Source of the DNA: Eledone cirrhosa
Lineage: Eukaryota
Length of the DNA stretch: 64,000 nucleotides
Assembly: GCA_964016885.1 (NCBI GenBank)
Contig: OZ024742.1
Span: 158,100,001 to 158,164,000, forward strand
Reading direction: 5' to 3'
Each line of letters begins with the position of its first letter. The stretch's first letter is position 1. The position numbers and the translations under genes are program-made. This document shows positions 1 through 64,000 of the stretch, one piece after another. The notes under the pieces were generated by a model, which saw nothing but the letters and a program-made list of their open reading frames with translations, was not told where the DNA came from and made no database searches.

Positions 1-500
1 CGCCGCCTGAGTGAAGCATCCTAAACGTGGAACCCATGGAGAAAAGTAAGCAGACAGGTTCATATAGATAGGGCTTACGTAAACTTGGACAAAGTGTAGT
101 ACTGATGACAGGATATCAAACGTGATCATTCCATTAATTTCCAAGTCCGTGCAATCTTGGTGATCATTCACACTAGAGGATAAAATATATTGCTATGTAT
201 CATTATCAGTACATCTAATTTCGTAATTCACTATAGAACACCTTTTGAAAGACCGAATCTAGGTTGAGTTTTCCATTAGCAAATTCGATCGGTAGTGTGT
301 GTTCCAGATATATCACCTACCTCAAAAAAGGTAATTCACGCTCACACATATTTATAGACACATTCAGACACATATATACAACTGTGTACATATGTGTGCG
401 TTTGTGTGTGTGTGTTAACGAGCAAACAAAAACCTAATTATTTATGCAGAAACATAGCTGACCCTGTTATCACATAAGTAAATGATACTATTAATATTAA

Positions 501-662
501 GGGCGGTGGTTTGGCAGTATCAGTAGAGGATCTGGCGCCATGCTTTGCAGCATAGAATTACGTCCCTTTACGATCTGAGTTTAAATCCCTTACGTGGTCG
601 ATAAAATAAAGTATCAGTAATGTACTGGTATAATCGCTGGCCTTGTGCTAAATGTAGAAACA
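501..662 (+). mobile_element. tRNA-derived SINE copy (internally deleted)
   Basis: A-box-like TGGCAGTATCAGT, degenerate B-box GAGTTTAAATCCC and family tail GTCGATAAAATAAAGT...GGCCTTGTGC..AGAAAC; flanking direct repeat ACTATTAATATT (487-498 / 663-674). Confidence 0.85.
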
Positions 663-714
663 ACTATTAATATTTATATTCATGGCAACAGAACCGGCTA
701 AATTATTTAATTAC

Positions 715-899
715 CAGGCGGTGGATTGGCAATATCGGTAGAGGGTCGGACGCCATGCTTTCCAGCATAGTTACGTCCCTTTACGATCTGAGTTCAAATC
801 CCGCCGAGGTTAATTTTGCCTTTCATCCTTACGGGGTCGATAAAATAAAGTACCAGTAATGCACTGGGTAATTGCTGGCCTTGTGCCTAACGTAGAAAC
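715..899 (+). mobile_element. tRNA-derived SINE, full length
   Basis: Pol III A box TGGCAATATCGGT, B box GAGTTCAAATCCC, core GCCTTTCATCCTTACGGGGTCGATAAAATAAAGTACCAG; 14-bp TSD AATTATTTAATTAC (701-714 / 900-913). Confidence 0.92.
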
Positions 900-1269
900 A
901 ATTATTTAATTACACTTTAAACTTCACGGCTATTAATAAGTCTTAATAAGGTGTGACCTAAGCTGGAACTGCGTATTTATTAAGTTACAAACTATTTAGA
1001 AGAAAAGTGAACTCCTCTTATATCAGAGCGAGATTAACCAGATCCTTAACACGCTCTCATATGTAAGTGTTTGTATATGTAATTGTTTATATACGTAAAT
1101 ATTTATATATGTAAATGTTTATAAGCTTAAATATTTATATACGTAAACGTTTATATTCGTAAATATTTATCTGCATTAATATTTATATACGTAAATATTT
1201 CGATGTGTAAATGTTTATAAACGCAAATATTTGTAATGGAGTTAATTTTCATTATTCAGTGTGGATAAG

Positions 1270-1485
1270 GGCAAGAGAATTGCAGAATCTGTAGAGCGTC
1301 TGACAAAATGCTTTGCAGTATTTAGTTAGGGCCCCTTACGGTCTAAGTTCAAATCCCGCCGAGATTTGCTTTTCCTTTCATCCTTACGGGGTCGAGAAAA
1401 TAAAGTACCAATAATGGACTAGGGTCGATTTAATCGACGTTCTCCTACCCCTGAATTGCTGGCCTTGTGCCTATATAAGAAACCA
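1270..1485 (+). mobile_element. tRNA-derived SINE, older and longer subfamily
   Basis: Same B box and core, plus an extra segment GGTCGATTTAATCGACGTTCTCCTACCCCTG; imperfect TSD CATTATT(C/T)AGTGTGGAT. Confidence 0.85.
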
Positions 1486-1623
1486 TTATTTAGTGTGGAT
1501 GTTTCCAGATCCTTGCAATCGCAATTGAAGGTTAACATTGTAAACCAAAGTATATATTCAAATATAGGTTTTATGCACCTTATAATTTTCCGCGTCAATA
1601 GCGACTCATAACTCGGAATATTA

Positions 1624-1803
1624 TTGGCAGTATCGGTGGAGAGTCGGGCGCCATGCTTTCCAGCATAGTTACGTCCCTTTACGATCTGAGTTCAAATCCC
1701 GCCGAGGTTGACATTGCCTTTCATCCTTACGGGGTCGATAAAATAAAGTACCAGTAATGCACTGGGTAATTGCTGGCCTTGTGCCTAAAGTAGAAACAAT
1801 TAT
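1624..1803 (+). mobile_element. tRNA-derived SINE
   Basis: Near-identical to 715-899. Confidence 0.9.
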
Positions 1804-3859
1804 GTTTTAACTAGAAACAAAAGACAGGCATCTTTTGAAAGGAATTCTAACCCTTCAGGCTATGCACCTCTAATATGCTATGCCAATATTTACAGACAAA
1901 ATTAAGTTTTCAGTATTACTTGAGGTAAACCTTTTTCCACTGGTATTCCAATAAATAATTTAGATGAGTCTCAGATTAGCGGGTTAATGTTGGGTGATTA
2001 TACGACTCGTTAATTACGGTAGGATGAATAAGCATAAGCTATTGATCTACACAGAGGGTGACAACTTATTTCGAATTCTTGTAACCAGGCGGACACCGCT
2101 GAAGACTCCCAATAACTAGATTGTAGTGTTAGACCAGGTTATCGTTTTTACCACACAAACGAAAATGCAGACCATCCAATGGGTTTCAATGTAATTTCCT
2201 TCTCTTGAACACTTAAATCAACCAGAAACAAGGGTCCTCTAAACGTGACGAATTGTGGGTATGTTCTAACGATGGGAATTTGGGAGATGATTTTTTACCC
2301 ACACGGGTGTATCTCTGACCAAAGATTATACAGAAATATCAACACATATGTATGTGAGATACTTTTAAATGAATGAATCTATTGGAAAATATATGAGGAA
2401 AAGGTCAGTGCTAAGAATCATGACGTGAGTATTGTACTGGAATTAATCCACAGGCCTATTCAGATATTGTGCAAAATCAGTATTCCTTGTGCCAAATTAG
2501 TTTTAAAGAGCGGCGAATTAGTCGGATCAGCCTCACAGCATTTGATCCGGCATTCATGCCTGCACTCTGCGATCTCTTCACGGGGAAGTCAATATTGTGT
2601 TTTATAAATCGTTCAATAAATTACCTGTCCAGGCAGTTGGGTTCCGATCGTTTGTAGTCTGAGTTCACCAACGATGCTATTGGTGCCAAGCTATATCGGG
2701 ACCCTAATTTACCCTTGAATAATAGCTATTGTATGGAAAACAAACCTTGCATGCACAAGCAGCTTTTGATCTTACATAAAACATCTTCCAGTGGCGAGAC
2801 ATGTGTACCTTTCCGTAGAGTAACGTAATAAAGCGAAGCCATAAAAATGTTGACACTGACACTATAGTTTGCCTGCAACGGAAAGTATGATAAAAGTGGT
2901 AACTTATCAGTTATTAGCCTCCTTTTCCACGTGGCCATACTTTTAGTCATTTCCATATTATTGGTTATTTTTGGAGACAAATATTATAAAGCATTATGAT
3001 GGTAACAGTTCCTAGATTTTGAGGAATTGTCTATATCTATCACGAGACGCCAGCGATTATAATTAGAGTATATTTTCATCAACGAATATTCTTCAACAAC
3101 ATTCAACACGCCAAAGTCAAATCAATTATATTAATGTTCATGCTTCTCCATATCAGCAACATACAATTTCATTTGGAACAGAGTTATTCAAACGCAATAA
3201 GTTGTTGCGTACGAGTAATTTCCTATTCATATTACCAATATAACAAATTGCTGACTTACATTTGCAAAGTTTCTAATATAATGGAGCGTTTAATTTTTGT
3301 ACAATATCTTAAAGCGAATTACACAATATACTATAATCCCAGATGAGATAATTTTGAACTTCAAAAGATGACAATATTTTCCATAATTTGATTCGCTTTT
3401 GGTTTTGAAGAAATGATATGTATTCAAAGAAATTCATTTTACTATCAGGCGAAATCTTTATTTTATTTCAGTAGACCTTTCATGTAGGGAACAACTGATT
3501 AATGGGGACAGGTAATCGAAAGTACTGTTTATAACTGCTTCATAATTCATTATTAAATGACGAAGATCCCAGCAGTCTCTAGGTAATTGGAGAACATGTA
3601 TTATGAGAGAAGATTAATATATGTTTATTTTAGGAATTCCTATTAAAAGTTCAAGAGACATTTTTTTCAAGAATTTCTAGTAAAGGTTGAACTCCACAAG
3701 TGGAGGAATAATACATTTAATTTACTATAGGATCAATTAAATGGATTAATCAACGAAAATTAAATCCAGCCATACTTGAAGTTAGAATATAAATTGACGT
3801 AAATTATACAAAAGCTCTTTCTGTTATGCCACTGCAGATCAGGTGGGATTGTATTTAAT

Positions 3860-4080
3860 ATCGATTTCAAAGTTGGTCTCAAGATCAACAACGTAGTGGA
3901 AAGAAAAGTTAATTAAATGAAGCCTAAACGATAAAATAAATACCTCGAGTACTGGTACTTATATTCTCACCTAGGCGAATTGTAAAATTGATCTCGGTGG
4001 GATATGGACTCAGGATGTAAAAGCTAGAACAAATACCACAGTTTCATTTTATCCACCACTCTACCGATTTAACCAATCTA
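3860..4080 (-). mobile_element. degenerate SINE, reverse orientation
   Basis: GTACTGGTACTT...CTCGGTGGGAT..GGACTCAG...CTCTACCGATT is a decayed reverse complement of the SINE. Confidence 0.5.
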
Positions 4081-4153
4081 GCTCAGTTGGTACAGAGTTT
4101 ATATTGATTTGTTATCGCATATACTCGTTGCCGAAATATTGTGTGGAAGATAT

Positions 4154-4447
4154 CTATCTATCTATCTAAGGCGGGTAAAATTCCCGAGATCCATGGACGA
4201 GTTCTCTCCAGCGGTCTCTGTCCCTCATTATCGCTGCCATGTCCTGCATCTCCAACAGACCAGTGTCTGTCCTTAGGGCATCAACATACATTAACCTTGG
4301 TCTTCCTCTTCTAGTGTGTCCATGTAGGGGCTCCCAAAGGAGTACTAAGTGCAATGTCAACTCTGGATGTCGGTGAGCATGTCCAGCTAACCTCAGTCTC
4401 CTCTGTGTCACTTTTGAGCTGACTTTTGGGATGCTCCCATACAGCTC
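4154..4447 (-). mobile_element. RTE-clade LINE 3' fragment
   Basis: Translates ELYGSIPKVSSKVTQRRLRLAGH..R..E....VLLWEP.HG..RRGRPR..YVD.L..DTG....M.DRDRWR, a typical RTE ORF C-terminus; (TAGA)n tail; flanked by 10-bp direct repeat TGGAAGATAT. Confidence 0.85.
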
Positions 4448-5769
4448 TGGAAGATATATATGATATATAATCAGTTAAATGACTATATACACCCATTTTA
4501 CACTTGTGGATTACACCCATTTGATACTTGTGTCCTTTATTATAAAGAGGAGTTAACTGCTGGGAGATTATATCAATAGAATAGTAACTCACCTCGTCAC
4601 AAGGCCTTTTTATAACCAGTTTATTATTGGTAACCAATGTAGAATAAGCATTGAATTGTGTACTTGGTTAGTTTCGATCTCTGCTATAATCAATTTATGT
4701 TCTGTTATGACCTCATGTCTTGAGAAATGCATAAAAGAAACTTCTCGTAAATCTTAGAATGATATGTACCACTATTTAAGTAAGAAATTGATAATGATTA
4801 GATATGAGATCTTCTCAGGTCAAATTCTCTATAGACAACCAAATTGAAATATATCCTTAATTCACAGACAATGATGTTATAATAAAGTCCATGGTTTAAA
4901 ATGGGATTTATCAATTTCAACAAATAATCTGCTGCATAATTCATGCGCGGCCTGCGTGTATCGAAGTTCTTACAGATCATCGAACGAAATGTATCCTCCC
5001 GTATCCGATTACTACTGTTACTGTTACGATATATTTCAAATCAATAACATTTTAACTAAGTTCAGTCGGTATCGTTTAAATTAATAGATCAGTGCCGAAA
5101 GAACAATGAGTGATACTAAATGATTATCCGGAGTTCATACAAATAGCAGTGGATGCAGATTTCTATGGTCAAGATGAGACATGATATGTGTTCTACTTGC
5201 AGTGCAAACGGATTTCGAACAGAAGGATGAATCTAACTTCTACGTTATTATATCACGGGTATTTATGAGATAAACGTAGCGGATATGAAACGCCTCAGAA
5301 TTGAGATAACCCAGGAAATGCATTTTACTATGTTTTCATCTCGTTCTCCTCTCATCAAAATTATGTTGTAGAATTGCCTTTGTAATGTTCGTGGATCTTG
5401 CTAGTGGGCAAACTCTCTCATTTTCCTTTTCATCGGCGTTGTGAAAGGAAATTCATGGGTGGCCAACTTCATGATGGATGATTTTTTTTTTTATTTGTCC
5501 ATGACATTGTGTGGATGTACCGGTATCATCTCATTTTCAATGCCTCTATCTTTCTTTGTATCTCTACACTGGCTATCGGAAAGGTGCAGAAAGAAAAGTA
5601 TTGTCTTGCCCTTCGTAGTGATGTAACTAACTCACCACGTTAGTTATCAGAATTATGGCCTCTGTGGATTTTGTAAGGAATTCTGTTTGTGATAATTTAC
5701 CAATAGGTTTCACGACCAAGTATTAAAACTGCTACAGTATCTCTAGATTTAGTCTTCCTTTAGAGATGT

Positions 5770-6240
5770 ATCTCGTAATGACGTCGTTGGCATTGATACT
5801 GAATTTGTTTCTTTCGGCGTTAATTTACATTCCAAACTCAACTCGAACGAGATATATTGAGTTATGGAAGAACACTGATCAAAGCATCCTAACTTGCGAC
5901 CCGTAAATGGCATCAGCATATCTTAGATTTGCGATGACCCTCCCCACTAAAATAACGAGTGTACTCGTAGGTCTCATCCACGATATTGCTCATGATCTCT
6001 CTAAAAAGTGGTCGAGCAACAGCATGGAGAGGAAGCAACACTTAGAGACGCTTGGTATTGAATGCATCTACGGTAAAGTCTGATACGAGTAGTGCTCCAG
6101 CTGAATGAGAGTAAGGTATTTTCATAGTATGTTCAAACTTTGACCAGCGATGAATGTCATTATGCCAGGTTTTATCAAAAGCATTTTAACATCTATGAAA
6201 ACATGGTATAAGTATTGATGGTGTTGATGTTAATTCTCCT
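5770..6240 (-). pseudogene. highly decayed non-LTR reverse transcriptase remnant
   Basis: Minus strand gives HVFIDVK/AFD (~6170-6206) and NANDV (YADD-like, ~5780-5798) at plausible RT spacing; many disruptions. Confidence 0.35.
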
Positions 6241-6959
6241 TACTGTTTCCACATCAACAGTTGTCTGGAGTTTTCTGAGGTCTCGGTATTTAGGATAACT
6301 CTGAACATTACTTTGCTAGCATAGAGTATCTTTCAGATGGTACGCTATTTCTGGCATATTTGACGATTTCCTTTTAAGCAGCAAGTTCTATGATGAGCGA
6401 CTGAATTCAAAGTAATTGACATTTGCCAGTCTGCCTTATATTGATGCAAAAGGTCACAACTATGTCTAGTTGCTACGTCAGTTCAGCAGGACTGTTGTAA
6501 AGGAGCACATACGGTTTATCTCTCGGTATTCTTATAGCACATTTACGTTTTCCGACTAATCGCTAGACATCATGGAAGGCTACTCTACATTCATCTCAGT
6601 GTCACCCCCTCTGATGTGGTGATTGTATAATACTGTGTCCATGCTCCAAATATTCTGTTAATTTCTGTCAGCATCTGCTTCCATTTCTTTCTTTACTAAT
6701 ATGAACCTTTGAATTTTTATCACTTGACATAGAACTCAGTTTCTATCCCCTTTAACAGTTTATTAATGGTAAATTTTAATGGAAATGTCTTGCGTCATTT
6801 TCATGAATATTGTACAAACAAATCTAATTTCCTGTTCTTCATAATAGTTTTCGTTAGTATGGTAAGGAAAAATTGGAAAATGAAGTGGTATATTGGTCTA
6901 GAAATCGGAAAACATTTCAAACTTCTGAATCGGGGCTTACTTGAAGCTAAATATTGCTT

Positions 6960-7370
6960 CCTACTTCAGGTGTAATGCCAGTAATGGCATTACACTTTAT
7001 CTATCCAGAAAGGATGAAAGGCAAAGTTGACGTCGGTGGTATTTGGACCCTGACGGCACAGACTCGGAACAATTCTGTTACGCATTTGTCCGACGCGCTA
7101 ACGACTCTGCACATCCATAAATGTGGACCTGAGGCAATATAATAACAACCAAGTAATGAGATTATGAATTATATTGCCTATTATACTGATGTATTTAAAT
7201 TGAATTAATATAGTGGTTTCTAATTTGGTCACAAAGCCAACACTTTGCGTCGAGCGGATAGTCGTGTACAACATCCCCAGTAGTTGACTTTATTTTATTG
7301 ACCTCTAAAGGATAAAAGACAAAGAAGACCTCGGCACAATTTTAACTTGGAACCTAAAAATGAGGCAAAA
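6960..7370 (-). mobile_element. two degenerate SINE copies, reverse orientation
   Basis: GGATGAAAGGCAAAGTTGACGTCGG..ATTTGGAC (7012-7048) and GATAAAAGACAAAGAAGACCTCGGC (7311-7335) are reverse complements of the SINE core. Confidence 0.6.
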
Positions 7371-7499
7371 GCATGTTGACCGAGCTTCTGCTAATTTTAC
7401 CTATCCAGAACCTTTAGTTTATCCGAAAACGATACATTGGTGGGAGCTTGGCCATGCATATTTTTACATATGGTGATAGAATTAGATCTCGAATGCAAT

Positions 7500-7790
7500 C
7501 GGCAGAAATATGTTTCCCCCGAGGAATAATATTACTCGATAGAATGTGTAGCTCGGAGATCAGAAAGTCACTTTAAGCAGAGCCGCTACATCTCCAAATT
7601 GAGATATCACAGATTTTATAATACGAACATGTGATTACAATGTCTCAGGAAAGAATCATTGGAAAGATTTTAGGTGAAAAACCAGCCGGCATAATACCCA
7701 GGGGTGGAGTACGATTTAGATGTTTCAATATCATTCATGAGCTCGGCTTGGTCTGCGTGGGTGAAGAAGAAGAAGAAGAAGAAGAAGTTA
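7500..7790 (+). mobile_element. decayed RTE LINE 3' end with (GAA)n tail
   Basis: Homologous to 52440-52800 (AGCTCGGAGATCAGAAAGTCAC...AGAGCCGCTAC..CTCC..ATTGAGA.ATCACA); ends in a GAA repeat. Confidence 0.6.
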
Positions 7791-10700
7791 AAACAATATT
7801 GTACTGGGGTGTATATATTCTCATGCAGCAGCTGTATGTGTGTTCGTTAGTGATATGTAAACGCCGATGTCTTATAGCTCATTGAACTGATCTTAGTTTC
7901 TTACTTCCACTAATTTACCCATCATAAAATGTCAAGCCTGGAGACATTTAGCTCTCGAATGTTAGTAATCGACGAGGTACTACATCCACTGCAACATCGA
8001 CTACCTATATTCTTTGTGCCAGGTATGCTCCTCCCACACCTCTTCATTCTTCGGCATAAATGTAAGCATGAGGAATTCTATATATTCAACTACATATTCA
8101 AATCGATTTTTCCATCGGAATTCATCTTCTTTCCATTATTTTATTCTATTTTTAACATATAGTTTTAGCAGTATAGCCCGTAAGATATAGTTTTTAAACC
8201 GTTACTTACATTAGATGTAACTTACAATAATTGTTACTATGTGTAGTAATATCAAATGTATATTATAGTATCTGCCAACATCATTTTCTAAATCTGTTTT
8301 ACCTAACAGCCACTTTAAGAGTCTTATGCAACTAAAGAAGATTTTAAAGGGAAATCTATATCCCAATTGTCTAGTTATGGTTCTGAAATATACTAAAATC
8401 TTTTCCGAGGGACATACTTCGAGATACGTGAGTAGGGATACTATAATTTCATAATTGAAGAATACAATTATTACGATTTAAATAAAACCATATTCATAAC
8501 TAATACGATGAGTATTGTTTATCTAAACGGTAAACAATAAACACAAAATATTTAACATCTACTGATCCTACATTAGTTCAAAACTTGGGATGAATAAACA
8601 TCATAACAGTAGAACAAGTAAGTAAAGTGTATAATAAATACTGGAGCCCTGAATGTAATCACATTCAAATGGACCCAATGAAGATGATACGTGTCTAGTA
8701 GTGGGATTATTTTACCACCTCGAGTTCTGTTCAATACATTTACGGTACTGTTACCAATCAATGTCCCTAATTGTATTCGATCGTAGTGTAATGAACAATA
8801 TGAGATATCACCAACGAGATCTTAATATCTGTTTGAGATAATAGTTGAAATAATATCGATATTTAGGCAATGCACACAGAAAACTATTGAAAGCTACTTA
8901 ATTTAACAATACTTCGAATGGCAACGATTGCGTTCTTAATAACCTGATATAAATACTAGACATATCTCCTTCCATTATCACTCTACTCTCTTCAAATATA
9001 AGTAAAGTACATATTGGACAATACAATGAAAGCACTATATCGGAAAATCTTGGGTTTTATTGACTGCAAAGCAGTGATCATAGGTCTAGTCTGTCAGAAC
9101 TGGACTGTTGCTAAACAATACCAAAAATCACTACTCATGAGTTTGAATATCTTTGAGAGAATCGAGAATACCGAAATTCACCTTACACTGCCTATGTCTG
9201 AATGACAGAGATTCTGTTTTATTTTAAACAACGCCTTTCCAGTTCTTAAAACTAACAGGTTGTATAGAATAATCACAGAGGTGGATAAGTAGAGATATAT
9301 GGCCTTATGAGGAATTGTAATAATAGTAAAATAAATGTAGATTTCAAGATGGAATGGCTCATGTACACACTTCATGAGACGTTTGAGCGCAATCAGGATT
9401 TATACCTGTGTCGGTATAGCTGTGCCTATAAATTAATATAGCAATTCCATTTTTTAATTGTACTGTTATTATCTCAACAATATTGTCTCTTGCTGTTTGT
9501 AGTGGTAGATTATAATGGATTGAACCAATGGCAGTATATTAATTGTGATTATTTTATCGCCTCGGTTTACGCAGGAATAACTGATGGGTGAGACTGAAAC
9601 AGAATAACATAACTCTACGCTTCCTACTAAATCAATTTCTAACCGTATTTTGCAATAACATTGATTGGTAAATACTTCCGAAAATTATAAATTTGTTTGA
9701 ATTAATTAAATGCATAGCAGAAATCTACATAGAAAAGCTTTAAATGTGAATATGCAACCTGTATGCAATTATACTCACATGCACTTATATGTGAGTGTAA
9801 TATATGCGGTCATGATATTTCAAAACAAACAGCTTATTATCGCCGGAGAAAACGGTGGAGATCTTTCTTTTAGTAGTCAAATATGGACGAGGTATTAATG
9901 CAGATAACCGGCCTAAAGACAAAACTGTAGCTAGAATTTTAGGATTTGCGATTAACTTCATGTGAGAATCGATTGAATCTGATGCTGAAAGGTAAACAGA
10001 TTTATTCTGACACATAAGCCTATATTTTCTTTACTCTAACATGATTAAATAAGTTTCGTCGGGAATTGTTCTATTTTATTTTTATCTTTTCTTCTGACAT
10101 TTTTCATGTTGTTTTGTGATCTTTCGCGAAGTAATGAATAGAAAAACGGTTAGTTCAGTCTAGCGCTGGACAACATGTAATAAATAACCAATTAGACGTA
10201 TCTGCTGCCCAGCTAACATTTATTGCATTCCTTCAAATGCCCTTTTGTTGGCACTGACCGATCAAGCCTATGATCAAATAAATTTTAGCTATAACTATTC
10301 TGATACTTTTTCAGTCGCATTTTACCTGCCAACACTCTATCTTATGGATCAATTTAAGCCTATAAGATTTGATATATACTTGCAGGTCAAGCGACAAATT
10401 AGAATCTCCACCTGGAGCATGTCGGCTAGTTTATGATTATTTAATGTGGATAGAAGATACAGTGCAATTTTCCTTGTTGTTGGAATCCTTGTAGAAGTGG
10501 TTGAAAAGGCACAGAGATCTCATGTAATGCCGACAGTATGATAGTTGGAGTGTGTTGTAGGTGGCTTTTGCCTAACAATGTGATCGCCACTGTTTTGTGG
10601 GTAAGTTGTGTGTATGTAGGTGATTTTTCTAATGCTTACAACGTTCTTCTCTGGGGTGTGATTCAGAAAATATTTGTAAATAATCTTGGAATGTAATCGA

Positions 10701-11046
10701 CATCTTCTGATATGATTTAGACACGTATTTTAAAATCATAATACAATACTATATGTTAAGTAATTATATACTATGTAAGGAAAACCAGTTAATATTCTTA
10801 TAATCAGCAAACATGGTTAATATTCGTTGACATATTTAGTAAGTAGAGGAATTGGTTGAAAACATTGTATGCGGCAATAACTTCCAGTCTTCATCTGTCA
10901 CAAGAGATGACATACTGAATGTGATTCATTAAAATATTTCGCATTAATACACACAGACACATGCAAACACACACGTACACACACACACACATACACTTAT
11001 ACGCAAACACACACACACACTCCTCACTCACACACACACACACATG

Positions 11047-11126
<80 letters not shown>

Positions 11127-13264
11127 AAAATCAATCAGAATCAGCAAAACAAACAAGACAAACCATGAAGAAGTATATTAGATTAACACTTCATATAGTA
11201 GTAATTTGTGTACATTTGGAACACATGTCCTTCATAAGAAAATAGAATGAGAAATAAAAAGAAAGGTGGTTTACCAATGGATAGAACTGGTCATTCAATA
11301 TAGTTAACCGTGATATGTTACAAAGAAAAGCACTCAACGTTGCGCAACTGATCCATCTTTGGTTTTGAATCATGTTGGTGGTTCGAGGCGAGTGTCCGAC
11401 AAGCAAGCCCAACACTAGCTGTCCCATCATAGCAACCAATCTACAACGACATTTACAACGTCATTAACAATGACAGCAACTCCAACACACACAACAGCGA
11501 AGACAACTACTGTGACAAGGATAAGAAGCACTTTCACCACCTTAAACATGACGAAAACTAAAACGACCAAGACAGCAGCGCCAATACATAATTAGACACC
11601 GGCTCCACTGTGTATCTCGAATCTTCTCGATGGGATTGCTACAATTACAGCAGTTACCACAACTACTACTAGGACCACCACACCCACATCAACAATAATA
11701 ACAGCAACTACTATTACAATAACACCAGTAGCACCGACAATTACAACAACGACTATCACAACAATATCAGAAGTGTCGTCTACAAGAACAAGCACAATAA
11801 AAAGAAGAGGCTTCCTAGCCAAGAATTCATTGAAGTGGTAATGACTCTGCGTAAGCTAATGGGTGCGCCACTATCTGATTTAATGAAATTAGCTTTAGTC
11901 AGGCAGTAGTGTGTATGAGTTAAAAAATAGCGATGGGTTTCATTGTATCCTGCAATACTGATTTAAGTGCAGTGAAGAATATAATATATAAAATATAAGA
12001 TAAAAGGGTGTGTCGGATATTGCATAAAGAAACAATTCGTTACAGTAAAATAAAATATTTCAAAAATGCATTGAATTACAGTAGAATAAATGAACCCAAT
12101 AACACAAGATAAAATAAATAGAAACAAAATCAAACAATCAAATATAAATGGTCTAAGTTAAATTCAAAGGGGAAAAAAAGGAAACAAAATCAATGATAGA
12201 ACAATGACACAGACGGAGACAAATAGCTAAATGTAAAATGAGTCAGGTAGAGAAACATAGTTATAGTGCATAAACAGTGATTGTGTGACGAATGTCTGTG
12301 TATCCGTGTGTGTGTGCACATGTGTGTATGGATGGGTCCAAAGACATTTATTTCGTATATTTATATCCACACGCAATGTGTAGCCGGAACCCGTGTATAT
12401 GATCGTGGTGCTTGGAGTTGAAGGCGTTTTATTTGCAGCCTAACATAACGTCAAACTTCTAGTTGATGTCATTACAATTTTGTTTTATGATTTCCACGCA
12501 TTCTGTTAGCAGACATTTAAAGCCTCTGATTGTGCATACGGAGCGTGTTTAAGTAAGTTCTAGTTCATTTTGAAGTCTATATAGTTATTCTGAGCTGCAT
12601 TACCGTTCCTGCCAAACCAGTTTATGATCTTTTATTCCTGTGCTTAAAGGAATATACGTGGTTGTAATCCGGGGATTTGTAGGTCGTTTTATTCGCCCTA
12701 CTATAGCCGTAATCCCTATTTGGTATGGTGATCCCGCACTGGCATGGAATGCAATATGTTAGGCAATTGTTTTCCAGTAGGTACTCACTAGGGGATTTTC
12801 CAGTTGCAAGTCCTATCCCAAACATCAACAGGAGCCTTTGTTCTTCTGTCGTTTCTTGTTTGACGCTCTTTTCAGACATTGATGGCATGTGTGCTGTTTA
12901 CTTTCAAGTAATGACTTATATTTCTATTGTTGATAGACGGTATGTTGTTGAATCACCCCCCAACCTCCCCCTCCCCCCCCCCCCCACACACACACTCAAG
13001 GCACAGAAGGAAAAGTTCGCCGTGTGCCTGTTAAATGCTCCTTTTGAGAGAAGAAACGTTCTATGGTCTTGAAGATGATACTCGGAATGTTAGTCTGGAT
13101 GGTTTAGGAGTACTGTACGTTAAAAAAGTCCTCAAACTGGCCTACAAACAAAATATTTTTGCCGTCGGAAGAATACATCTTTTGCTGGAATTGCCTCGTT
13201 AAAGTAGTATCATTGAGTGATCGAGTTACTGCTACCAACAGTAATTAATAAACGTTACTACATA

Positions 13265-13338
<74 letters not shown>

Positions 13339-14149
13339 ATGTGCGTGTGCGTATGTTTGTCTGTGTGTTTGTGTGTGCGTGTGTGTGTGTGTGTGTGTAA
13401 GGTATGTATTGATCACCAAATGTCCCCACACGTTATAATGATTATCAAAACTAATATTCATTTGATTAGGTGCCTTCGAGAGGAAGTTAAAATAGATTGA
13501 AATTACTGGTTGTTTTCATCGCACAAGACGGATCATTAATCATTGCCAGAAAATTATTTGGAAGTCATTAATTATAATACTAAACATAACATTTCCAAAT
13601 TCTAATACATCTTTACAGACGTAAATGATACACACTGAATTATAATAATTTCATATTATGTCCATTACATGAATATATTACTCGCCAGTTTATAACACGC
13701 AAATACGTCGTAACTTAGCATGTTATTGATAATATATAAGTGATATTTGATGTTGACATAAAATATTTAAGCATTGTCAAACAGTTTATATTTTGTAGAA
13801 GTTACCCTCGAGGACCTTCAGCGTTCTAGTTCTACGGACGTCAGTTTTCCTCCAACAAATCTGAAGTGAATGCTGGAACGCCCGAGGAATGTTGAAATCG
13901 GGGATGAATTGGGTTTCGATGGCTGTTCTTCGTGGCAATCATTTCGCTATGTTGTCCACCCTGCAAAAATGATGATGAATACACGTCTCCATTTCTTACT
14001 CCATTTTGTCTACCGAGGTCAAATTTGTCTTTCATCTGTTCATCCATCCAGGTCTGCAGATATGTCTTTCTCTATATTTCTTTCTCCCTCTCTCTCTCTC
14101 TCTGTATATATATATAGAGAGGGAGAGAGCCCTCTCTCTCTTTTTTTAT

Positions 14150-14295
14150 TATTCTTCTTCATCTTCTTCAGACACGTATTTTTAGGAGCGTCCTGTGGAT
14201 TAGAGTCCTCAAGCACGAGTCCTATCTGAAGCAACCGTCTTGATCCCCAAGCGGACCCAGCCGGGCTCATGAATGTTATCCAACCATCTTCTTCT

Positions 14296-14327
<32 letters not shown>

Positions 14328-14332
14328 TTCTT
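14150..14332 (-). mobile_element. RTE 3' terminal fragment in GAA repeats
   Basis: Minus strand GGTTGGATAACATTCATGAGC...GAGGACTCT matches the 3' end of the 52670-52800 copy; bounded by (GAA)n. Confidence 0.55.
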
Positions 14333-15276
14333 GACAAAAGTGGTTGTTTTCAGACATATATATATAGATATGGGGTCAACCAGACATATATCTAAAGGCC
14401 CAGAAAATATCTTATAGACTCCAAAATTAAGGTGGGTTATGTTAGATTACAATAATTCAGTAATTGACGTTCGAAAATAATGTTCTAACTTCATTTATTG
14501 GCATAATTTAGCCAATACGTAAAATGCAGAATTACACCGCAGTATATTACACTTAATATATTCTATATTGCCACTAAAATATACCATCTTTATTATCTGC
14601 ATCTACTCATATCAATATTCAAGTGTATGAGGTGTGTCCTTTTTCATAAGACAAGAATTAAAAACGAGTGTTATGGCTTCTATTAGATGCATTTTTTCAG
14701 CTTTCATCAAAAAAGGAAATAGAGCACCAATAAAATTGGCAGCTTCTCTGAAATGGAGACATCATAACCCATGTGCGATTGCAATAGGTGACGGCTAACC
14801 TTGATAACAAGATATTCTCAAATAGGAAACACAAACCGAATGTATGCAATAGAGGGGATTGTATTATATGTAAATAGTGGTCAAATGATGTCGTTCAACC
14901 GGACCGAGGATCTCTGTGATTACAAAGGGACATGATTGTTTCAAAATGCATCGAACAACTCACCGTGTAACTGAATTGAATCAGAAAAGTTGTATTACTG
15001 AGGTTATTATAGAGCACATTTGAACAAGTTACCGACATTTCAGATTGTACTGGAAACAGTGTAATCGCAAGGTACAACTACATATCCATAATATAAATGT
15101 AGAAAATAAGGATATACTATAAGTAATACACTTACATATACTTCATTAAATACTCCTCTCAATTCTAAACAGATTTACGTCAAGTAGTTAGTTATACGTG
15201 ATAAAATTGTGATACAACAGTCACACAATACACACACAGAGACAGATACAGTCTCTCGCTCTCACACACACACACG

Positions 15277-15317
<41 letters not shown>

Positions 15318-15497
15318 GTGCGTGTGTGTATGCGTGTGTAGGTGTGTGTATGTGTGTGCGTATGTGTGTGCGTATGTGTGTATTTATTTATATCCTGCTT
15401 TATACATACATGTATTCGAATATATCTATCTACAGTTTTCTAGCTCATACAGCTCTATGAATATATGTAGGTATATAGGGCTGGGTTCATGGATTCC

Positions 15498-15528
<31 letters not shown>

Positions 15529-16749
15529 GAGAGAGAGAGATAGATAGATAGATAGATAGATATGTGTGTGTGTGTGTGTGTGTGCGTGCGTGTGTGTGTG
15601 TGTGTGTGTGTGTATGTATATATATATATATATATATCTTTGCAGTTACTAGTGTGCATGATACCCGAAAAATATTCTTGTTTTCACTTCATATTAGAAA
15701 CATTAACATTTTCAATTCTTAAAAGACGTAATTTCATTAATTTTTTTCTTATAGTTGTACTTTCGTATTCTATTTCTGTCAGGTTTTCAACTTTAGTTAA
15801 TCAGGTTTCTTCCATTTTCATTTTTTTTTTTACTTAGCAGCACTCGTTTCACTTATACTAATTTCATCACCTTAATCTCTTCTTTCAGTATCTACTACGA
15901 TATATCTTCCCTTAATTCGTTAGTAATTCACTTTAACTTCAACTTCAGGTTTACTTAATTTTTACCAAATTTCTCAATTCTACTTTTTTATATTTCCATT
16001 GATGTGTGCATTTTTTTTTATTTTCCTCGCAAATTTCAAAAATATATTTCCTATTGCAATTCTTTTTTTCGTTTTGGTTTTTCCATTGATATCACCTTGA
16101 AGCTCTTTATTAAAACAACTTTAATTCCTGTTGCTATGTGCCTATATTTCCAGGTACAATTGTTGTATTTCATATTTTGAACTTTTTATTCATTTTATTT
16201 TTCTAGGTACTGACCTAGCTCTTGTTTATTCTTTAAGATTTTTCACACACTTCTGCTCTGGCAATGAAAGCCTTCTTAAACAATTTTTATTATTTGTGTA
16301 TCTCGGGTGCAGTACGAGTAGCCAGACGCAAATAGGGTGATGTTGACATAAAATAACTAGACCGATCAATGTCTCTCGTTTTGGAATCAAGAAATTCAAT
16401 GTAAACGTCTCCATGACCGGAACTTACCGCATTAATGGAGGAGATCGGTCACGGTCAAGCTCGAAGATTTTTTTTGATCTGTATCAAATATTTCTTAGTT
16501 TCTAAGAAACATAAACGACCATATATTTTGTAGATCTTATCTGATACTATCACTTATTTAGACATTTTAAATTAGAAAGAAAAGTATATATACAAATTTA
16601 GAGGTAGGGAAGCATATTTGATAACATTATCGCAATCTGGCAATCTGTGGTCGTTACAAGCCCAATATAAATATCTGGAGAATGTTTGTTTATTAATCCA
16701 TATTGATAATTGATGTCCCTTTAAAGACACTCTGGTTACATCCAGCGTT

Positions 16750-16850
16750 TATTTAACTTTGCCTTTCATCCCTACGGGGTCGATAAAATAAAGTACCAGT
16801 AATGCAGTGGGTAATTGCTGGCCTTGTGCCAACAAGTAGAAACAATTATT
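16750..16850 (+). mobile_element. 5'-truncated SINE
   Basis: Only core and tail present (AACTTTGCCTTTCATCC...AGAAACAATTATT). Confidence 0.85.
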
Positions 16851-17618
16851 AATATTGCAGCGGCTGTTTGGTTTAAAATACATAATACCATTAAATGCTA
16901 TACGTTTGTCATAATTCCTACTAGATAAGGGCGCTTGATATTTTAATGTATAATTTCAACTCTTCTATTCCATTGCATTTATTCCAATCTCATTGTTAAT
17001 ATACTAGAGATAATCACATTAATTTCAACTCTACATAACACATTTTGTAGGGAAAATATTCAAATTTGTAAATTGTTATCCATGCAATCCATATTTAACG
17101 TTTTTATTGAAAACACAATCGAAAATCCGCCATCGAAAATGATTTTAATTTTTATTTTAAGTTGACATTTGAATGTAACTATTGTAATGTTTATATTTTT
17201 AATTATTTTACGATAAACGTATTATATCTTATAAAGGTGGAAATTTTCCCGTCATTGATCATACTTTGCTTCAATAAAATCCACATCCAAATTCCCAACT
17301 AGAGGTGCCAACACATAACCGATTAATCATAATTCATTTGAAAGCAATTTATTCTACAGAAACTGTGTATTAAAACATAGCTCAACCGCAATAAAACAAA
17401 TAATTAAATATTTTCCCTTGATTGACTGCCACAGACAAAATTATATGTGACAAAGCTAAACCACATTAATTTTACTATATGATGATACCTCAACCGAGTG
17501 GAATGATTGTATTACGATTGCTGGCATATACATATGTATATATATACATATATATACATATATATATATGTATATATACATATATATACATATATATATA
17601 TACATATATATACATATA

Positions 17619-17650
<32 letters not shown>

Positions 17651-17746
17651 GATAGATATAGATATAGATATAGATAGATATATGAAAGACGTAAAATAAG
17701 AAAAATAAAAAATAAAAAAATAAATAAATAACTTACTAAAGTTTTC

Positions 17747-17828
17747 ACTCCAACTAATTAGTTTCTGTAATGGGATAAAGATAGTTAAGTAATATAACCA
17801 TCGAGAATTCATTACGTCATCAGGAAGT
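17747..17828 (-). ncRNA. type I hammerhead ribozyme (array copy 1)
   Basis: ACUUC-CUGAUGA-c-GUAAUG..CAUUAC-a-GAAAC-UAAUUA-GUU-GGAGU: stems I, II, III and core all present. Confidence 0.8.
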
Positions 17829-18240
17829 CTATTCTCAGCTAAGTCTCCAGGCAATGCGCGGACACTAGGGAGTCATATAAAAATAATAATAATTCGGTGG
17901 AAGGAACAGCTAGCGGGGACTGGATTCCATGCACTGAAAAAGTTCGCTGCCTCTGGTCAAATGGCAGATTCTAAAGAATCAATCACGTGACACTGAAGCT
18001 AGTCGGAAGGAGTGGGTTGGTAAGATGACAGAAGCCTACTACCACACCAATGAATTAGTAGCGGATTTGGCAGGTTTGCGCAACAAATAAATAATTTGGA
18101 GATAAATACAGAGAATTAGTATATCTACCAACATATGCGTACAGATGTACACTAATGCTAGCAAATACATAAGTTATGTCATAGTACCTAGGTGGTTCAA
18201 TGCAGGGGGATGCAGAACAATAATATGAAAGACGTAAATT

Positions 18241-18271
<31 letters not shown>

Positions 18272-18297
18272 TTTTAAATTAACTTACTAAAATGTTC

Positions 18298-18379
18298 ACT
18301 CCAACTAATTAGTTTCTGTAATGGGATAAAGATAGTTACGTAATATAACCATCGAGAATTCATTACGTCATCAGGAAGT
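18298..18379 (-). ncRNA. type I hammerhead ribozyme (array copy 2)
   Basis: Same motif, 551 nt from copy 1. Confidence 0.8.
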
Positions 18380-18642
18380 CTATTCTCAGCTAAGTCTCCA
18401 GGCAATGCGCGGACACTAGGGACTCATATAGAAATAATAATAATTCGGTGGAAGGAACACCTAGCGGGGACTGAATTCCATGCATTGTGGATTTCAGTGG
18501 ATTTCAGTGGATTTCAGTGGATTTCAGTGGATTTCAGTGCATGGAATCCAGTCCCCGCTAGCTGTTCCTTCCACCGAATTATTATTATTTTTATATGAGT
18601 CCCTAGTGTCCGCGCATAGCCTGGAGACTTAGCTGAGAATAG

Positions 18643-18724
18643 ACTTCCTGATGACGTAATGAATTTTCGATGGTTATATTACGTAACTATCTTTATCCCA
18701 TTACAGAAACTAATTAGTTGGAGT
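18643..18724 (+). ncRNA. type I hammerhead ribozyme (array copy 3)
   Basis: CTGATGA 18648-18654, GAAAC 18706-18710, GTT 18717-18719, stem I ACTTC/GGAGT. Confidence 0.8.
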
Positions 18725-19186
18725 GAAAATTTTAGTAAGTAAGTTAATTTTTAATTTTTTTTTTAATTTTTCTTATTTTACGTCTTTCATGTTATTGTTC
18801 TGCATCCTCCTGCATTGAACCATCTAGTTACTATGACATAACTTATGTATTTGCTAGCATTAGTGTACCTCTGTACGCATATGTTGGTAGATATACTAAT
18901 TCTCTGTATTTATCTCCAAATTATTTATTTGTTGAGCAAACCTGCCAAATCCGCTACTAATTCATTGGTGTGGTAGTAGGCTTCTGTCATCTTATTAATC
19001 CACTCCTTCCGACTAGCCTCAGTGTCACGTGATTGATTCTTTAGAATCTGCCATTTGACCAGAGGCAGCGAACTTTTTCAGTGCATGGAATCCAGTCCCC
19101 GCTAGCTGTTCCTTCCACCGAATTATTATTATTTTTATATGAGTCCCTAGTGTCCGCACATTGCCTGGAGACTTAGCTGAGAATAG

Positions 19187-19268
19187 ACTTCCTGATGACG
19201 TAATGAATTCTCGATGGTTATATTACGTAACTATCTTTATCCCATTACAGAAACTAATTAGTTGGAGT
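19187..19268 (+). ncRNA. type I hammerhead ribozyme (array copy 4)
   Basis: CTGATGA 19192-19198, GAAAC 19250-19254, GTT 19261-19263; 544 nt from copy 3. Confidence 0.8.
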
Positions 19269-19516
19269 GAAAATTTTAGTAAGTTAATTTTAAATTTTTT
19301 TTTTTTTTTTTTATTTTTCTTATTTTACGTCTTTCATATTCTTCTTCTGCATCCTCCTGCATTGAACCACCTAGGTACTATGACATAACTTACGTATTTC
19401 CTAGCATTAGTGTACATCTGTACGCATATGTTGGTAGATATACTAATTCTCTGTATATAGATATATATAGATATATATATACATATTACATATATATTAT
19501 ACATAAATATAGACAT

Positions 19517-19795
19517 AAAAGTGACACAGAGGAGACTGGGGTTAGCTGGACATGCTCACCGACATCCAGAGTTGACATTGCACGCAGTGCTCCTTTGGGA
19601 TCCCCTACATGAACACACTAGAAGAGGAAGACCAAGGTTAACGTATGTTGATGCGCTAAGGACAGACACTGGTCTGTTGGAGACGCAGGACATGGCAGCG
19701 ATAATGAGGGACAGAGACCGCTGGAGAGAACTCGTCCATGATCTCGGGAATTTTACCCGCCTTAGATAGATAGATATCTTCCACACAATATTTCG
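19517..19795 (+). mobile_element. RTE LINE 3' fragment (sibling of 4154-4447)
   Basis: ORF 19521-19769 nearly identical to 4166-4411. Confidence 0.85.
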
Positions 19796-19935
19796 ATACG
19801 TGCATATACATACTACTGTACGTCTGCATACATATATGTATGTACGTATACATACATACTTACATTTAAGTAAGTGTCGTACTAAGAGTGAGAAATGAAA
19901 TTTCGTTTCATTCTATTCCATATATATATATATAT

Positions 19936-20479
19936 TTATTAAAATAAAGGATTAAAATTTAAGCAAAGAATCGCTGCTTGCACCCTTACCGGGATCTTCT
20001 GAAACTAAAAAAGTCAATCTGTGAACGCACAAGTAAATATTTCAAAAAACGTTGCAACCTAAGGAAGATATGAAGACGATACGTTGGTTCGTGGAAACGT
20101 TCTCTGGCAAAGAAGGGAAAAAACGAGGATAATACGTCATTATTTGAACGGTGAAAACAATTACACGCAAAGAAAAAAACCACGTTTATGGTATAAATGA
20201 AGTCTGAGACTAATATTCTATTTAGGAAACCGAATGATCCCCGGCTTCAGAGTTAAGATTAAAGTAAATAAAATACAGAGGTAACTGAATTTAAATATAT
20301 ACATACATGCATCCATATATGTACATACAGAAGCATACGCGAAAACACTCGCCATGGTTATGCAAATACAAGTACGTACACAAAGAAAACACGCACGCAC
20401 ATACAGAACCCACGCAACACCTGAACCCGCACACATACGGACGTATAAACCAAATATACATAAAAATATATATAAAGAA

Positions 20480-20527
<48 letters not shown>

Positions 20528-21630
20528 ATACATATAATTAAATAAACGTAAATAAATATACACATATAAATATGTATATAACGAGCGCACACACATACCT
20601 ACATGTAAATACACATATGTTCGCAGACCTCCGTCAACCAAAACACAAAGTACACATATACACACACCCTACATACGTACGTACGAACCGAATACTTACC
20701 TATACACATAACCTAATGCACATGTACCAGTATATATAAAATATACGCCATAATATATACAAGCAAATATACGTACGAGAAAGTATACGTAGCTTCACAA
20801 AACATACAGGTAATATATACTTACCTATACAAATAAGTAATGGTATAAACATAACATATACTTAGCTACCACATCAAGACGTAAAATATCCGCGTATAGT
20901 TCGTACTATCCGTTAGGGTATAATGTGGGGCTGTAATACAGGAACGTTTTGTGCAATTTATGTTTACAAGCCGAAATTGCCTCAGATTTTTTGTTTAAGA
21001 TGTGGTCTTTGGCGTAGAGTATTTCCAGGGCATCAGCGGCGCAGTGGTCACATGGTCTCTTATTTCCGTTATACGATCTAGCCTCAGCTAAGATCTCCCA
21101 GTGTAATTTATATTGGGTGTGGTTGTCTGTTAGACTCCAGATATGAGCTGAAAGGGACGTCATATTCCTTCTTAAAGGGTTAAGAAAAGAATGGGTATGC
21201 ACGTAAAGACGCTGTTTGAATCTATTGGCGGTTAACCCTATGTAGGCCCTACGGAACGTGGGTGTTTCAACCTTACATTTGTAGACAATGTTACTAGAGA
21301 GGCATTTTCCAGATAGGGGTAGTCAACCCGATTCCTTCAATTACAGTTAGTACTAGCTACAGGGTTGAACGTGTTCCTACGGCTAGGTAATTTAGCTACA
21401 TTTGAATCTGTGATGTTATGTGCAAGGTTAGGTGTAGAGTAAGAAATGTTAATGGTATTTCTATTAAAAATTGTACTATATGTATGTGCTGGGGGGAAAT
21501 GCTTCATAATAAGGGAGAGAAAGTTCTGAGCAAATGGTGTGGCCATCTCCACATTTTATGGTGGGTTATACCATATAGTGCGTCGAGCCCGCTTTGGATT
21601 TTACTCTTCAAATGTATTAGTATTACTATA
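19936..21630 (-). mobile_element. 5'-truncated Penelope-like element (GIY-YIG region and 3' region)
   Basis: Minus strand: KHFP..H.Y..IFNRNTI.ISYST, NCN..PLSGKCLSSNIVYKCKV..YIGLTANRFKQR..H..SF, CDHC; ends in (TA)n; 21580-21630 is a terminal piece shared with 35245-35292 and 50570-50615. Confidence 0.85.
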
Positions 21631-21669
21631 TATATTATTATTATTACTATATATATGTATATACATATA

Positions 21670-21730
<61 letters not shown>

Positions 21731-21748
21731 CATATATCTATGTGTGTG

Positions 21749-21811
<63 letters not shown>

Positions 21812-21819
21812 TATATATA

Positions 21820-22006
21820 GGTGGATTGGTAGTATCGGTAAGGGTCAGGCGCCATGCTTTGAAGCATAGAGTTACCTCCCTTTATTATCTGAGTTCAGAT
21901 CCCGCCGAGGTTAACTTTGCCTTTCATCCTTACGGGGTCGATAAAATAAAGTGCCAGTAATGCACTTGGATAATTGCTGGCCTTGTGCCAAAACTAGAAA
22001 CAATTA
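21820..22006 (+). mobile_element. tRNA-derived SINE inserted in (TA)n
   Basis: Full family match with A/B boxes. Confidence 0.9.
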
Positions 22007-22010
22007 TTAC

Positions 22011-22081
<71 letters not shown>

Positions 22082-22589
22082 GTTATTCCCTGTTGAATCG
22101 GAAGTATCCGCAGTAAATAAGTTACTCAATACATAGCAGAGTAACAAGTTTTAATAGAGATAAGATTCTACAGGACTAGATTTTCAGATAGTAGGAGAGG
22201 GTTGGGAGTGGGATGGGTGGAGGTCATTGGTTGAAAGAAAAGGAATTCATTAAAAGCTCACTCTTTAAGGCTATAATTTATATTTAGTGTGACAAAGGCA
22301 GAAAGAATTATAAAAACAAGTTCAAATTGAGGTGACACTCCTTATTTTTAAGTTTCTCTTAAGCTAACAATGCCTATATTTCAGGTGTCTATAAGATGGT
22401 TGGTGGTCGGTCATGCTTGATGGATTTAAAGAAAAGGGAAATTCTTTAAAAGCTAATTGTTTAAAGCTCTACTTAGAGTGACAAAGGCCAAGAGAATTTT
22501 ATAAACCAGTTCAAAATATTGGGTGCCTGTCATATCATTATTGTCATGTTTCTCTTAAGCTATATTCCAGGTGTCAACAGACACATTCA

Positions 22590-23570
22590 CAAACACACGC
22601 ACACACACATACGTATATGTACACACATGTATGTGCATGCGCGCATGCGGACACGAATGTGGAGAGTGGGGGAGTATCGGTGGTGGTGGCGAACGACAGA
22701 GATGGGGTGAAGGTGAGAGGCATTGTAGGTTTTTTACATATATACATATACATACATGTACCCATACACACATATGGGTATGGGCACATCCCTCCATGTT
22801 CCCTCTGTCTACCCTAACCTACAACCCCGTCTAAATTCGACCCTGTATGTGTACTGTCGCACGCACACACAACCTCCGCCACCACTAAATACATCCAAAT
22901 ACTTCAACAATCATTATCATTAACATCATAAACACATATCACCCCTCGCTCCCAGATCGACTGTATTATATACCCCCACCCCCCGTCTGCCTTACCCTAT
23001 AACACACCGTAACCTCTGATCATGTAATCATCTTGTCGAACATATCACCACAGCATCATCACCATGTCCGCAACACACATCGCCGTACGTCCATAAACGC
23101 TTCTCCCCCGCGTTCCCCATGTCACCTTTTAACCGGTATTCGATCCTGTATATATATGTTTGTCCCTCACAACTCCACCACCACCACCACCACAAAACAC
23201 AACTCCATACTTTATCAACAGCGACAACACATACCTCCACTCCCCAACCAACAATAGTGTGTGGGTGTCTGTGTCTAAATATTTTTACACATACGGGCGT
23301 ATAAGTGTGCGTACACGCACGCATAGTTATATGTGTGTGTGTATGTGAACACATGTGTATACATATGTGTATGTGTGTGTATATATATATCTGTATATAT
23401 ATGTGTATGCATATGTGTATGTGTGTGTATATGTATGTGTATGTATGTGTGTATATGTGTACGTCTACATATATGTATATGGGTGAATCTGACTATGTGT
23501 AGGTGAGCTCATGTATGTGCATGTATGTCTATATGTGCGTGTATGTGTGTGTTGTCTGTACATGTGTGTG

Positions 23571-23618
<48 letters not shown>

Positions 23619-23850
23619 AGTATATGTGTGTGTGAGTGTGTATGTGTATATTTTGTATACGTGAGTGTGAGTCCATGTGCCCAGACCCATATGTGTGTAT
23701 GGGTATATGTATGTGTATGTATATAGTAAAACACCTTCTACATTGCCTCTCACCTTCCCCCATCTCTGTCGTTCGCCACCCCCACCGATACTACCCCACT
23801 CTCCATATTCATGCCCGCATGCGCGCATGCACATACATGTCTGTACATAT
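22590..23850. repeat. ~200-bp inverted duplication (22590-22790 vs 23675-23850)
   Basis: GTGCATGCGCGCATGCGG...GGCGAACGACAGAGATGGGG...GGGCACAT and its reverse complement ~900 bp away. Confidence 0.85.
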
Positions 23851-24688
23851 ACATATGGCTGTGTGTGAGCGTGTGTCGATATGTGTGGGCAAGGATGTGC
23901 GTATGTGTTTTGTGGTGTGTGTGTTTATACAACAATATGTGTGCACATATATGTGTGTGCGTATACGTATATACAAAGTATCTGTCAGACGAAGAGCGTC
24001 TAGCTATGTATCTAGGTAAGGACTTTGACGCCACCAATACATCCACCACACCACCACAAACGCCGCTACCATAGACAACGGTACCAATACCACACCCCTA
24101 CTAACACGCCAACCCCTCTACTGACAATCCACTAACCTCATCCCACAGCACATCCCACTAAGCAACCATAACCACCAACATACCATCACATCCACCCCCA
24201 CATACTCTACACGCCAAGGCCAACGCAGCACCACCACACCACAGCCCATCTCATCCACCCACCGTCACCAACATCTTACCATCACACCCACCCCCATATA
24301 CACTACAGGCCAGTACATCGCCTTGATCCTTCCCACCAATCAAAACAAATCATTTTGTCAAATTCTTGAATCTCTGACTTTACCACATAGCATGTATTTC
24401 ATTTTCTTATAGCATTTTAAGAGGGTCCGTCGAGCTGCGGATTATTGAGTCGGAAGGATTGATATAGATCGAACCTTGAGCTGATCAGTGGCGAAACGCG
24501 CGTCACCTATCAATAAATGCAATGAAGGAATAATCAATCGACCTTTTTATCCTTTATATATATATATATATCAAGATAAGCAGAACAAGTAAAATTCAAC
24601 CAATTTTTCAAAATAAATCAAAATTAATTTACAATTAAAATTAATCAAAATTAAAAAATATAATATAAATATTTACCTATTCAAGTGG

Positions 24689-24766
24689 CCCTTACTGTAC
24701 AGTTTCACTTTGCAAAACATTAGATATCACATGGATATTAATGGAAAAACAAAGATCATCAGAGAA
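24689..24766 (-). ncRNA. type I hammerhead ribozyme, canonical core
   Basis: UUCU-CUGAUGA-uCUUUG..(CAUUAAUAUC/GAUAUcUAAUG)..CAAAGu-GAAAC-UGUACA-GUA-AGGG; in an island between (TA)n tracts. Confidence 0.75.
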
Positions 24767-24881
24767 GCATTTTCCTTTCCTAGGGTTAAAAACCTCAGGA
24801 ATATATATGACTTCGTCTCCTACTAACACAGGTCTGAAATATATATATATGTATATGTATATATATATATATGTATATGTA

Positions 24882-24967
<86 letters not shown>

Positions 24968-25040
24968 CATTATGAAGAGAGAAGAAACATTTAGATATAA
25001 TTAGTAATAAAATGTATCATACCTAAACTGCTCCTAGATT

Positions 25041-25128
25041 CCTCGACTACGTAGTTTCGTGGCATAAACAAAAACAATACATCATAAAGATATAGAGTCC
25101 TTGCGAGGTCTGCCGACTTATCAAGAGG
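25041..25128 (-). ncRNA. hammerhead ribozyme, U3-A8 variant
   Basis: CCUC-UUGAUAA-GUcGGCA..UGCCAC-GAAAC-UACGUA-GUC-GAGG. Confidence 0.7.
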
Positions 25129-25145
25129 ATACCTCATTTTACTAG

Positions 25146-25350
<205 letters not shown>

Positions 25351-26004
25351 AAAAGGTATAACTGAAACGAAATTTCATTTCCCACTCTTAGTACGGCTGT
25401 TACTTAAATATAAGTATGTACACGTACATACATATATGTATACAGACGTACAGTAGTATGTATATATATATACATACATCCACACATATATATATGTACG
25501 TATGGATTCACCAAACATTTATTATAATGCTCGGTGTGTTTGTAAACAAACATCCCGTATTAAGCCGTAGTGTCCAGCAACCATCGTTGCTCGTTTGTTC
25601 GAGACTGACAAAGGAGCGCTGTACTAGTTTCAATCTTGTTAGCTATCGTCAGCAACGTATACCTTCCTGCCAGATGATTGAACGTCTGAAGGTATATACT
25701 TTCCTTATGCATATCAAATCCTCCTTTCCCATTATGCCAAACCCATGACTTCCAAATATCTGATCCACCGAAGCTCAGCTGTTTCGGACCATACCAAAAT
25801 CAATATGTGTGTGTGTGTGTATTATACATATATAAAAGTTTAGGGCTAATACAATTCTATAAAACTTTGTTGGTATTCGATTGACCATTACGTGATCGAG
25901 GAATATCGGAGTGTTGACGACAAAGTTTTGACATGTTTAGTTTGTCGGTAACGACCAGACAGAACGGGTGGATAATTCTTGTTTCTTTGGTTGAATATTT
26001 CATG

Positions 26005-26087
<83 letters not shown>

Positions 26088-26089
<2 letters not shown>

Positions 26090-26280
26090 CGAAGGAAATG
26101 TAGTAAGGAACCAGGTGGACCATAACGCACCAAAGTACTCAATACTTAGGGTAGTAGAGTGGGTAATAGGAACGAGTAGGACCTCGACAGCTGAGCTCAA
26201 GCCGTTTCGACGGCTAATTCCCAGAATTAGCCGTCGAAACGGGTTGAGCTCAGCCGTCGGGGTCCTACTCGTTCCTATAT
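26088..26280. repeat. PLE-terminus-like repeat with 55-bp fold-back palindrome
   Basis: Arms 26166-26220 / 26224-26278; second family copy at 49710-49845 with inverted piece 50052-50086; contains hammerhead 3' half GAAAC-GG..GAGCTCAGCC-GUC. Confidence 0.85.
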
Positions 26281-26583
26281 ATATATATATAAAAGAGAAA
26301 ACACAGGTAAGTATTAATGCTTACCTGTCTTTTCTCTTTTATACTTTATACTCCAAGATTGAACGGAATTCTTAGAAACTTGTGGAGTTACCCCACACCG
26401 TACGTTGAAACCATCCATGAAACTGGCTTTCTTAACCAAAATCTGGATCACAATAAGCAAGTTTTTGCTTCTCTAACTATATATATATATATATACAAAT
26501 AAAAGGTATAATGATTCCCTAAAAGGCATAATGATTCCCTGTAAGTAACAAGTTAAAAGTATAAATACTGAGCATTATATATT

Positions 26584-26763
26584 GTGGATTGGCAGTATCG
26601 GTAGAGGGTCGGACGCCATGCTGTCCACCATAGTTACGTCCCTTTACAATCTGAGTTCAAATCTCGCCGAGGTTGACTTTGCATTTCATACCTACGGGGT
26701 CGATAAAATAAAGTACCAGTAATGCACTGGGTAAGGGCTGGCCTTGTGCCTAAAGTAGAAACA
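26584..26763 (+). mobile_element. tRNA-derived SINE
   Basis: Full family match; TSD ATTATATATT (26574-26583 / 26764-26773). Confidence 0.92.
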
Positions 26764-26907
26764 ATTATATATTAATATATGTAGTAATAAACACAGTTAC
26801 GGTGTCTAAAATTACCAGGGTTCAAATACCACGTCGGTTTGAGAAATTTAGCCAGAAGCAAACGGAAAATACAGAAAATATCAGACCGTCTCAATAACTC
26901 TTACATC

Positions 26908-26989
26908 TCCCGGACAGATTAGAGATTTAATTTGTTTCGCCCTGAGAATTGTGTTTGTAACAGATAATCCGTGGGCATTATCAGCGAGA
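26908..26989 (-). ncRNA. hammerhead-like motif with G8->A and an extra U
   Basis: UCUCG-CUGAUAA-U-GCCC..GGGC-GAAACA-aAUUA..UAAUc-UGUC-CGGGA; three stems intact, core altered. Confidence 0.55.
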
Positions 26990-27793
26990 AAAGTAGATTA
27001 TATGTGACAAACACCTAAAGGTAAAAGCCACACGAATGAACATTTCACCTCGTGTGCTAGAAGTCAAAAGTGGTGTGAATGGATAGGCTAGAAATAATAC
27101 CATTAATACACCTGACTTATAAGCTCACCTAGTTAGGGAAGCGAAATACAAATAACAATTAACAAGCTCAAAGTATAAATACAGAGCACTATATAATAAT
27201 ATATGTAGTAATAAACAGAGTAAATCGTGTGTCTAAAATTACGAGGCTTGAAATACCACGTTGGTTTAAGAAATTTAACCAGAAGCAAATTGAAAATACA
27301 GAAAATATGAGTGGATAGGCTAGAAACAATAGCCTTAATAAAGGGGAGATGTGATAGTTAATGAGACGGTCTGTATATTTTCGGTATTTTCCGTTTGCTT
27401 CTTGTTAAATTTCTCAAACAAACTTGGTATTTGACCCCTTATAATTTTAGACACACGATTTATTGTGTTTATTACTACATATATTATTATACTAGCAGTT
27501 TAACCCGGCGTTGCTCGGGTTTTTTCATTTGCTAAGAAAAGTTATATACAGGTAAACGTACTTTGAAAGCGCATAACCTTATCAATTAAGTGCATAAAGC
27601 AGTTGAACCGGTTATTAATAGTTACGAACCGATTAGCATGATGGTTTAATAATATTCCAATAGCGAATTTAGTAGACCAAAGTTGCAAGATGGTGGCCCT
27701 GATGCTGCTGGGTGTCAGATCTGTCCGCTATGGGTGACCCTACCAGTTTTCCAGACGGCATAGCTCCAACACCTCCAACACCTGCACCAACAT

Positions 27794-30660
27794 CTATAGG
27801 ACATCTTTGTAGACGATATTGCGTGTCATCCCTTGATAAGTGTAAGCAAAAAGTCATATCCTGCTCCCTACGCGGGAACAGGCAACATAAAGTTGGCCAT
27901 GGGAGAAGCATGGCTCCCCCAAATGGATGACCGCCACCGACAACGTTTGCCCTTGTGACTTGTTAATGGACATGGCAAAACATGGTCTCACCGGGAATTG
28001 GGATCGCCGGAAATCGAACTGGATATCTGACGCCGAGGGGAAAAGGTACATCCTGGGAATGAAAACATTATCCCCTCTCCCGCACCCCGTTACAATGGTG
28101 GCCTCAATCAAGTGTGGCGTCAGTGACTTGACGACCATGCAAGTACCGTTGCACTGCTTTGGTGGACGTAAGTTCCTTATTAGCATAATGGGACAGTCAA
28201 CCCTAAGCTTAATAATGTGAAGTGGGAGCCCTGGGGGCTCAATGGAATTTAATAACTCAACCGGATAATTAACGATATCGTCGGGGTCTGACGTCCGGTC
28301 GATAGATTTGAAGATGTGTTCTTTACCGGGGTTCTTCTCAATCAGCTGCTCGTTAATAAAATTAACCATGGTATTTTTCGGAGCAAGGATGGCTCTTTCG
28401 CTCAGCCAATCGAGGTTTTTAAAGTTAGATGAGACATTAGGAAAAACTGCTTCCCACAGGTCAGAAGGTATGCTCACAATGTTGTACAGGGGGTCGATGC
28501 TATGCCGCCCTTGTCATCCGCAGGGACCTTGCCCTCACCAAGTGCTAAAATATTCTGAGCAATTGCTGCAGACATGTTTTCACCATGCAAATGAGCACGT
28601 ATATTGCTCAGGTACAAACTCCTCACCTAGAGTCACAACTTGGACGATTAAGGCAGGCACGCACTTCATCAGCTCTTGTCCCTTTGGGGATGACAGGCAG
28701 CGTTTGCCGAAAATCCTCTGATAGCAGAAGCGTTACGCCACCCATAGGAGCCGTAGAATCCCTAATGTCTTTCCGGGTCCTGTCCAATGCCTCAAGGGCA
28801 CCCTTGTGTGCCATTGTGCTCTCATCCCAAACAATGATGCAACATTTTTTGAGAACCAGAGTTTCGTGTGAACCCTTGCTGATATTGCATGTTGGTGGCT
28901 CAGTTTTTACTAAATCCAAGGGGAGTTTAAAGTTTGAGTGTGCTGTCCTGCCTCCCCGCAGCAAAGTAGCAGCGATCCCGGACGATGCAACAGCCAACGC
29001 AATTTTTTCTCCTGACGAATCTTAGCGAGAGTCAATTTCGTTACATAAGTTTTTCCGGTACCCCCAGGAGCATCGAGAAATTAAATACCCCCAGTCTGAT
29101 TTTGAACTGCGTCAATGATAGTTAAATAGGCCAACCTTTGGTCCCGACAGAAGTTTGGGCTCATTTTCCTCTAAGTACTGTGAAAGAGATTCGATGTCAT
29201 GCTGTTTCCCGCAACAAATCCGGGGCCAACCTGTTAGCTTCCTTTCTGACGGTTGATGGCAAGTCATACGTCGCCAACTCACTCTCACCCATGTCGAGGA
29301 GGGCGTCTTCGATAACAATGAGTGCCCACTGAAATATACTGCAGATGAGCCAGGCGCAGGAAGTCCTCAGACATGAAGTCTCTGTACTTGACGCATATTG
29401 ATTTGGTATCACCCAATTCACACTTTTGAAGCAAAATGACAAAGAGTTCCCGTAGACCTTTAGGTGATTTCAACAAATCATCCTCTGCTAAAATGGAATC
29501 CCATTGCTAATCATCTTTCAAAAGACCACGCTTAAAGTAGGCTTCCCAGTACGTATCACATATTTCTCCATCAACAGTTTTGAGGTTCTGAAAACTTTGG
29601 GGCCTACAACTTCATGCAGAAGAAGCCGGAGATGAAAGCACTCATGCTGACTTGGGGGCACAGTGTAAACCCTTCCAAGACAGCTGTCATATTTTATACC
29701 AGGATGTCTTTCAGCAGCCTGACATGACTTTCTTCCCACCCACGTGTTTTTTTACCATATAAGGTAGGATGGAACCTTGGAGTACACAATTGTTTTCGCA
29801 AATGTATCGAACTGGCAAATTTTGAAGAAACCCGTCAGAGTGGTCTCTTGCGGATCGGCGGCCAACTTGGCGGCGGTTTGGTCCGTAAAGTAAACCCTTT
29901 GTCTATTTTCTAAATGTACCGCAAGCTGTACGATGTCGGGGTAACGTTGGTGTAGGGGTAAACCAAATAGGCGCCAAAAAGCTTCATTGCTACAGATGTA
30001 CCGCCCCACCAGGTATTCTGTGACCTTGTCCCTGCTATTTTCAGCTTGAAATGCGAACATTGCCGCATCAGAGCCCTTATTTACATATTTGCAGATGTAT
30101 TTTATCGACTTGACGGAGTTGCAAAAGTAACGTTGATGTGGGCGTTTGAACATCATCAAGAGAACCGGGTAGTAAGGGACCACCCATCTATTGTCGACTT
30201 GACCTTCCCTTACTGTTGTGATGAAGCCACCGTTCTCGGGCCGTCTCCGCCTGTACAGGAGGTACCCGTCGACACCAATCTGAGTCTGGTCAACAAATTC
30301 TTTTGGGTATCCCTTACTGTACGAAGCACCTTTTCAGACACGTGTGATGCTCATTAGGATCCGACGCACACGGACCATGTTAGCTTTGACGATGTCATGT
30401 AATTCCTGGTCAATTACTGGATTAGGGATTTCAGCCGAAATGAAGCTGTCCATGGCATTTGAATTGATTTTATGAGCTAACCAAATCAAAATGTGAGCAT
30501 GTGGCAGACCTCGTTTTTGCCATTAGACGGTGAACATGTCATATTTCACAGCCCCAAATACCTGACCTTTTTGATTAACGCCATGAGTTTAGCCAGTTTC
30601 AGTCTGAACACTCTGGCAATGAGGTCATGTCTGTTCGAATAATTTTGCCCAGGAAAAGGT
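27794..30660 (-). pseudogene. Helitron RepHel (HUH endonuclease + Pif1-like SF1 helicase), frameshifted
   Basis: Rep motif WQKRGLPHAHILIW (30481-30522), YSKGYPK and DGYLLYRRR; SIKYICKYVNKGSD; Walker A FLDAPGGTGKT (~29050-29080); VASSGIAA..GGRTAHS.FK, WDESTM, DFRQTLPV, FAMSINKSQGQT, HGQLYVACSRV; ends NIVYKDVL*. Confidence 0.93.
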
Positions 30661-30774
30661 TCACAGGTTACATTCCGATTCATATGTCTATAGCATTAAT
30701 CTGTTATATGAAGTGTTATTTTGCGGGTTGTTATTTGCAATAAGCCGATTGAAAATGTCCCAGATAAGCCGTAT

Positions 30775-30990
30775 GTCGGAACGCTCAATACGGAACGCTC
30801 CACTGCAGTGTTGTCATATAGGGAGTGAAGAGCGATAGAGAGAGTAAAGCAGTTAAATTATAGAGAGGAGGAATATACGGAACGCTCCATTTGATCATAT
30901 ACATTGTTTCTCTCTCTGCAATGTTGTCATATAGGGAGTGAAGAGCGACAGAGAGAGTAAAGCAGTTAAATTATAGAGAGGGGGAATGAT
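30775..30990. repeat. ~115-bp tandem duplication in the Helitron 5' region
   Basis: TGTTGTCATATAGGGAGTGAAGAGCGA.AGAGAGAGTAAAGCAGTTAAATTATAGAGAG twice; partial third copy near 31370-31430. Confidence 0.85.
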
Positions 30991-33648
30991 CATGATCCAT
31001 GTTTGCCCTTATTGTTGATTGATTTGAAATGTTTTTGCTTCATAACCTTCTCCTGACCAAAATCATTAATTGTCCCGACTTTGAATAGAATCCCGTGAAA
31101 AAAATGTTCTCATTAATTTTTGTCTCATATTGAGAAAAACAAAGAAAGAAAATTACAAAAAGGACAACAATAAAATATAATGTCTTTGTTGAGAATCATG
31201 TAAATAAATGCTTAAGCGTCGTTATTATTACGTTTGTTGTTTTATAAATTCATCTGTTGCTTTTGAATATTTGTTATTTGATGTAAAATGTAAGTGTGTA
31301 AAATATAACGTTGAGAGAGCAGTATGTATTTAGTGTTATCGGCTTTTTAAATTTTGATATTTGATGTATGACTGTAGAGAGGGGGAATAATCTATATAGA
31401 GAGAGGGAAGAGCGACGGAGAGAGTAAAGCTATGGTTGTTGTGTTGCTTAGGTTTCAAAGTTTGTATCGCGTTCCTTCAAAAGAAGTTTTGTCGTTGTTC
31501 TAAACTGTAATGGTGATAGGCAGTAACCTTTTAAAGAGAGTTGCAGAGGAGATTGAGAGTGGAGTAGAGGAAGGAATGAATCTTTTAAAGAGAGTTGCAA
31601 CATGTATGTAGTTTCATATATTTTTGATGGTAGTAGTGAGAGGAATGAAGCGTGTAAGAGAGAGGCGTACAGCATGTGTTTAGTTTTAGCGATTTTTTGC
31701 AAAAATAATTACGCGTTGACCTGCCGTGGTAAATTTGGAGCACATTGGAAAAAAATCGCTAGAGAAATATGGAAATGCATAAAAATCATACACACACACA
31801 GACAGATATCTACCGTTTTATATATAGAGAGATAATGCTCAATATTAATACTTTGAGCTTGTTAATTACAGGGTATCAATATGAGTTATTAACTCTGCCT
31901 TTTATTTGTATTTTGGAGCATGCAAGTGTGTCTCATTTATATACGATTATTGTGTGGCAAGGTGTTACCTGTAATGCAAGCACTTTAAGCGGGTAAGCAA
32001 GAGTATTATGGTGGTTGTAGTGGTAGGGTATTTTTGTATAGATAAAAAAAGTATGTGTGCAGAAAAAGAAAAAGAAAAAGAAAGTTATAGTTTTCGTATC
32101 CACCACCATTTTCACATTCAGGAAAAGGAAGGTATAGTTTTTACATCCATCACATAAGTTACGATGATTCTGTATTGAATGTTTGATGCATTAAATTATT
32201 GTAGCGTATCAAGGCTCCAGTGTTATTTAATCCATATTTATAGAATAGGTTATTTCTGCTGCGAGAATTTACAGTGGTTTATTACCCGGAAGTAGGTGTG
32301 TAATTAAGGGGAGTTAATGCATAAGGGGAGACAACTAGCTGATTCTCATATCTAAATTCATTGTTCTAACATACATTATATGGTGCCTCAATTGAGTTCC
32401 TTATATAAAAGGTTATATATTTATATCTAATTTTAAATTTTAAATACAGTCTACTCTATCATAATGTATTAAAGGTATCTATAGAAAGTTGATTACTCCT
32501 TATTATATAGTGCTACAATTAAATTTTCCATACAAAGTGCCATATCTTTATATCAAAGTTCACTGTAAATACAGACTACTCTCAAAACATATCAGAGAAC
32601 CTATTAGAATTGTGTCCACATATTCCTTGGTGAGTTATGGAGCAGCGTATGGCTGTTTGCATGATAAAACCAAATAGATCTCTAGGTCAGACAAATACAT
32701 CCCTCATTTACAATGTCATTAATCTATCCTATCCATCAAGTTATACTTGCATATATAATTCATATATAATTCATTGCAGCACCTTACATATAAGTTAGAC
32801 AATTGTAAGTGAATAAATGCTTTGAACATAGCTTTGATTCTTGTGAATTCTCTCTCTCTATATATATATATGTATATGATGCCTGCATATTTTATGCTAC
32901 TATTTTAATAAATTTATATATATATAATTTAAATGTGGTTTGCATTCGAAATTATATATTATGTTTATTGACACTGAGATTTAAACCTCTTGCGTCACAT
33001 TTTGGTTTTAATATTTTCTGATATCATCTTTATATTTTTCATCATGGGTTCATTTCGCTCAGGTCACTTATTTCTTATTGAACTTGGGTATTTTTTTTTT
33101 ACTCTTAGAGTCGTTTAAATGTGATGGAAGAGGAATTAGACCACTTGTATTATTTTTATTTGGCGGTTTCGCTTTTATTCTTTAATAGCTAAGTATTGTA
33201 TTTAATCTGAGTTATGTTTTACATTCGTGTCTGTATATTATGTTTATTTTAAATCTGGACTTCTCGATGCTCGACATTATATCATGTTGGGGGAATTGCT
33301 TGATGGTTTAAGGTATACGGGAAGACTTGTTACGTAATGGGTTGTAGACGCTGCCGGTAATAATGGATATTTAATCTCTATTCCTATGCAGAAACTTGGT
33401 AATTTAACGGCTGCAGCTTCTAAATTCAGCCCCTACTTATATTTAGAGCGGATTGGGGGTTGGGATATATGTATTATGGCTGAGGTAAGGATATGGAGGG
33501 ATGTCTTAGTTCTAATATAGATATGTATCTCATGCTTGGCTTGGCTTGGCTTGGTTTTAATGAATGTAATTTTTACGAGTTTGCAATCCAACGTTATTGT
33601 CCACTAGGTGCTTTGTTAAATGTTGGGTTTGTTTCCGAGTGCATTATT

Positions 33649-33833
33649 TGTGGATTGGCAGTATCGGTAGAGGGTCGGACGCCATGCTTTCCAGCATAGT
33701 TACGTCCCTTTACGATCTGAGTTCAAATCCCGCCGAGGTTGACTTTGCCTTTCATCCTTACGGGGTCGATAAAATAAAGTACCAGTGATGCACTGGGTAA
33801 TTGCTGGCCTTGTGCCTAAAGTAGAAACAATTA
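33649..33833 (+). mobile_element. tRNA-derived SINE (consensus-like, young)
   Basis: Full family match; short TSD ATTATTT. Confidence 0.92.
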
Positions 33834-33969
33834 TTTACGTATAGGGCATTCGAAGTTTGCTTGTGTTTGTTCTACATATATGTATGTATGTGTAAGGTAA
33901 GAGTATGTATAATTAGATTAGTTATCGAAGGTGAATACACTTGTTGGAGTAATAACGGCCTTGTTCAAG

Positions 33970-34000
<31 letters not shown>

Positions 34001-34970
34001 TCATACACATATATATATATATCACTGGATATCGTTATAAACTCATATATATATATATAACTATGAAAATATAAAAGATTCAGAAGCAAAAACCAACCGA
34101 GTCCAAACAGTGAGTGAGTTCTCTTATTATTTCTAGCAATATAATAACAATATGACTCTATTATATATATATATATTACATTCATTTAAAAAATGGTCTA
34201 TGTATTGTATGTTGCAGCGTTATTGTCCCCGTATATCATATGTATTTCCAAAACAAGGGTTGGCGTAAATATTCCTATATATGTGTGCTACCAGTCTCAC
34301 TTTGTGATTTTATATGACACACACTAGATATTGATCTAATTATGACGGTGGATGATTGCTCACGATACACATTGTTTTGTCCGCAATTGCTCAATCTTGA
34401 TCAAATAGACATATGGACAAAAGCTTTCGATCCACCATAAATCTATTTCATTTATCATTGTTTTAAGATTTTATACATCTACGACTACACAATACCACCA
34501 ACAATTGCACCACTCCAAACACCATCTCAACTACATCTATAATACTGTTTCATTGTGTATAACCATATTACCATCATCATAAACACATAACTACTCTCAA
34601 CAACACTATCATCTTCTATATAAATTCAGACACTACCTCCGCTATACTATATGGCTTTCTTCCAACAGACGATTTTATATCCATGTGTGTATTGCAAATA
34701 TCCGCAGTGGTAACTGATCGTTCATGTAAAACATATAAATAAAATAGCTGATTATTTGGTACTTTATCCACAATATGAATAGTGAGCAAAGATTGGGTAG
34801 AATACCATTGCGGCAACGATGCTACAACAAAATGTTTCTTATAAATTCACTATAAAATCACAATATTTTCTCCTTTAATTTGTTTTATGTAATACTTACA
34901 AAAAAGATGTTGTTTTTTAACTAGTAACTACAATTTCCCTAAAGACGGATATGTACAAGAAGTGATGTAT

Positions 34971-35065
<95 letters not shown>

Positions 35066-35066
<1 letters not shown>

Positions 35067-35199
35067 TTAAAATAACAGATTAAAGTTTAAGCAAAGAATC
35101 GCTGCTTTCACCCTTAACGGGATCTTCTGAAGTTTCAGAAGATCCCGTTAAGGGTGAAAGCAGCGATTATTTGCTTAAACTTTAATCTCTTATTTTAAT
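35066..35199. repeat. 66-bp-arm fold-back palindrome of a PLE terminal sequence
   Basis: Arms 35066-35131 / 35134-35199 with ~2 mismatches; same sequence as the PLE end at 19936-20005 and 50660-50712; between (TA)n tracts. Confidence 0.9.
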
Positions 35200-35288
35200 A
35201 AACATTTGCTCTACGGTTCTTATATATTTGATATATATTTATCCTTATCGAGCCCTCTTTGGATTTTAGTCTTCAAATTTATTATTAT

Positions 35289-35364
<76 letters not shown>

Positions 35365-35444
35365 CATATATATATACATATATATATACATATAATATAT
35401 ATATATATATTATATATATATATATATTTGTATATATATATATA

Positions 35445-36025
35445 TGGTGGCTGCCAACTCGTTTTCGAATACGGCCACTACTTTATATCCATGTAGGAGA
35501 ACCCATACCGATGCACTGAACGAGTGTGACTTTTTAGTCCAGCCAGCGACTTGAAAACTCTGGTACAAACACTATACTTGTGACAATTATTGACACATAG
35601 TGCTGAGCCCATGGTACCATGTGACGACAAGTGCAGAGAGATCTCTAGATATAAAGCAATACCTGTGCCATGAAGCTTTTATAGTGACAAAGGTACAGCA
35701 CAAAGCCAGTCACACTCTCTTAACCAAGATGATATTTACCAAAAAGAAGAACATACACATATACACGGTGGCTGCCAACTCGTTTTCGAGTACGGCCACT
35801 ACTTTATATCCATGTAGGAGAACACCTACCGGTGCGCTGGACGAGTGTGACTTTTTAGTACAGCCAGCGACTTGAAAACTCTGGTACAAACACTATACTT
35901 GTGACAATTATTGACACATAGTGCTGAGCCCATGGTACCATGTGACGACAAGTGCAGAGAGATCTCCAGATATAAAGCAATGACTGTGCCGTGAAGCTTT
36001 TATAGTGAGCAAAGGCACTGCACAA
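35445..36025. repeat. ~320-bp tandem duplication
   Basis: GGTGGCTGCCAACTCGTTTTCG...GAAGCTTTTATAGTGA starts at 35445 and 35767. Confidence 0.9.
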
Positions 36026-36069
36026 ATATATATATATATACATATATATATACAAAAATATATATACAT

Positions 36070-36148
<79 letters not shown>

Positions 36149-36911
36149 GAGAGAGAGAGGACAACTTAGAGAGATGTAAGCGAAGAAGGGAATACACAAG
36201 TAAGAGAAATAATCTTTACAGAGAGAAGGTAATTGATAGATGGAATATACTGAGCTTGAAATGCCGTTAACTAGTAGTAACGTGGTATGTCTACTATGCA
36301 AGGACACGGGTATGTTTATATGCTATAATTCAATATGTTCTACATAACTATTGCCTCGGGTCTTTTCATCATATACATCAATTTAGCGATGTAATTAGGA
36401 GTTATCGATTCTATTTACTTAGTCTAACTTCGTTGATGGTCCTCTCATAAATGCTGCCTTTTCGTTAGCACATCATCTGATGTTTTTTTATTTGTTTGTT
36501 TTTCGTCTACGGTGTAGTTTTTTTTTTTTTGTTTTGTTTTTTCGCTTCTGTAACGTTATATAGTTCATTAATTTTTTTTTTTTTAGATTATTTTATTATA
36601 TTTCGTAATTCAAACACATTTTCATTTTGGAATGGTTCGGACGGAATGGAATTTTATCATTGCGTTATTTAGTAAAACATTTACCATAGCTAATGGTTAC
36701 AGGATATGCTGAATGTAGTATAGTCAGTGGACCAAAAAACATGCATCACTTTAATAAAACTATCATTGTTATACCTCCCTATTACATTCATATATTTTGT
36801 AACTTTCTTATGATTTGATAGTGCGGATACTCTCTTTTAAGTTGTCTGGTCGTAGGCATGAAGCACCATTGCTATATTTACATATATATAGATAGATAAA
36901 TAGATAGAGAG

Positions 36912-36914
<3 letters not shown>

Positions 36915-36998
<84 letters not shown>

Positions 36999-37015
36999 TG
37001 TGTGTGTGTGTGTGT
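36915..37015. repeat. (TG)n microsatellite
   Basis: Directly visible. Confidence 0.97.
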
Positions 37016-37741
37016 TGGTGTGTTTTCACATCCACCAGTTGCAAGAGCGGCAGAGATGGTCCTGATGACAACCAATTCAGTTCGAAATGCATCAACGATT
37101 GTCCCCCTTGCTTCCGCTGGACACAGCCAGGTGGCGATATCTGCCGGTGTTGTTGCAGAGCTTTCTAAATATAAATTTATAAACATACCGTATTTCTTTA
37201 AAAATACGAAATTCCAATAGATATCTGTATACAGCTATGCTTGAAGCTAAATTCTAATACTATTTAAATCGGTTGCTTGAAAGACCTCCCTGCTATTTCA
37301 TATGTATTGTCCATGTTTTAGTAGTTATTATTTAGTAGTTATTATTTTGCATTCTTCGGCAATTATCTAGATTCAATATGTCCTAGCTGTTATATGCGGA
37401 TATGTTGTTAGATCCAGAAATTAAATGTGTCTTATTAAATCCATGTCATCAGCGAAAATGGTTTTACTGAATTCTCTACCACATGCTTCGAATTACATTT
37501 AAAGAGCTAAAGCCCTTCTGGTATTGCATATTCGCGCAGCACATTGAACCGCATGAGTTAAATAGTTAAAGAAAACGCTGTAGTTTTACATTAATATGGT
37601 GTTTAAAATAAAATCATATATACATATATATATATATATTTTTTTTTTTTTAGTATATGTTCGTTGTATACCAACATCTCAGTATGCAGGCTCGAGCACT
37701 CGACGAAGTGCGCAGGCTGGTATGGTTACTCCGGAATAATG

Positions 37742-37813
37742 TAAAATAAAGTTAAATAAAAAGTCAAATGTTTCAAATTTGAAACATTTGACTTTTTATT
37801 TAACTTTATTTTA
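37742..37813. repeat. perfect 72-bp palindrome
   Basis: TAAAATAAAG...GTTTCAAA|TTTGAAAC...CTTTATTTTA, no spacer. Confidence 0.95.
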
Positions 37814-37869
37814 TATATATATATATCGAAATGAAAATGCGAAGGCAAGGTAAAATTCCATTCATATAA

Positions 37870-37943
37870 TCAGGACACATGTTTCAATAAGAGATAAATC
37901 GATTGTGAAGCCAAGATCGATTATCACCGATCTCATCAGGTGA
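37870..37943 (-). ncRNA. hammerhead ribozyme in PLE 3' terminal repeat
   Basis: UCAC-CUGAUGA-47-nt stem II (GAUAAUCGAU/AUCGAUuUAUC)-GAAAC-AUGU-GUC-CUGA; one stem I mismatch. Confidence 0.7.
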
Positions 37944-39275
37944 AAATGAATTGTCTTCATATTCTTGATATGAGGGAGAAAAAATAACGATGTTCTCTCG
38001 CAGAATTCATTCCCTCATATGGAGACACACCAGTCAGTCAGAGACATGGCGACTGCTATTAGCTTTAGTTGAGGTCATAAAGGTTTTCAGATTTCTATCG
38101 CTGCAAAAGATGCTGGACCTCAATCAAATCTGTAGGGATACAGTCAGTCACAGTTAAACGTGAGTGGGTACACACACACTCCACACCTTCACACATCGAC
38201 TCGAGGTCAAAGAAAAATATATACATATATATACACACATCAACACAGTATTAAACCCGTAGAATTAGCGTGGGTACACACACACTTTCACACACGCCGA
38301 AGCGATGTCCGAGAAAAAACAAATATAAGAATGTACCAACACAGCACTCACCGAAAGTTAGTTCACAAAGCAACAGATGCTATGTCGGTCAAATCTCAAT
38401 TTGACGATGTAAATTGGAAATATTGGGTTAACCAACGCTACACACATACACACACACAAACGCGTGCGCGCAAGTAAGTTCAGTTCAGTGTTCTGCTATA
38501 CGTGTATAGATCGAATTGTAACATCCATATCTTCAAGTGTGTGTTATGGTATATACATATCCGAATCATCCAAAAAATGGGGGGGGGGAGGTATGTCCGG
38601 GTATATACACATCCATGTGAAGAGCAAGCAATTAGCTCATGTCAACCTCCTTGTGCTGTCCTGTTGAGAATCCGTGTCACACAAATCCGTGCGTGCAACG
38701 TGGGCCGACAAAGGGCTCCGTGTAGGGTTGGGTATTGGGTAAATGCGTCCGCAAGTGCGATTTCCCGTCACATGGGCCAATGAACTTTTAAGATAGTTGT
38801 TTGAATGGTGGAGGTGTGTTATCCAACACACAAGGTGAAGTAAGAAAACACAGGACAGTAAAATCTAAAGGATGTGTGTAGGCCCATTAATGGTGTGTCA
38901 GTAATATTGTTCAATCTGTAACAGTGAGTCCTCCATGGTTAGATGATCACGCATCAAAACCTGGTGTAGTGTTCAGTCGGTAGGAACGTGACAGTCGTAA
39001 ATGTGGGAGCTCAATTTCTAAAGGAAACGGGTACTGTGTGTAGAGCTATGTATAGAGAGCGTAATCGGTCTTAACTAAGTGTGTAATCAATCTAACTATT
39101 TACTAGCTAGGTATTCTAAAAGAGAGTACTCAGCTGTGAGAACTCCGTGGACACAGGCCGAGTATCGTTTGCAAGTGCGCAAACAATCTTAGTCGTCTAA
39201 CTACCTTAGTGTGTGACTGTCCGTTTATTGAGAGAACTATATGGCTAAAGTAGAGAAGGAGGAGTTATTGGTAGG

Positions 39276-41350
39276 TTACCTTCCAAAAATCCTGCGGAAG
39301 GTTTTCGAGGTTCTATGTTGACAGTTGCTGAAAAAATCTGCTCTTCTATTAATTAATAGGGGGCCGCCTCTAATAATATTAAAAGTTTCAGCTATACATA
39401 AATTGCAGACGCCAGTGCTGCCGTTATAAGGTTGGGCTGACCAAACTATGAACCAGGATAAGGAGTGCTCTATATTCTGATGTTTAAGCTTCCAGACTAA
39501 TTCCGAAAGTGCTATGCTATTTTTTTTATCTAATCTATTAAAGGTATGGCGGTGATTATACCATCTATCCTTAAATTCCGTGGCAGTTGCCCCAACATAC
39601 CTAAAGGTTCTATCAGGAGTGGAGACCTTACAGTCGTAGACTATGTTTTTGGTAAGGCATTTCCCAGCCATGGGGCAGGTGGCGGTGCTACTGCAGTTAT
39701 ATTTTTTGCTATCGATGTGGGTAGTTCCGGATGGACCACGGTACCTTTGGGTCGGGTCTCAGTTCCAGTCTGCTCTATGGGTAAATTCCCTGGGGTTGGG
39801 AAGACCCGACTCGCTTCACGTGTATGAGTCAGTTCCTCAATAGAGCTGCCATTGTTCCTGCCATCCTAATTCCCTCATTGCCTGTCCTAAGTCAACTATA
39901 ATTCATCTTAGCTATATTTTGAGCTATGTTACTAGTTGTGGAGTAGGACAGCTTGATGGTATTTCTATTGAATATTTCATAAAATCTGTGCGATCTAGGG
40001 AAGCATTTGTCTAAGGCCCTAAAGAAAAGCTTAACTATACTAGTGGTCAGGCCAGTGGAGTAACGGGGATTATACCACAGGACTTTTCTGGTCCGATGCC
40101 TCCTGTTTCTACTAACTATATTAGAATTACCTGTCTCCCTAGTAGTTACTGATCTATTGTAACTGGAAATTACCTGTGGATCGATGGTGTCCTGGGGTGT
40201 CACGATTGTGTTCGGAATCGTCCCAAGTGTTTCAGGGCGGTGTACCCTCCGTGCGGGTATTGGGGTTACCCTCGATAGCTGGGGTTGTATCCGCTATGCG
40301 TCTGCTACATCTGTCCCTATTCCCCCTACTCAACCCTCGTTCCATACTGCGTTCAACGGTAGTTTTATCGGTTCCACAATTAAGGTTACCATTAGAGCTT
40401 CCGCTGGCGTTACGTTGCTCAGACCCAGTGTTAGTACCTGGGTGGCTGTTTCTATTAGTACCAACAGCACTGGGACTAGACGGCAGTACAACATGAAGAC
40501 TATATGAATCCCCCCTCGTATCCCGCCTACTGTTAACTAGAGTTTCACTATTTAGGCCTAAGCTATCGCGGGCAATGTTACTTCTACTATTTAATGGACG
40601 TTTGAATGAGATCCCTCGCTATGCCCTGCGCGTTCCAGGGCGCTATTATAGTAATTCTTGGATGATAGTCCTGAAATTCTACTAGAGACGCTTTTGGTAA
40701 TACCGTTAGTGACTATTCTAGGGTGATTCGATTTGGCGTTGAGATAGTTTAGATTCTCGTTGGGTTTGTAGTAAGGTTGGAAGCGTCCTGAATTGAGGTT
40801 AAGTGTAACATCTAGAAAATTAACTATTTTTAAATTCCCTTCCAAAAACTATACTTAGGTCTATGCTCTTGAAGAATTTGCTAACTTTTTTCCTCACCCT
40901 CTCTACCATACTATTATTATGGAACGACACAGTAAACAAGACGTCGTCACGGTAAGCGCCGCCTCCCAGGTGGGGCATTTCCGCTCCGAGACAGTCAAGG
41001 AGGTAAAGGCCCACCAGATCCGTCACCTGGGCCGAGTCCGTGGATCCCATGGTGATGTTGAAATTGTCTGGCCAATCCCTCCTAGTCCACAGGTCACCGT
41101 TGAATTCAATTAAGGTTTTTCTAGCTAGGAGAATAATGCTAATTCCTTCGGATGTAAGGTCGGTGTGTAAGCTAGCAAAGTTAAGGGGGCCTACCTAGAA
41201 GAGTTGGAGAGATTGAAGAGTAGTAATTAGAGATATCGAACTGTATAAACTTAGTGCTATTCTTATTCTGCGATTTCTCAGACCAGTTAATTACCTCACT
41301 AGTTCCTGACGACAACTTGAGTTTCGATCTCCTAACTCGATTGGAGATTA
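39276..41350 (-). pseudogene. PLE reverse transcriptase + C-terminal GIY-YIG endonuclease, disrupted
   Basis: FIQFDISNYY, FNITMGSTDSAQVTDLVG, YRDD, VNFLDVTLNL, SNHP, IFNRNTIKLSYST, CP.AGKCLTKNIVY..YVGAT..FKDRWYNH, CNLCIAE. Confidence 0.93.
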
Positions 41351-41464
41351 TTTTATCATATTGATCTGGTTCAGATGAAGATAAGTAATTTAGGTAATAT
41401 TATGGAGCGGCTCTTCAGAACTTCTCCACGACACCTAACATAGCTAGCCATATCGCATTCATTT

Positions 41465-41538
41465 TCACCTGATGAGACCAGTGATAATCGATCATGGCTT
41501 CACAATCGATCTATCTCTTATTGAAACATGTGTCGTGA
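41465..41538 (+). ncRNA. hammerhead ribozyme in inverted 5' repeat
   Basis: TCAC-CTGATGA(41469-41475)...GAAAC(41523-41527)-ATGT-GTC-GTGA; perfect 4-bp stem I. Confidence 0.78.
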
Positions 41539-41579
41539 TTAAATGATTGGAATTTTACCTTGCCTTCGGATTTTCATTT

Positions 41580-41740
<161 letters not shown>

Positions 41741-41961
41741 CGGGGTAACAAATTATTGTTATAGGTAGTCTACTTAAGTGTAGTCCAGTTATGGTACTCC
41801 GGGTAGTGGATGATATCAACGCTTGGCTAAGTTTGACTCAACAAGGCGTTTCCATAGTGATGCTGCGAATGCGCTGTAATTCCTATGTTGTAAACCTTTG
41901 GAATAATGATAAATCAGGAAAGAAGAGTGACACGGTTTGCTATACAAAAAAGGTTTTTAAT

Positions 41962-42080
41962 CTCATTGCTGACAATTGTTTCTCTGAACTGGTAGGTCTA
42001 GAGATCGCTACCCGCTTATTTTCACTTTATTCGATCACCAATACAAAGTCATAACCAGTCAATTCATCGGAGCTTGTGAG
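41962..42080 (-). ncRNA. hammerhead motif, U4C core (inverted repeat copy)
   Basis: CUCAcaaGCU-CCGAUGA-..UGACUGGU..ACCAGUUCA..-GAAAC-AAUU-GUC-AGCaaUGAG. Confidence 0.6.
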
Positions 42081-42441
42081 AATGAAAAGAATATACAGGC
42101 ATGGCTACTATATATAGTAGTAATGGCATTCACTCAGAACAATAACAACAATACTAACAATGCTAGCAATAAATTATTTGAAATAATCACAACATCAATC
42201 TAGGTGGGAAGTATAGTATATCTACGATTTTAGCGTGTAAAACTAGCTGACATGAGGCAGATGTATAAAATTGACATGTAAAAGCTGTCGTGGGGTGTAT
42301 TATATCTAGTGTAAAGATAAGCCGGTGTCTTTAACCGATGTAGGTCTGGCGGCGGTAAGAATCGTTTATTATCTGACAGATGAATAATTTATCACTGTAG
42401 TGAGATTTGTGTTTGCCTATATTAGATGAAAGGGTTGTCTA

Positions 42442-44647
42442 AATCCTGCAAAACCCCCCAAACAACCCCACACTCGATGCCTTCGAGCTGGACCTTATGA
42501 ATATGATAAGTGGAACTAAATTCAAAAAAGGAACACATCACAACAAATTACAAAATGACATCAATACACTGCTAAAAAATCTAAAAGTCACTAACGGTAT
42601 CATAGTAAAAGCAGACAAAACATCAAACGTATACTCTATGGACCTTAACACATACAATAATTTTATCCAGCGTGAACCACATAACAAATACAAAAAAAAA
42701 CAAATGAATCCACAGTCACCAGCATTAACGTGGAGGGCCTTAGCATAGTAAATAAACTCGGAATACCTGATAAGACCGAGCCTATAACCCCATGCAACCC
42801 CACATTTAAGCTGAAGGATCACAAAAATAATTTTGGAACAAACCCTACTATTAGATTAATATGCCTATCTATGTCAGATATAGGTAAAATTAGCAAGAAC
42901 ATTCTAGATAGGGTAATCGCACAAATAAAGGGTAAACTAGAAATCAATTTATGGGGTAACATTAACGAGGCGATTGAATGGTTCAATAAAATACGAAATA
43001 GGGAGACATGTAACTTCATACAATTTGATATAAACGACTACTATGCATCCATATCCCCAGCCAACCTAGATAAAGCGCTTATATTTGCCCAAAATAACTC
43101 CGATCTTACCCTTGAGGAAATTGAAATAATAATAGCGGCTAGAAGGACTATCATAAAATTAGAAAATAGCTACTGGGTAAGAAGAGATAGGATAAACAGC
43201 TTCGATATCACAATGGGATCAAATCACTGACATCGTGGGGCTATTCATAGCACACAACCTACATAAGGAATTCAGTAACCTCCAAGGAGGGATTTATAGA
43301 GACGACACGCTCCTTATAGCTAAGAACTTAAACAACCAGAGCATGGAAAGATTAAGAAAAAAGATTAGAACATTCTTCAAAAAACTAGGCCTAAGTATTA
43401 CCTACGAACTGAACCATAAGAAGGTAAACTTTCTAGATGTGACTCTAAATCTAAATACAAAATTAATAGAACATTTCCGCAAAAATAATGAAAATCTGGC
43501 CTACATTAGTTATAATTCAAACCACCCCAAATCCATAATAAGATCCATAGCACGTAGTATATCCCTTAGAATATCCCGCTTATCCTCAAAGCTAGAAATT
43601 GTTAATGAACATGCTAACTATTGTAAAGCAGCATTACATAGGGCTGGATATAAAGATAAACTGCAGTATATAGCGAATAAAGACAACTTAAACAAACCTA
43701 ATAGCAATTACACCAACCGCTCACACAAAAATAGAGGTAACAGGACTAGACATAGGGTTAGGCACGTAGCACCTAGAATAAGCGGTCCAAACACCAATAA
43801 TGTAAACCCAAGAAATAATAGAAGAATCAGAGAAAGAAAATACCTATGGTTGAACCCAATCTTCAACTCCTCTGTAAAAACCAGACTGCCTTCTACATTC
43901 TTTAAACTAATAGATAAACACTTCCATATTTCACACAGATATCATAAAATACTCAATAGAAACACTATAAAACACTCATACTCTACGGCAGCAAATATAG
44001 AATCGCACATACGCAAGATCAACCACAGAAATATCTCTAGGCAATCCGCCCCACCTATGCGCAACATAGCACCAAATTATAAGCACAAACACATCACAGT
44101 ATCACAACCGCAAGCGCATACAAGCACGCAACAGCAAAACTCCAACGGACATGAATCACAACCCACTTATAGCAGTGCACAAAACAGCAGTGTAGAAGCT
44201 GCACGAAATAACACCTCAAACTGTAACTGTCACCTACCGGATAAGTACCCATTGGCGAATAGATGCCTTGATTCGAGCCTAGTGTACATGTGTACGGTCA
44301 ACCCTGACAACTCCACTTGGCATTACATTGGATCCACCGCGGTAACTTTTAAAAAAAGATGGTATGTGCACAGACACTCGATGAAAAATCGTGCACTTAT
44401 GGGTTCTACAACCTTCGCCAAAAAAATCTGGGAACTTAAGAACAACAACACCAACTACAGTATCAACTGGTCGAGGTTGTCGGCCGCAAAGACCTACAGT
44501 ACCGGTATGTCCCACTGTAGGCTATGTGATCTAGAATTAGTGTATATCCTTAGAAATGTAAAAAGGCTACTTAACAACAAGTTAGAAAGATCTATCTTCT
44601 GCAGACACAGGATCGCCTCTAAATTCACAAGATTTAAACCTCCGTGA
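42442..44647 (+). pseudogene. PLE RT + GIY-YIG ORF, 5'-truncated with 2 frameshifts
   Basis: VKADKT, FKLKDHK..IRLI, FIQFDINDYY, ITMGS/QITDIVG (small deletion), IYRDD, VNFLDV, SNHP, NCNC..PLANRCL..LVY..YIGST..FKKRWYVH, CRLCDLE; last 470 codons open. Confidence 0.95.
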
Positions 44648-44804
44648 ATCGAACCTACGTAACCCAGCTTTCAACTTAGGATACTCACTATACTGCACCA
44701 ACCACCTCAGAAATATAATCATTAAGTACATTCTAGCCTTCTTAGTTCTATACCACCCCAATGTCTGTAAGTACCTCATCAACCCATAAGCATATCTCTT
44801 CTCA

Positions 44805-45142
44805 GCTGCTGTCAGCACTTGAACCTAAATCCAAGAACATTTCAAAATACTACTACAACAGAACTTTACCTTCCTCCTGTTATAATTATAGTCAGCAAGT
44901 TTTCTCTTTATATGTATGTATATATGTGTATATATATATATATGTTTATGTGCGTGTATGTATGTATATATTGCTGTCAGCACTTGAACCTAAATCCAAG
45001 AACATTTCAAAATACTACTACAACAGAACTTTACCTTCCCCCTGTTATAATTATAGTCAGCATGTTTTCTCTTTATATGTATGTATATATGTGTATGTAT
45101 ATATATATATATGTTTGTGTGCATGTATGTATATATATATAT
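44805..45142 (+). repeat. ~165-bp tandem duplication in the PLE 3' region
   Basis: TGCTGTCAGCACTTGAACCTAAATCCAAG... at ~44807 and ~44972. Confidence 0.9.
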
Positions 45143-45591
45143 TGCCTCCTTAACCTCTGTATTAACTTGCCCATTATATTACTACTCTGTTAATGTTGTC
45201 TTATACATGTATGTTATTGATGATGAGAAAGCTAGACAACCGTTTCATCTAATATATACCACACAAATCTCACTACAGTGATAAATTCTTCATCTGTCAG
45301 ATAATAAATGATTCTTACGGCCACCAGACTTACATTGTTTAAGACACCGGCTTATCTTTACACTAGATATAATACACCCAATGACAGCTTTTGCATGTCA
45401 ATTTTATACATCTGCCTCATGTCAGCTAGTTTAACACGCTAAAATCGTAGATATACTATACTTCCCACCTAGATTGATGTTGTGATTATTTCAAATAGTT
45501 TATTGCTAGCATTGTTAGTATTGTTGTTATTGTTCTGAGTAAATGCCATTACTACTATATATAGTAGCCATGCCTGTATATTCTTTTCATT

Positions 45592-45710
45592 CTCACAAGC
45601 TCCGATGAATTGACTGGTTATAACTTTGTATTGGTGATCGAATAACGTGAAAATAAGCAGGTAGCGATCTCTAGACCTACCAGTTCAGAGAAACAATTGT
45701 CAACAATGAG
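45592..45710 (+). ncRNA. hammerhead motif, U4C core, 81-nt stem II
   Basis: CCGATGA 45602-45608, GAAAC 45690-45694, AATT loop, GTC 45699-45701. Confidence 0.6.
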
Positions 45711-45756
45711 ATTAAAACCCTTTTTGTATAGCAAACCATGTCATTCTTCTTTCCTG

Positions 45757-45869
<113 letters not shown>

Positions 45870-46109
45870 GAGAGAGTTAAGGAATACGAAGACCAGTGTG
45901 GTCTAGCCTTGGTGGTAGGATATGAAGAAGACGGTCTGATCGAACCTCTATATGTTGTCTGATAGTAAACAGTTATGTAACTGCTATAGATCAGACGATA
46001 TGTCAATATAATCAACCCTCTAAAACGATCGTAAAACAATGATATGAATAGGTAAAATAACTTGACTTTGTTATTTTTATTTTCATTGTTAATTTAATAT
46101 TTTATATAT

Positions 46110-46202
<93 letters not shown>

Positions 46203-46374
46203 ATAATGAGAGGTATACAAATATATGTGTATACATACATATACATGTATATATAAACATATATTTTTCACAAGTATGTGAGATTGTATGTTGTCGACCT
46301 TAACCAGTGTTACTCTATGATTATGAGAGACAAAATAATCGAAATAATTAAATTGACACAATATCAGAGTTATG

Positions 46375-46483
46375 TAAAATATTATAAAAAGGAATAATAG
46401 ATACAGTATACCTATCTTTTTCTTTCATCCCGCGGGGACGAAAGAAAAAAATAGCTATATTGTATCTATTATTCCTTTTTATA

Positions 46484-46491
<8 letters not shown>
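46375..46491. repeat. imperfect ~57-bp-arm palindrome next to (TA)n
   Basis: TAAAATATTATAAAAAGGAATAATAGATACA... / ...TGTATCTATTATTCCTTTTTATAATATTTTA. Confidence 0.88.
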
Positions 46492-46550
<59 letters not shown>

Positions 46551-46683
46551 AATATTAAGGATACTATTTATAGTTATGTATATTTTAAACTATAGACAGG
46601 GAAGGTCAGTAATTTATTACTACCTTATTACCAGTAAGATAAATAGCTCAATGTAAGAACATCAGTTGTTCTACAGAGCAGTT

Positions 46684-47129
46684 ATATAGAATTCACAAGG
46701 ATCAAAGCATTTATTCACTAACAATTGTTTCATCCAAATCTAGGCTTGAGGTCTTCGGAGCATTTTTCAATGCCTGTACATATAATTAACCTCCTATCCA
46801 ACGCAAGAGACATACAGATACATATATATATATATATATTGATGTACAGTGGAGTGACATATATTATAATATACTATATTTTTACAGCATTTCAAATTTA
46901 AAATCAAAATTAAAATACATGCGGCAGATAACACAGATAATGCAAGAGGATAGTTCGATAATCAGATGTAGTAGATAGTGTATGCGTTAGTCATACATGG
47001 TGCATGCAAGTGGATAGGAGGTCAATTATATGCACAAGCATTGAAAAATGGTCCGAAGATTCCAAGTCTAAGTTTGGATGAAACAATTGTAAGTGAATAA
47101 ATGCTTTGAACATAGCTTTGATCCTTGTG

Positions 47130-47137
<8 letters not shown>
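46684..47137. repeat. inverted repeat pair (46684-46800 / 47010-47137) of a PLE-terminus-like family
   Basis: Mutual reverse complements; another partial copy at 32798-32850. Confidence 0.85.
47049..47095 (+). ncRNA. hammerhead motif, U4C core
   Basis: CCGAAGA-tTCCA..TGGAt-GAAAC-AATT-GTA-AGTG; inverted sibling (~46716-46762) also reads CCGAAGA, with stem I GCU/AGU. Confidence 0.55.
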
Positions 47138-47210
<73 letters not shown>

Positions 47211-47318
47211 TATATATAAGCCCGTAGACGAAATATTAGTTATTAGTACAGATTTAAGTAGATGAAAGCAGAAATTCCGTGCTTAACCTTTTAATCTGTA
47301 CTAATCTCTCTTTCTCTG

Positions 47319-47365
<47 letters not shown>

Positions 47366-47375
47366 CTCTCTCTCT

Positions 47376-47438
<63 letters not shown>

Positions 47439-47507
47439 GGTCCCGGGTTGAGTCGGGGATAACCACAGTAAGTAAGGTACTCAATACATGGCAGAGTAAA
47501 TTTGTTT

Positions 47508-47626
47508 TATTTTATAGAAGGAGCTTCTACAGGACTAGTACTGTTTCATTCAGATGAAATCTTCAGGAAGCTCCTGAAGATTTCATCTGAATGAAACAGT
47601 ACTAGTCCTGTAGAAGCTCCTTCTAT

Positions 47627-47632
<6 letters not shown>
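47508..47632. repeat. perfect 61-bp-arm palindrome carrying a hammerhead core on each strand
   Basis: Arms 47508-47568 / 47572-47632, loop AGC; CTGAAGA-TTTCATCTGAAT-GAAAC-AGTACTA-GTC at 47574-47607; stem I lost at the fold point. Confidence 0.9.
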
Positions 47633-47662
<30 letters not shown>

Positions 47663-47797
47663 TTAAGCAAAACAGACCACAAAATTCACAAGGAAGAAGT
47701 TATTTAAAGAGTGTCAACATAGTTGCAGTTTAATGTAAGGAATAAGGAGTGTAATTATAGTGTAATGTAAGGAATAATATTAATAATAATAATGTCC

Positions 47798-47918
47798 ATT
47801 TACAATTGTTTCGCTACTCCATATAAAGTTTCTGGATCAATTGATTATAGATCATTATTGATCTGGTTCAGATGAAGATAAATAACTTAGGTAATATTAT
47901 GGAGCGGCTCTTCAGAAC
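47798..47918 (-). ncRNA. hammerhead ribozyme with ~96-nt stem II
   Basis: GUU-CUGAAGA-GCcGCUCCAUA...UAUGGAGUaGC-GAAAC-AAUU-GUA-AAU; sense copy 48985-49105 has GAAAC->GAAUC. Confidence 0.7.
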
Positions 47919-49130
47919 TTCTCCACGGCACCTAACCTAGCTGGCCACATCGCATTCAGTAACCATCATAAACTAAGAGAATATGACTCCCACAAGGCGG
48001 TACCACGACCCCTCTCAAATAAACGACGCCACTACACCAATACTTACTCCAGTAGCATACCTCCCCCTCTCTAATCCTATTAGCACACACCAGCCTCATA
48101 GTTTAAACAACCCTACCCTTACTAACTGCAACAGTAATTAAAACTGCCGTTACCTTAATGCATGCCCACTTGACGGACAATGCCTTACACCCAATATAGT
48201 ATATAGGTGCACAGTTAAAACAGCATCGCATATCAGCTCCTATATTGGCTCTACCTCTAACCCTTTTTAAGGTACGCTATAACGCGCACTCATTTTCCTT
48301 CCGCGACACTAGCAATAGATGTTCAACATCTCTAGCAAGACTCATTAAAAACCTTAAATTAACCAATATTGAACACTCACTAACATGGGATAATCTTGGC
48401 GAGATCCCCAGCGTTCAATGGATGAAGAAACTGTTGTGATCTCTGTCTTACCGAGGCCTATTACATAACTTTGTCACGACCACAACCTATTAATGATATA
48501 AATGAGGTAACTATTTACTGTCAACATCGAAAGGCAAATTCCTTCCCAAACAGAATTTCCGACCCAACATAGTCTTCTAATCTCGCTATTACATATAGCT
48601 AACATGTTAAATATTTAACCCAGACTTGGATAATTATAAGTTACCTCCCCTTACACTGTCTCTCACTTAAGCTCATTAGCACTTCTTAGCTATAAATCAC
48701 CTATGATTTTAACTTCTCAAGGAGTTACCTCCCTTGAAACCCGTCTCTAATTATTAAGGTAACTCTCCTTCGGTGGCCATTTTGTTAAGCATATGCAGAT
48801 CTCGCTTAAGACAGCCTCGACAGAAGCGTAAGGCTTGCTTATAGCAGGCAATAGATAGATCCAGGATCCCTTTCGTGAAATACCAATATATGGAACATTA
48901 CATTCATGTAATCATCTTTCTTTACTTTACTTTATATTCCTTATTCCATCTTATCTCATTTTCATTATCATTATCTCATTTGAAGTTCTGAAGAGCCGCT
49001 CCATAATATTACCTAAGTTACTTATCTTCATCTGCACCAGATCAATAATGATCTATAATCAATTGATCCAGAAACATTATATGGAGTAGCGAATCAATTG
49101 TAAACGGACATTATTAGTATTATTCCTTAA

Positions 49131-49312
49131 GGTTGGTGTATTGGTAGTATCGTAAGAGGGTTGGACGCCATGCTTTAACGCATAGAGTTACGGCCTTTGC
49201 CATTCTGCGTTCAAATCCCGCCGAGGTTAACTTTGCCTTTCATCCTTACGGAGTCGATAAAATAATGTACCAGTGGGGTAATTACTGGCCTTGTGTCAAA
49301 AGTAGAAACAAT
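49131..49312 (+). mobile_element. SINE inserted in the PLE 3' terminal repeat
   Basis: Family match; 12-bp TSD TATTATTCCTTA (49118-49129 / 49313-49324); absent from the inverted copy. Confidence 0.92.
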
Positions 49313-49611
49313 TATTATTCCTTACATTAAACTATAATTACACTCCTTATTCCTCCCATTAAACTGAAACTATATTGACACACTTTAAATAACGTTTTCC
49401 TTTTGAATGTTGTGATCTTGTTTTGCTTAACTAATGAATATTTCCAGCTCTGTGCACTTAATCTCTGCATGAACCCAGCGCTCTAGCAGCCTTCCACTGC
49501 ATATTGCACATTGAGCACATGCCTCTACGCTTTTGGCTTCTAACAGCTTCACCAATCTCTCTTCTCCTTACCTATCTCCATCTTTCTCTTTAAGATTTGT
49601 TTACTCTAGAA

Positions 49612-49711
<100 letters not shown>

Positions 49712-50256
49712 CGAAGGAAATGTGGTAAGGAACCAGGTGGACCATAACGCACCAAAGTATTCAATACTTAGGGTAGTAGAGTGGGTAATAGGAACGAGTA
49801 GGACCCCGACGGCTGAGCTCAAGCCGTTTCGACGGCTAATTCTGGACTAAATGAAGATTGTTATCCTGGTATATGAATAGCCGAGCTTCTCAGGGGGTAA
49901 TTCCATATATGGTAAAAGTGATTGTCACAAGGATTGGTCAAAAGTTTGTTGTTGAGACACAATTCTATCATGGCAATTTGTGGGAGGAAGGGGTAGCTGA
50001 ACCTGCCAGTAGAAGAAAGAGGGAGAGGGAGTGGAGGAAATCCAGTCGTGCGTTGAGTTCAGCCGTCGGGGTCCTACTCGTTCCTATATATATAGAGAGA
50101 GAGATTAGAATTAGTGCTCTGAAATAGCAATATATATATATGAATGTATATATATATATAGTGTATTTTGCAATACATTGTATGCTTAATTAAAAGTATT
50201 TCGAAGACCCTACGCTATTGTCACTCACTTCAATTTTTAGCCAACAGGGGAGATAA

Positions 50257-50301
50257 AGCTGACAGAGCTCTGTTTCGTACTTTTTGGTACTTATCAAAGC
50301 T
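50257..50301 (-). ncRNA. compact hammerhead ribozyme, U3-A8 variant
   Basis: AGCU-UUGAUAA-GUAC-CAAAAA-GUAC-GAAAC-AGAGCUCU-GUC-AGCU; all three stems perfectly paired. Confidence 0.82.
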
Positions 50302-50475
50302 AAACTACTCCGCCTGTCTGTTGAAAATCATGAATGTTGGAATCTTATAGAATTCCAGTAATAATCAGGAACTGATTATGTGACATATATATATATAGAT
50401 AGCTAGATAGTGAAATAGAACTTCCGCTGTTTGTAAAGAATGCTAATTTTCAAAATAGCGCCAAGCTCTGAATTT

Positions 50476-50568
<93 letters not shown>

Positions 50569-50738
50569 AGTAATAATAATAAATGTGAAGACTAAAATCC
50601 AAAGAGGTCTCGATAAGGATAAATATATATCAAATTTATAAGAGACCCAGACCAAATATTTATTAAAATAACAGATTAATGTTTAAACAAAGAATCGCTG
50701 CTTTCACCCTTGCTTAAATTTAATGTTATTTTAATAGT

Positions 50739-50819
<81 letters not shown>

Positions 50820-50929
50820 GAGAGAGAGAGAGTGAGAGAGAGAGATGAAGATATTAGGAAGTTTTTAACGTGCTGACGTGTGTGTGTGTGCCTATGAGTA
50901 GTTGTGTACGTATTTGCATATATTATGTG

Positions 50930-51450
50930 CAACACATAAGCAGGTAATACACACATGTAGGACTGCATACAACACACAAGCACGTAATACGCACATCTAG
51001 GACCACATACAACACACAAGCAAGTAATACATACATCTATGCCCACATACAACACACAAGAAGGTAATACATACATCTAGGACCACATACAACACACAAG
51101 CACGTAAGACATACATCTAGGACGACATACAACCCACAAGCAGGTAATACAAACACCTAGGACTACATATAACACAAAAGCAGGTAATACATACATCTAG
51201 GACCACATACAGCACACAAGTAGGTAATACATACACCTAGGACTACATATAAAAACAAAAGGAGGTAATACATACATCTATGAGCACATACAACACACAA
51301 TCAGGTAATACATACATCTATAAGCACCTACAACACACAAGCAGGTAATACATACATCTAGGACCACATACTACACACAAGCAGGTAATACATACATCTA
51401 GGACCACATACAACACACAAGCATGTAATACATACATCCAGGGCCACACA
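50930..51450. repeat. 40-bp minisatellite, ~13 units
   Basis: Unit GGACCACATACAACACACAAGCAGGTAATACATACATCTA. Confidence 0.95.
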
Positions 51451-51479
51451 CTACAAAAGGCAGGCGAAAGGGGTGGACA

Positions 51480-51915
51480 ATATCGCGGGGAGCACTGGGA
51501 AACCTCTCTAATAATTTTTGAGGCAAACCTGTACACTAGTAGTGTTACTTTGGGTGAAGGCGAAGCGCCTTCATGAGCTTCGCCAATTACCTGTTAGGCA
51601 AGCCGCCTGTGAAGTAGTCCAACTTCCCCAAACGTCTCGAACGCCACAGGCTGGAATATGTAGTTAGCCAACAGAAGACGGTATTTTAGGATTTTGTTCT
51701 GTTCAGCTGCGAATGCTGTGGCTCTCGCCCTTACTGCTGCATCCAGGATGTGGGAAGAAGCAAAAGAGTCACTAATTGTGATGTCCCACACAAGGCATCT
51801 GGCTCTTGACCAGAAGGACAGGGTACGACAGTCAGTTTTTTTCCCATCAATTCTGGACAATCCAGATGGTTTCAAAATTGAGGGGGTGTTTGCCCGGGTC
51901 AAAGCTCTTCTGTGG
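51480..51915 (-). mobile_element. CRE-like non-LTR retrotransposon restriction-like endonuclease fragment
   Basis: P.GL.R.DGKK(RP)D..T...W..(G)R.LVWDIT..D.FA.S....AA..AE..K..KY..L...YIF.PVAFETFG pattern, typical of CRE-clade RLE domains. Confidence 0.75.
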
Positions 51916-52379
51916 TAATAGGACAGTGTGTGTATGTGCGCCCGCGTGAGTTTGTCGGCATTCTTAAATTAGAGATGTGTTATATATATATATATGTGTG
52001 TGTGTGTGTCATATATATGTGTGTGTCATATATATATATATATATGTTTGTGTGTGTGTGTATATGTGTCACCGTTTTTAAGTTAGAGACATATATCTGT
52101 GTATCCCCTTCCTTCCTTTTATACACACATACATTCACACAAACACACACACATTTTGTGATGAAGGATCGACAGAGGTCGCTCAAATCTATATACATGT
52201 GAATGGAGTTCCACTGAAGCAGCTGGAGAAGTTCAAGTATCATGAGTGATAGAAGGCAGGAGGTTGTGCAAGAATTGCAAAAGCTGATGCAGTAATGCGC
52301 TAGCTTCAGCATTCAGTAATCAGAAGGGAGGTAGGTGTAAAAGCCAAACTCGCTGTCTGTCTTCCTGCTATTTCTGCCA

Positions 52380-52803
52380 ACCCTTACTGCGGCTCATGAA
52401 TCTTGGGTATTGACCGAAAGAATACAATTGCACATACAAAACGGCAGAAATTGGGTTCCTCAGAAGGGTCTTTGGAGTAAAGTTACTCGATAAAGGACAT
52501 AGCTCAGAGATCAGAGAGTCACTCCTGGTAGAGCCGCTACTTCTCCGGATTGAGAGATCACAACTCCGATAGTATGAGCATGTGGTTAGAATGTCTCAGT
52601 AGAGAATCGCTGGACAGATTTTACAGGCAAAACCAACTCACAAGAGACCCAGAGGTAGACTCCGAGCAAGATAGTTGGATAACATCCATGAGCTTGGATG
52701 GTCACGCTGGATCAGTTAGACATGTTTGCTTCTGACTGGAAAGAGTGTTTGAGGAGGACTCTGCCACCATGACCTTCTCAGAAATAAGTGGGCGAAGAAG
52801 AGA
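52380..52803 (+). mobile_element. RTE LINE 3' fragment, decayed
   Basis: AEIGFLRRVFGV.LLDK..SSEIRESL.VEPLLLRIERSQLR*Y.HV.RM...RPRGR.R..WLD; GAAGAAGA tail. Confidence 0.8.
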
Positions 52804-53553
52804 TATTGTCAATTTACTTTTCAATTTACATATCATGTCTATAAGCATATATATTTGCGTATAAAACCAATACGCACACTACATATGCTAGCAGAAAACC
52901 GCCCAGTAGTGGTTTTTCTGCTAGTATGTGTAATGACTTACGTCGATAAATGTATATGAAATTATACAAACATGCGTAATATGTGTATTAAACAATTTCA
53001 GGTGTTTTGCTACTTAAGACTAGCTATGAAAGACAACCGGATTATTCTCACATTTGGATATAGTGGAATATAAATTATTTAATATCACTTGCATTAATCA
53101 TACTCAGTAAACTGGCTTGATAAACCTGATATGGTACATATGATCGAATATATCAGATAACAGAGTTAAGAAGAATGTTTGGGACACAGACTCTGAGTTA
53201 GTTTAATGCAATTGGCCTTGTATATTATTGGTGCAAATGGGGATCCAATTACCCATGACTGAATTATGATATTGCTGGGCAGACAATATCAGCAAGGATG
53301 TTTTAGAGATATTGGCGTTTAACCCAAAGCTAGCTTCAAAATGTAACTATCCGCCTTTAGCAGTGTGTGCCATAATATTATTTCATATCTACTTTTCTTA
53401 TTTAAGAGGAATGGATGAGATTTGGGAAATAGAGATATATGATACCGTTGTTTTGGATGAATTCAGCCGTGCGCTGCGTTGTATAATATCATAAAAACGT
53501 GTTTTATGGCATATATATATATATAATTGAATTTTGATTTTTGTAGTGGTTTT

Positions 53554-54344
53554 TGTGGCAACATCTCTCCGGTCGCAATTTTCACTGTGTCACTCCCCTA
53601 ACATATCGTTATTACTATGTGCTATAATTTATCGATTTATCGATATCACCTCATTGAGTGCTTTGGGCAGCTTCATAAGATTGATTTCAAAATATACTAA
53701 TCACAGCTGCAACTTCGATTTTACTCACTATTATTATTATTATTTTCTCCTAGTCTTTATAATTAATTAATTAATTGATTAATTGATTGATTAAGTATTC
53801 ATTGTTTCTTTGATAACCTAGTTGAGATCTTACTGTAGAGGCTGTGAGTAAGTTCCTTTGTTCACACTTTTGAATTAGTCCGCCAAAGCCCGGATGTGAA
53901 TCTTCCTCTTTTCTTGAGAAGGAACACGTGGCACCACTGCTAAAGTTACTGCAGTACTCGGTAGGGGAGTTACTAAGCCACGGTCATGGAAAACGGAACG
54001 AAATGCCTGCTGAGAAAGGGATATCCTCGTTCCATCTTAGAATACGTTAATGGCTTGCATGTTACGCAACTTTGAGTGTAGCTTTCGATCCCAGAAACTA
54101 AGTGAAGATATTTATATAACGTATATCGATCGGGTCCAGGTTCGTCTTTAACCTGTTTGTATTTTTTCCGTTGTGGTAGTGGTAATGTGGCAACATCTCT
54201 CCGGCCGCAATTTTTTTCACTGTCACACCCCTAACGTATTGTTATTACTCTGAGCTATAACTTATCAGTTTGTGCCAGCTTCAGAAGATTGATTTCGAAA
54301 AATGCTAATCGCAGCTGCAACTTCGATTTTACTCACTATTATTA

Positions 54345-54345
<1 letters not shown>
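53554..54345 (+). repeat. two copies of a ~170-190-bp repeat ending in (TTA)n (53554-53745; 54187-54345)
   Basis: GTGGCAACATCTCTCCGG.CGCAATTTT...GCTGCAACTTCGATTTTACTCACTATTATT in both. Confidence 0.85.
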
Positions 54346-54388
<43 letters not shown>

Positions 54389-54471
54389 GTTGTTATTCCT
54401 TGAATCTCAGTCATTGATGTTGGTTAACTGGAAAGTCCGTTGTAATGAATATCAAGCCACTACCTGCAGCC

Positions 54472-57400
54472 TCAGATATTCAGGACGTATCGGAGGGTTC
54501 TTGCTGTTCCAAGCAAGCATGCCTTTTGAAGCGTTCCAAAAAGCGTGAAAGGGCCGATTTTCATTAACCATCCCTGGAAACTTTTGGAGATAGTCCCCAG
54601 TGCGCCTATGACAATCGGGATCACTTTGACTTCATGGCAGTTCCAAATCCTTTTCACCTCCCACTTTAGGTCCTGGTATCGGTTAATTTTCTCCCTCTCC
54701 TTCTCTTGCACTCTCGTGTCGAAAGGGCAGGCCACATCCACAATCAGACACGATCTTTTTTCTTTGTCCACAACCACCAGGTCAGGTCTATTGTGTTCCA
54801 GTTTTTTGTCCGTCTGTATCCTAAAATCCCACAGCACCTTCACCTGATTGTTCTCCATCACCGCCTCTGGCCTATGCTCATACCATTTCTCAGAATGTGG
54901 TAAATTGTTTACTTTGCACAGGTGCCAGTGGATCACCCTGCCCATCACATCGTGTCTCCAGCCCTTATAGTGGGTCTGGGCTAGGTGTTTACACTCGGAC
55001 ACAATGTGAGCCACAGTCTCCTCTCTCTCTCCACAGATCCTGCACAGTAGGCTAGCCTCCTCCTTGTAAATATGGTGCTTCAACCACTTCGTTTTGAGGG
55101 CCTGCTCCTGCGCAGCCATTAGCATTCCTTCTATAGCCTTTTTGAGGTCTCCTCTTCTCAAACAGTTCCATGTCTGTGGATCTCTAAATTCAGTTTTCTC
55201 AAAGAAGGTACTATGAAGGGATTTTCCCTTAAGGCTGCTCTTCCTCCTTGATGTTATTTCCTCCTTGGACATCCCTTGGCCTACTGTCCCCTCCTTCAGT
55301 ACAGTTCTGAGCATTGGCTCCTTACTATAGGTCACGTATTTGTATAGGTTGTTTTTCTCCATCTGAACACAGTCCTCTATGCTGATAAGACCTCTTCCAC
55401 CCTCAGATCTCCTTAGGTAGAGTCTATCGACATCACTCCTCTTGTGGAACATGTTGTAGATAGTCAATAGCTTCCTAGTCTTCCTATCCATTTCTTTTTG
55501 TTCAGCAACATTCCATCTCAGAATTCCCGCACTGTACCTAATAATAGACACAGCTCGGGAATTTACTGCGCTTATGGCATTTCTGCTGTTCAGATGTGAC
55601 TTCAATACGCTCCTTACTCTCCGAATGTATTCAGTTCTTAACAATTCCTTCATTTTTTTGTTCTTTATGCCATCAGCCTCCAGAACGCCCAAATACTTGT
55701 ATCCTTCCTCAGAGTCAATTTCCTTTATCATCTCACCTGTTGGTATCTGGATCCCGTTACTTCTGCTCAACCTACCCCTCCTCATCACAATGACTCCACA
55801 TTTACTAATACCAAACTGCATACATATATCACTGCTGAAAATACGGACAGTGTCAACAAGCACATCCAACTCCTTCTTACCTTTCCCGAAGAGCTTAAGA
55901 TCGTCCATGAAGAGGAGGTGATTGATGGTAAGCTCTCCCTTTCCCAACTTGTATCCTGCTCTCACTTTTCGCAGCATAATGGTCAAGGGCATCAGGGCAA
56001 GGACAAACAACAGAGGGGACAGGCTATCTCCCTGGAAGATACCTCTATTGATCTTCACACTTCCCAAGGATACTCCAGTTGATGTCAACTCTGTCTCCCA
56101 GGACCCCATACTCCTGCCCAGCAACTGCCTGATGCTATCTGCCACCCTGAAGATCTCCAGGCTTTTGGTGATCCAAGAATGAGGCACTATGTCAAATGCT
56201 TTTCTGTAGTCTATCCATCCCATGGCAAGATCAGTGTGTCTCCTCCTGCAATTCCCCATTACCATCTTATCAATAAGTAACTGGTCCTTTGTACCACGTG
56301 ACTTCTTTCGGCATCCTTTCTGTTCGTCCGGTAACAAGTTGTTTGTGTGGAGGTGATGGTAGATTTCCTAAGACACAATGCTCGTCAACAGTTTCCACAT
56401 TACGGACAGACATGTGATAGGTCTATAGTTGGCAACATCATTACCCTTGATTCGGTCTTTCATTATCAGAACTGTGGTACCTTTTGTCAACCACTCTGGC
56501 ACCTCACCCGACACCAAGCAGTCATTGAACATGGCCGTCAGCTTCGAGTGGAGGGATGTTAAATTGTTAATCCAATACCCGTGCACACCATCTGGGCCTG
56601 GGGATTTCCAGTTGGTTAGTTTTTTGGCCTGCCCCTTAAGAGTTTCAACTGTGATACTCAAATCAGTTTGTTGGTGTGCCTGCTCACCGATCTCCCTCTG
56701 TACTGTTTCAATCCACCCTGCCTGGACATTATGTCTAACATCCTGCTCCCATATTCCTCTCCAGAATGTTTTAGTTTGCTCCGCCCCAGGGATCAAGTCG
56801 TTGCCTCTTTCTTTCCCCTCAAGCTGTCGAAACAGCATCTTCTGGTTGTTGTCGAACATGCGGTTCTGTTTATACTGACTGACTCTGTTCTCGTATCGCC
56901 TGATTTTTGCACTCTTTGCTACAATGCGTTGCCTCAGTTCCTCTATGATAATATTTAGCTTTTTTCTCCTAGTTTTGTACTTTATTTCCTGTCTATTTTT
57001 AGTGCCTATGTTTTTTAGTGTCCCATTCAGTAGTGACTCAAGCTTTCCTATGTCATTTCTCATTTCCCCGATTTGACCACTCAGTCGTTTCTTCCACCAC
57101 GGCTCTGCTCTTTCTTGTCTGTTGTTTCCTCTCGCTTTTATACCAAGTAGTTTCCTCACTGTATTTGCTGTTGCTTTGAGGATATTGTTGCACTGGTGAA
57201 GGCTCCTCGCCTCAAGGTATGGGATGACTTTGTTTACCTTAGCTGTTGTTTCTTTTAACTTTTTCCTGTCTACAAATCTTAGGTTCATAGGTCTCCCACT
57301 ATCATTGTTCAATTCATCTACCACTAAATTTAGGATGTCAACCGAATCTTGTCCTAGCCCGTCAGCATTCATCTCCTCAGTGGCCGTATCTCTGTTCCAG

Positions 57401-58070
57401 GTATTATTTATCTCAGTATTGGGTGGTGGATTGGCAGTATCGGTAGAGGGTCGGACACCATGCTTTGACGCATAGAGTTACGGCCCTTGCCATTCTGAGT
57501 TCAAATCCCGCCGAGGCTAACTTTGCCCTTTCATCCTTACGGGGTCGATAAAATAAAGTACCAGTAATGTACTGGGTAATTGCTGGCCTTGTGCCAAAAG
57601 TAGAAACAATTATTTATCTCAGTATTCAGATCATTGTCTGCTTCGGGTGGCTCCTCCGTTCTCAGGACCTCTTCACCTTCATTTCCCACTGGCTCGCTTG
57701 TCTGGCATACTACACCCGCCATCTCCAAGCCATTCTCTCTGCTCAGTTCCTCCAGTTCCAGCTCGCTTATCCACCCACTAGTTCTTATTACCCGAGCCTG
57801 CCCGGCCAATTTTTGTTCATCTAATTTAAATAGACCAATCTTGTTCCAGATGTTATGCATCCGTCTCCTGTAGCCCCTCTCCTTGGGGTTACTTTTCAGG
57901 TAACATTGCATAACAGTTCTATTCAATTCTTTCGTCCAGATGGTTCTGGCCCCTTTCCTTCTTCTTCTTCCTCCAACATCAGCAGTATTTGGTTGACAGT
58001 CAGGTTCCTGCTGCTGAGCCAGGGGGCACCTGTTGGGTGAGAGTCTGTCACATGATGTTCTAGTCTCCAT
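54472..58070 (-). pseudogene. R4/Dong ORF interrupted by a SINE and one TAG
   Basis: [49 protein letters not shown]; [33 protein letters not shown]. ORFs 57537-58070, 56368-57372 and 54472-56337 join in frame once the SINE is removed and the TAG read through. Confidence 0.93.
57421..57609 (+). mobile_element. SINE inserted antisense into the R4/Dong ORF
   Basis: 17-bp TSD TTATTTATCTCAGTATT (57404-57420 / 57610-57626). Confidence 0.95.
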
Positions 58071-59144
58071 TTCACCGTTATTCGAACTGTTTATGTTCGA
58101 TATTTAAACACTCTTCTCGAGGATTGGCGAATGTATGGTTACATAGCCATCTGTGGATTCGCCGTTCCACTTGGCCCTTGTGTGGCATTATCACCACGCT
58201 GTATACGAACACACATAAACAAACAAACACACAGGCAGAAAGGGCCCCAAAAATGAATCAGCATAAGTTTCATTGTAATGTAGTGTTCGAATGTCTGACT
58301 TAGTTTTTGTTTTTTTAGTTTTATTTTTTTCCCCCTCTTCTCTGTCCGTCCGCCTGCTTCTCTCTTCATTCTTATTTTCTTTACGTTTTTTGTTTTTTTT
58401 TTGTTGTTGTTTTTCTCTGTTTGTTTTTCTCGTTTTTTGCTGTTGTTGCTGTGCTGCTTTGGTTTTGTTGTTTGTTTTTTCTTTCTTTTTTCTCTTGAGT
58501 CTATCTATATATTTTGATGCCTTCCTCTTTTTTAGTAGTAGGAATTCTATAATGTGGTGGCAGCAGCCATCTGAAGGAGTGGAGAATGGCGGCGGTAGCG
58601 ATACTGAGACAGTGGTGGTGGTGATGTCGATACCGGGGCAGTGGTGGTGGTGATGTGGTCGTATTACCGTATTGATGGTGTTGTAGCGGTGGTAGCAGTG
58701 AAGGAGTGAAGGGGTGGTGGCAGCCGTGATGGGATAGTGGTGGTAATGATGGCAGTAGTGAGCGGTGGTGGTGAAATTGCCGTTATCTGGCTGTTGTGTT
58801 TAGTGTACACAGGTGATGAGGTGGGTGGTGTATCTAGTTTCTGGTGTTGGTGAGTTTGGCTGTTCTATATAGTGTAGACAGAGGAGAGGAGGGGGGGGGG
58901 GTTCTTCACCATTTATAGCCATTTTCTTTTTTGGATATACAGTGTACAATACAAAGTTGAATATTTGAATATTTGAGCCTTATAACAATATATTTTGGGT
59001 CCGAATTTGTTGGGGCTCAAGCCGGTTGCTTTACGCAGCATTTGTACTGAGAGTTGTTATTTCACAAATGATTTAAATATGTTAAAAATTCAAAACTTAC
59101 GGGAGCGATTTCATGACCTCCGCCACCTCGTGCGTCTTCTTCCC

Positions 59145-59190
<46 letters not shown>

Positions 59191-59558
59191 GGCGACCTAC
59201 GTAGTAAATCGTATCATCATGAGCTCTGCAAAGGTTTGTTATTTTCAGTTGTTTAAAATTGCCATTTATGGAAAATTTATATTGTTAACTGTTTATAAGT
59301 GCACATACATTGATTTCGGAAACGGACACTCAAAAATATTGGGGCCTTGAGCCCAAAATTTAAACTTTTTATAATTATCAAACAAAAGTTTTTCTTTGAA
59401 AAATCACGGCTGACTCAGAGTCACTCCTTCCTCACAATCTAACACCTCAAACCGACACCACCATTGTAAATATTGCTACGTTTGCCAACACTGGAAATGT
59501 AAGCAGTAGCAATATTTTAAATCCATCTCAGGCAGCCGTTCATTTCCCGCCATTACCA

Positions 59559-61343
59559 ATGACTGCAGGTGTTAAAGCCGCCACCACCACCACCACCGCG
59601 ACTACCCCCCCCCCCCCCCCCCCCCCCACCACCATCACCACCACCACCACCACCACGACAGCGACAACAGAGACAAAAGAAAAAGATAAATTAACTTGTG
59701 ATATCGAATTGAATTCAACCAAAATGAACTCTTCCACACCGAACACCACTGACGCCACCACCACCACAACTGAAACTATAATTAACAATAACAAAAATAA
59801 CGATAACAACAACAGCAACAATGAAATTAAGAAAACGACCCTGAGTTTTGCCAGAGTAGCAAAAACGTGCGAAGCGATCCTAGTAACTCAGGAGGTATTA
59901 GAAGAAGCCAAAGGAATGGTAAAGAAAGATGGGTACAGGGTCAGCCTCGCCCCCCCCCCCCCCCCACCTAATATATGGAGCAACGTCGCCTATGCACCGT
60001 GTCGTGTCTTATCGGACAATTAACATAAAATTGCGCCGAGTCCCAAATCCAAAAAGCTTTGGGACATGTGTGGGCAAAAAAAACCCACATCAGACGTGGG
60101 CAGAAGTATGGAACCGTGGACGTGTTCTTTGAAACACCACAGGAGGCCAGAGAACACTCCATGGCCCCATTAAGAAGTGACGCCTTCACACTCGTCCCAA
60201 GCTATTGTGGCCAGAGACTTGTGAAGATCAGGGTGAACCACGTTACTCCGGCCATCGACATTCCCTGGCTAATGGCTGCCGTCCTCGCCGGCATCGAGGC
60301 CAACACCAAGATAATTGAAATAGCGAAAGAAAAGCAGGAGAACTGGTCCGGATCTGGGATGGGGCTCCTGATCCAAGCGGACCATAAAAGCATTGAGGAC
60401 ATCCCAGAGGTAACAGACCTCAATGACAGCAGCCACCTCACCGTAATCGTTGAGGACAGAAGACCTAGGCTAAAAGGTTGAGGCCACCTCTCTTACCCAT
60501 CCCAGTGACTCAACCATCAACACCACCAGCAGCAGAAATGGCAGCAACAACTGTAGCAGCAACAACAGAAGCAACTGTAACAGCAACAAACCCAGCAACA
60601 GTAGCAAACCGTCACCACCACCACCACAACCCAACACGCCAGAACTAGCACCAGTGCCTACACCATCAACCACGCCACAACCAAAACCAACGCCTGTGGA
60701 GGATTTACCACTCCCCGGCTTAGCGCAGCTGGAGACAGATTGTGACGACGTGCAGTGGGAAACGGTATCAGGAAAAAATAAAAAAAGAAACCAAAAAAGA
60801 AAAAATTCTCTTCCTTCCCCCTCCAAAATCAAAATACAGAGGGAACCGAATAAATTATCAAAGAAAAAAGTTAGGACAGATATGCCAGCATCCACACCAG
60901 CATCACCAACCCCATCACCACAAACACCAACACCAACACCATCATTAACCCCAACACCACCATCACCAACACCACAAAAGTCACCAAAAAGCGTAACAGA
61001 AACAAACCCACAACAAACGCAAACAAAACAAAACAACCAAAACGATACACACTACACAGAATTAAATTTGAACAACAACCAAGTATTACACTACATGCAA
61101 CACAACACCAGCATCACAGAAAAAGACTACACAACAACCCAAAAGTTCACACCACCTCCACACATACAAATCAGTCGCATCACACAGAAAACGCACACGA
61201 CACTAAAACAAAAATTTCCCAAAGACATCGGAGACTTCCGACAAACACTCTCCAGGAGGATTTATAAGGACATCCTTCCGGAGGAGGCCACGAGCAGTGA
61301 AATGGATGGACAAATCATCCTTCCTCTACGAGAAGTAAGGTAA
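59559..61343 (+). pseudogene. LINE ORF1 (Thr/Pro-rich, frameshifted)
   Basis: Fragments 59559-60023, 60059-60481 and 60654-61343; SFARV motif, RRM-like core, decayed knuckle (RRPR..G*GH), W.TV..K.KKR motif; directly upstream of ORF2. Confidence 0.65.
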
Positions 61344-61377
61344 GTGGTCTTTCACATCTTTAACACTCCATTTCAAC

Positions 61378-64000
61378 ATGACCTCACCCAGAATAGGCAG
61401 CATAAATGCGCGTGGCTTGGGGTGGTCATGGAAGCAGGGCCACCTGCTCAACGACCTCAGGTCACTAAACATAGATGTAGTGGCCATCAGCGAGACCAGA
61501 ATCTCGGAAGCACGAGCCTTCGCACCGATCTTCGGCGGCTACGATGTGTACGCATCTCCCAGCCGTCCGGGATCGGGGGGAGGAGTTGCTGCGCTTTTTC
61601 GGGGGAGGTTTGGATCTCGCCATACGGGCCATCTTCCTGGACCCAGAAGGTAAGTTAGTGGTGATAGACGTGACCAGCGGAGACGGGCAAGCTTTCAGGC
61701 TAGTAGCCGTCTATGCCCCGACTGGAGCAGGGCGGCCTGATTTCTTCCGGCGTCTGGAGACCTTTCTTGGAACGTCCCGCTCTTTAGTGTTAGTGGGCGA
61801 CTGGAACGGGATATTAGATGCACGCTGGGACTGGGTGGGATTAGCGGATAGGGGAGGAGGGTGAAAGAGCCTCACCAACCTGCTCAGGCGTTTTGAACTG
61901 TCTGACAGGTACCGATTGGATTTCCCGAATGTGCCAATGTGGACTTGGACAAATCGCATAGGGTCATCCAGATCATATCTAGATAGAGTATTTTGTAGAG
62001 AAATAGATAGGTCTAGCATAGGCTGTCAACAATTCAAGATAGTCAGCTACACGGACCACAAATTCGTGATCTGTGTGCTTGACTTAGATAGGCTTCATAG
62101 ACGAGGACCCGGCTACTGGAAGCTACACGAGTCCTTACCACGCAAGGCCTACAGAGACCGGATTAGCGAACTAGTTAAGCGTGCGTTGCGGGGGCCATCG
62201 TCAACAACAAGTGGTGGTTTGCTCTGAGAAGAGCAATTAGAATAGAGTCCATTAGGTTTAGTAAGGCTTTAGCAATAGAGAAAAATAGAGCAGAGGGAGA
62301 ATTAGTTAGAAAATAAGACGAGGCGCTTAGCAAAGGCATCGCGACCGACGTACTTGCGGCGAAATTGGCCCTTGACCAATTCTTCAATGCAAAGCACGAA
62401 GGCTGCGTTGTCAGAGCTAGGGTGCGTGCTCTCAGACACGAGGGGACGAAAGCCGTTCAATGGGCCCGAGTGGCGGAGGCGCGTCGTGGCAACAAAGCCA
62501 CGATCCGGTCTTTGGTGGACCACGATGGGCGCATGCTACTCGTTCCCGGGCAAATGTGTGAAGCTTTTCAGCGACACTTCGCTCAGTTGTTCGGGGAGAG
62601 TGGCGGGCCGGATCGAGGGATGGACTTTAGTGTCTACCTCGACGGACTGCCGCGGCTCTCGGCCACTGAGGCGGAGTGTTGCGAAAAGCCGATAACAGCC
62701 GCTGAAGTACGGGAGGCAATGACTAGCCGCACAAGTGGTAAATGGCCTGGTTTGGATGGTCTGCCCTATCAACTTTACGTACAGATGCCAGACTTGTGCG
62801 GAGGCCTCTTGCCGGACGTCTACTGCAACTGGCAACAGAACGGGAGAATTCACAGCTCTGTGAGCCGAGGAGCTGTGTCGCTGCTGAGAAAGGATCCGAA
62901 CAAGGGGGATAACATAGATAATTTTAGGCCCATAACTTTGCTAGACACAGAGTTCAAGATTTTGGCCAAGGTGCTAGCAAAGAGGTTGGCGCTTGTCGTT
63001 GGTGGTCTGGTGGGAGAGGCGCAGACATGCGCCATTCCCGACAGATCCATCCACTACAACATCCACCTCATGCGATACATCGTAGAGCTGGTAGCTAGGG
63101 AACCTGGCACGGGTGGGTCCTTCATCAATTTAGATCAGTCGAAAGCTATCGATAGGGTCGACCACGTTACCTAGCGGCAGTCCTGAGGGCGGCTGGCTTT
63201 GGGCTCGTCTTCAGAGGCTGGATCGCTGCCATGCACAGCGACATCTGCTCTGTGGTGAGAGTGAAAGGTCACCTTTCGGAACCGTTCAACATCATGCGCT
63301 CGGTCCGCCAAGGATGTACCCTCTCGTCCCTCTTGTACGTAATGACTCTCGAGCCATTACTGCACAAACTGGAGACGTTGAGGGGGGATAAGCGCGAACT
63401 AGGATGCGGAAGATCCGTGTCAGCAGATGCGGACGATGTCACCGTAGTGGTGTCGAACGCCAAACACATCGAGGCGATCGGCACTACACTAAAAGAATAC
63501 GAAGCGGTGACAGGAGCAATGATCAACCAGGAAAAGTCAGTGGGCCTGCAGCTCGGCACCTGGAGACGCAGGTCCATGCCGTCCAACAGCGTCGTCGGGC
63601 GCTGGACGGACGGACCAGTTACATTGCCCGGAGTCTGGTTTGGTGCGGATCTCCAGACGGACAAAAACTGGGACGAGGTGACGAGCAGGGTGGCTTCTCT
63701 CACCCAGAAATGGGCGGTGAGGAAGCTATCCCTGAAAGGTCGAGCGGAGGTGGCTAACGCGTACATCGCGTCCGTCATCTACTACCGCCTGACCGTCGTA
63801 CCTTGTCCTAAGACCCGCCTTCTCCTAAGCCCCGCCTGCGGTGGAGCGTTTGCTCTTTCGCTTCTTGTGGAAGGGACGCGCTCCGATGGTCAGGCGATCT
63901 ATCTGGTGTCAACACCCGCTACGTGGAGGGCTGGGCATGCCGTGGCTGATGATGCGTAGACACGCGCTCAGGCTACATCTCCACCTTTTCCTCGACGGTG
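61378..64000 (+). pseudogene. LINE ORF2: APE endonuclease + RT, several frameshifts and stops
   Basis: IGSINARGL, VAISET, VYAP, VGDWN, YLDRVF, TDH; GKWPGLDGLP, NFRPITLL, LDQSKAIDRVDH, VRQGCTLS.LLY, ADDV, LSLKGR. Confidence 0.93.

Follow-up and report, generated by a model that had tools for sequence, protein, structure and literature searches.

The described systems closest to the locus reported here are the non-LTR retrozymes of metazoans and the hammerhead-bearing terminal repeats (pseudo-LTRs) of Penelope-like elements (PLEs). Retrozyme families are reported to span 51-972 bp (Li, Clavereau and Pollet 2026, 10.64898/2026.07.22.740005), an older size range being 150-450 bp (Cervera and de la Peña 2020, PMC7229834). 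PLEs were named as candidate movers of animal retrozymes in the 2020 paper (PMC7229834), and in the available text of the 2026 preprint their role is argued from co-occurrence and sequence relation, with the mechanism left open (10.64898/2026.07.22.740005). In the axolotl retrozyme HHR_Amex2 helix II begins with a U·U mismatch; this retrozyme cleaves, and does so better as a dimer (PMC7229834). In one study a single one of nine retrozyme dimers was cleaved (10.64898/2026.07.22.740005), and the hammerhead motifs of PLEs are described as having low activity (PMC4209133).

On the PLE side, a paper of 2014 had already pointed out pairs of motifs that lie on opposite strands at a distance of 100-700 bp (Cervera and de la Peña, PMC4209133). 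Junction palindromes of PLE insertions have been read as self-priming (Arkhipova et al. 2013, PMC3846280; Craig et al. 2021, PMC8557442), and MRC1 consists of non-autonomous head-to-tail PLE derivatives (among PMC3846280, PMC8557442 and PMC11167929). A PLE protein studied in vitro nicks both strands, extends them and begins copying at two internal sites of the RNA (Frangieh et al. 2024, PMC11167929); uncut RNA is the main template in this reaction and, for one PLE, the ribozyme is dispensable for insertion in vitro (PMC11167929). A narrow open-access search by title or abstract start, without supplements, found no paper on head-to-head retrozyme arrays.

The locus occupies positions 17680-19456 of a 64-kb window (the whole stretch of DNA that was analysed), which is AT-rich, animal-type DNA rich in microsatellites and transposon remnants. 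It consists of a protein-free repeat of about 545 nt arranged in two head-to-head arms of 1.7 and 1.5 units, about 3.2 units in total, the right arm exceeding the left by 117 nt (Table 1). Each arm holds two hammerhead motifs one period apart, one cut-to-cut monomer and fewer than two full units, with the predicted cuts spaced 544 nt apart on the plus arm and 551 nt on the minus arm. The 10-mer GTGGATTTCA that is repeated at the junction of the arms is composed of words from the neighbouring unit sequence and lies beside a CATG/TGCA quasi-palindrome. Both outer ends have three to four letters in common with the (TA)n target, and any target-site duplication is illegible within these flanks; non-LTR retrozymes have neither PBS nor PPT, and a target-site duplication, in those that have one, exceeds 4 bp. 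The longest ATG-started ORF of the right arm measures 61 aa, and tblastn with seven PLE protein pieces of the window returned no PLE protein remnant in the array (best E 0.37); a candidate remnant of a PLE endonuclease C-terminus near 19050-19100 was rejected (E 8.6 and 38).

Much of the original prediction is reproduced by these results. A pattern search recovers the four hammerheads with their predicted cuts at the positions given for them, and the outward-pointing arms with their motif spacing, the lack of a meaningful ORF and the (TA)n tracts bounding the element at 17680 and 19456 all hold. The locus had been described as a fold-back array of a ~545-bp unit: the two opposed arms are there, but they amount to only ~3.2 units, and the 5.3-fold junction 10-mer had been overlooked. 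The remark that the unit is unusually long fails against the 51-972 bp of reported families, though it would agree with the older range.

Two further observations concern the array and its border. The word GTAAGT occurs at 18735-18740 and 19279-19284, just past the predicted cut site and followed by a T-rich tract, and we take it to be splice-donor-like; introns are possible in PLE terminal repeats. Directly to the right of the array (19517-19795) lies one copy of a 284-nt repeat, of which a second (95%) is found in opposite orientation at 4132-4415; it resembles the 3' end of another retroelement and is unrelated to the array unit.

Table 1. Coordinates of the array, its hammerhead motifs and other repeats, as positions of the window.
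Feature	Positions	Strand	Remarks
Left (TA)n-type target tract	17526-17683	no strand	ATAT 17680-17683 common to tract and element end
Left arm	17680-18487	-	808 nt = 1.47 units, outward from centre; end 72 nt beyond second predicted cut
Hammerhead L2	17747-17828	-	C3 17823; predicted cut after 17752 (N17)
Hammerhead L1	18298-18379	-	C3 18374; predicted cut after 18303 (N17)
Predicted cut-to-cut monomer, left arm	17752-18302	-	551 nt
Head-to-head junction	18487-18539	no strand	GTGGATTTCA x5.3, copies 100% identical
Right arm	18532-19456	+	925 nt = 1.7 units; end 193 nt beyond second predicted cut
Hammerhead R1	18643-18724	+	C3 18648; predicted cut after 18719 (N17)
Hammerhead R2	19187-19268	+	C3 19192; predicted cut after 19263 (N17)
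Predicted cut-to-cut monomer, right arm	18720-19263	+	544 nt, 36% GC, no ORF
Right (TA)n-type target tract	19454-19511	no strand	TAT 19454-19456 common to tract and element end
Inverted repeat	41909-42441/45233-45762		around PLE 42443-44647
Inverted repeat	37812-37951/41457-41596		hammerhead motif in each copy, TA-repeat ends
Inverted repeat	47663-47921/48982-49430		around PLE remnant
~190-nt repeat copies	721-908, 1623-1803, 21820-22008, 26584-26772, 33650-33837, 49131-49316, 57426-57616		

All four cores read CUGAUGA...GAAAC-UAAUUA-GUU-GGAGU, in the type I order of CUGANGA, GAAA and an NUH site closed by stem I. Stem I (ACUUC/GGAGU; 19187-19191/19264-19268 in R2) has five pairs, one of them a U·G. 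Stem II of R2 is in two parts, IIa with six pairs (19200-19205/19243-19248) and IIb with nine (19213-19221/19227-19235), with a 7x7 internal loop between them, and a C·A mismatch (19199/19249) separates the core from the G19200-C19248 pair that opens the stem. The palindrome of R2, ACUAAUUAGU (19253-19262), is 10 nt long and its own reverse complement. The array hammerhead has the features of the PLE type in the form of a 5-bp helix I, a 6+9 bp helix II, an extra C19199 after A9 and a palindromic helix III (feature list from PMC4209133). A loose type I pattern found eight matches in the window against a mean of 0.24 per block-shuffled window (100 shuffles), and a stricter one, with stem I of at least 5 pairs and a palindromic stem III loop, a mean of 0.0 in shuffled windows. 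Exact pattern scans gave no matches in metagenome contigs and none in viral contigs.

The Rfam hammerhead models, with which the motifs were originally to be checked, gave no match at gathering score across the 64 kb, and among the 36 rows obtained at E up to 10 none belongs to a hammerhead family; the array motif is a hammerhead form that Rfam misses. The description of the four hammerheads as intact is right for the core letters of all four copies but not for the stems, where the C·A mismatch opens a long two-part stem II and stem I carries a U·G in place of the C-G of most family copies. Cleavage at GUU is slower than at GUC. The C·A mismatch together with the GUU site may make for poor cleavage; GUU is among the listed cleavable NUH sites (PMC3138052). 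Further type I motifs, of other families, lie at -24762, -25652 and -47566. That at -24762 has a 10-nt palindrome and a long stem II whose base is a U·U, a design as in the array hammerheads. In that at -47566 the stem II base is also a U·U, stem I measures 9 bp and stem III is longer.

One unit (18860-19403, of which the 123 nt of 19281-19403 were left out of the read comparison) was compared with four of the 22 listed sequencing runs. In the best run, X1, which contains only 0.40 of the words and may come from another species or lack the array locus, 1,271 contigs match the unit, 235 of them at 99% or more, 412 at 95-99%, 446 at 90-95% and 178 below 90%; the share extending into unlike sequence is 0. 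Another 5,893 reads were found in X20, 33 contigs in X5 and 35 in X4, which is from a second organism; neither these totals nor the read depth of the unit is a copy number. No matched piece spans the whole unit in the compared runs.

Many copies make up the family of this unit, and conservation is strongest at the ribozyme core. The two halves of the core have the highest summed depth (196-255 thousand and 548-590 thousand), and the interior of stem II falls to 38 thousand. None of the best-supported 40 of 158 variant rows falls in the region 19191-19280 (6.6e-5 if rows were even), diverged forms of stem II appearing as loose ends instead, and no indel at 19249 is among the 12 of 13 indel rows listed. 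C occupies position 19190 in 75-91% of the depth across the four runs, which turns the U·G of stem I into a C-G and makes the stem fully Watson-Crick, whereas all four array copies keep the U·G, the minority form in the family. Among the 24 of 229 loose-end rows considered, most are unit variants, (TA)n or low-agreement AT-rich letters. Loose ends past the core in X1 and X20 retain CUGAUGA-C, and two rows of X5 enter (TA)n behind 18905 and 18913, the stop point of the right arm of the array. One loose end of X4 has a UUCG loop ahead of GAAAA, which, compared by eye across different, unaligned runs, suggests another subfamily with a different yet paired distal stem II.

Differences among the array copies are informative about how they arose. 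Over the 200 columns common to the four copies all 11 variable sites are private (five in L1, three in L2, two in R1 and one in R2), and the 132 columns common to three copies hold 4, 4 and 1 private differences. Divergence is about 1.4% per copy, R1 and L1 differing at 22 of 544 columns, and a pattern of R1+L1 versus R2+L2 is absent. In a check of 25 variant rows, drawn from the best 40 of 158, the copies of the array have in common alleles carried by the minority in both X1 and X20, for example at 19113, 19190, 19148 and 19116 in four of four copies and at 18906 in three of three. Since the differences are exclusively private, the four copies were likely identical at birth. Members of the family are mostly 1-10% apart, so that mirrored differences would be expected from the transcript of an ordinary mixed tandem but from neither a circle nor a very uniform tandem.

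Predicted folding points to the dimer as the form in which the ribozymes would act. For a monomer the active fold is predicted at -13.2 kcal/mol and the minimum, in which the core is paired with a palindrome strand, at -15.7 kcal/mol, giving the active fold a predicted probability of 0.003. A double hammerhead is predicted at -38.4 against -31.4 kcal/mol for two monomers, the unconstrained two-molecule minimum (-41.8 kcal/mol) has the palindromes paired and stems I incompletely paired, and in the lowest-energy fold of the right arm alone the palindrome of R1 pairs with that of R2. The modelling thereby supports the expectation, also part of the original prediction, that the 10-nt palindrome favours a dimeric hammerhead. 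The 96-nt ribozyme regions do not fold more stably than their shuffled versions (z -1.0 to -1.3); monomer circles fold below shuffles (z -3.8 and -4.8; 40 shuffles each), and 15 of 68 other stretches of the window are equally low.

The outlook for RNA output from the locus itself is different. A read-through transcript, computed on the plus strand with the minus strand taken by symmetry, is predicted to fold at -1389 kcal/mol, with 82/82 and 81/82 bases of its ribozymes paired with the antisense arm. Such an RNA is predicted to bury both ribozymes in a ~800-bp hairpin and to pair with itself rather than release a circle. The release of a ~545-nt monomer from a read-through transcript, which had been proposed, is unsupported, because the antisense arm would be transcribed first and would pair both plus-strand ribozymes; by prediction, only a transcript beginning in the 110 nt ahead of R1 would leave this route open. 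The back-junction 19263->18720, put forward as a test for circles, is identical in sequence to genomic 18719/18720, so only RNase R or private variants, such as the R2-type A19158 and C19210, can reveal a circle. None of the RNA runs contains more than 0.06 of the words.

Inverted repeats also border three PLE RT/endonuclease remnants in the window (Table 1). The element at 41741-45762 has frameshifted RT and GIY-YIG-like reading frames at 42443-44647 and 533-nt inverted terminal repeats (95%) with (TA)n at both ends, the inverted copy being longer by 168 nt, and carries a 165-nt tandem at 44807-45140, in its 3' region; a pattern search found no canonical hammerhead in it. Its protein at 43196-44644 has Atlas feature matches of 0.92-0.97, some of whose members carry HTH_animal, GIY-YIG and RVT_1, and on the basis of these matches and of sequence motifs we take it to be a PLE protein. 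Pfam, run on eight proteins of the window, left the PLE pieces unnamed and returned only RVT_1 (54475-56367) and one weak unrelated match. A minus-strand PLE remnant at 37812-41596 has a 140-nt inverted repeat (94%) with motifs at C3 -37939 and +41469, a GUC site and a long stem II, and the copies of this repeat stop ~50 nt past the cut site in TA repeats. Further GIY-YIG-like PLE fragments were found by tblastn at 20906-21591, 48124-48545 and 12589-12777. The window also contains minus-strand reading frames at 27854-30333, which presumably resemble a Helitron replicase/helicase, and a dispersed repeat of ~190 nt, a SINE-like size, in at least seven copies (81-97%).

The unit (18790-18898) and the terminal repeat of the PLE at 42443-44647 (45447-45537) have three exact words of 11-13 nt in common, on the same strand and in reversed order. 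Three such words occur in four of 462 tiles, all four of them that terminal repeat, and the words are possibly shared cis-acting boxes. No colinear match of the unit to the PLEs of the window was found (nhmmer best other match E 4.4), and local alignment of the unit with a window PLE scored 33, a value reached by 50 of 186 control tiles. A tile at 6096-6625 with two common words was rejected, as it gave no alignment. The view that this is a non-coding, tandem type I retrozyme-like repeat mobilised by a PLE agrees with the many copies, the PLE-type motif and the anatomy, but no autonomous partner for the unit was found among the PLEs of the 64-kb window.

We consider it probable that the array is a non-autonomous Penelope-type retrozyme copy, inserted into (TA)n in one event by PLE reverse transcriptase, via more than one round of circular or uniform multimeric RNA and then fold-back on its own cDNA. 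The observed part of this explanation comprises the anatomy, the four motifs, the family and the private-only differences, and the features that speak for it are the PLE-like head-to-head inversion, the junction palindrome, the unequal ends and the AT-rich target. Weighing against it are that no partner PLE was found in the window, that Rfam gave no hammerhead match, that no RNA run exceeds 0.06 of the words, and that cleavage may be poor. Tandem copies elsewhere in the genome would be transcribed, and two ribozymes would pair via the palindrome ACUAAUUAGU; their cleavage after GUU would probably be slow or depend on the help of a protein. A PLE protein would nick (TA)n and prime within the RNA, at a place that includes AT (the 19456 end). 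The cDNA would then extend over 925 nt and across two cut sites, so that its template would be either a circle or an uncut uniform multimer, and between the two we see the balance as about even. At the quasi-palindrome the enzyme would slip, producing the 10-mer repeat, and then turn to copy 808 nt of its own cDNA; in a variant of this step, a second cDNA primed on the other strand would be joined at the junction. The behaviour of the PLE protein in vitro (both strands, internal starts, uncut RNA; PMC11167929) allows this two-cDNA version and weakens the need for a circle. Once in place, the locus would be a poor source of monomers on account of its ~800-bp hairpin and would more likely feed RNA silencing. 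A more specific version, in which the array is the fossil of one reaction, with PLE reverse transcriptase passing 1.7 times round a circular retrozyme RNA, repeating 10 nt five-fold in a telomerase-like manner and folding back, is one we offer tentatively and rather doubt. If true, it would be direct genomic evidence for retrozyme circles as the insertion template and PLE enzymes as the machinery, in a family whose hammerheads have a long stem II that is mismatched at its base.

Other explanations share parts of this evidence. An autonomous PLE with an internal 545-nt tandem could be the source of the unit, as its 3' region or pseudo-LTR, the locus then being a 5'-truncated, folded-back insertion of that PLE; the PLE pattern of the ribozyme, the 165-nt tandem in the 3' region of the PLE at 42443-44647 and the words common to the unit and the terminal repeat of that element would all suit such an origin. 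It is nevertheless unlikely, as the 545-nt period contains neither an ORF nor an ORF remnant, the X1 contigs do not run into unlike sequence, the loose ends considered (24 of 229) lead mostly into unit variants, (TA)n or AT-rich letters, and the common words are reversed in order rather than colinear. Somewhat less probable still is the insertion of a single short copy followed by local tandem and then inverted duplication of DNA, with no multimeric or circular RNA template. Events in the DNA itself are able to produce both inverted and tandem duplications. Local amplification of PLE ends is proposed in the preprint (10.64898/2026.07.22.740005). Such a history should have left variants shared by R1 and L1 or by R2 and L2, which are seen at none of the 11 variable sites; both outer ends lie at AT microhomology in (TA)n, where other copies stop at the same place, and neighbouring PLEs have the same anatomy.

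It is just as improbable as local duplication that 544/551-nt monomers and circles are actively produced by the array locus. Either arm contributes two motifs, the palindromes of an isolated right arm are predicted to pair, and a transcript starting at 18532-18643 would escape the antisense arm; against this stand the predicted burial of nearly every ribozyme base in the opposite arm, the lack of a known promoter in those 110 nt, the weaker U·G of stem I in all four copies and the small fraction of words reached by the RNA runs. An assembly or library artefact, which would be in keeping with the assembly trouble caused by inverted PLE structures (among PMC3846280, PMC8557442 and PMC11167929), is very improbable given that the arms differ from each other (R1 versus L1), every copy has private changes, and the arms stop at different places, each with its own target junction.

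The mobility of animal retrozymes has so far been inferred, and the array adds a probable retrozyme copy with the fold-back signature of PLEs and, by inference, units that were identical at birth. It also suggests a cheap genomic test, namely that units should be identical within each new insertion and loci should differ. By itself the locus leaves current models unchanged.

Compared with endonuclease-containing PLE insertions, the array has the same truncated inverted 5' copy in head-to-head arrangement, junction palindrome, one longer end, AT-rich or microsatellite target and, presumably, internal start of reverse transcription; unlike these insertions, as far as the available text of the sources describes them, it has no ORF, its ends differ by 117 nt as against 30-40 bp, and a 10-mer is repeated five-fold at the junction (PMC3846280; PMC8557442; PMC11167929). 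Its ribozymes resemble the PLE pseudo-LTR hammerheads (min-HHR and variants) in that helix I is short, helix II long and helix III palindromic, with a G10.1-C11.1 pair and one additional base separating A9 from G10.1, and depart from the forms set out in the accessible part of that source by an extra A between C11.1 and G12, a 10-nt palindrome and a 545-nt repeat without an ORF (PMC4209133). A mismatch at the base of helix II also occurs in the axolotl retrozyme HHR_Amex2 (PMC7229834). With the metazoan non-LTR retrozymes the array has in common head-to-tail non-coding units with one type I hammerhead each, GC below 50%, many copies and the presence of PLEs in the genome (PMC7229834; 10.64898/2026.07.22.740005). 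At 545 nt the unit lies within the 51-972 bp of the 2026 survey (10.64898/2026.07.22.740005), and is longer than the 150-450 bp of the retrozymes in the 2020 paper (PMC7229834). It differs from the metazoan retrozymes, as portrayed in the available portions of both papers, in its partial tandems placed head to head, its long two-part stem II and its GUU site (PMC7229834; 10.64898/2026.07.22.740005). At the level of sequence it qualifies as a non-LTR retrozyme under the definition of the 2026 preprint, where the class is also defined by expression and cleavage (10.64898/2026.07.22.740005), and the array is likely a new member of this known class.

Follow-up and report, generated by a model that had tools for sequence, protein, structure and literature searches.

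A motif of 45 letters in this locus has the layout of a hammerhead ribozyme, with U3-A8 in place of the C3-G8 pair of the core. The question it raises is whether this is a working ribozyme, what kind of element carries it, and whether it acts alone or as a pair of copies. In this work the window, that is the whole 64,000-nucleotide stretch analysed, was searched, folded and compared with sibling copies in sequencing runs. The reading that we prefer, to which we assign a probability of about 0.62, is that of a type I U3-A8 hammerhead within a solitary and worn copy of a high-copy repeat, likely a retrozyme or the end of a Penelope-like element, which likely cuts after C17 and is predicted to do so mainly as a dimer.

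Anatomy and detection of the motif

The full 45 letters are carried by the minus strand, read from 50301 to 50257, and are the reverse complement of window positions 50257-50301 (Table 1). The core follows the type I definition N3-UGA-N-N8-A / GAAA / UH with a Watson-Crick pair between positions 3 and 8, here U3-A8, GAAA and GUC, and the three-helix layout is present with helix I open and a G10.1-C11.1 pair. As for the elements of the loop I-loop II contact, loop II equals the consensus of the Rfam family Hammerhead_HH9, and the six-position helix I before the core is preceded by UAGU in this copy versus UAC in the common siblings. By sequence and structure definition the motif is a full-size type I hammerhead. 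Assignment to the minimal hammerheads (min-HHR) was rejected, given the 4-bp helix II, the 4-bp helix III and the lack of a base between A9 and 10.1.

A strict descriptor, which allowed C3-G8 or U3-A8 in the core and asked for three stems of at least 4 bp each, matched once in the window and in none of 300 dinucleotide-shuffled windows (both strands); a looser one gave two matches, the second being a weak one at 3096 on the minus strand. No family reached its gathering score in an Rfam scan of the whole window, the hammerhead families (CL00010) included. Over 50170-50380 (211 bases) the best match was Hammerhead_HH9, with 21.6 bits versus a gathering threshold of 52 (E=0.003); the motif agrees with its consensus in loop II and in spacing. 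Folding of the minus strand of 50220-50340 gave z = -3.17; a function of the plus strand, with z = -0.69, was rejected.

The preliminary description had called this a perfect 45-nt hammerhead with a recognised compensatory U3-A8 pair. Its letters are exact, the type I assignment with the U3-A8 core agrees with the sequence anatomy and with the descriptor and shuffle counts, and natural covariation to U3-A8 is on record (PMC3088659). It left the minus strand unstated, however, the predicted fold of the monomer differs from a hammerhead, and the motif is larger, at about 50228-50335. That such a motif is missed by pattern searches is right for the Rfam gathering threshold and for C3-G8 descriptors, but a U3-A8 descriptor was published in 2014 (PMC4209133).

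Table 1. Positions of the hammerhead, of its parts and of the repeat copy that carries it
Feature	Position	Strand	Detail or basis
Solitary copy of very high-copy repeat, ~220 bp	50162..50380	-	depth table, loose ends
Interrupted (TA)n run at RNA 3' end of copy	50132..50159	.	sequence
(TA)n run at RNA 5' end of copy	50385..50398	.	sequence
Extended stem I: internal loop beside proximal helix, then long complementary arms	50228..50335	-	folding
Type I hammerhead core region	50257..50301	-	sequence, descriptor and shuffle test, Rfam HH9 below gathering
Stem I 5' strand	50301-50298	-	AGCU, pairs with AGCU
Core U3 U4 G5 A6 U7 A8 A9	50297-50291	-	sequence
U3 and A8, replacing C3 and G8	50297 and 50292	-	sequence
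Stem II, 4 bp, closed by G10.1-C11.1	50290-50287 with 50280-50277	-	sequence
Loop II CAAAAA	50286-50281	-	sequence
G12 A13 A14	50276-50274	-	sequence
Stem III, 4 bp, with AGCU loop (12-nt palindrome)	50273-50262	-	sequence; predicted dimer interface
C17, predicted cut on its 3' side	50261	-	sequence
Stem I 3' strand, 4 bp with 5' strand	50260-50257	-	sequence

The repeat, its siblings and its surroundings

Self-comparison found no second copy of the repeat in the window. Siblings were sought by comparing four of nine listed runs (X1, X2, X4 and X7) with 50162-50478 at 80% likeness. X1 and X2 are one sample and contain only a quarter of the words of the stretch; judged by these words, their source may be a relative rather than the window's own genome. 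The statements below on sibling differences cover 40 of 89 difference rows, and reads too unlike this copy were clipped, which biases the comparison towards A8. Summed contig depth in X1/X2, which is not copy number, ranged from 20,000 to 100,000 at the ribozyme and reached 210,000-570,000 in the flank bins of greatest depth, the flanks being 2-6 times deeper than the ribozyme; single low-copy contigs lay at 5-25. The repeat was found under two organism labels and in three studies, and it is present in very many copies.

Among the rows seen, neither the core nor stem III is changed, and the differences cluster in loop II and in the loop of stem I. All six T>C places tallied in X1 and all six in X2 are accounted for, and none is 50292; with an aligned depth of about 35,000-40,000 at nearby 50289 in both runs, G8 comes to less than 3%, a value inferred from the X1/X2 tallies, with one A>G place in each run and further T>C places of X4/X7 lying outside the rows seen. 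Position 3 is not directly covered by the rows seen. One X4 contig, under another organism label, is identical to 50259-50303. In stem II, a change of U-A to C-G at 50289/50278 occurs in 303 of 1163 and 312 of 1195 X7 reads (59 starts each), at 9-10% of depth at both partners in X1 and X2 and at equal depth in X4, in a table that does not phase the two. This change breaks the stem II palindrome and keeps the pairing, and a change of A to G at 50301 in the 5' strand of stem I (80 of 378 X7 reads) likewise breaks its palindrome with a G-U pair kept. An importance of the stem I and stem II palindromes was rejected, as siblings break both and keep the pairing. A diverged sister form with canonical CUGAUGA was seen in loose ends at 50315 (six contigs in X1), and a loose end at 50324 in one X4 contig has its C3 start. 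Because A8 is common to nearly all aligned siblings in X1 and X2 and the stem II change is matched, U3-A8 is, on the sequences compared, a trait of the family rather than a result of decay in the window copy, and the family coexists with a canonical relative.

The window copy itself is worn. At arm positions 50238, 50242, 50318 and 50321 it differs from nearly all aligned siblings, and the energy of its arms is -27.6 kcal/mol versus -43.1 with the sibling letters, which pair almost fully. About 19 extra bases at 50220 in some other copies are absent from it. It ends at 50379-50380; siblings continue past 50379, on the RNA 5' side, in 48 contigs of X1 and 55 of X2, and this continuation, of which about 30 bases are known, was sought in the window and is absent. 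Its roughly 175 flanking bases contain about nine near-private substitutions (at least 80% of X1 depth differs). A flank drift of about 5% leaves a 45-mer untouched about once in ten cases (hand arithmetic), and for this reason the intact core is no sign of selection on the window copy.

These comparisons bear on what had been proposed for the motif beforehand. A check of siblings for U3-A8 had been suggested, with decay from canonical CUGAUGA as the alternative: the siblings are not all canonical, the tallies of X1 and X2 leave little room for G8, and decay is contradicted. Of the proposed "selected for activity", selection holds at the level of the family and not for the window copy with its drifted flanks, and activity stays a prediction; of the palindromes said to suit dimers only that of stem III is relevant to the pairing of two copies.

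Three further features of the siblings were observed. In X7, a RAD run, molecules stop matching at 50232 (206 of 293) and at 50354 (160 of 246) and enter mixed sequence (agreement 0.36-0.37); these breaks are perhaps those of a hairpin module of about 120 bp found in many contexts, or of a few deep loci. The hexamer GTGAGT just 3' of the hairpin, at 50222-50227 on the minus strand, reads GTAAGT in loose ends of siblings; it is similar to a 5' splice site and may be chance; introns are known in Penelope end repeats. Inside stem I, 247 X7 reads break off at 50299 and enter what we take to be a Tc1/mariner-like terminal repeat, which would point to an insertion of another transposon into that sibling.

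The window is repeat-rich, microsatellite-rich, animal-type DNA with remnants that, from their motifs, presumably belong to several transposon classes. We take three of them to be Penelope-like, with a reverse transcriptase followed by a GIY-YIG-type end (42685-44647 on the plus strand, 39276-41194 and 20906-21322 on the minus strand). The longest, 42685-44647, has 13 homologues, one of seven scanned giving a Pfam GIY-YIG match; a Pfam scan of six ORF pieces of the window named none usefully. It is flanked by a 533-bp inverted repeat, 95% identical and without a hammerhead (41909-42441 / 45233-45762), and an inverted truncated copy of this kind has been described for Penelope-like insertions. 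The other two are broken, and Pfam gave no match for them. None of the three shares sequence with the repeat at 50162-50380 in self-comparison, no hammerhead was found near them (Rfam over 38000-47000; descriptors), none is linked to the window copy, and the copy does not stand at the end of an ORF for reverse transcriptase and GIY-YIG endonuclease. Elsewhere in the window, an element with inverted ends of about 35-58 bp occurs twice (49711-50094 and 26089-26285, 97% identical), also in (TA)n, and broken ORFs at 27854-30333 on the minus strand look to us like a Helitron Rep/PIF1 helicase. Two stretches, 54472-58103 (minus) and 59400-63959 (plus), are presumably non-LTR retrotransposon remnants, one apparently with long reverse transcriptase frames and a C-terminal zinc-knuckle/endonuclease-like end and the other with the order endonuclease-reverse transcriptase. 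A SINE-like repeat of about 190 bp at 721-908 recurs at about eight other places and, as a guess, resembles octopus SINEs; a tandem array of units of about 40 bp lies at 50930-51464.

Predicted folding, mechanism and competing explanations

Folding and cofolding were done with the nearest-neighbour model of ViennaRNA, which omits the loop I-loop II contact and core stacking. In the predicted monomer, the first seven bases (the stem I 5' strand with U3-U4-G5) pair with the stem III palindrome and the core is hidden. All U3-A8 spans and flank versions that were folded have this misfold as their minimum; the hammerhead fold lies above it by 5.4 kcal/mol for 45 nt and by 3.2 for longer spans, and by 2.9-5.1 kcal/mol in all six U3-A8 flank versions. 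Replacing loop III in silico by a non-palindromic one removes the misfold. With 68 or 108 nt per copy the unconstrained dimer is predicted as a double hammerhead, at ensemble shares of 0.96-0.97 for stem III in trans and 0.84-0.94 for stem I in trans; with the 45-mer lacking flanks it is not. In silico C3-G8 tightens the misfold by 2.7 kcal/mol and lowers the trans shares to 0.24-0.72. The energy gain of the dimer, -10.1 kcal/mol, is equalled by 63 of 300 shuffles and hence is not unusual. The hammerhead is thus predicted to be off as a monomer and on as a dimer of two copies. A misfold of about 3 kcal/mol could be outweighed by the omitted tertiary contacts and core stacking, and a dimer could form only by exchange of the long arms, which fold in cis and would hinder that strand exchange.

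Searches beyond the window yielded a second family. The pattern specific to this repeat had no match in viral contigs and none in metagenome contigs. A general U3-A8 pattern matched 123 loci from 39 of the 64 parts of the metagenome collection; only six pair all three free stem II positions and one passes all stems, and most of the 123 are chance matches. Seven (L015, L029, L048, L070, L079, L088 and L118) come from a single assembly, and all except L118 were aligned with the window. They are full-size U3-A8 type I motifs with a CAAAAA loop, several of them decayed, and the six aligned loci have a short palindromic stem III, starting A-C-A-G in four, and mostly UAY before a six-base helix I. 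By flank similarity there are at least two subfamilies, L015 and L088 have direct repeats near the motif, and outside the motif the loci are unrelated to the window repeat. In the alignment 94% of the pairs counted are paired and the covariation score was reached by one of 500 shuffles, where U3, A8, G10.1 and C11.1 are fixed by the pattern and four of the six loci were first noticed by their paired stem II. A tblastn search of the 123 loci for similarity to Penelope-like proteins found none. As this second family lies in an unrelated assembly, full-size U3-A8 hammerheads are not unique to this genome.

From its sequence, the hammerhead likely cleaves the RNA of the element after C17. In the mechanism that we propose, a single copy would pair the start of its core with the stem III palindrome, hiding the core, and two copies would pair via the 12-nt palindrome and swap stem I partners to form a double hammerhead. 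By analogy with elements of this kind in the literature, unit-length RNA would be released when tandem or multimeric transcripts are cleaved, a host ligase would circularise it, and a Penelope-like reverse transcriptase/GIY-YIG endonuclease would reinsert copies, often 5'-truncated, into (TA)n. That cycle most likely left the window copy as an inert product. Its non-coding unit of about 220 bp (longer in other copies) and very high depth has the features of a retrozyme-type unit (about 150-450 bp, <50% GC); one copy lies in the window, and no head-to-tail joint was found among sibling contigs of 224 nt or less. The siblings that run past 50379 and the (TA)n on both sides are Penelope-like features, not exclusive to that family. 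Solo monomers and 5'-truncated Penelope ends are common, according to bioRxiv 2026.07.22.740005, and (TA)n is a preferred target of Penelope-like elements (PMC8557442). Retrozyme units of 170-400 nt are highly self-paired, one of them with a 20-nt indel, and retrozymes include circles and the dimers of axolotl (PMC7229834). Metazoan type I hammerheads called canonical in PMC4209133 have a 6-position helix I, a 4-bp helix II and a palindromic loop III, and are modelled as dimers. The 4-bp stem III of the present motif is, by comparison, longer than in most dimer-dependent hammerheads; eight of nine predicted retrozyme dimers did not cleave in the tests described in bioRxiv 2026.07.22.740005.

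A further idea, which we hold tentatively and regard as doubtful, is that of a built-in switch, off in the monomer and on in the dimer, in which the core start is sequestered by the palindromic stem III and U3-A8 became fixed because it loosened this hold by the modelled 2.7 kcal/mol. The folding of the second family lends weak support to such loosening: in silico C3-G8 stabilised the monomer minimum in four of the six loci, destabilised it in one and left one unchanged. If true, the switch would explain why U3-A8 recurs in hammerheads whose stem III starts A-C-A-G, as in the second family, and would let circular retrozyme RNA escape its own cleavage; what keeps the ribozyme inactive in such circles is a question that PMC7229834 leaves open.

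The same kind of element may instead cleave as a monomer, with tertiary contacts between the stem I loop and CAAAAA, stabilised by the long arms, overcoming the misfold and the palindromes incidental, which we consider unlikely, if a real contender. It is favoured by a stem III of 4 bp with a tetraloop and by arms that, given the sibling letters, close stem I in cis at -43 kcal/mol, and it fits reports of cleavage by retrozyme monomers, with rates of about 0.8 per minute in coral and 0.1 in mussel (PMC7229834), and of strong rate increases through tertiary contacts (PMC6155905). It is opposed by the misfold being the minimum in all the versions folded and by the 12-nt palindrome, which is unchanged in the 40 rows seen. 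That the ribozyme is no longer needed, U3-A8 going back to one founder in which it weakened the ribozyme or left it unused and the repeat having spread as a SINE-like passenger, seems to us rather improbable. The canonical sister form and the flanks that outnumber the ribozyme in depth speak for it, as do Naiad elements, which spread without hammerheads (PMC8557442), and the many predicted retrozymes that are inactive in vitro (bioRxiv 2026.07.22.740005); against it stand the matched stem II change within the family, variation that falls mainly in the two loops among the rows seen, reports that cores of U3-A8 type are active in vitro (PMC3088659) and the second, unrelated full-size U3-A8 family.

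That the host has recruited the window copy for regulation, in the manner of the intronic amniote hammerheads, is very improbable: in its favour, the rows seen contain no change private to the 45-nt part of this copy, and its loop II is the HH9 consensus, but drift alone would leave such a stretch untouched about as often as calculated above, both the arms and the loop of stem I show drift, and the nearby ORFs inspected look like transposon remnants. A chance look-alike, or a canonical hammerhead decayed after insertion, would explain an Rfam score far below gathering; against the empty shuffles, the A8 common to the family and the identical 45-base stretch under another organism label, we give it next to no credence, and it was rejected on the shuffle test and the sibling comparison.

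A very abundant animal repeat with a full-size U3-A8 type I hammerhead thus escapes both the Rfam gathering threshold and descriptors limited to C3-G8, and because a family of this kind is missed by both, retrozyme-type elements are probably undercounted. Why the 3-8 pair should be swapped at all is a question for which the U3-A8 family and its canonical sister form make a natural comparison. The predicted lock, if real, bears on how the circles of metazoan retrozymes avoid self-cleavage. The surprise is nevertheless small, since the core variant and the dimer principle were already known.

Comparison with known systems

A literature search found no report of this repeat family; supplementary lists may contain the family or the combination. 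Closest to it are the canonical metazoan type I hammerheads of non-LTR retrozymes (Cervera and de la Pena 2020, PMC7229834; Li et al., bioRxiv 10.64898/2026.07.22.740005), which share the 4-bp helix II with its 6-nt loop, the looped helix I and the palindromic loop III, in a unit of a few hundred bases that pairs strongly with itself, occurs in very many copies, solo ones included, and has variants that differ by an indel of about 20 nt. The present motif, known from sequence, differs from these in its U3-A8 core and its longer stem III (4 bp; 12 bp as a dimer). Metazoan retrozyme RNAs are moreover mostly predicted with the hammerhead free (PMC7229834), whereas self-blocking is predicted for the window repeat.

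Cercyon Penelope-like elements of Schistosoma mansoni (PMC4209133; Cervera and de la Pena 2014), with about 1,300 matches, share U3-A8, a high copy number, mostly single dispersed motifs and a dimer model. In their minimal motifs helix II is long, A9 is followed by an extra base and helix III is all but absent; the window motif, in contrast, is of canonical size, lacks the extra base, has a full stem III and is linked to no Penelope ORF here. A long palindromic stem III is described in the same paper for a Saccoglossus motif. Among natural variants, Perreault et al. (2011; PMC3088659) described C3-G8 covarying to U3-A8, active in vitro by earlier work, and a palindromic stem III that gives a 10-bp dimer helix in Aedes; the passages of that paper describe no full-size motif combining U3-A8 with a palindromic stem III and no monomer misfold of the core start.

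Rfam Hammerhead_HH9 (RF02275) shares loop II CAAAAA, the 4-bp stem II with G10.1-C11.1 and the GUC triplet. We take this family to be the intronic amniote motifs of PMC6155905. It differs in its C3-G8 pair, in scoring the present motif below gathering, and in being a low-copy conserved intronic motif of amniotes (PMC6155905). The U3-A8 core and the palindromic stem III are each already published (PMC3088659, PMC4209133); what this repeat adds to them, as predictions from folding, is the misfold of the monomer, the double hammerhead of the dimer and the tightening of the misfold by C3-G8.
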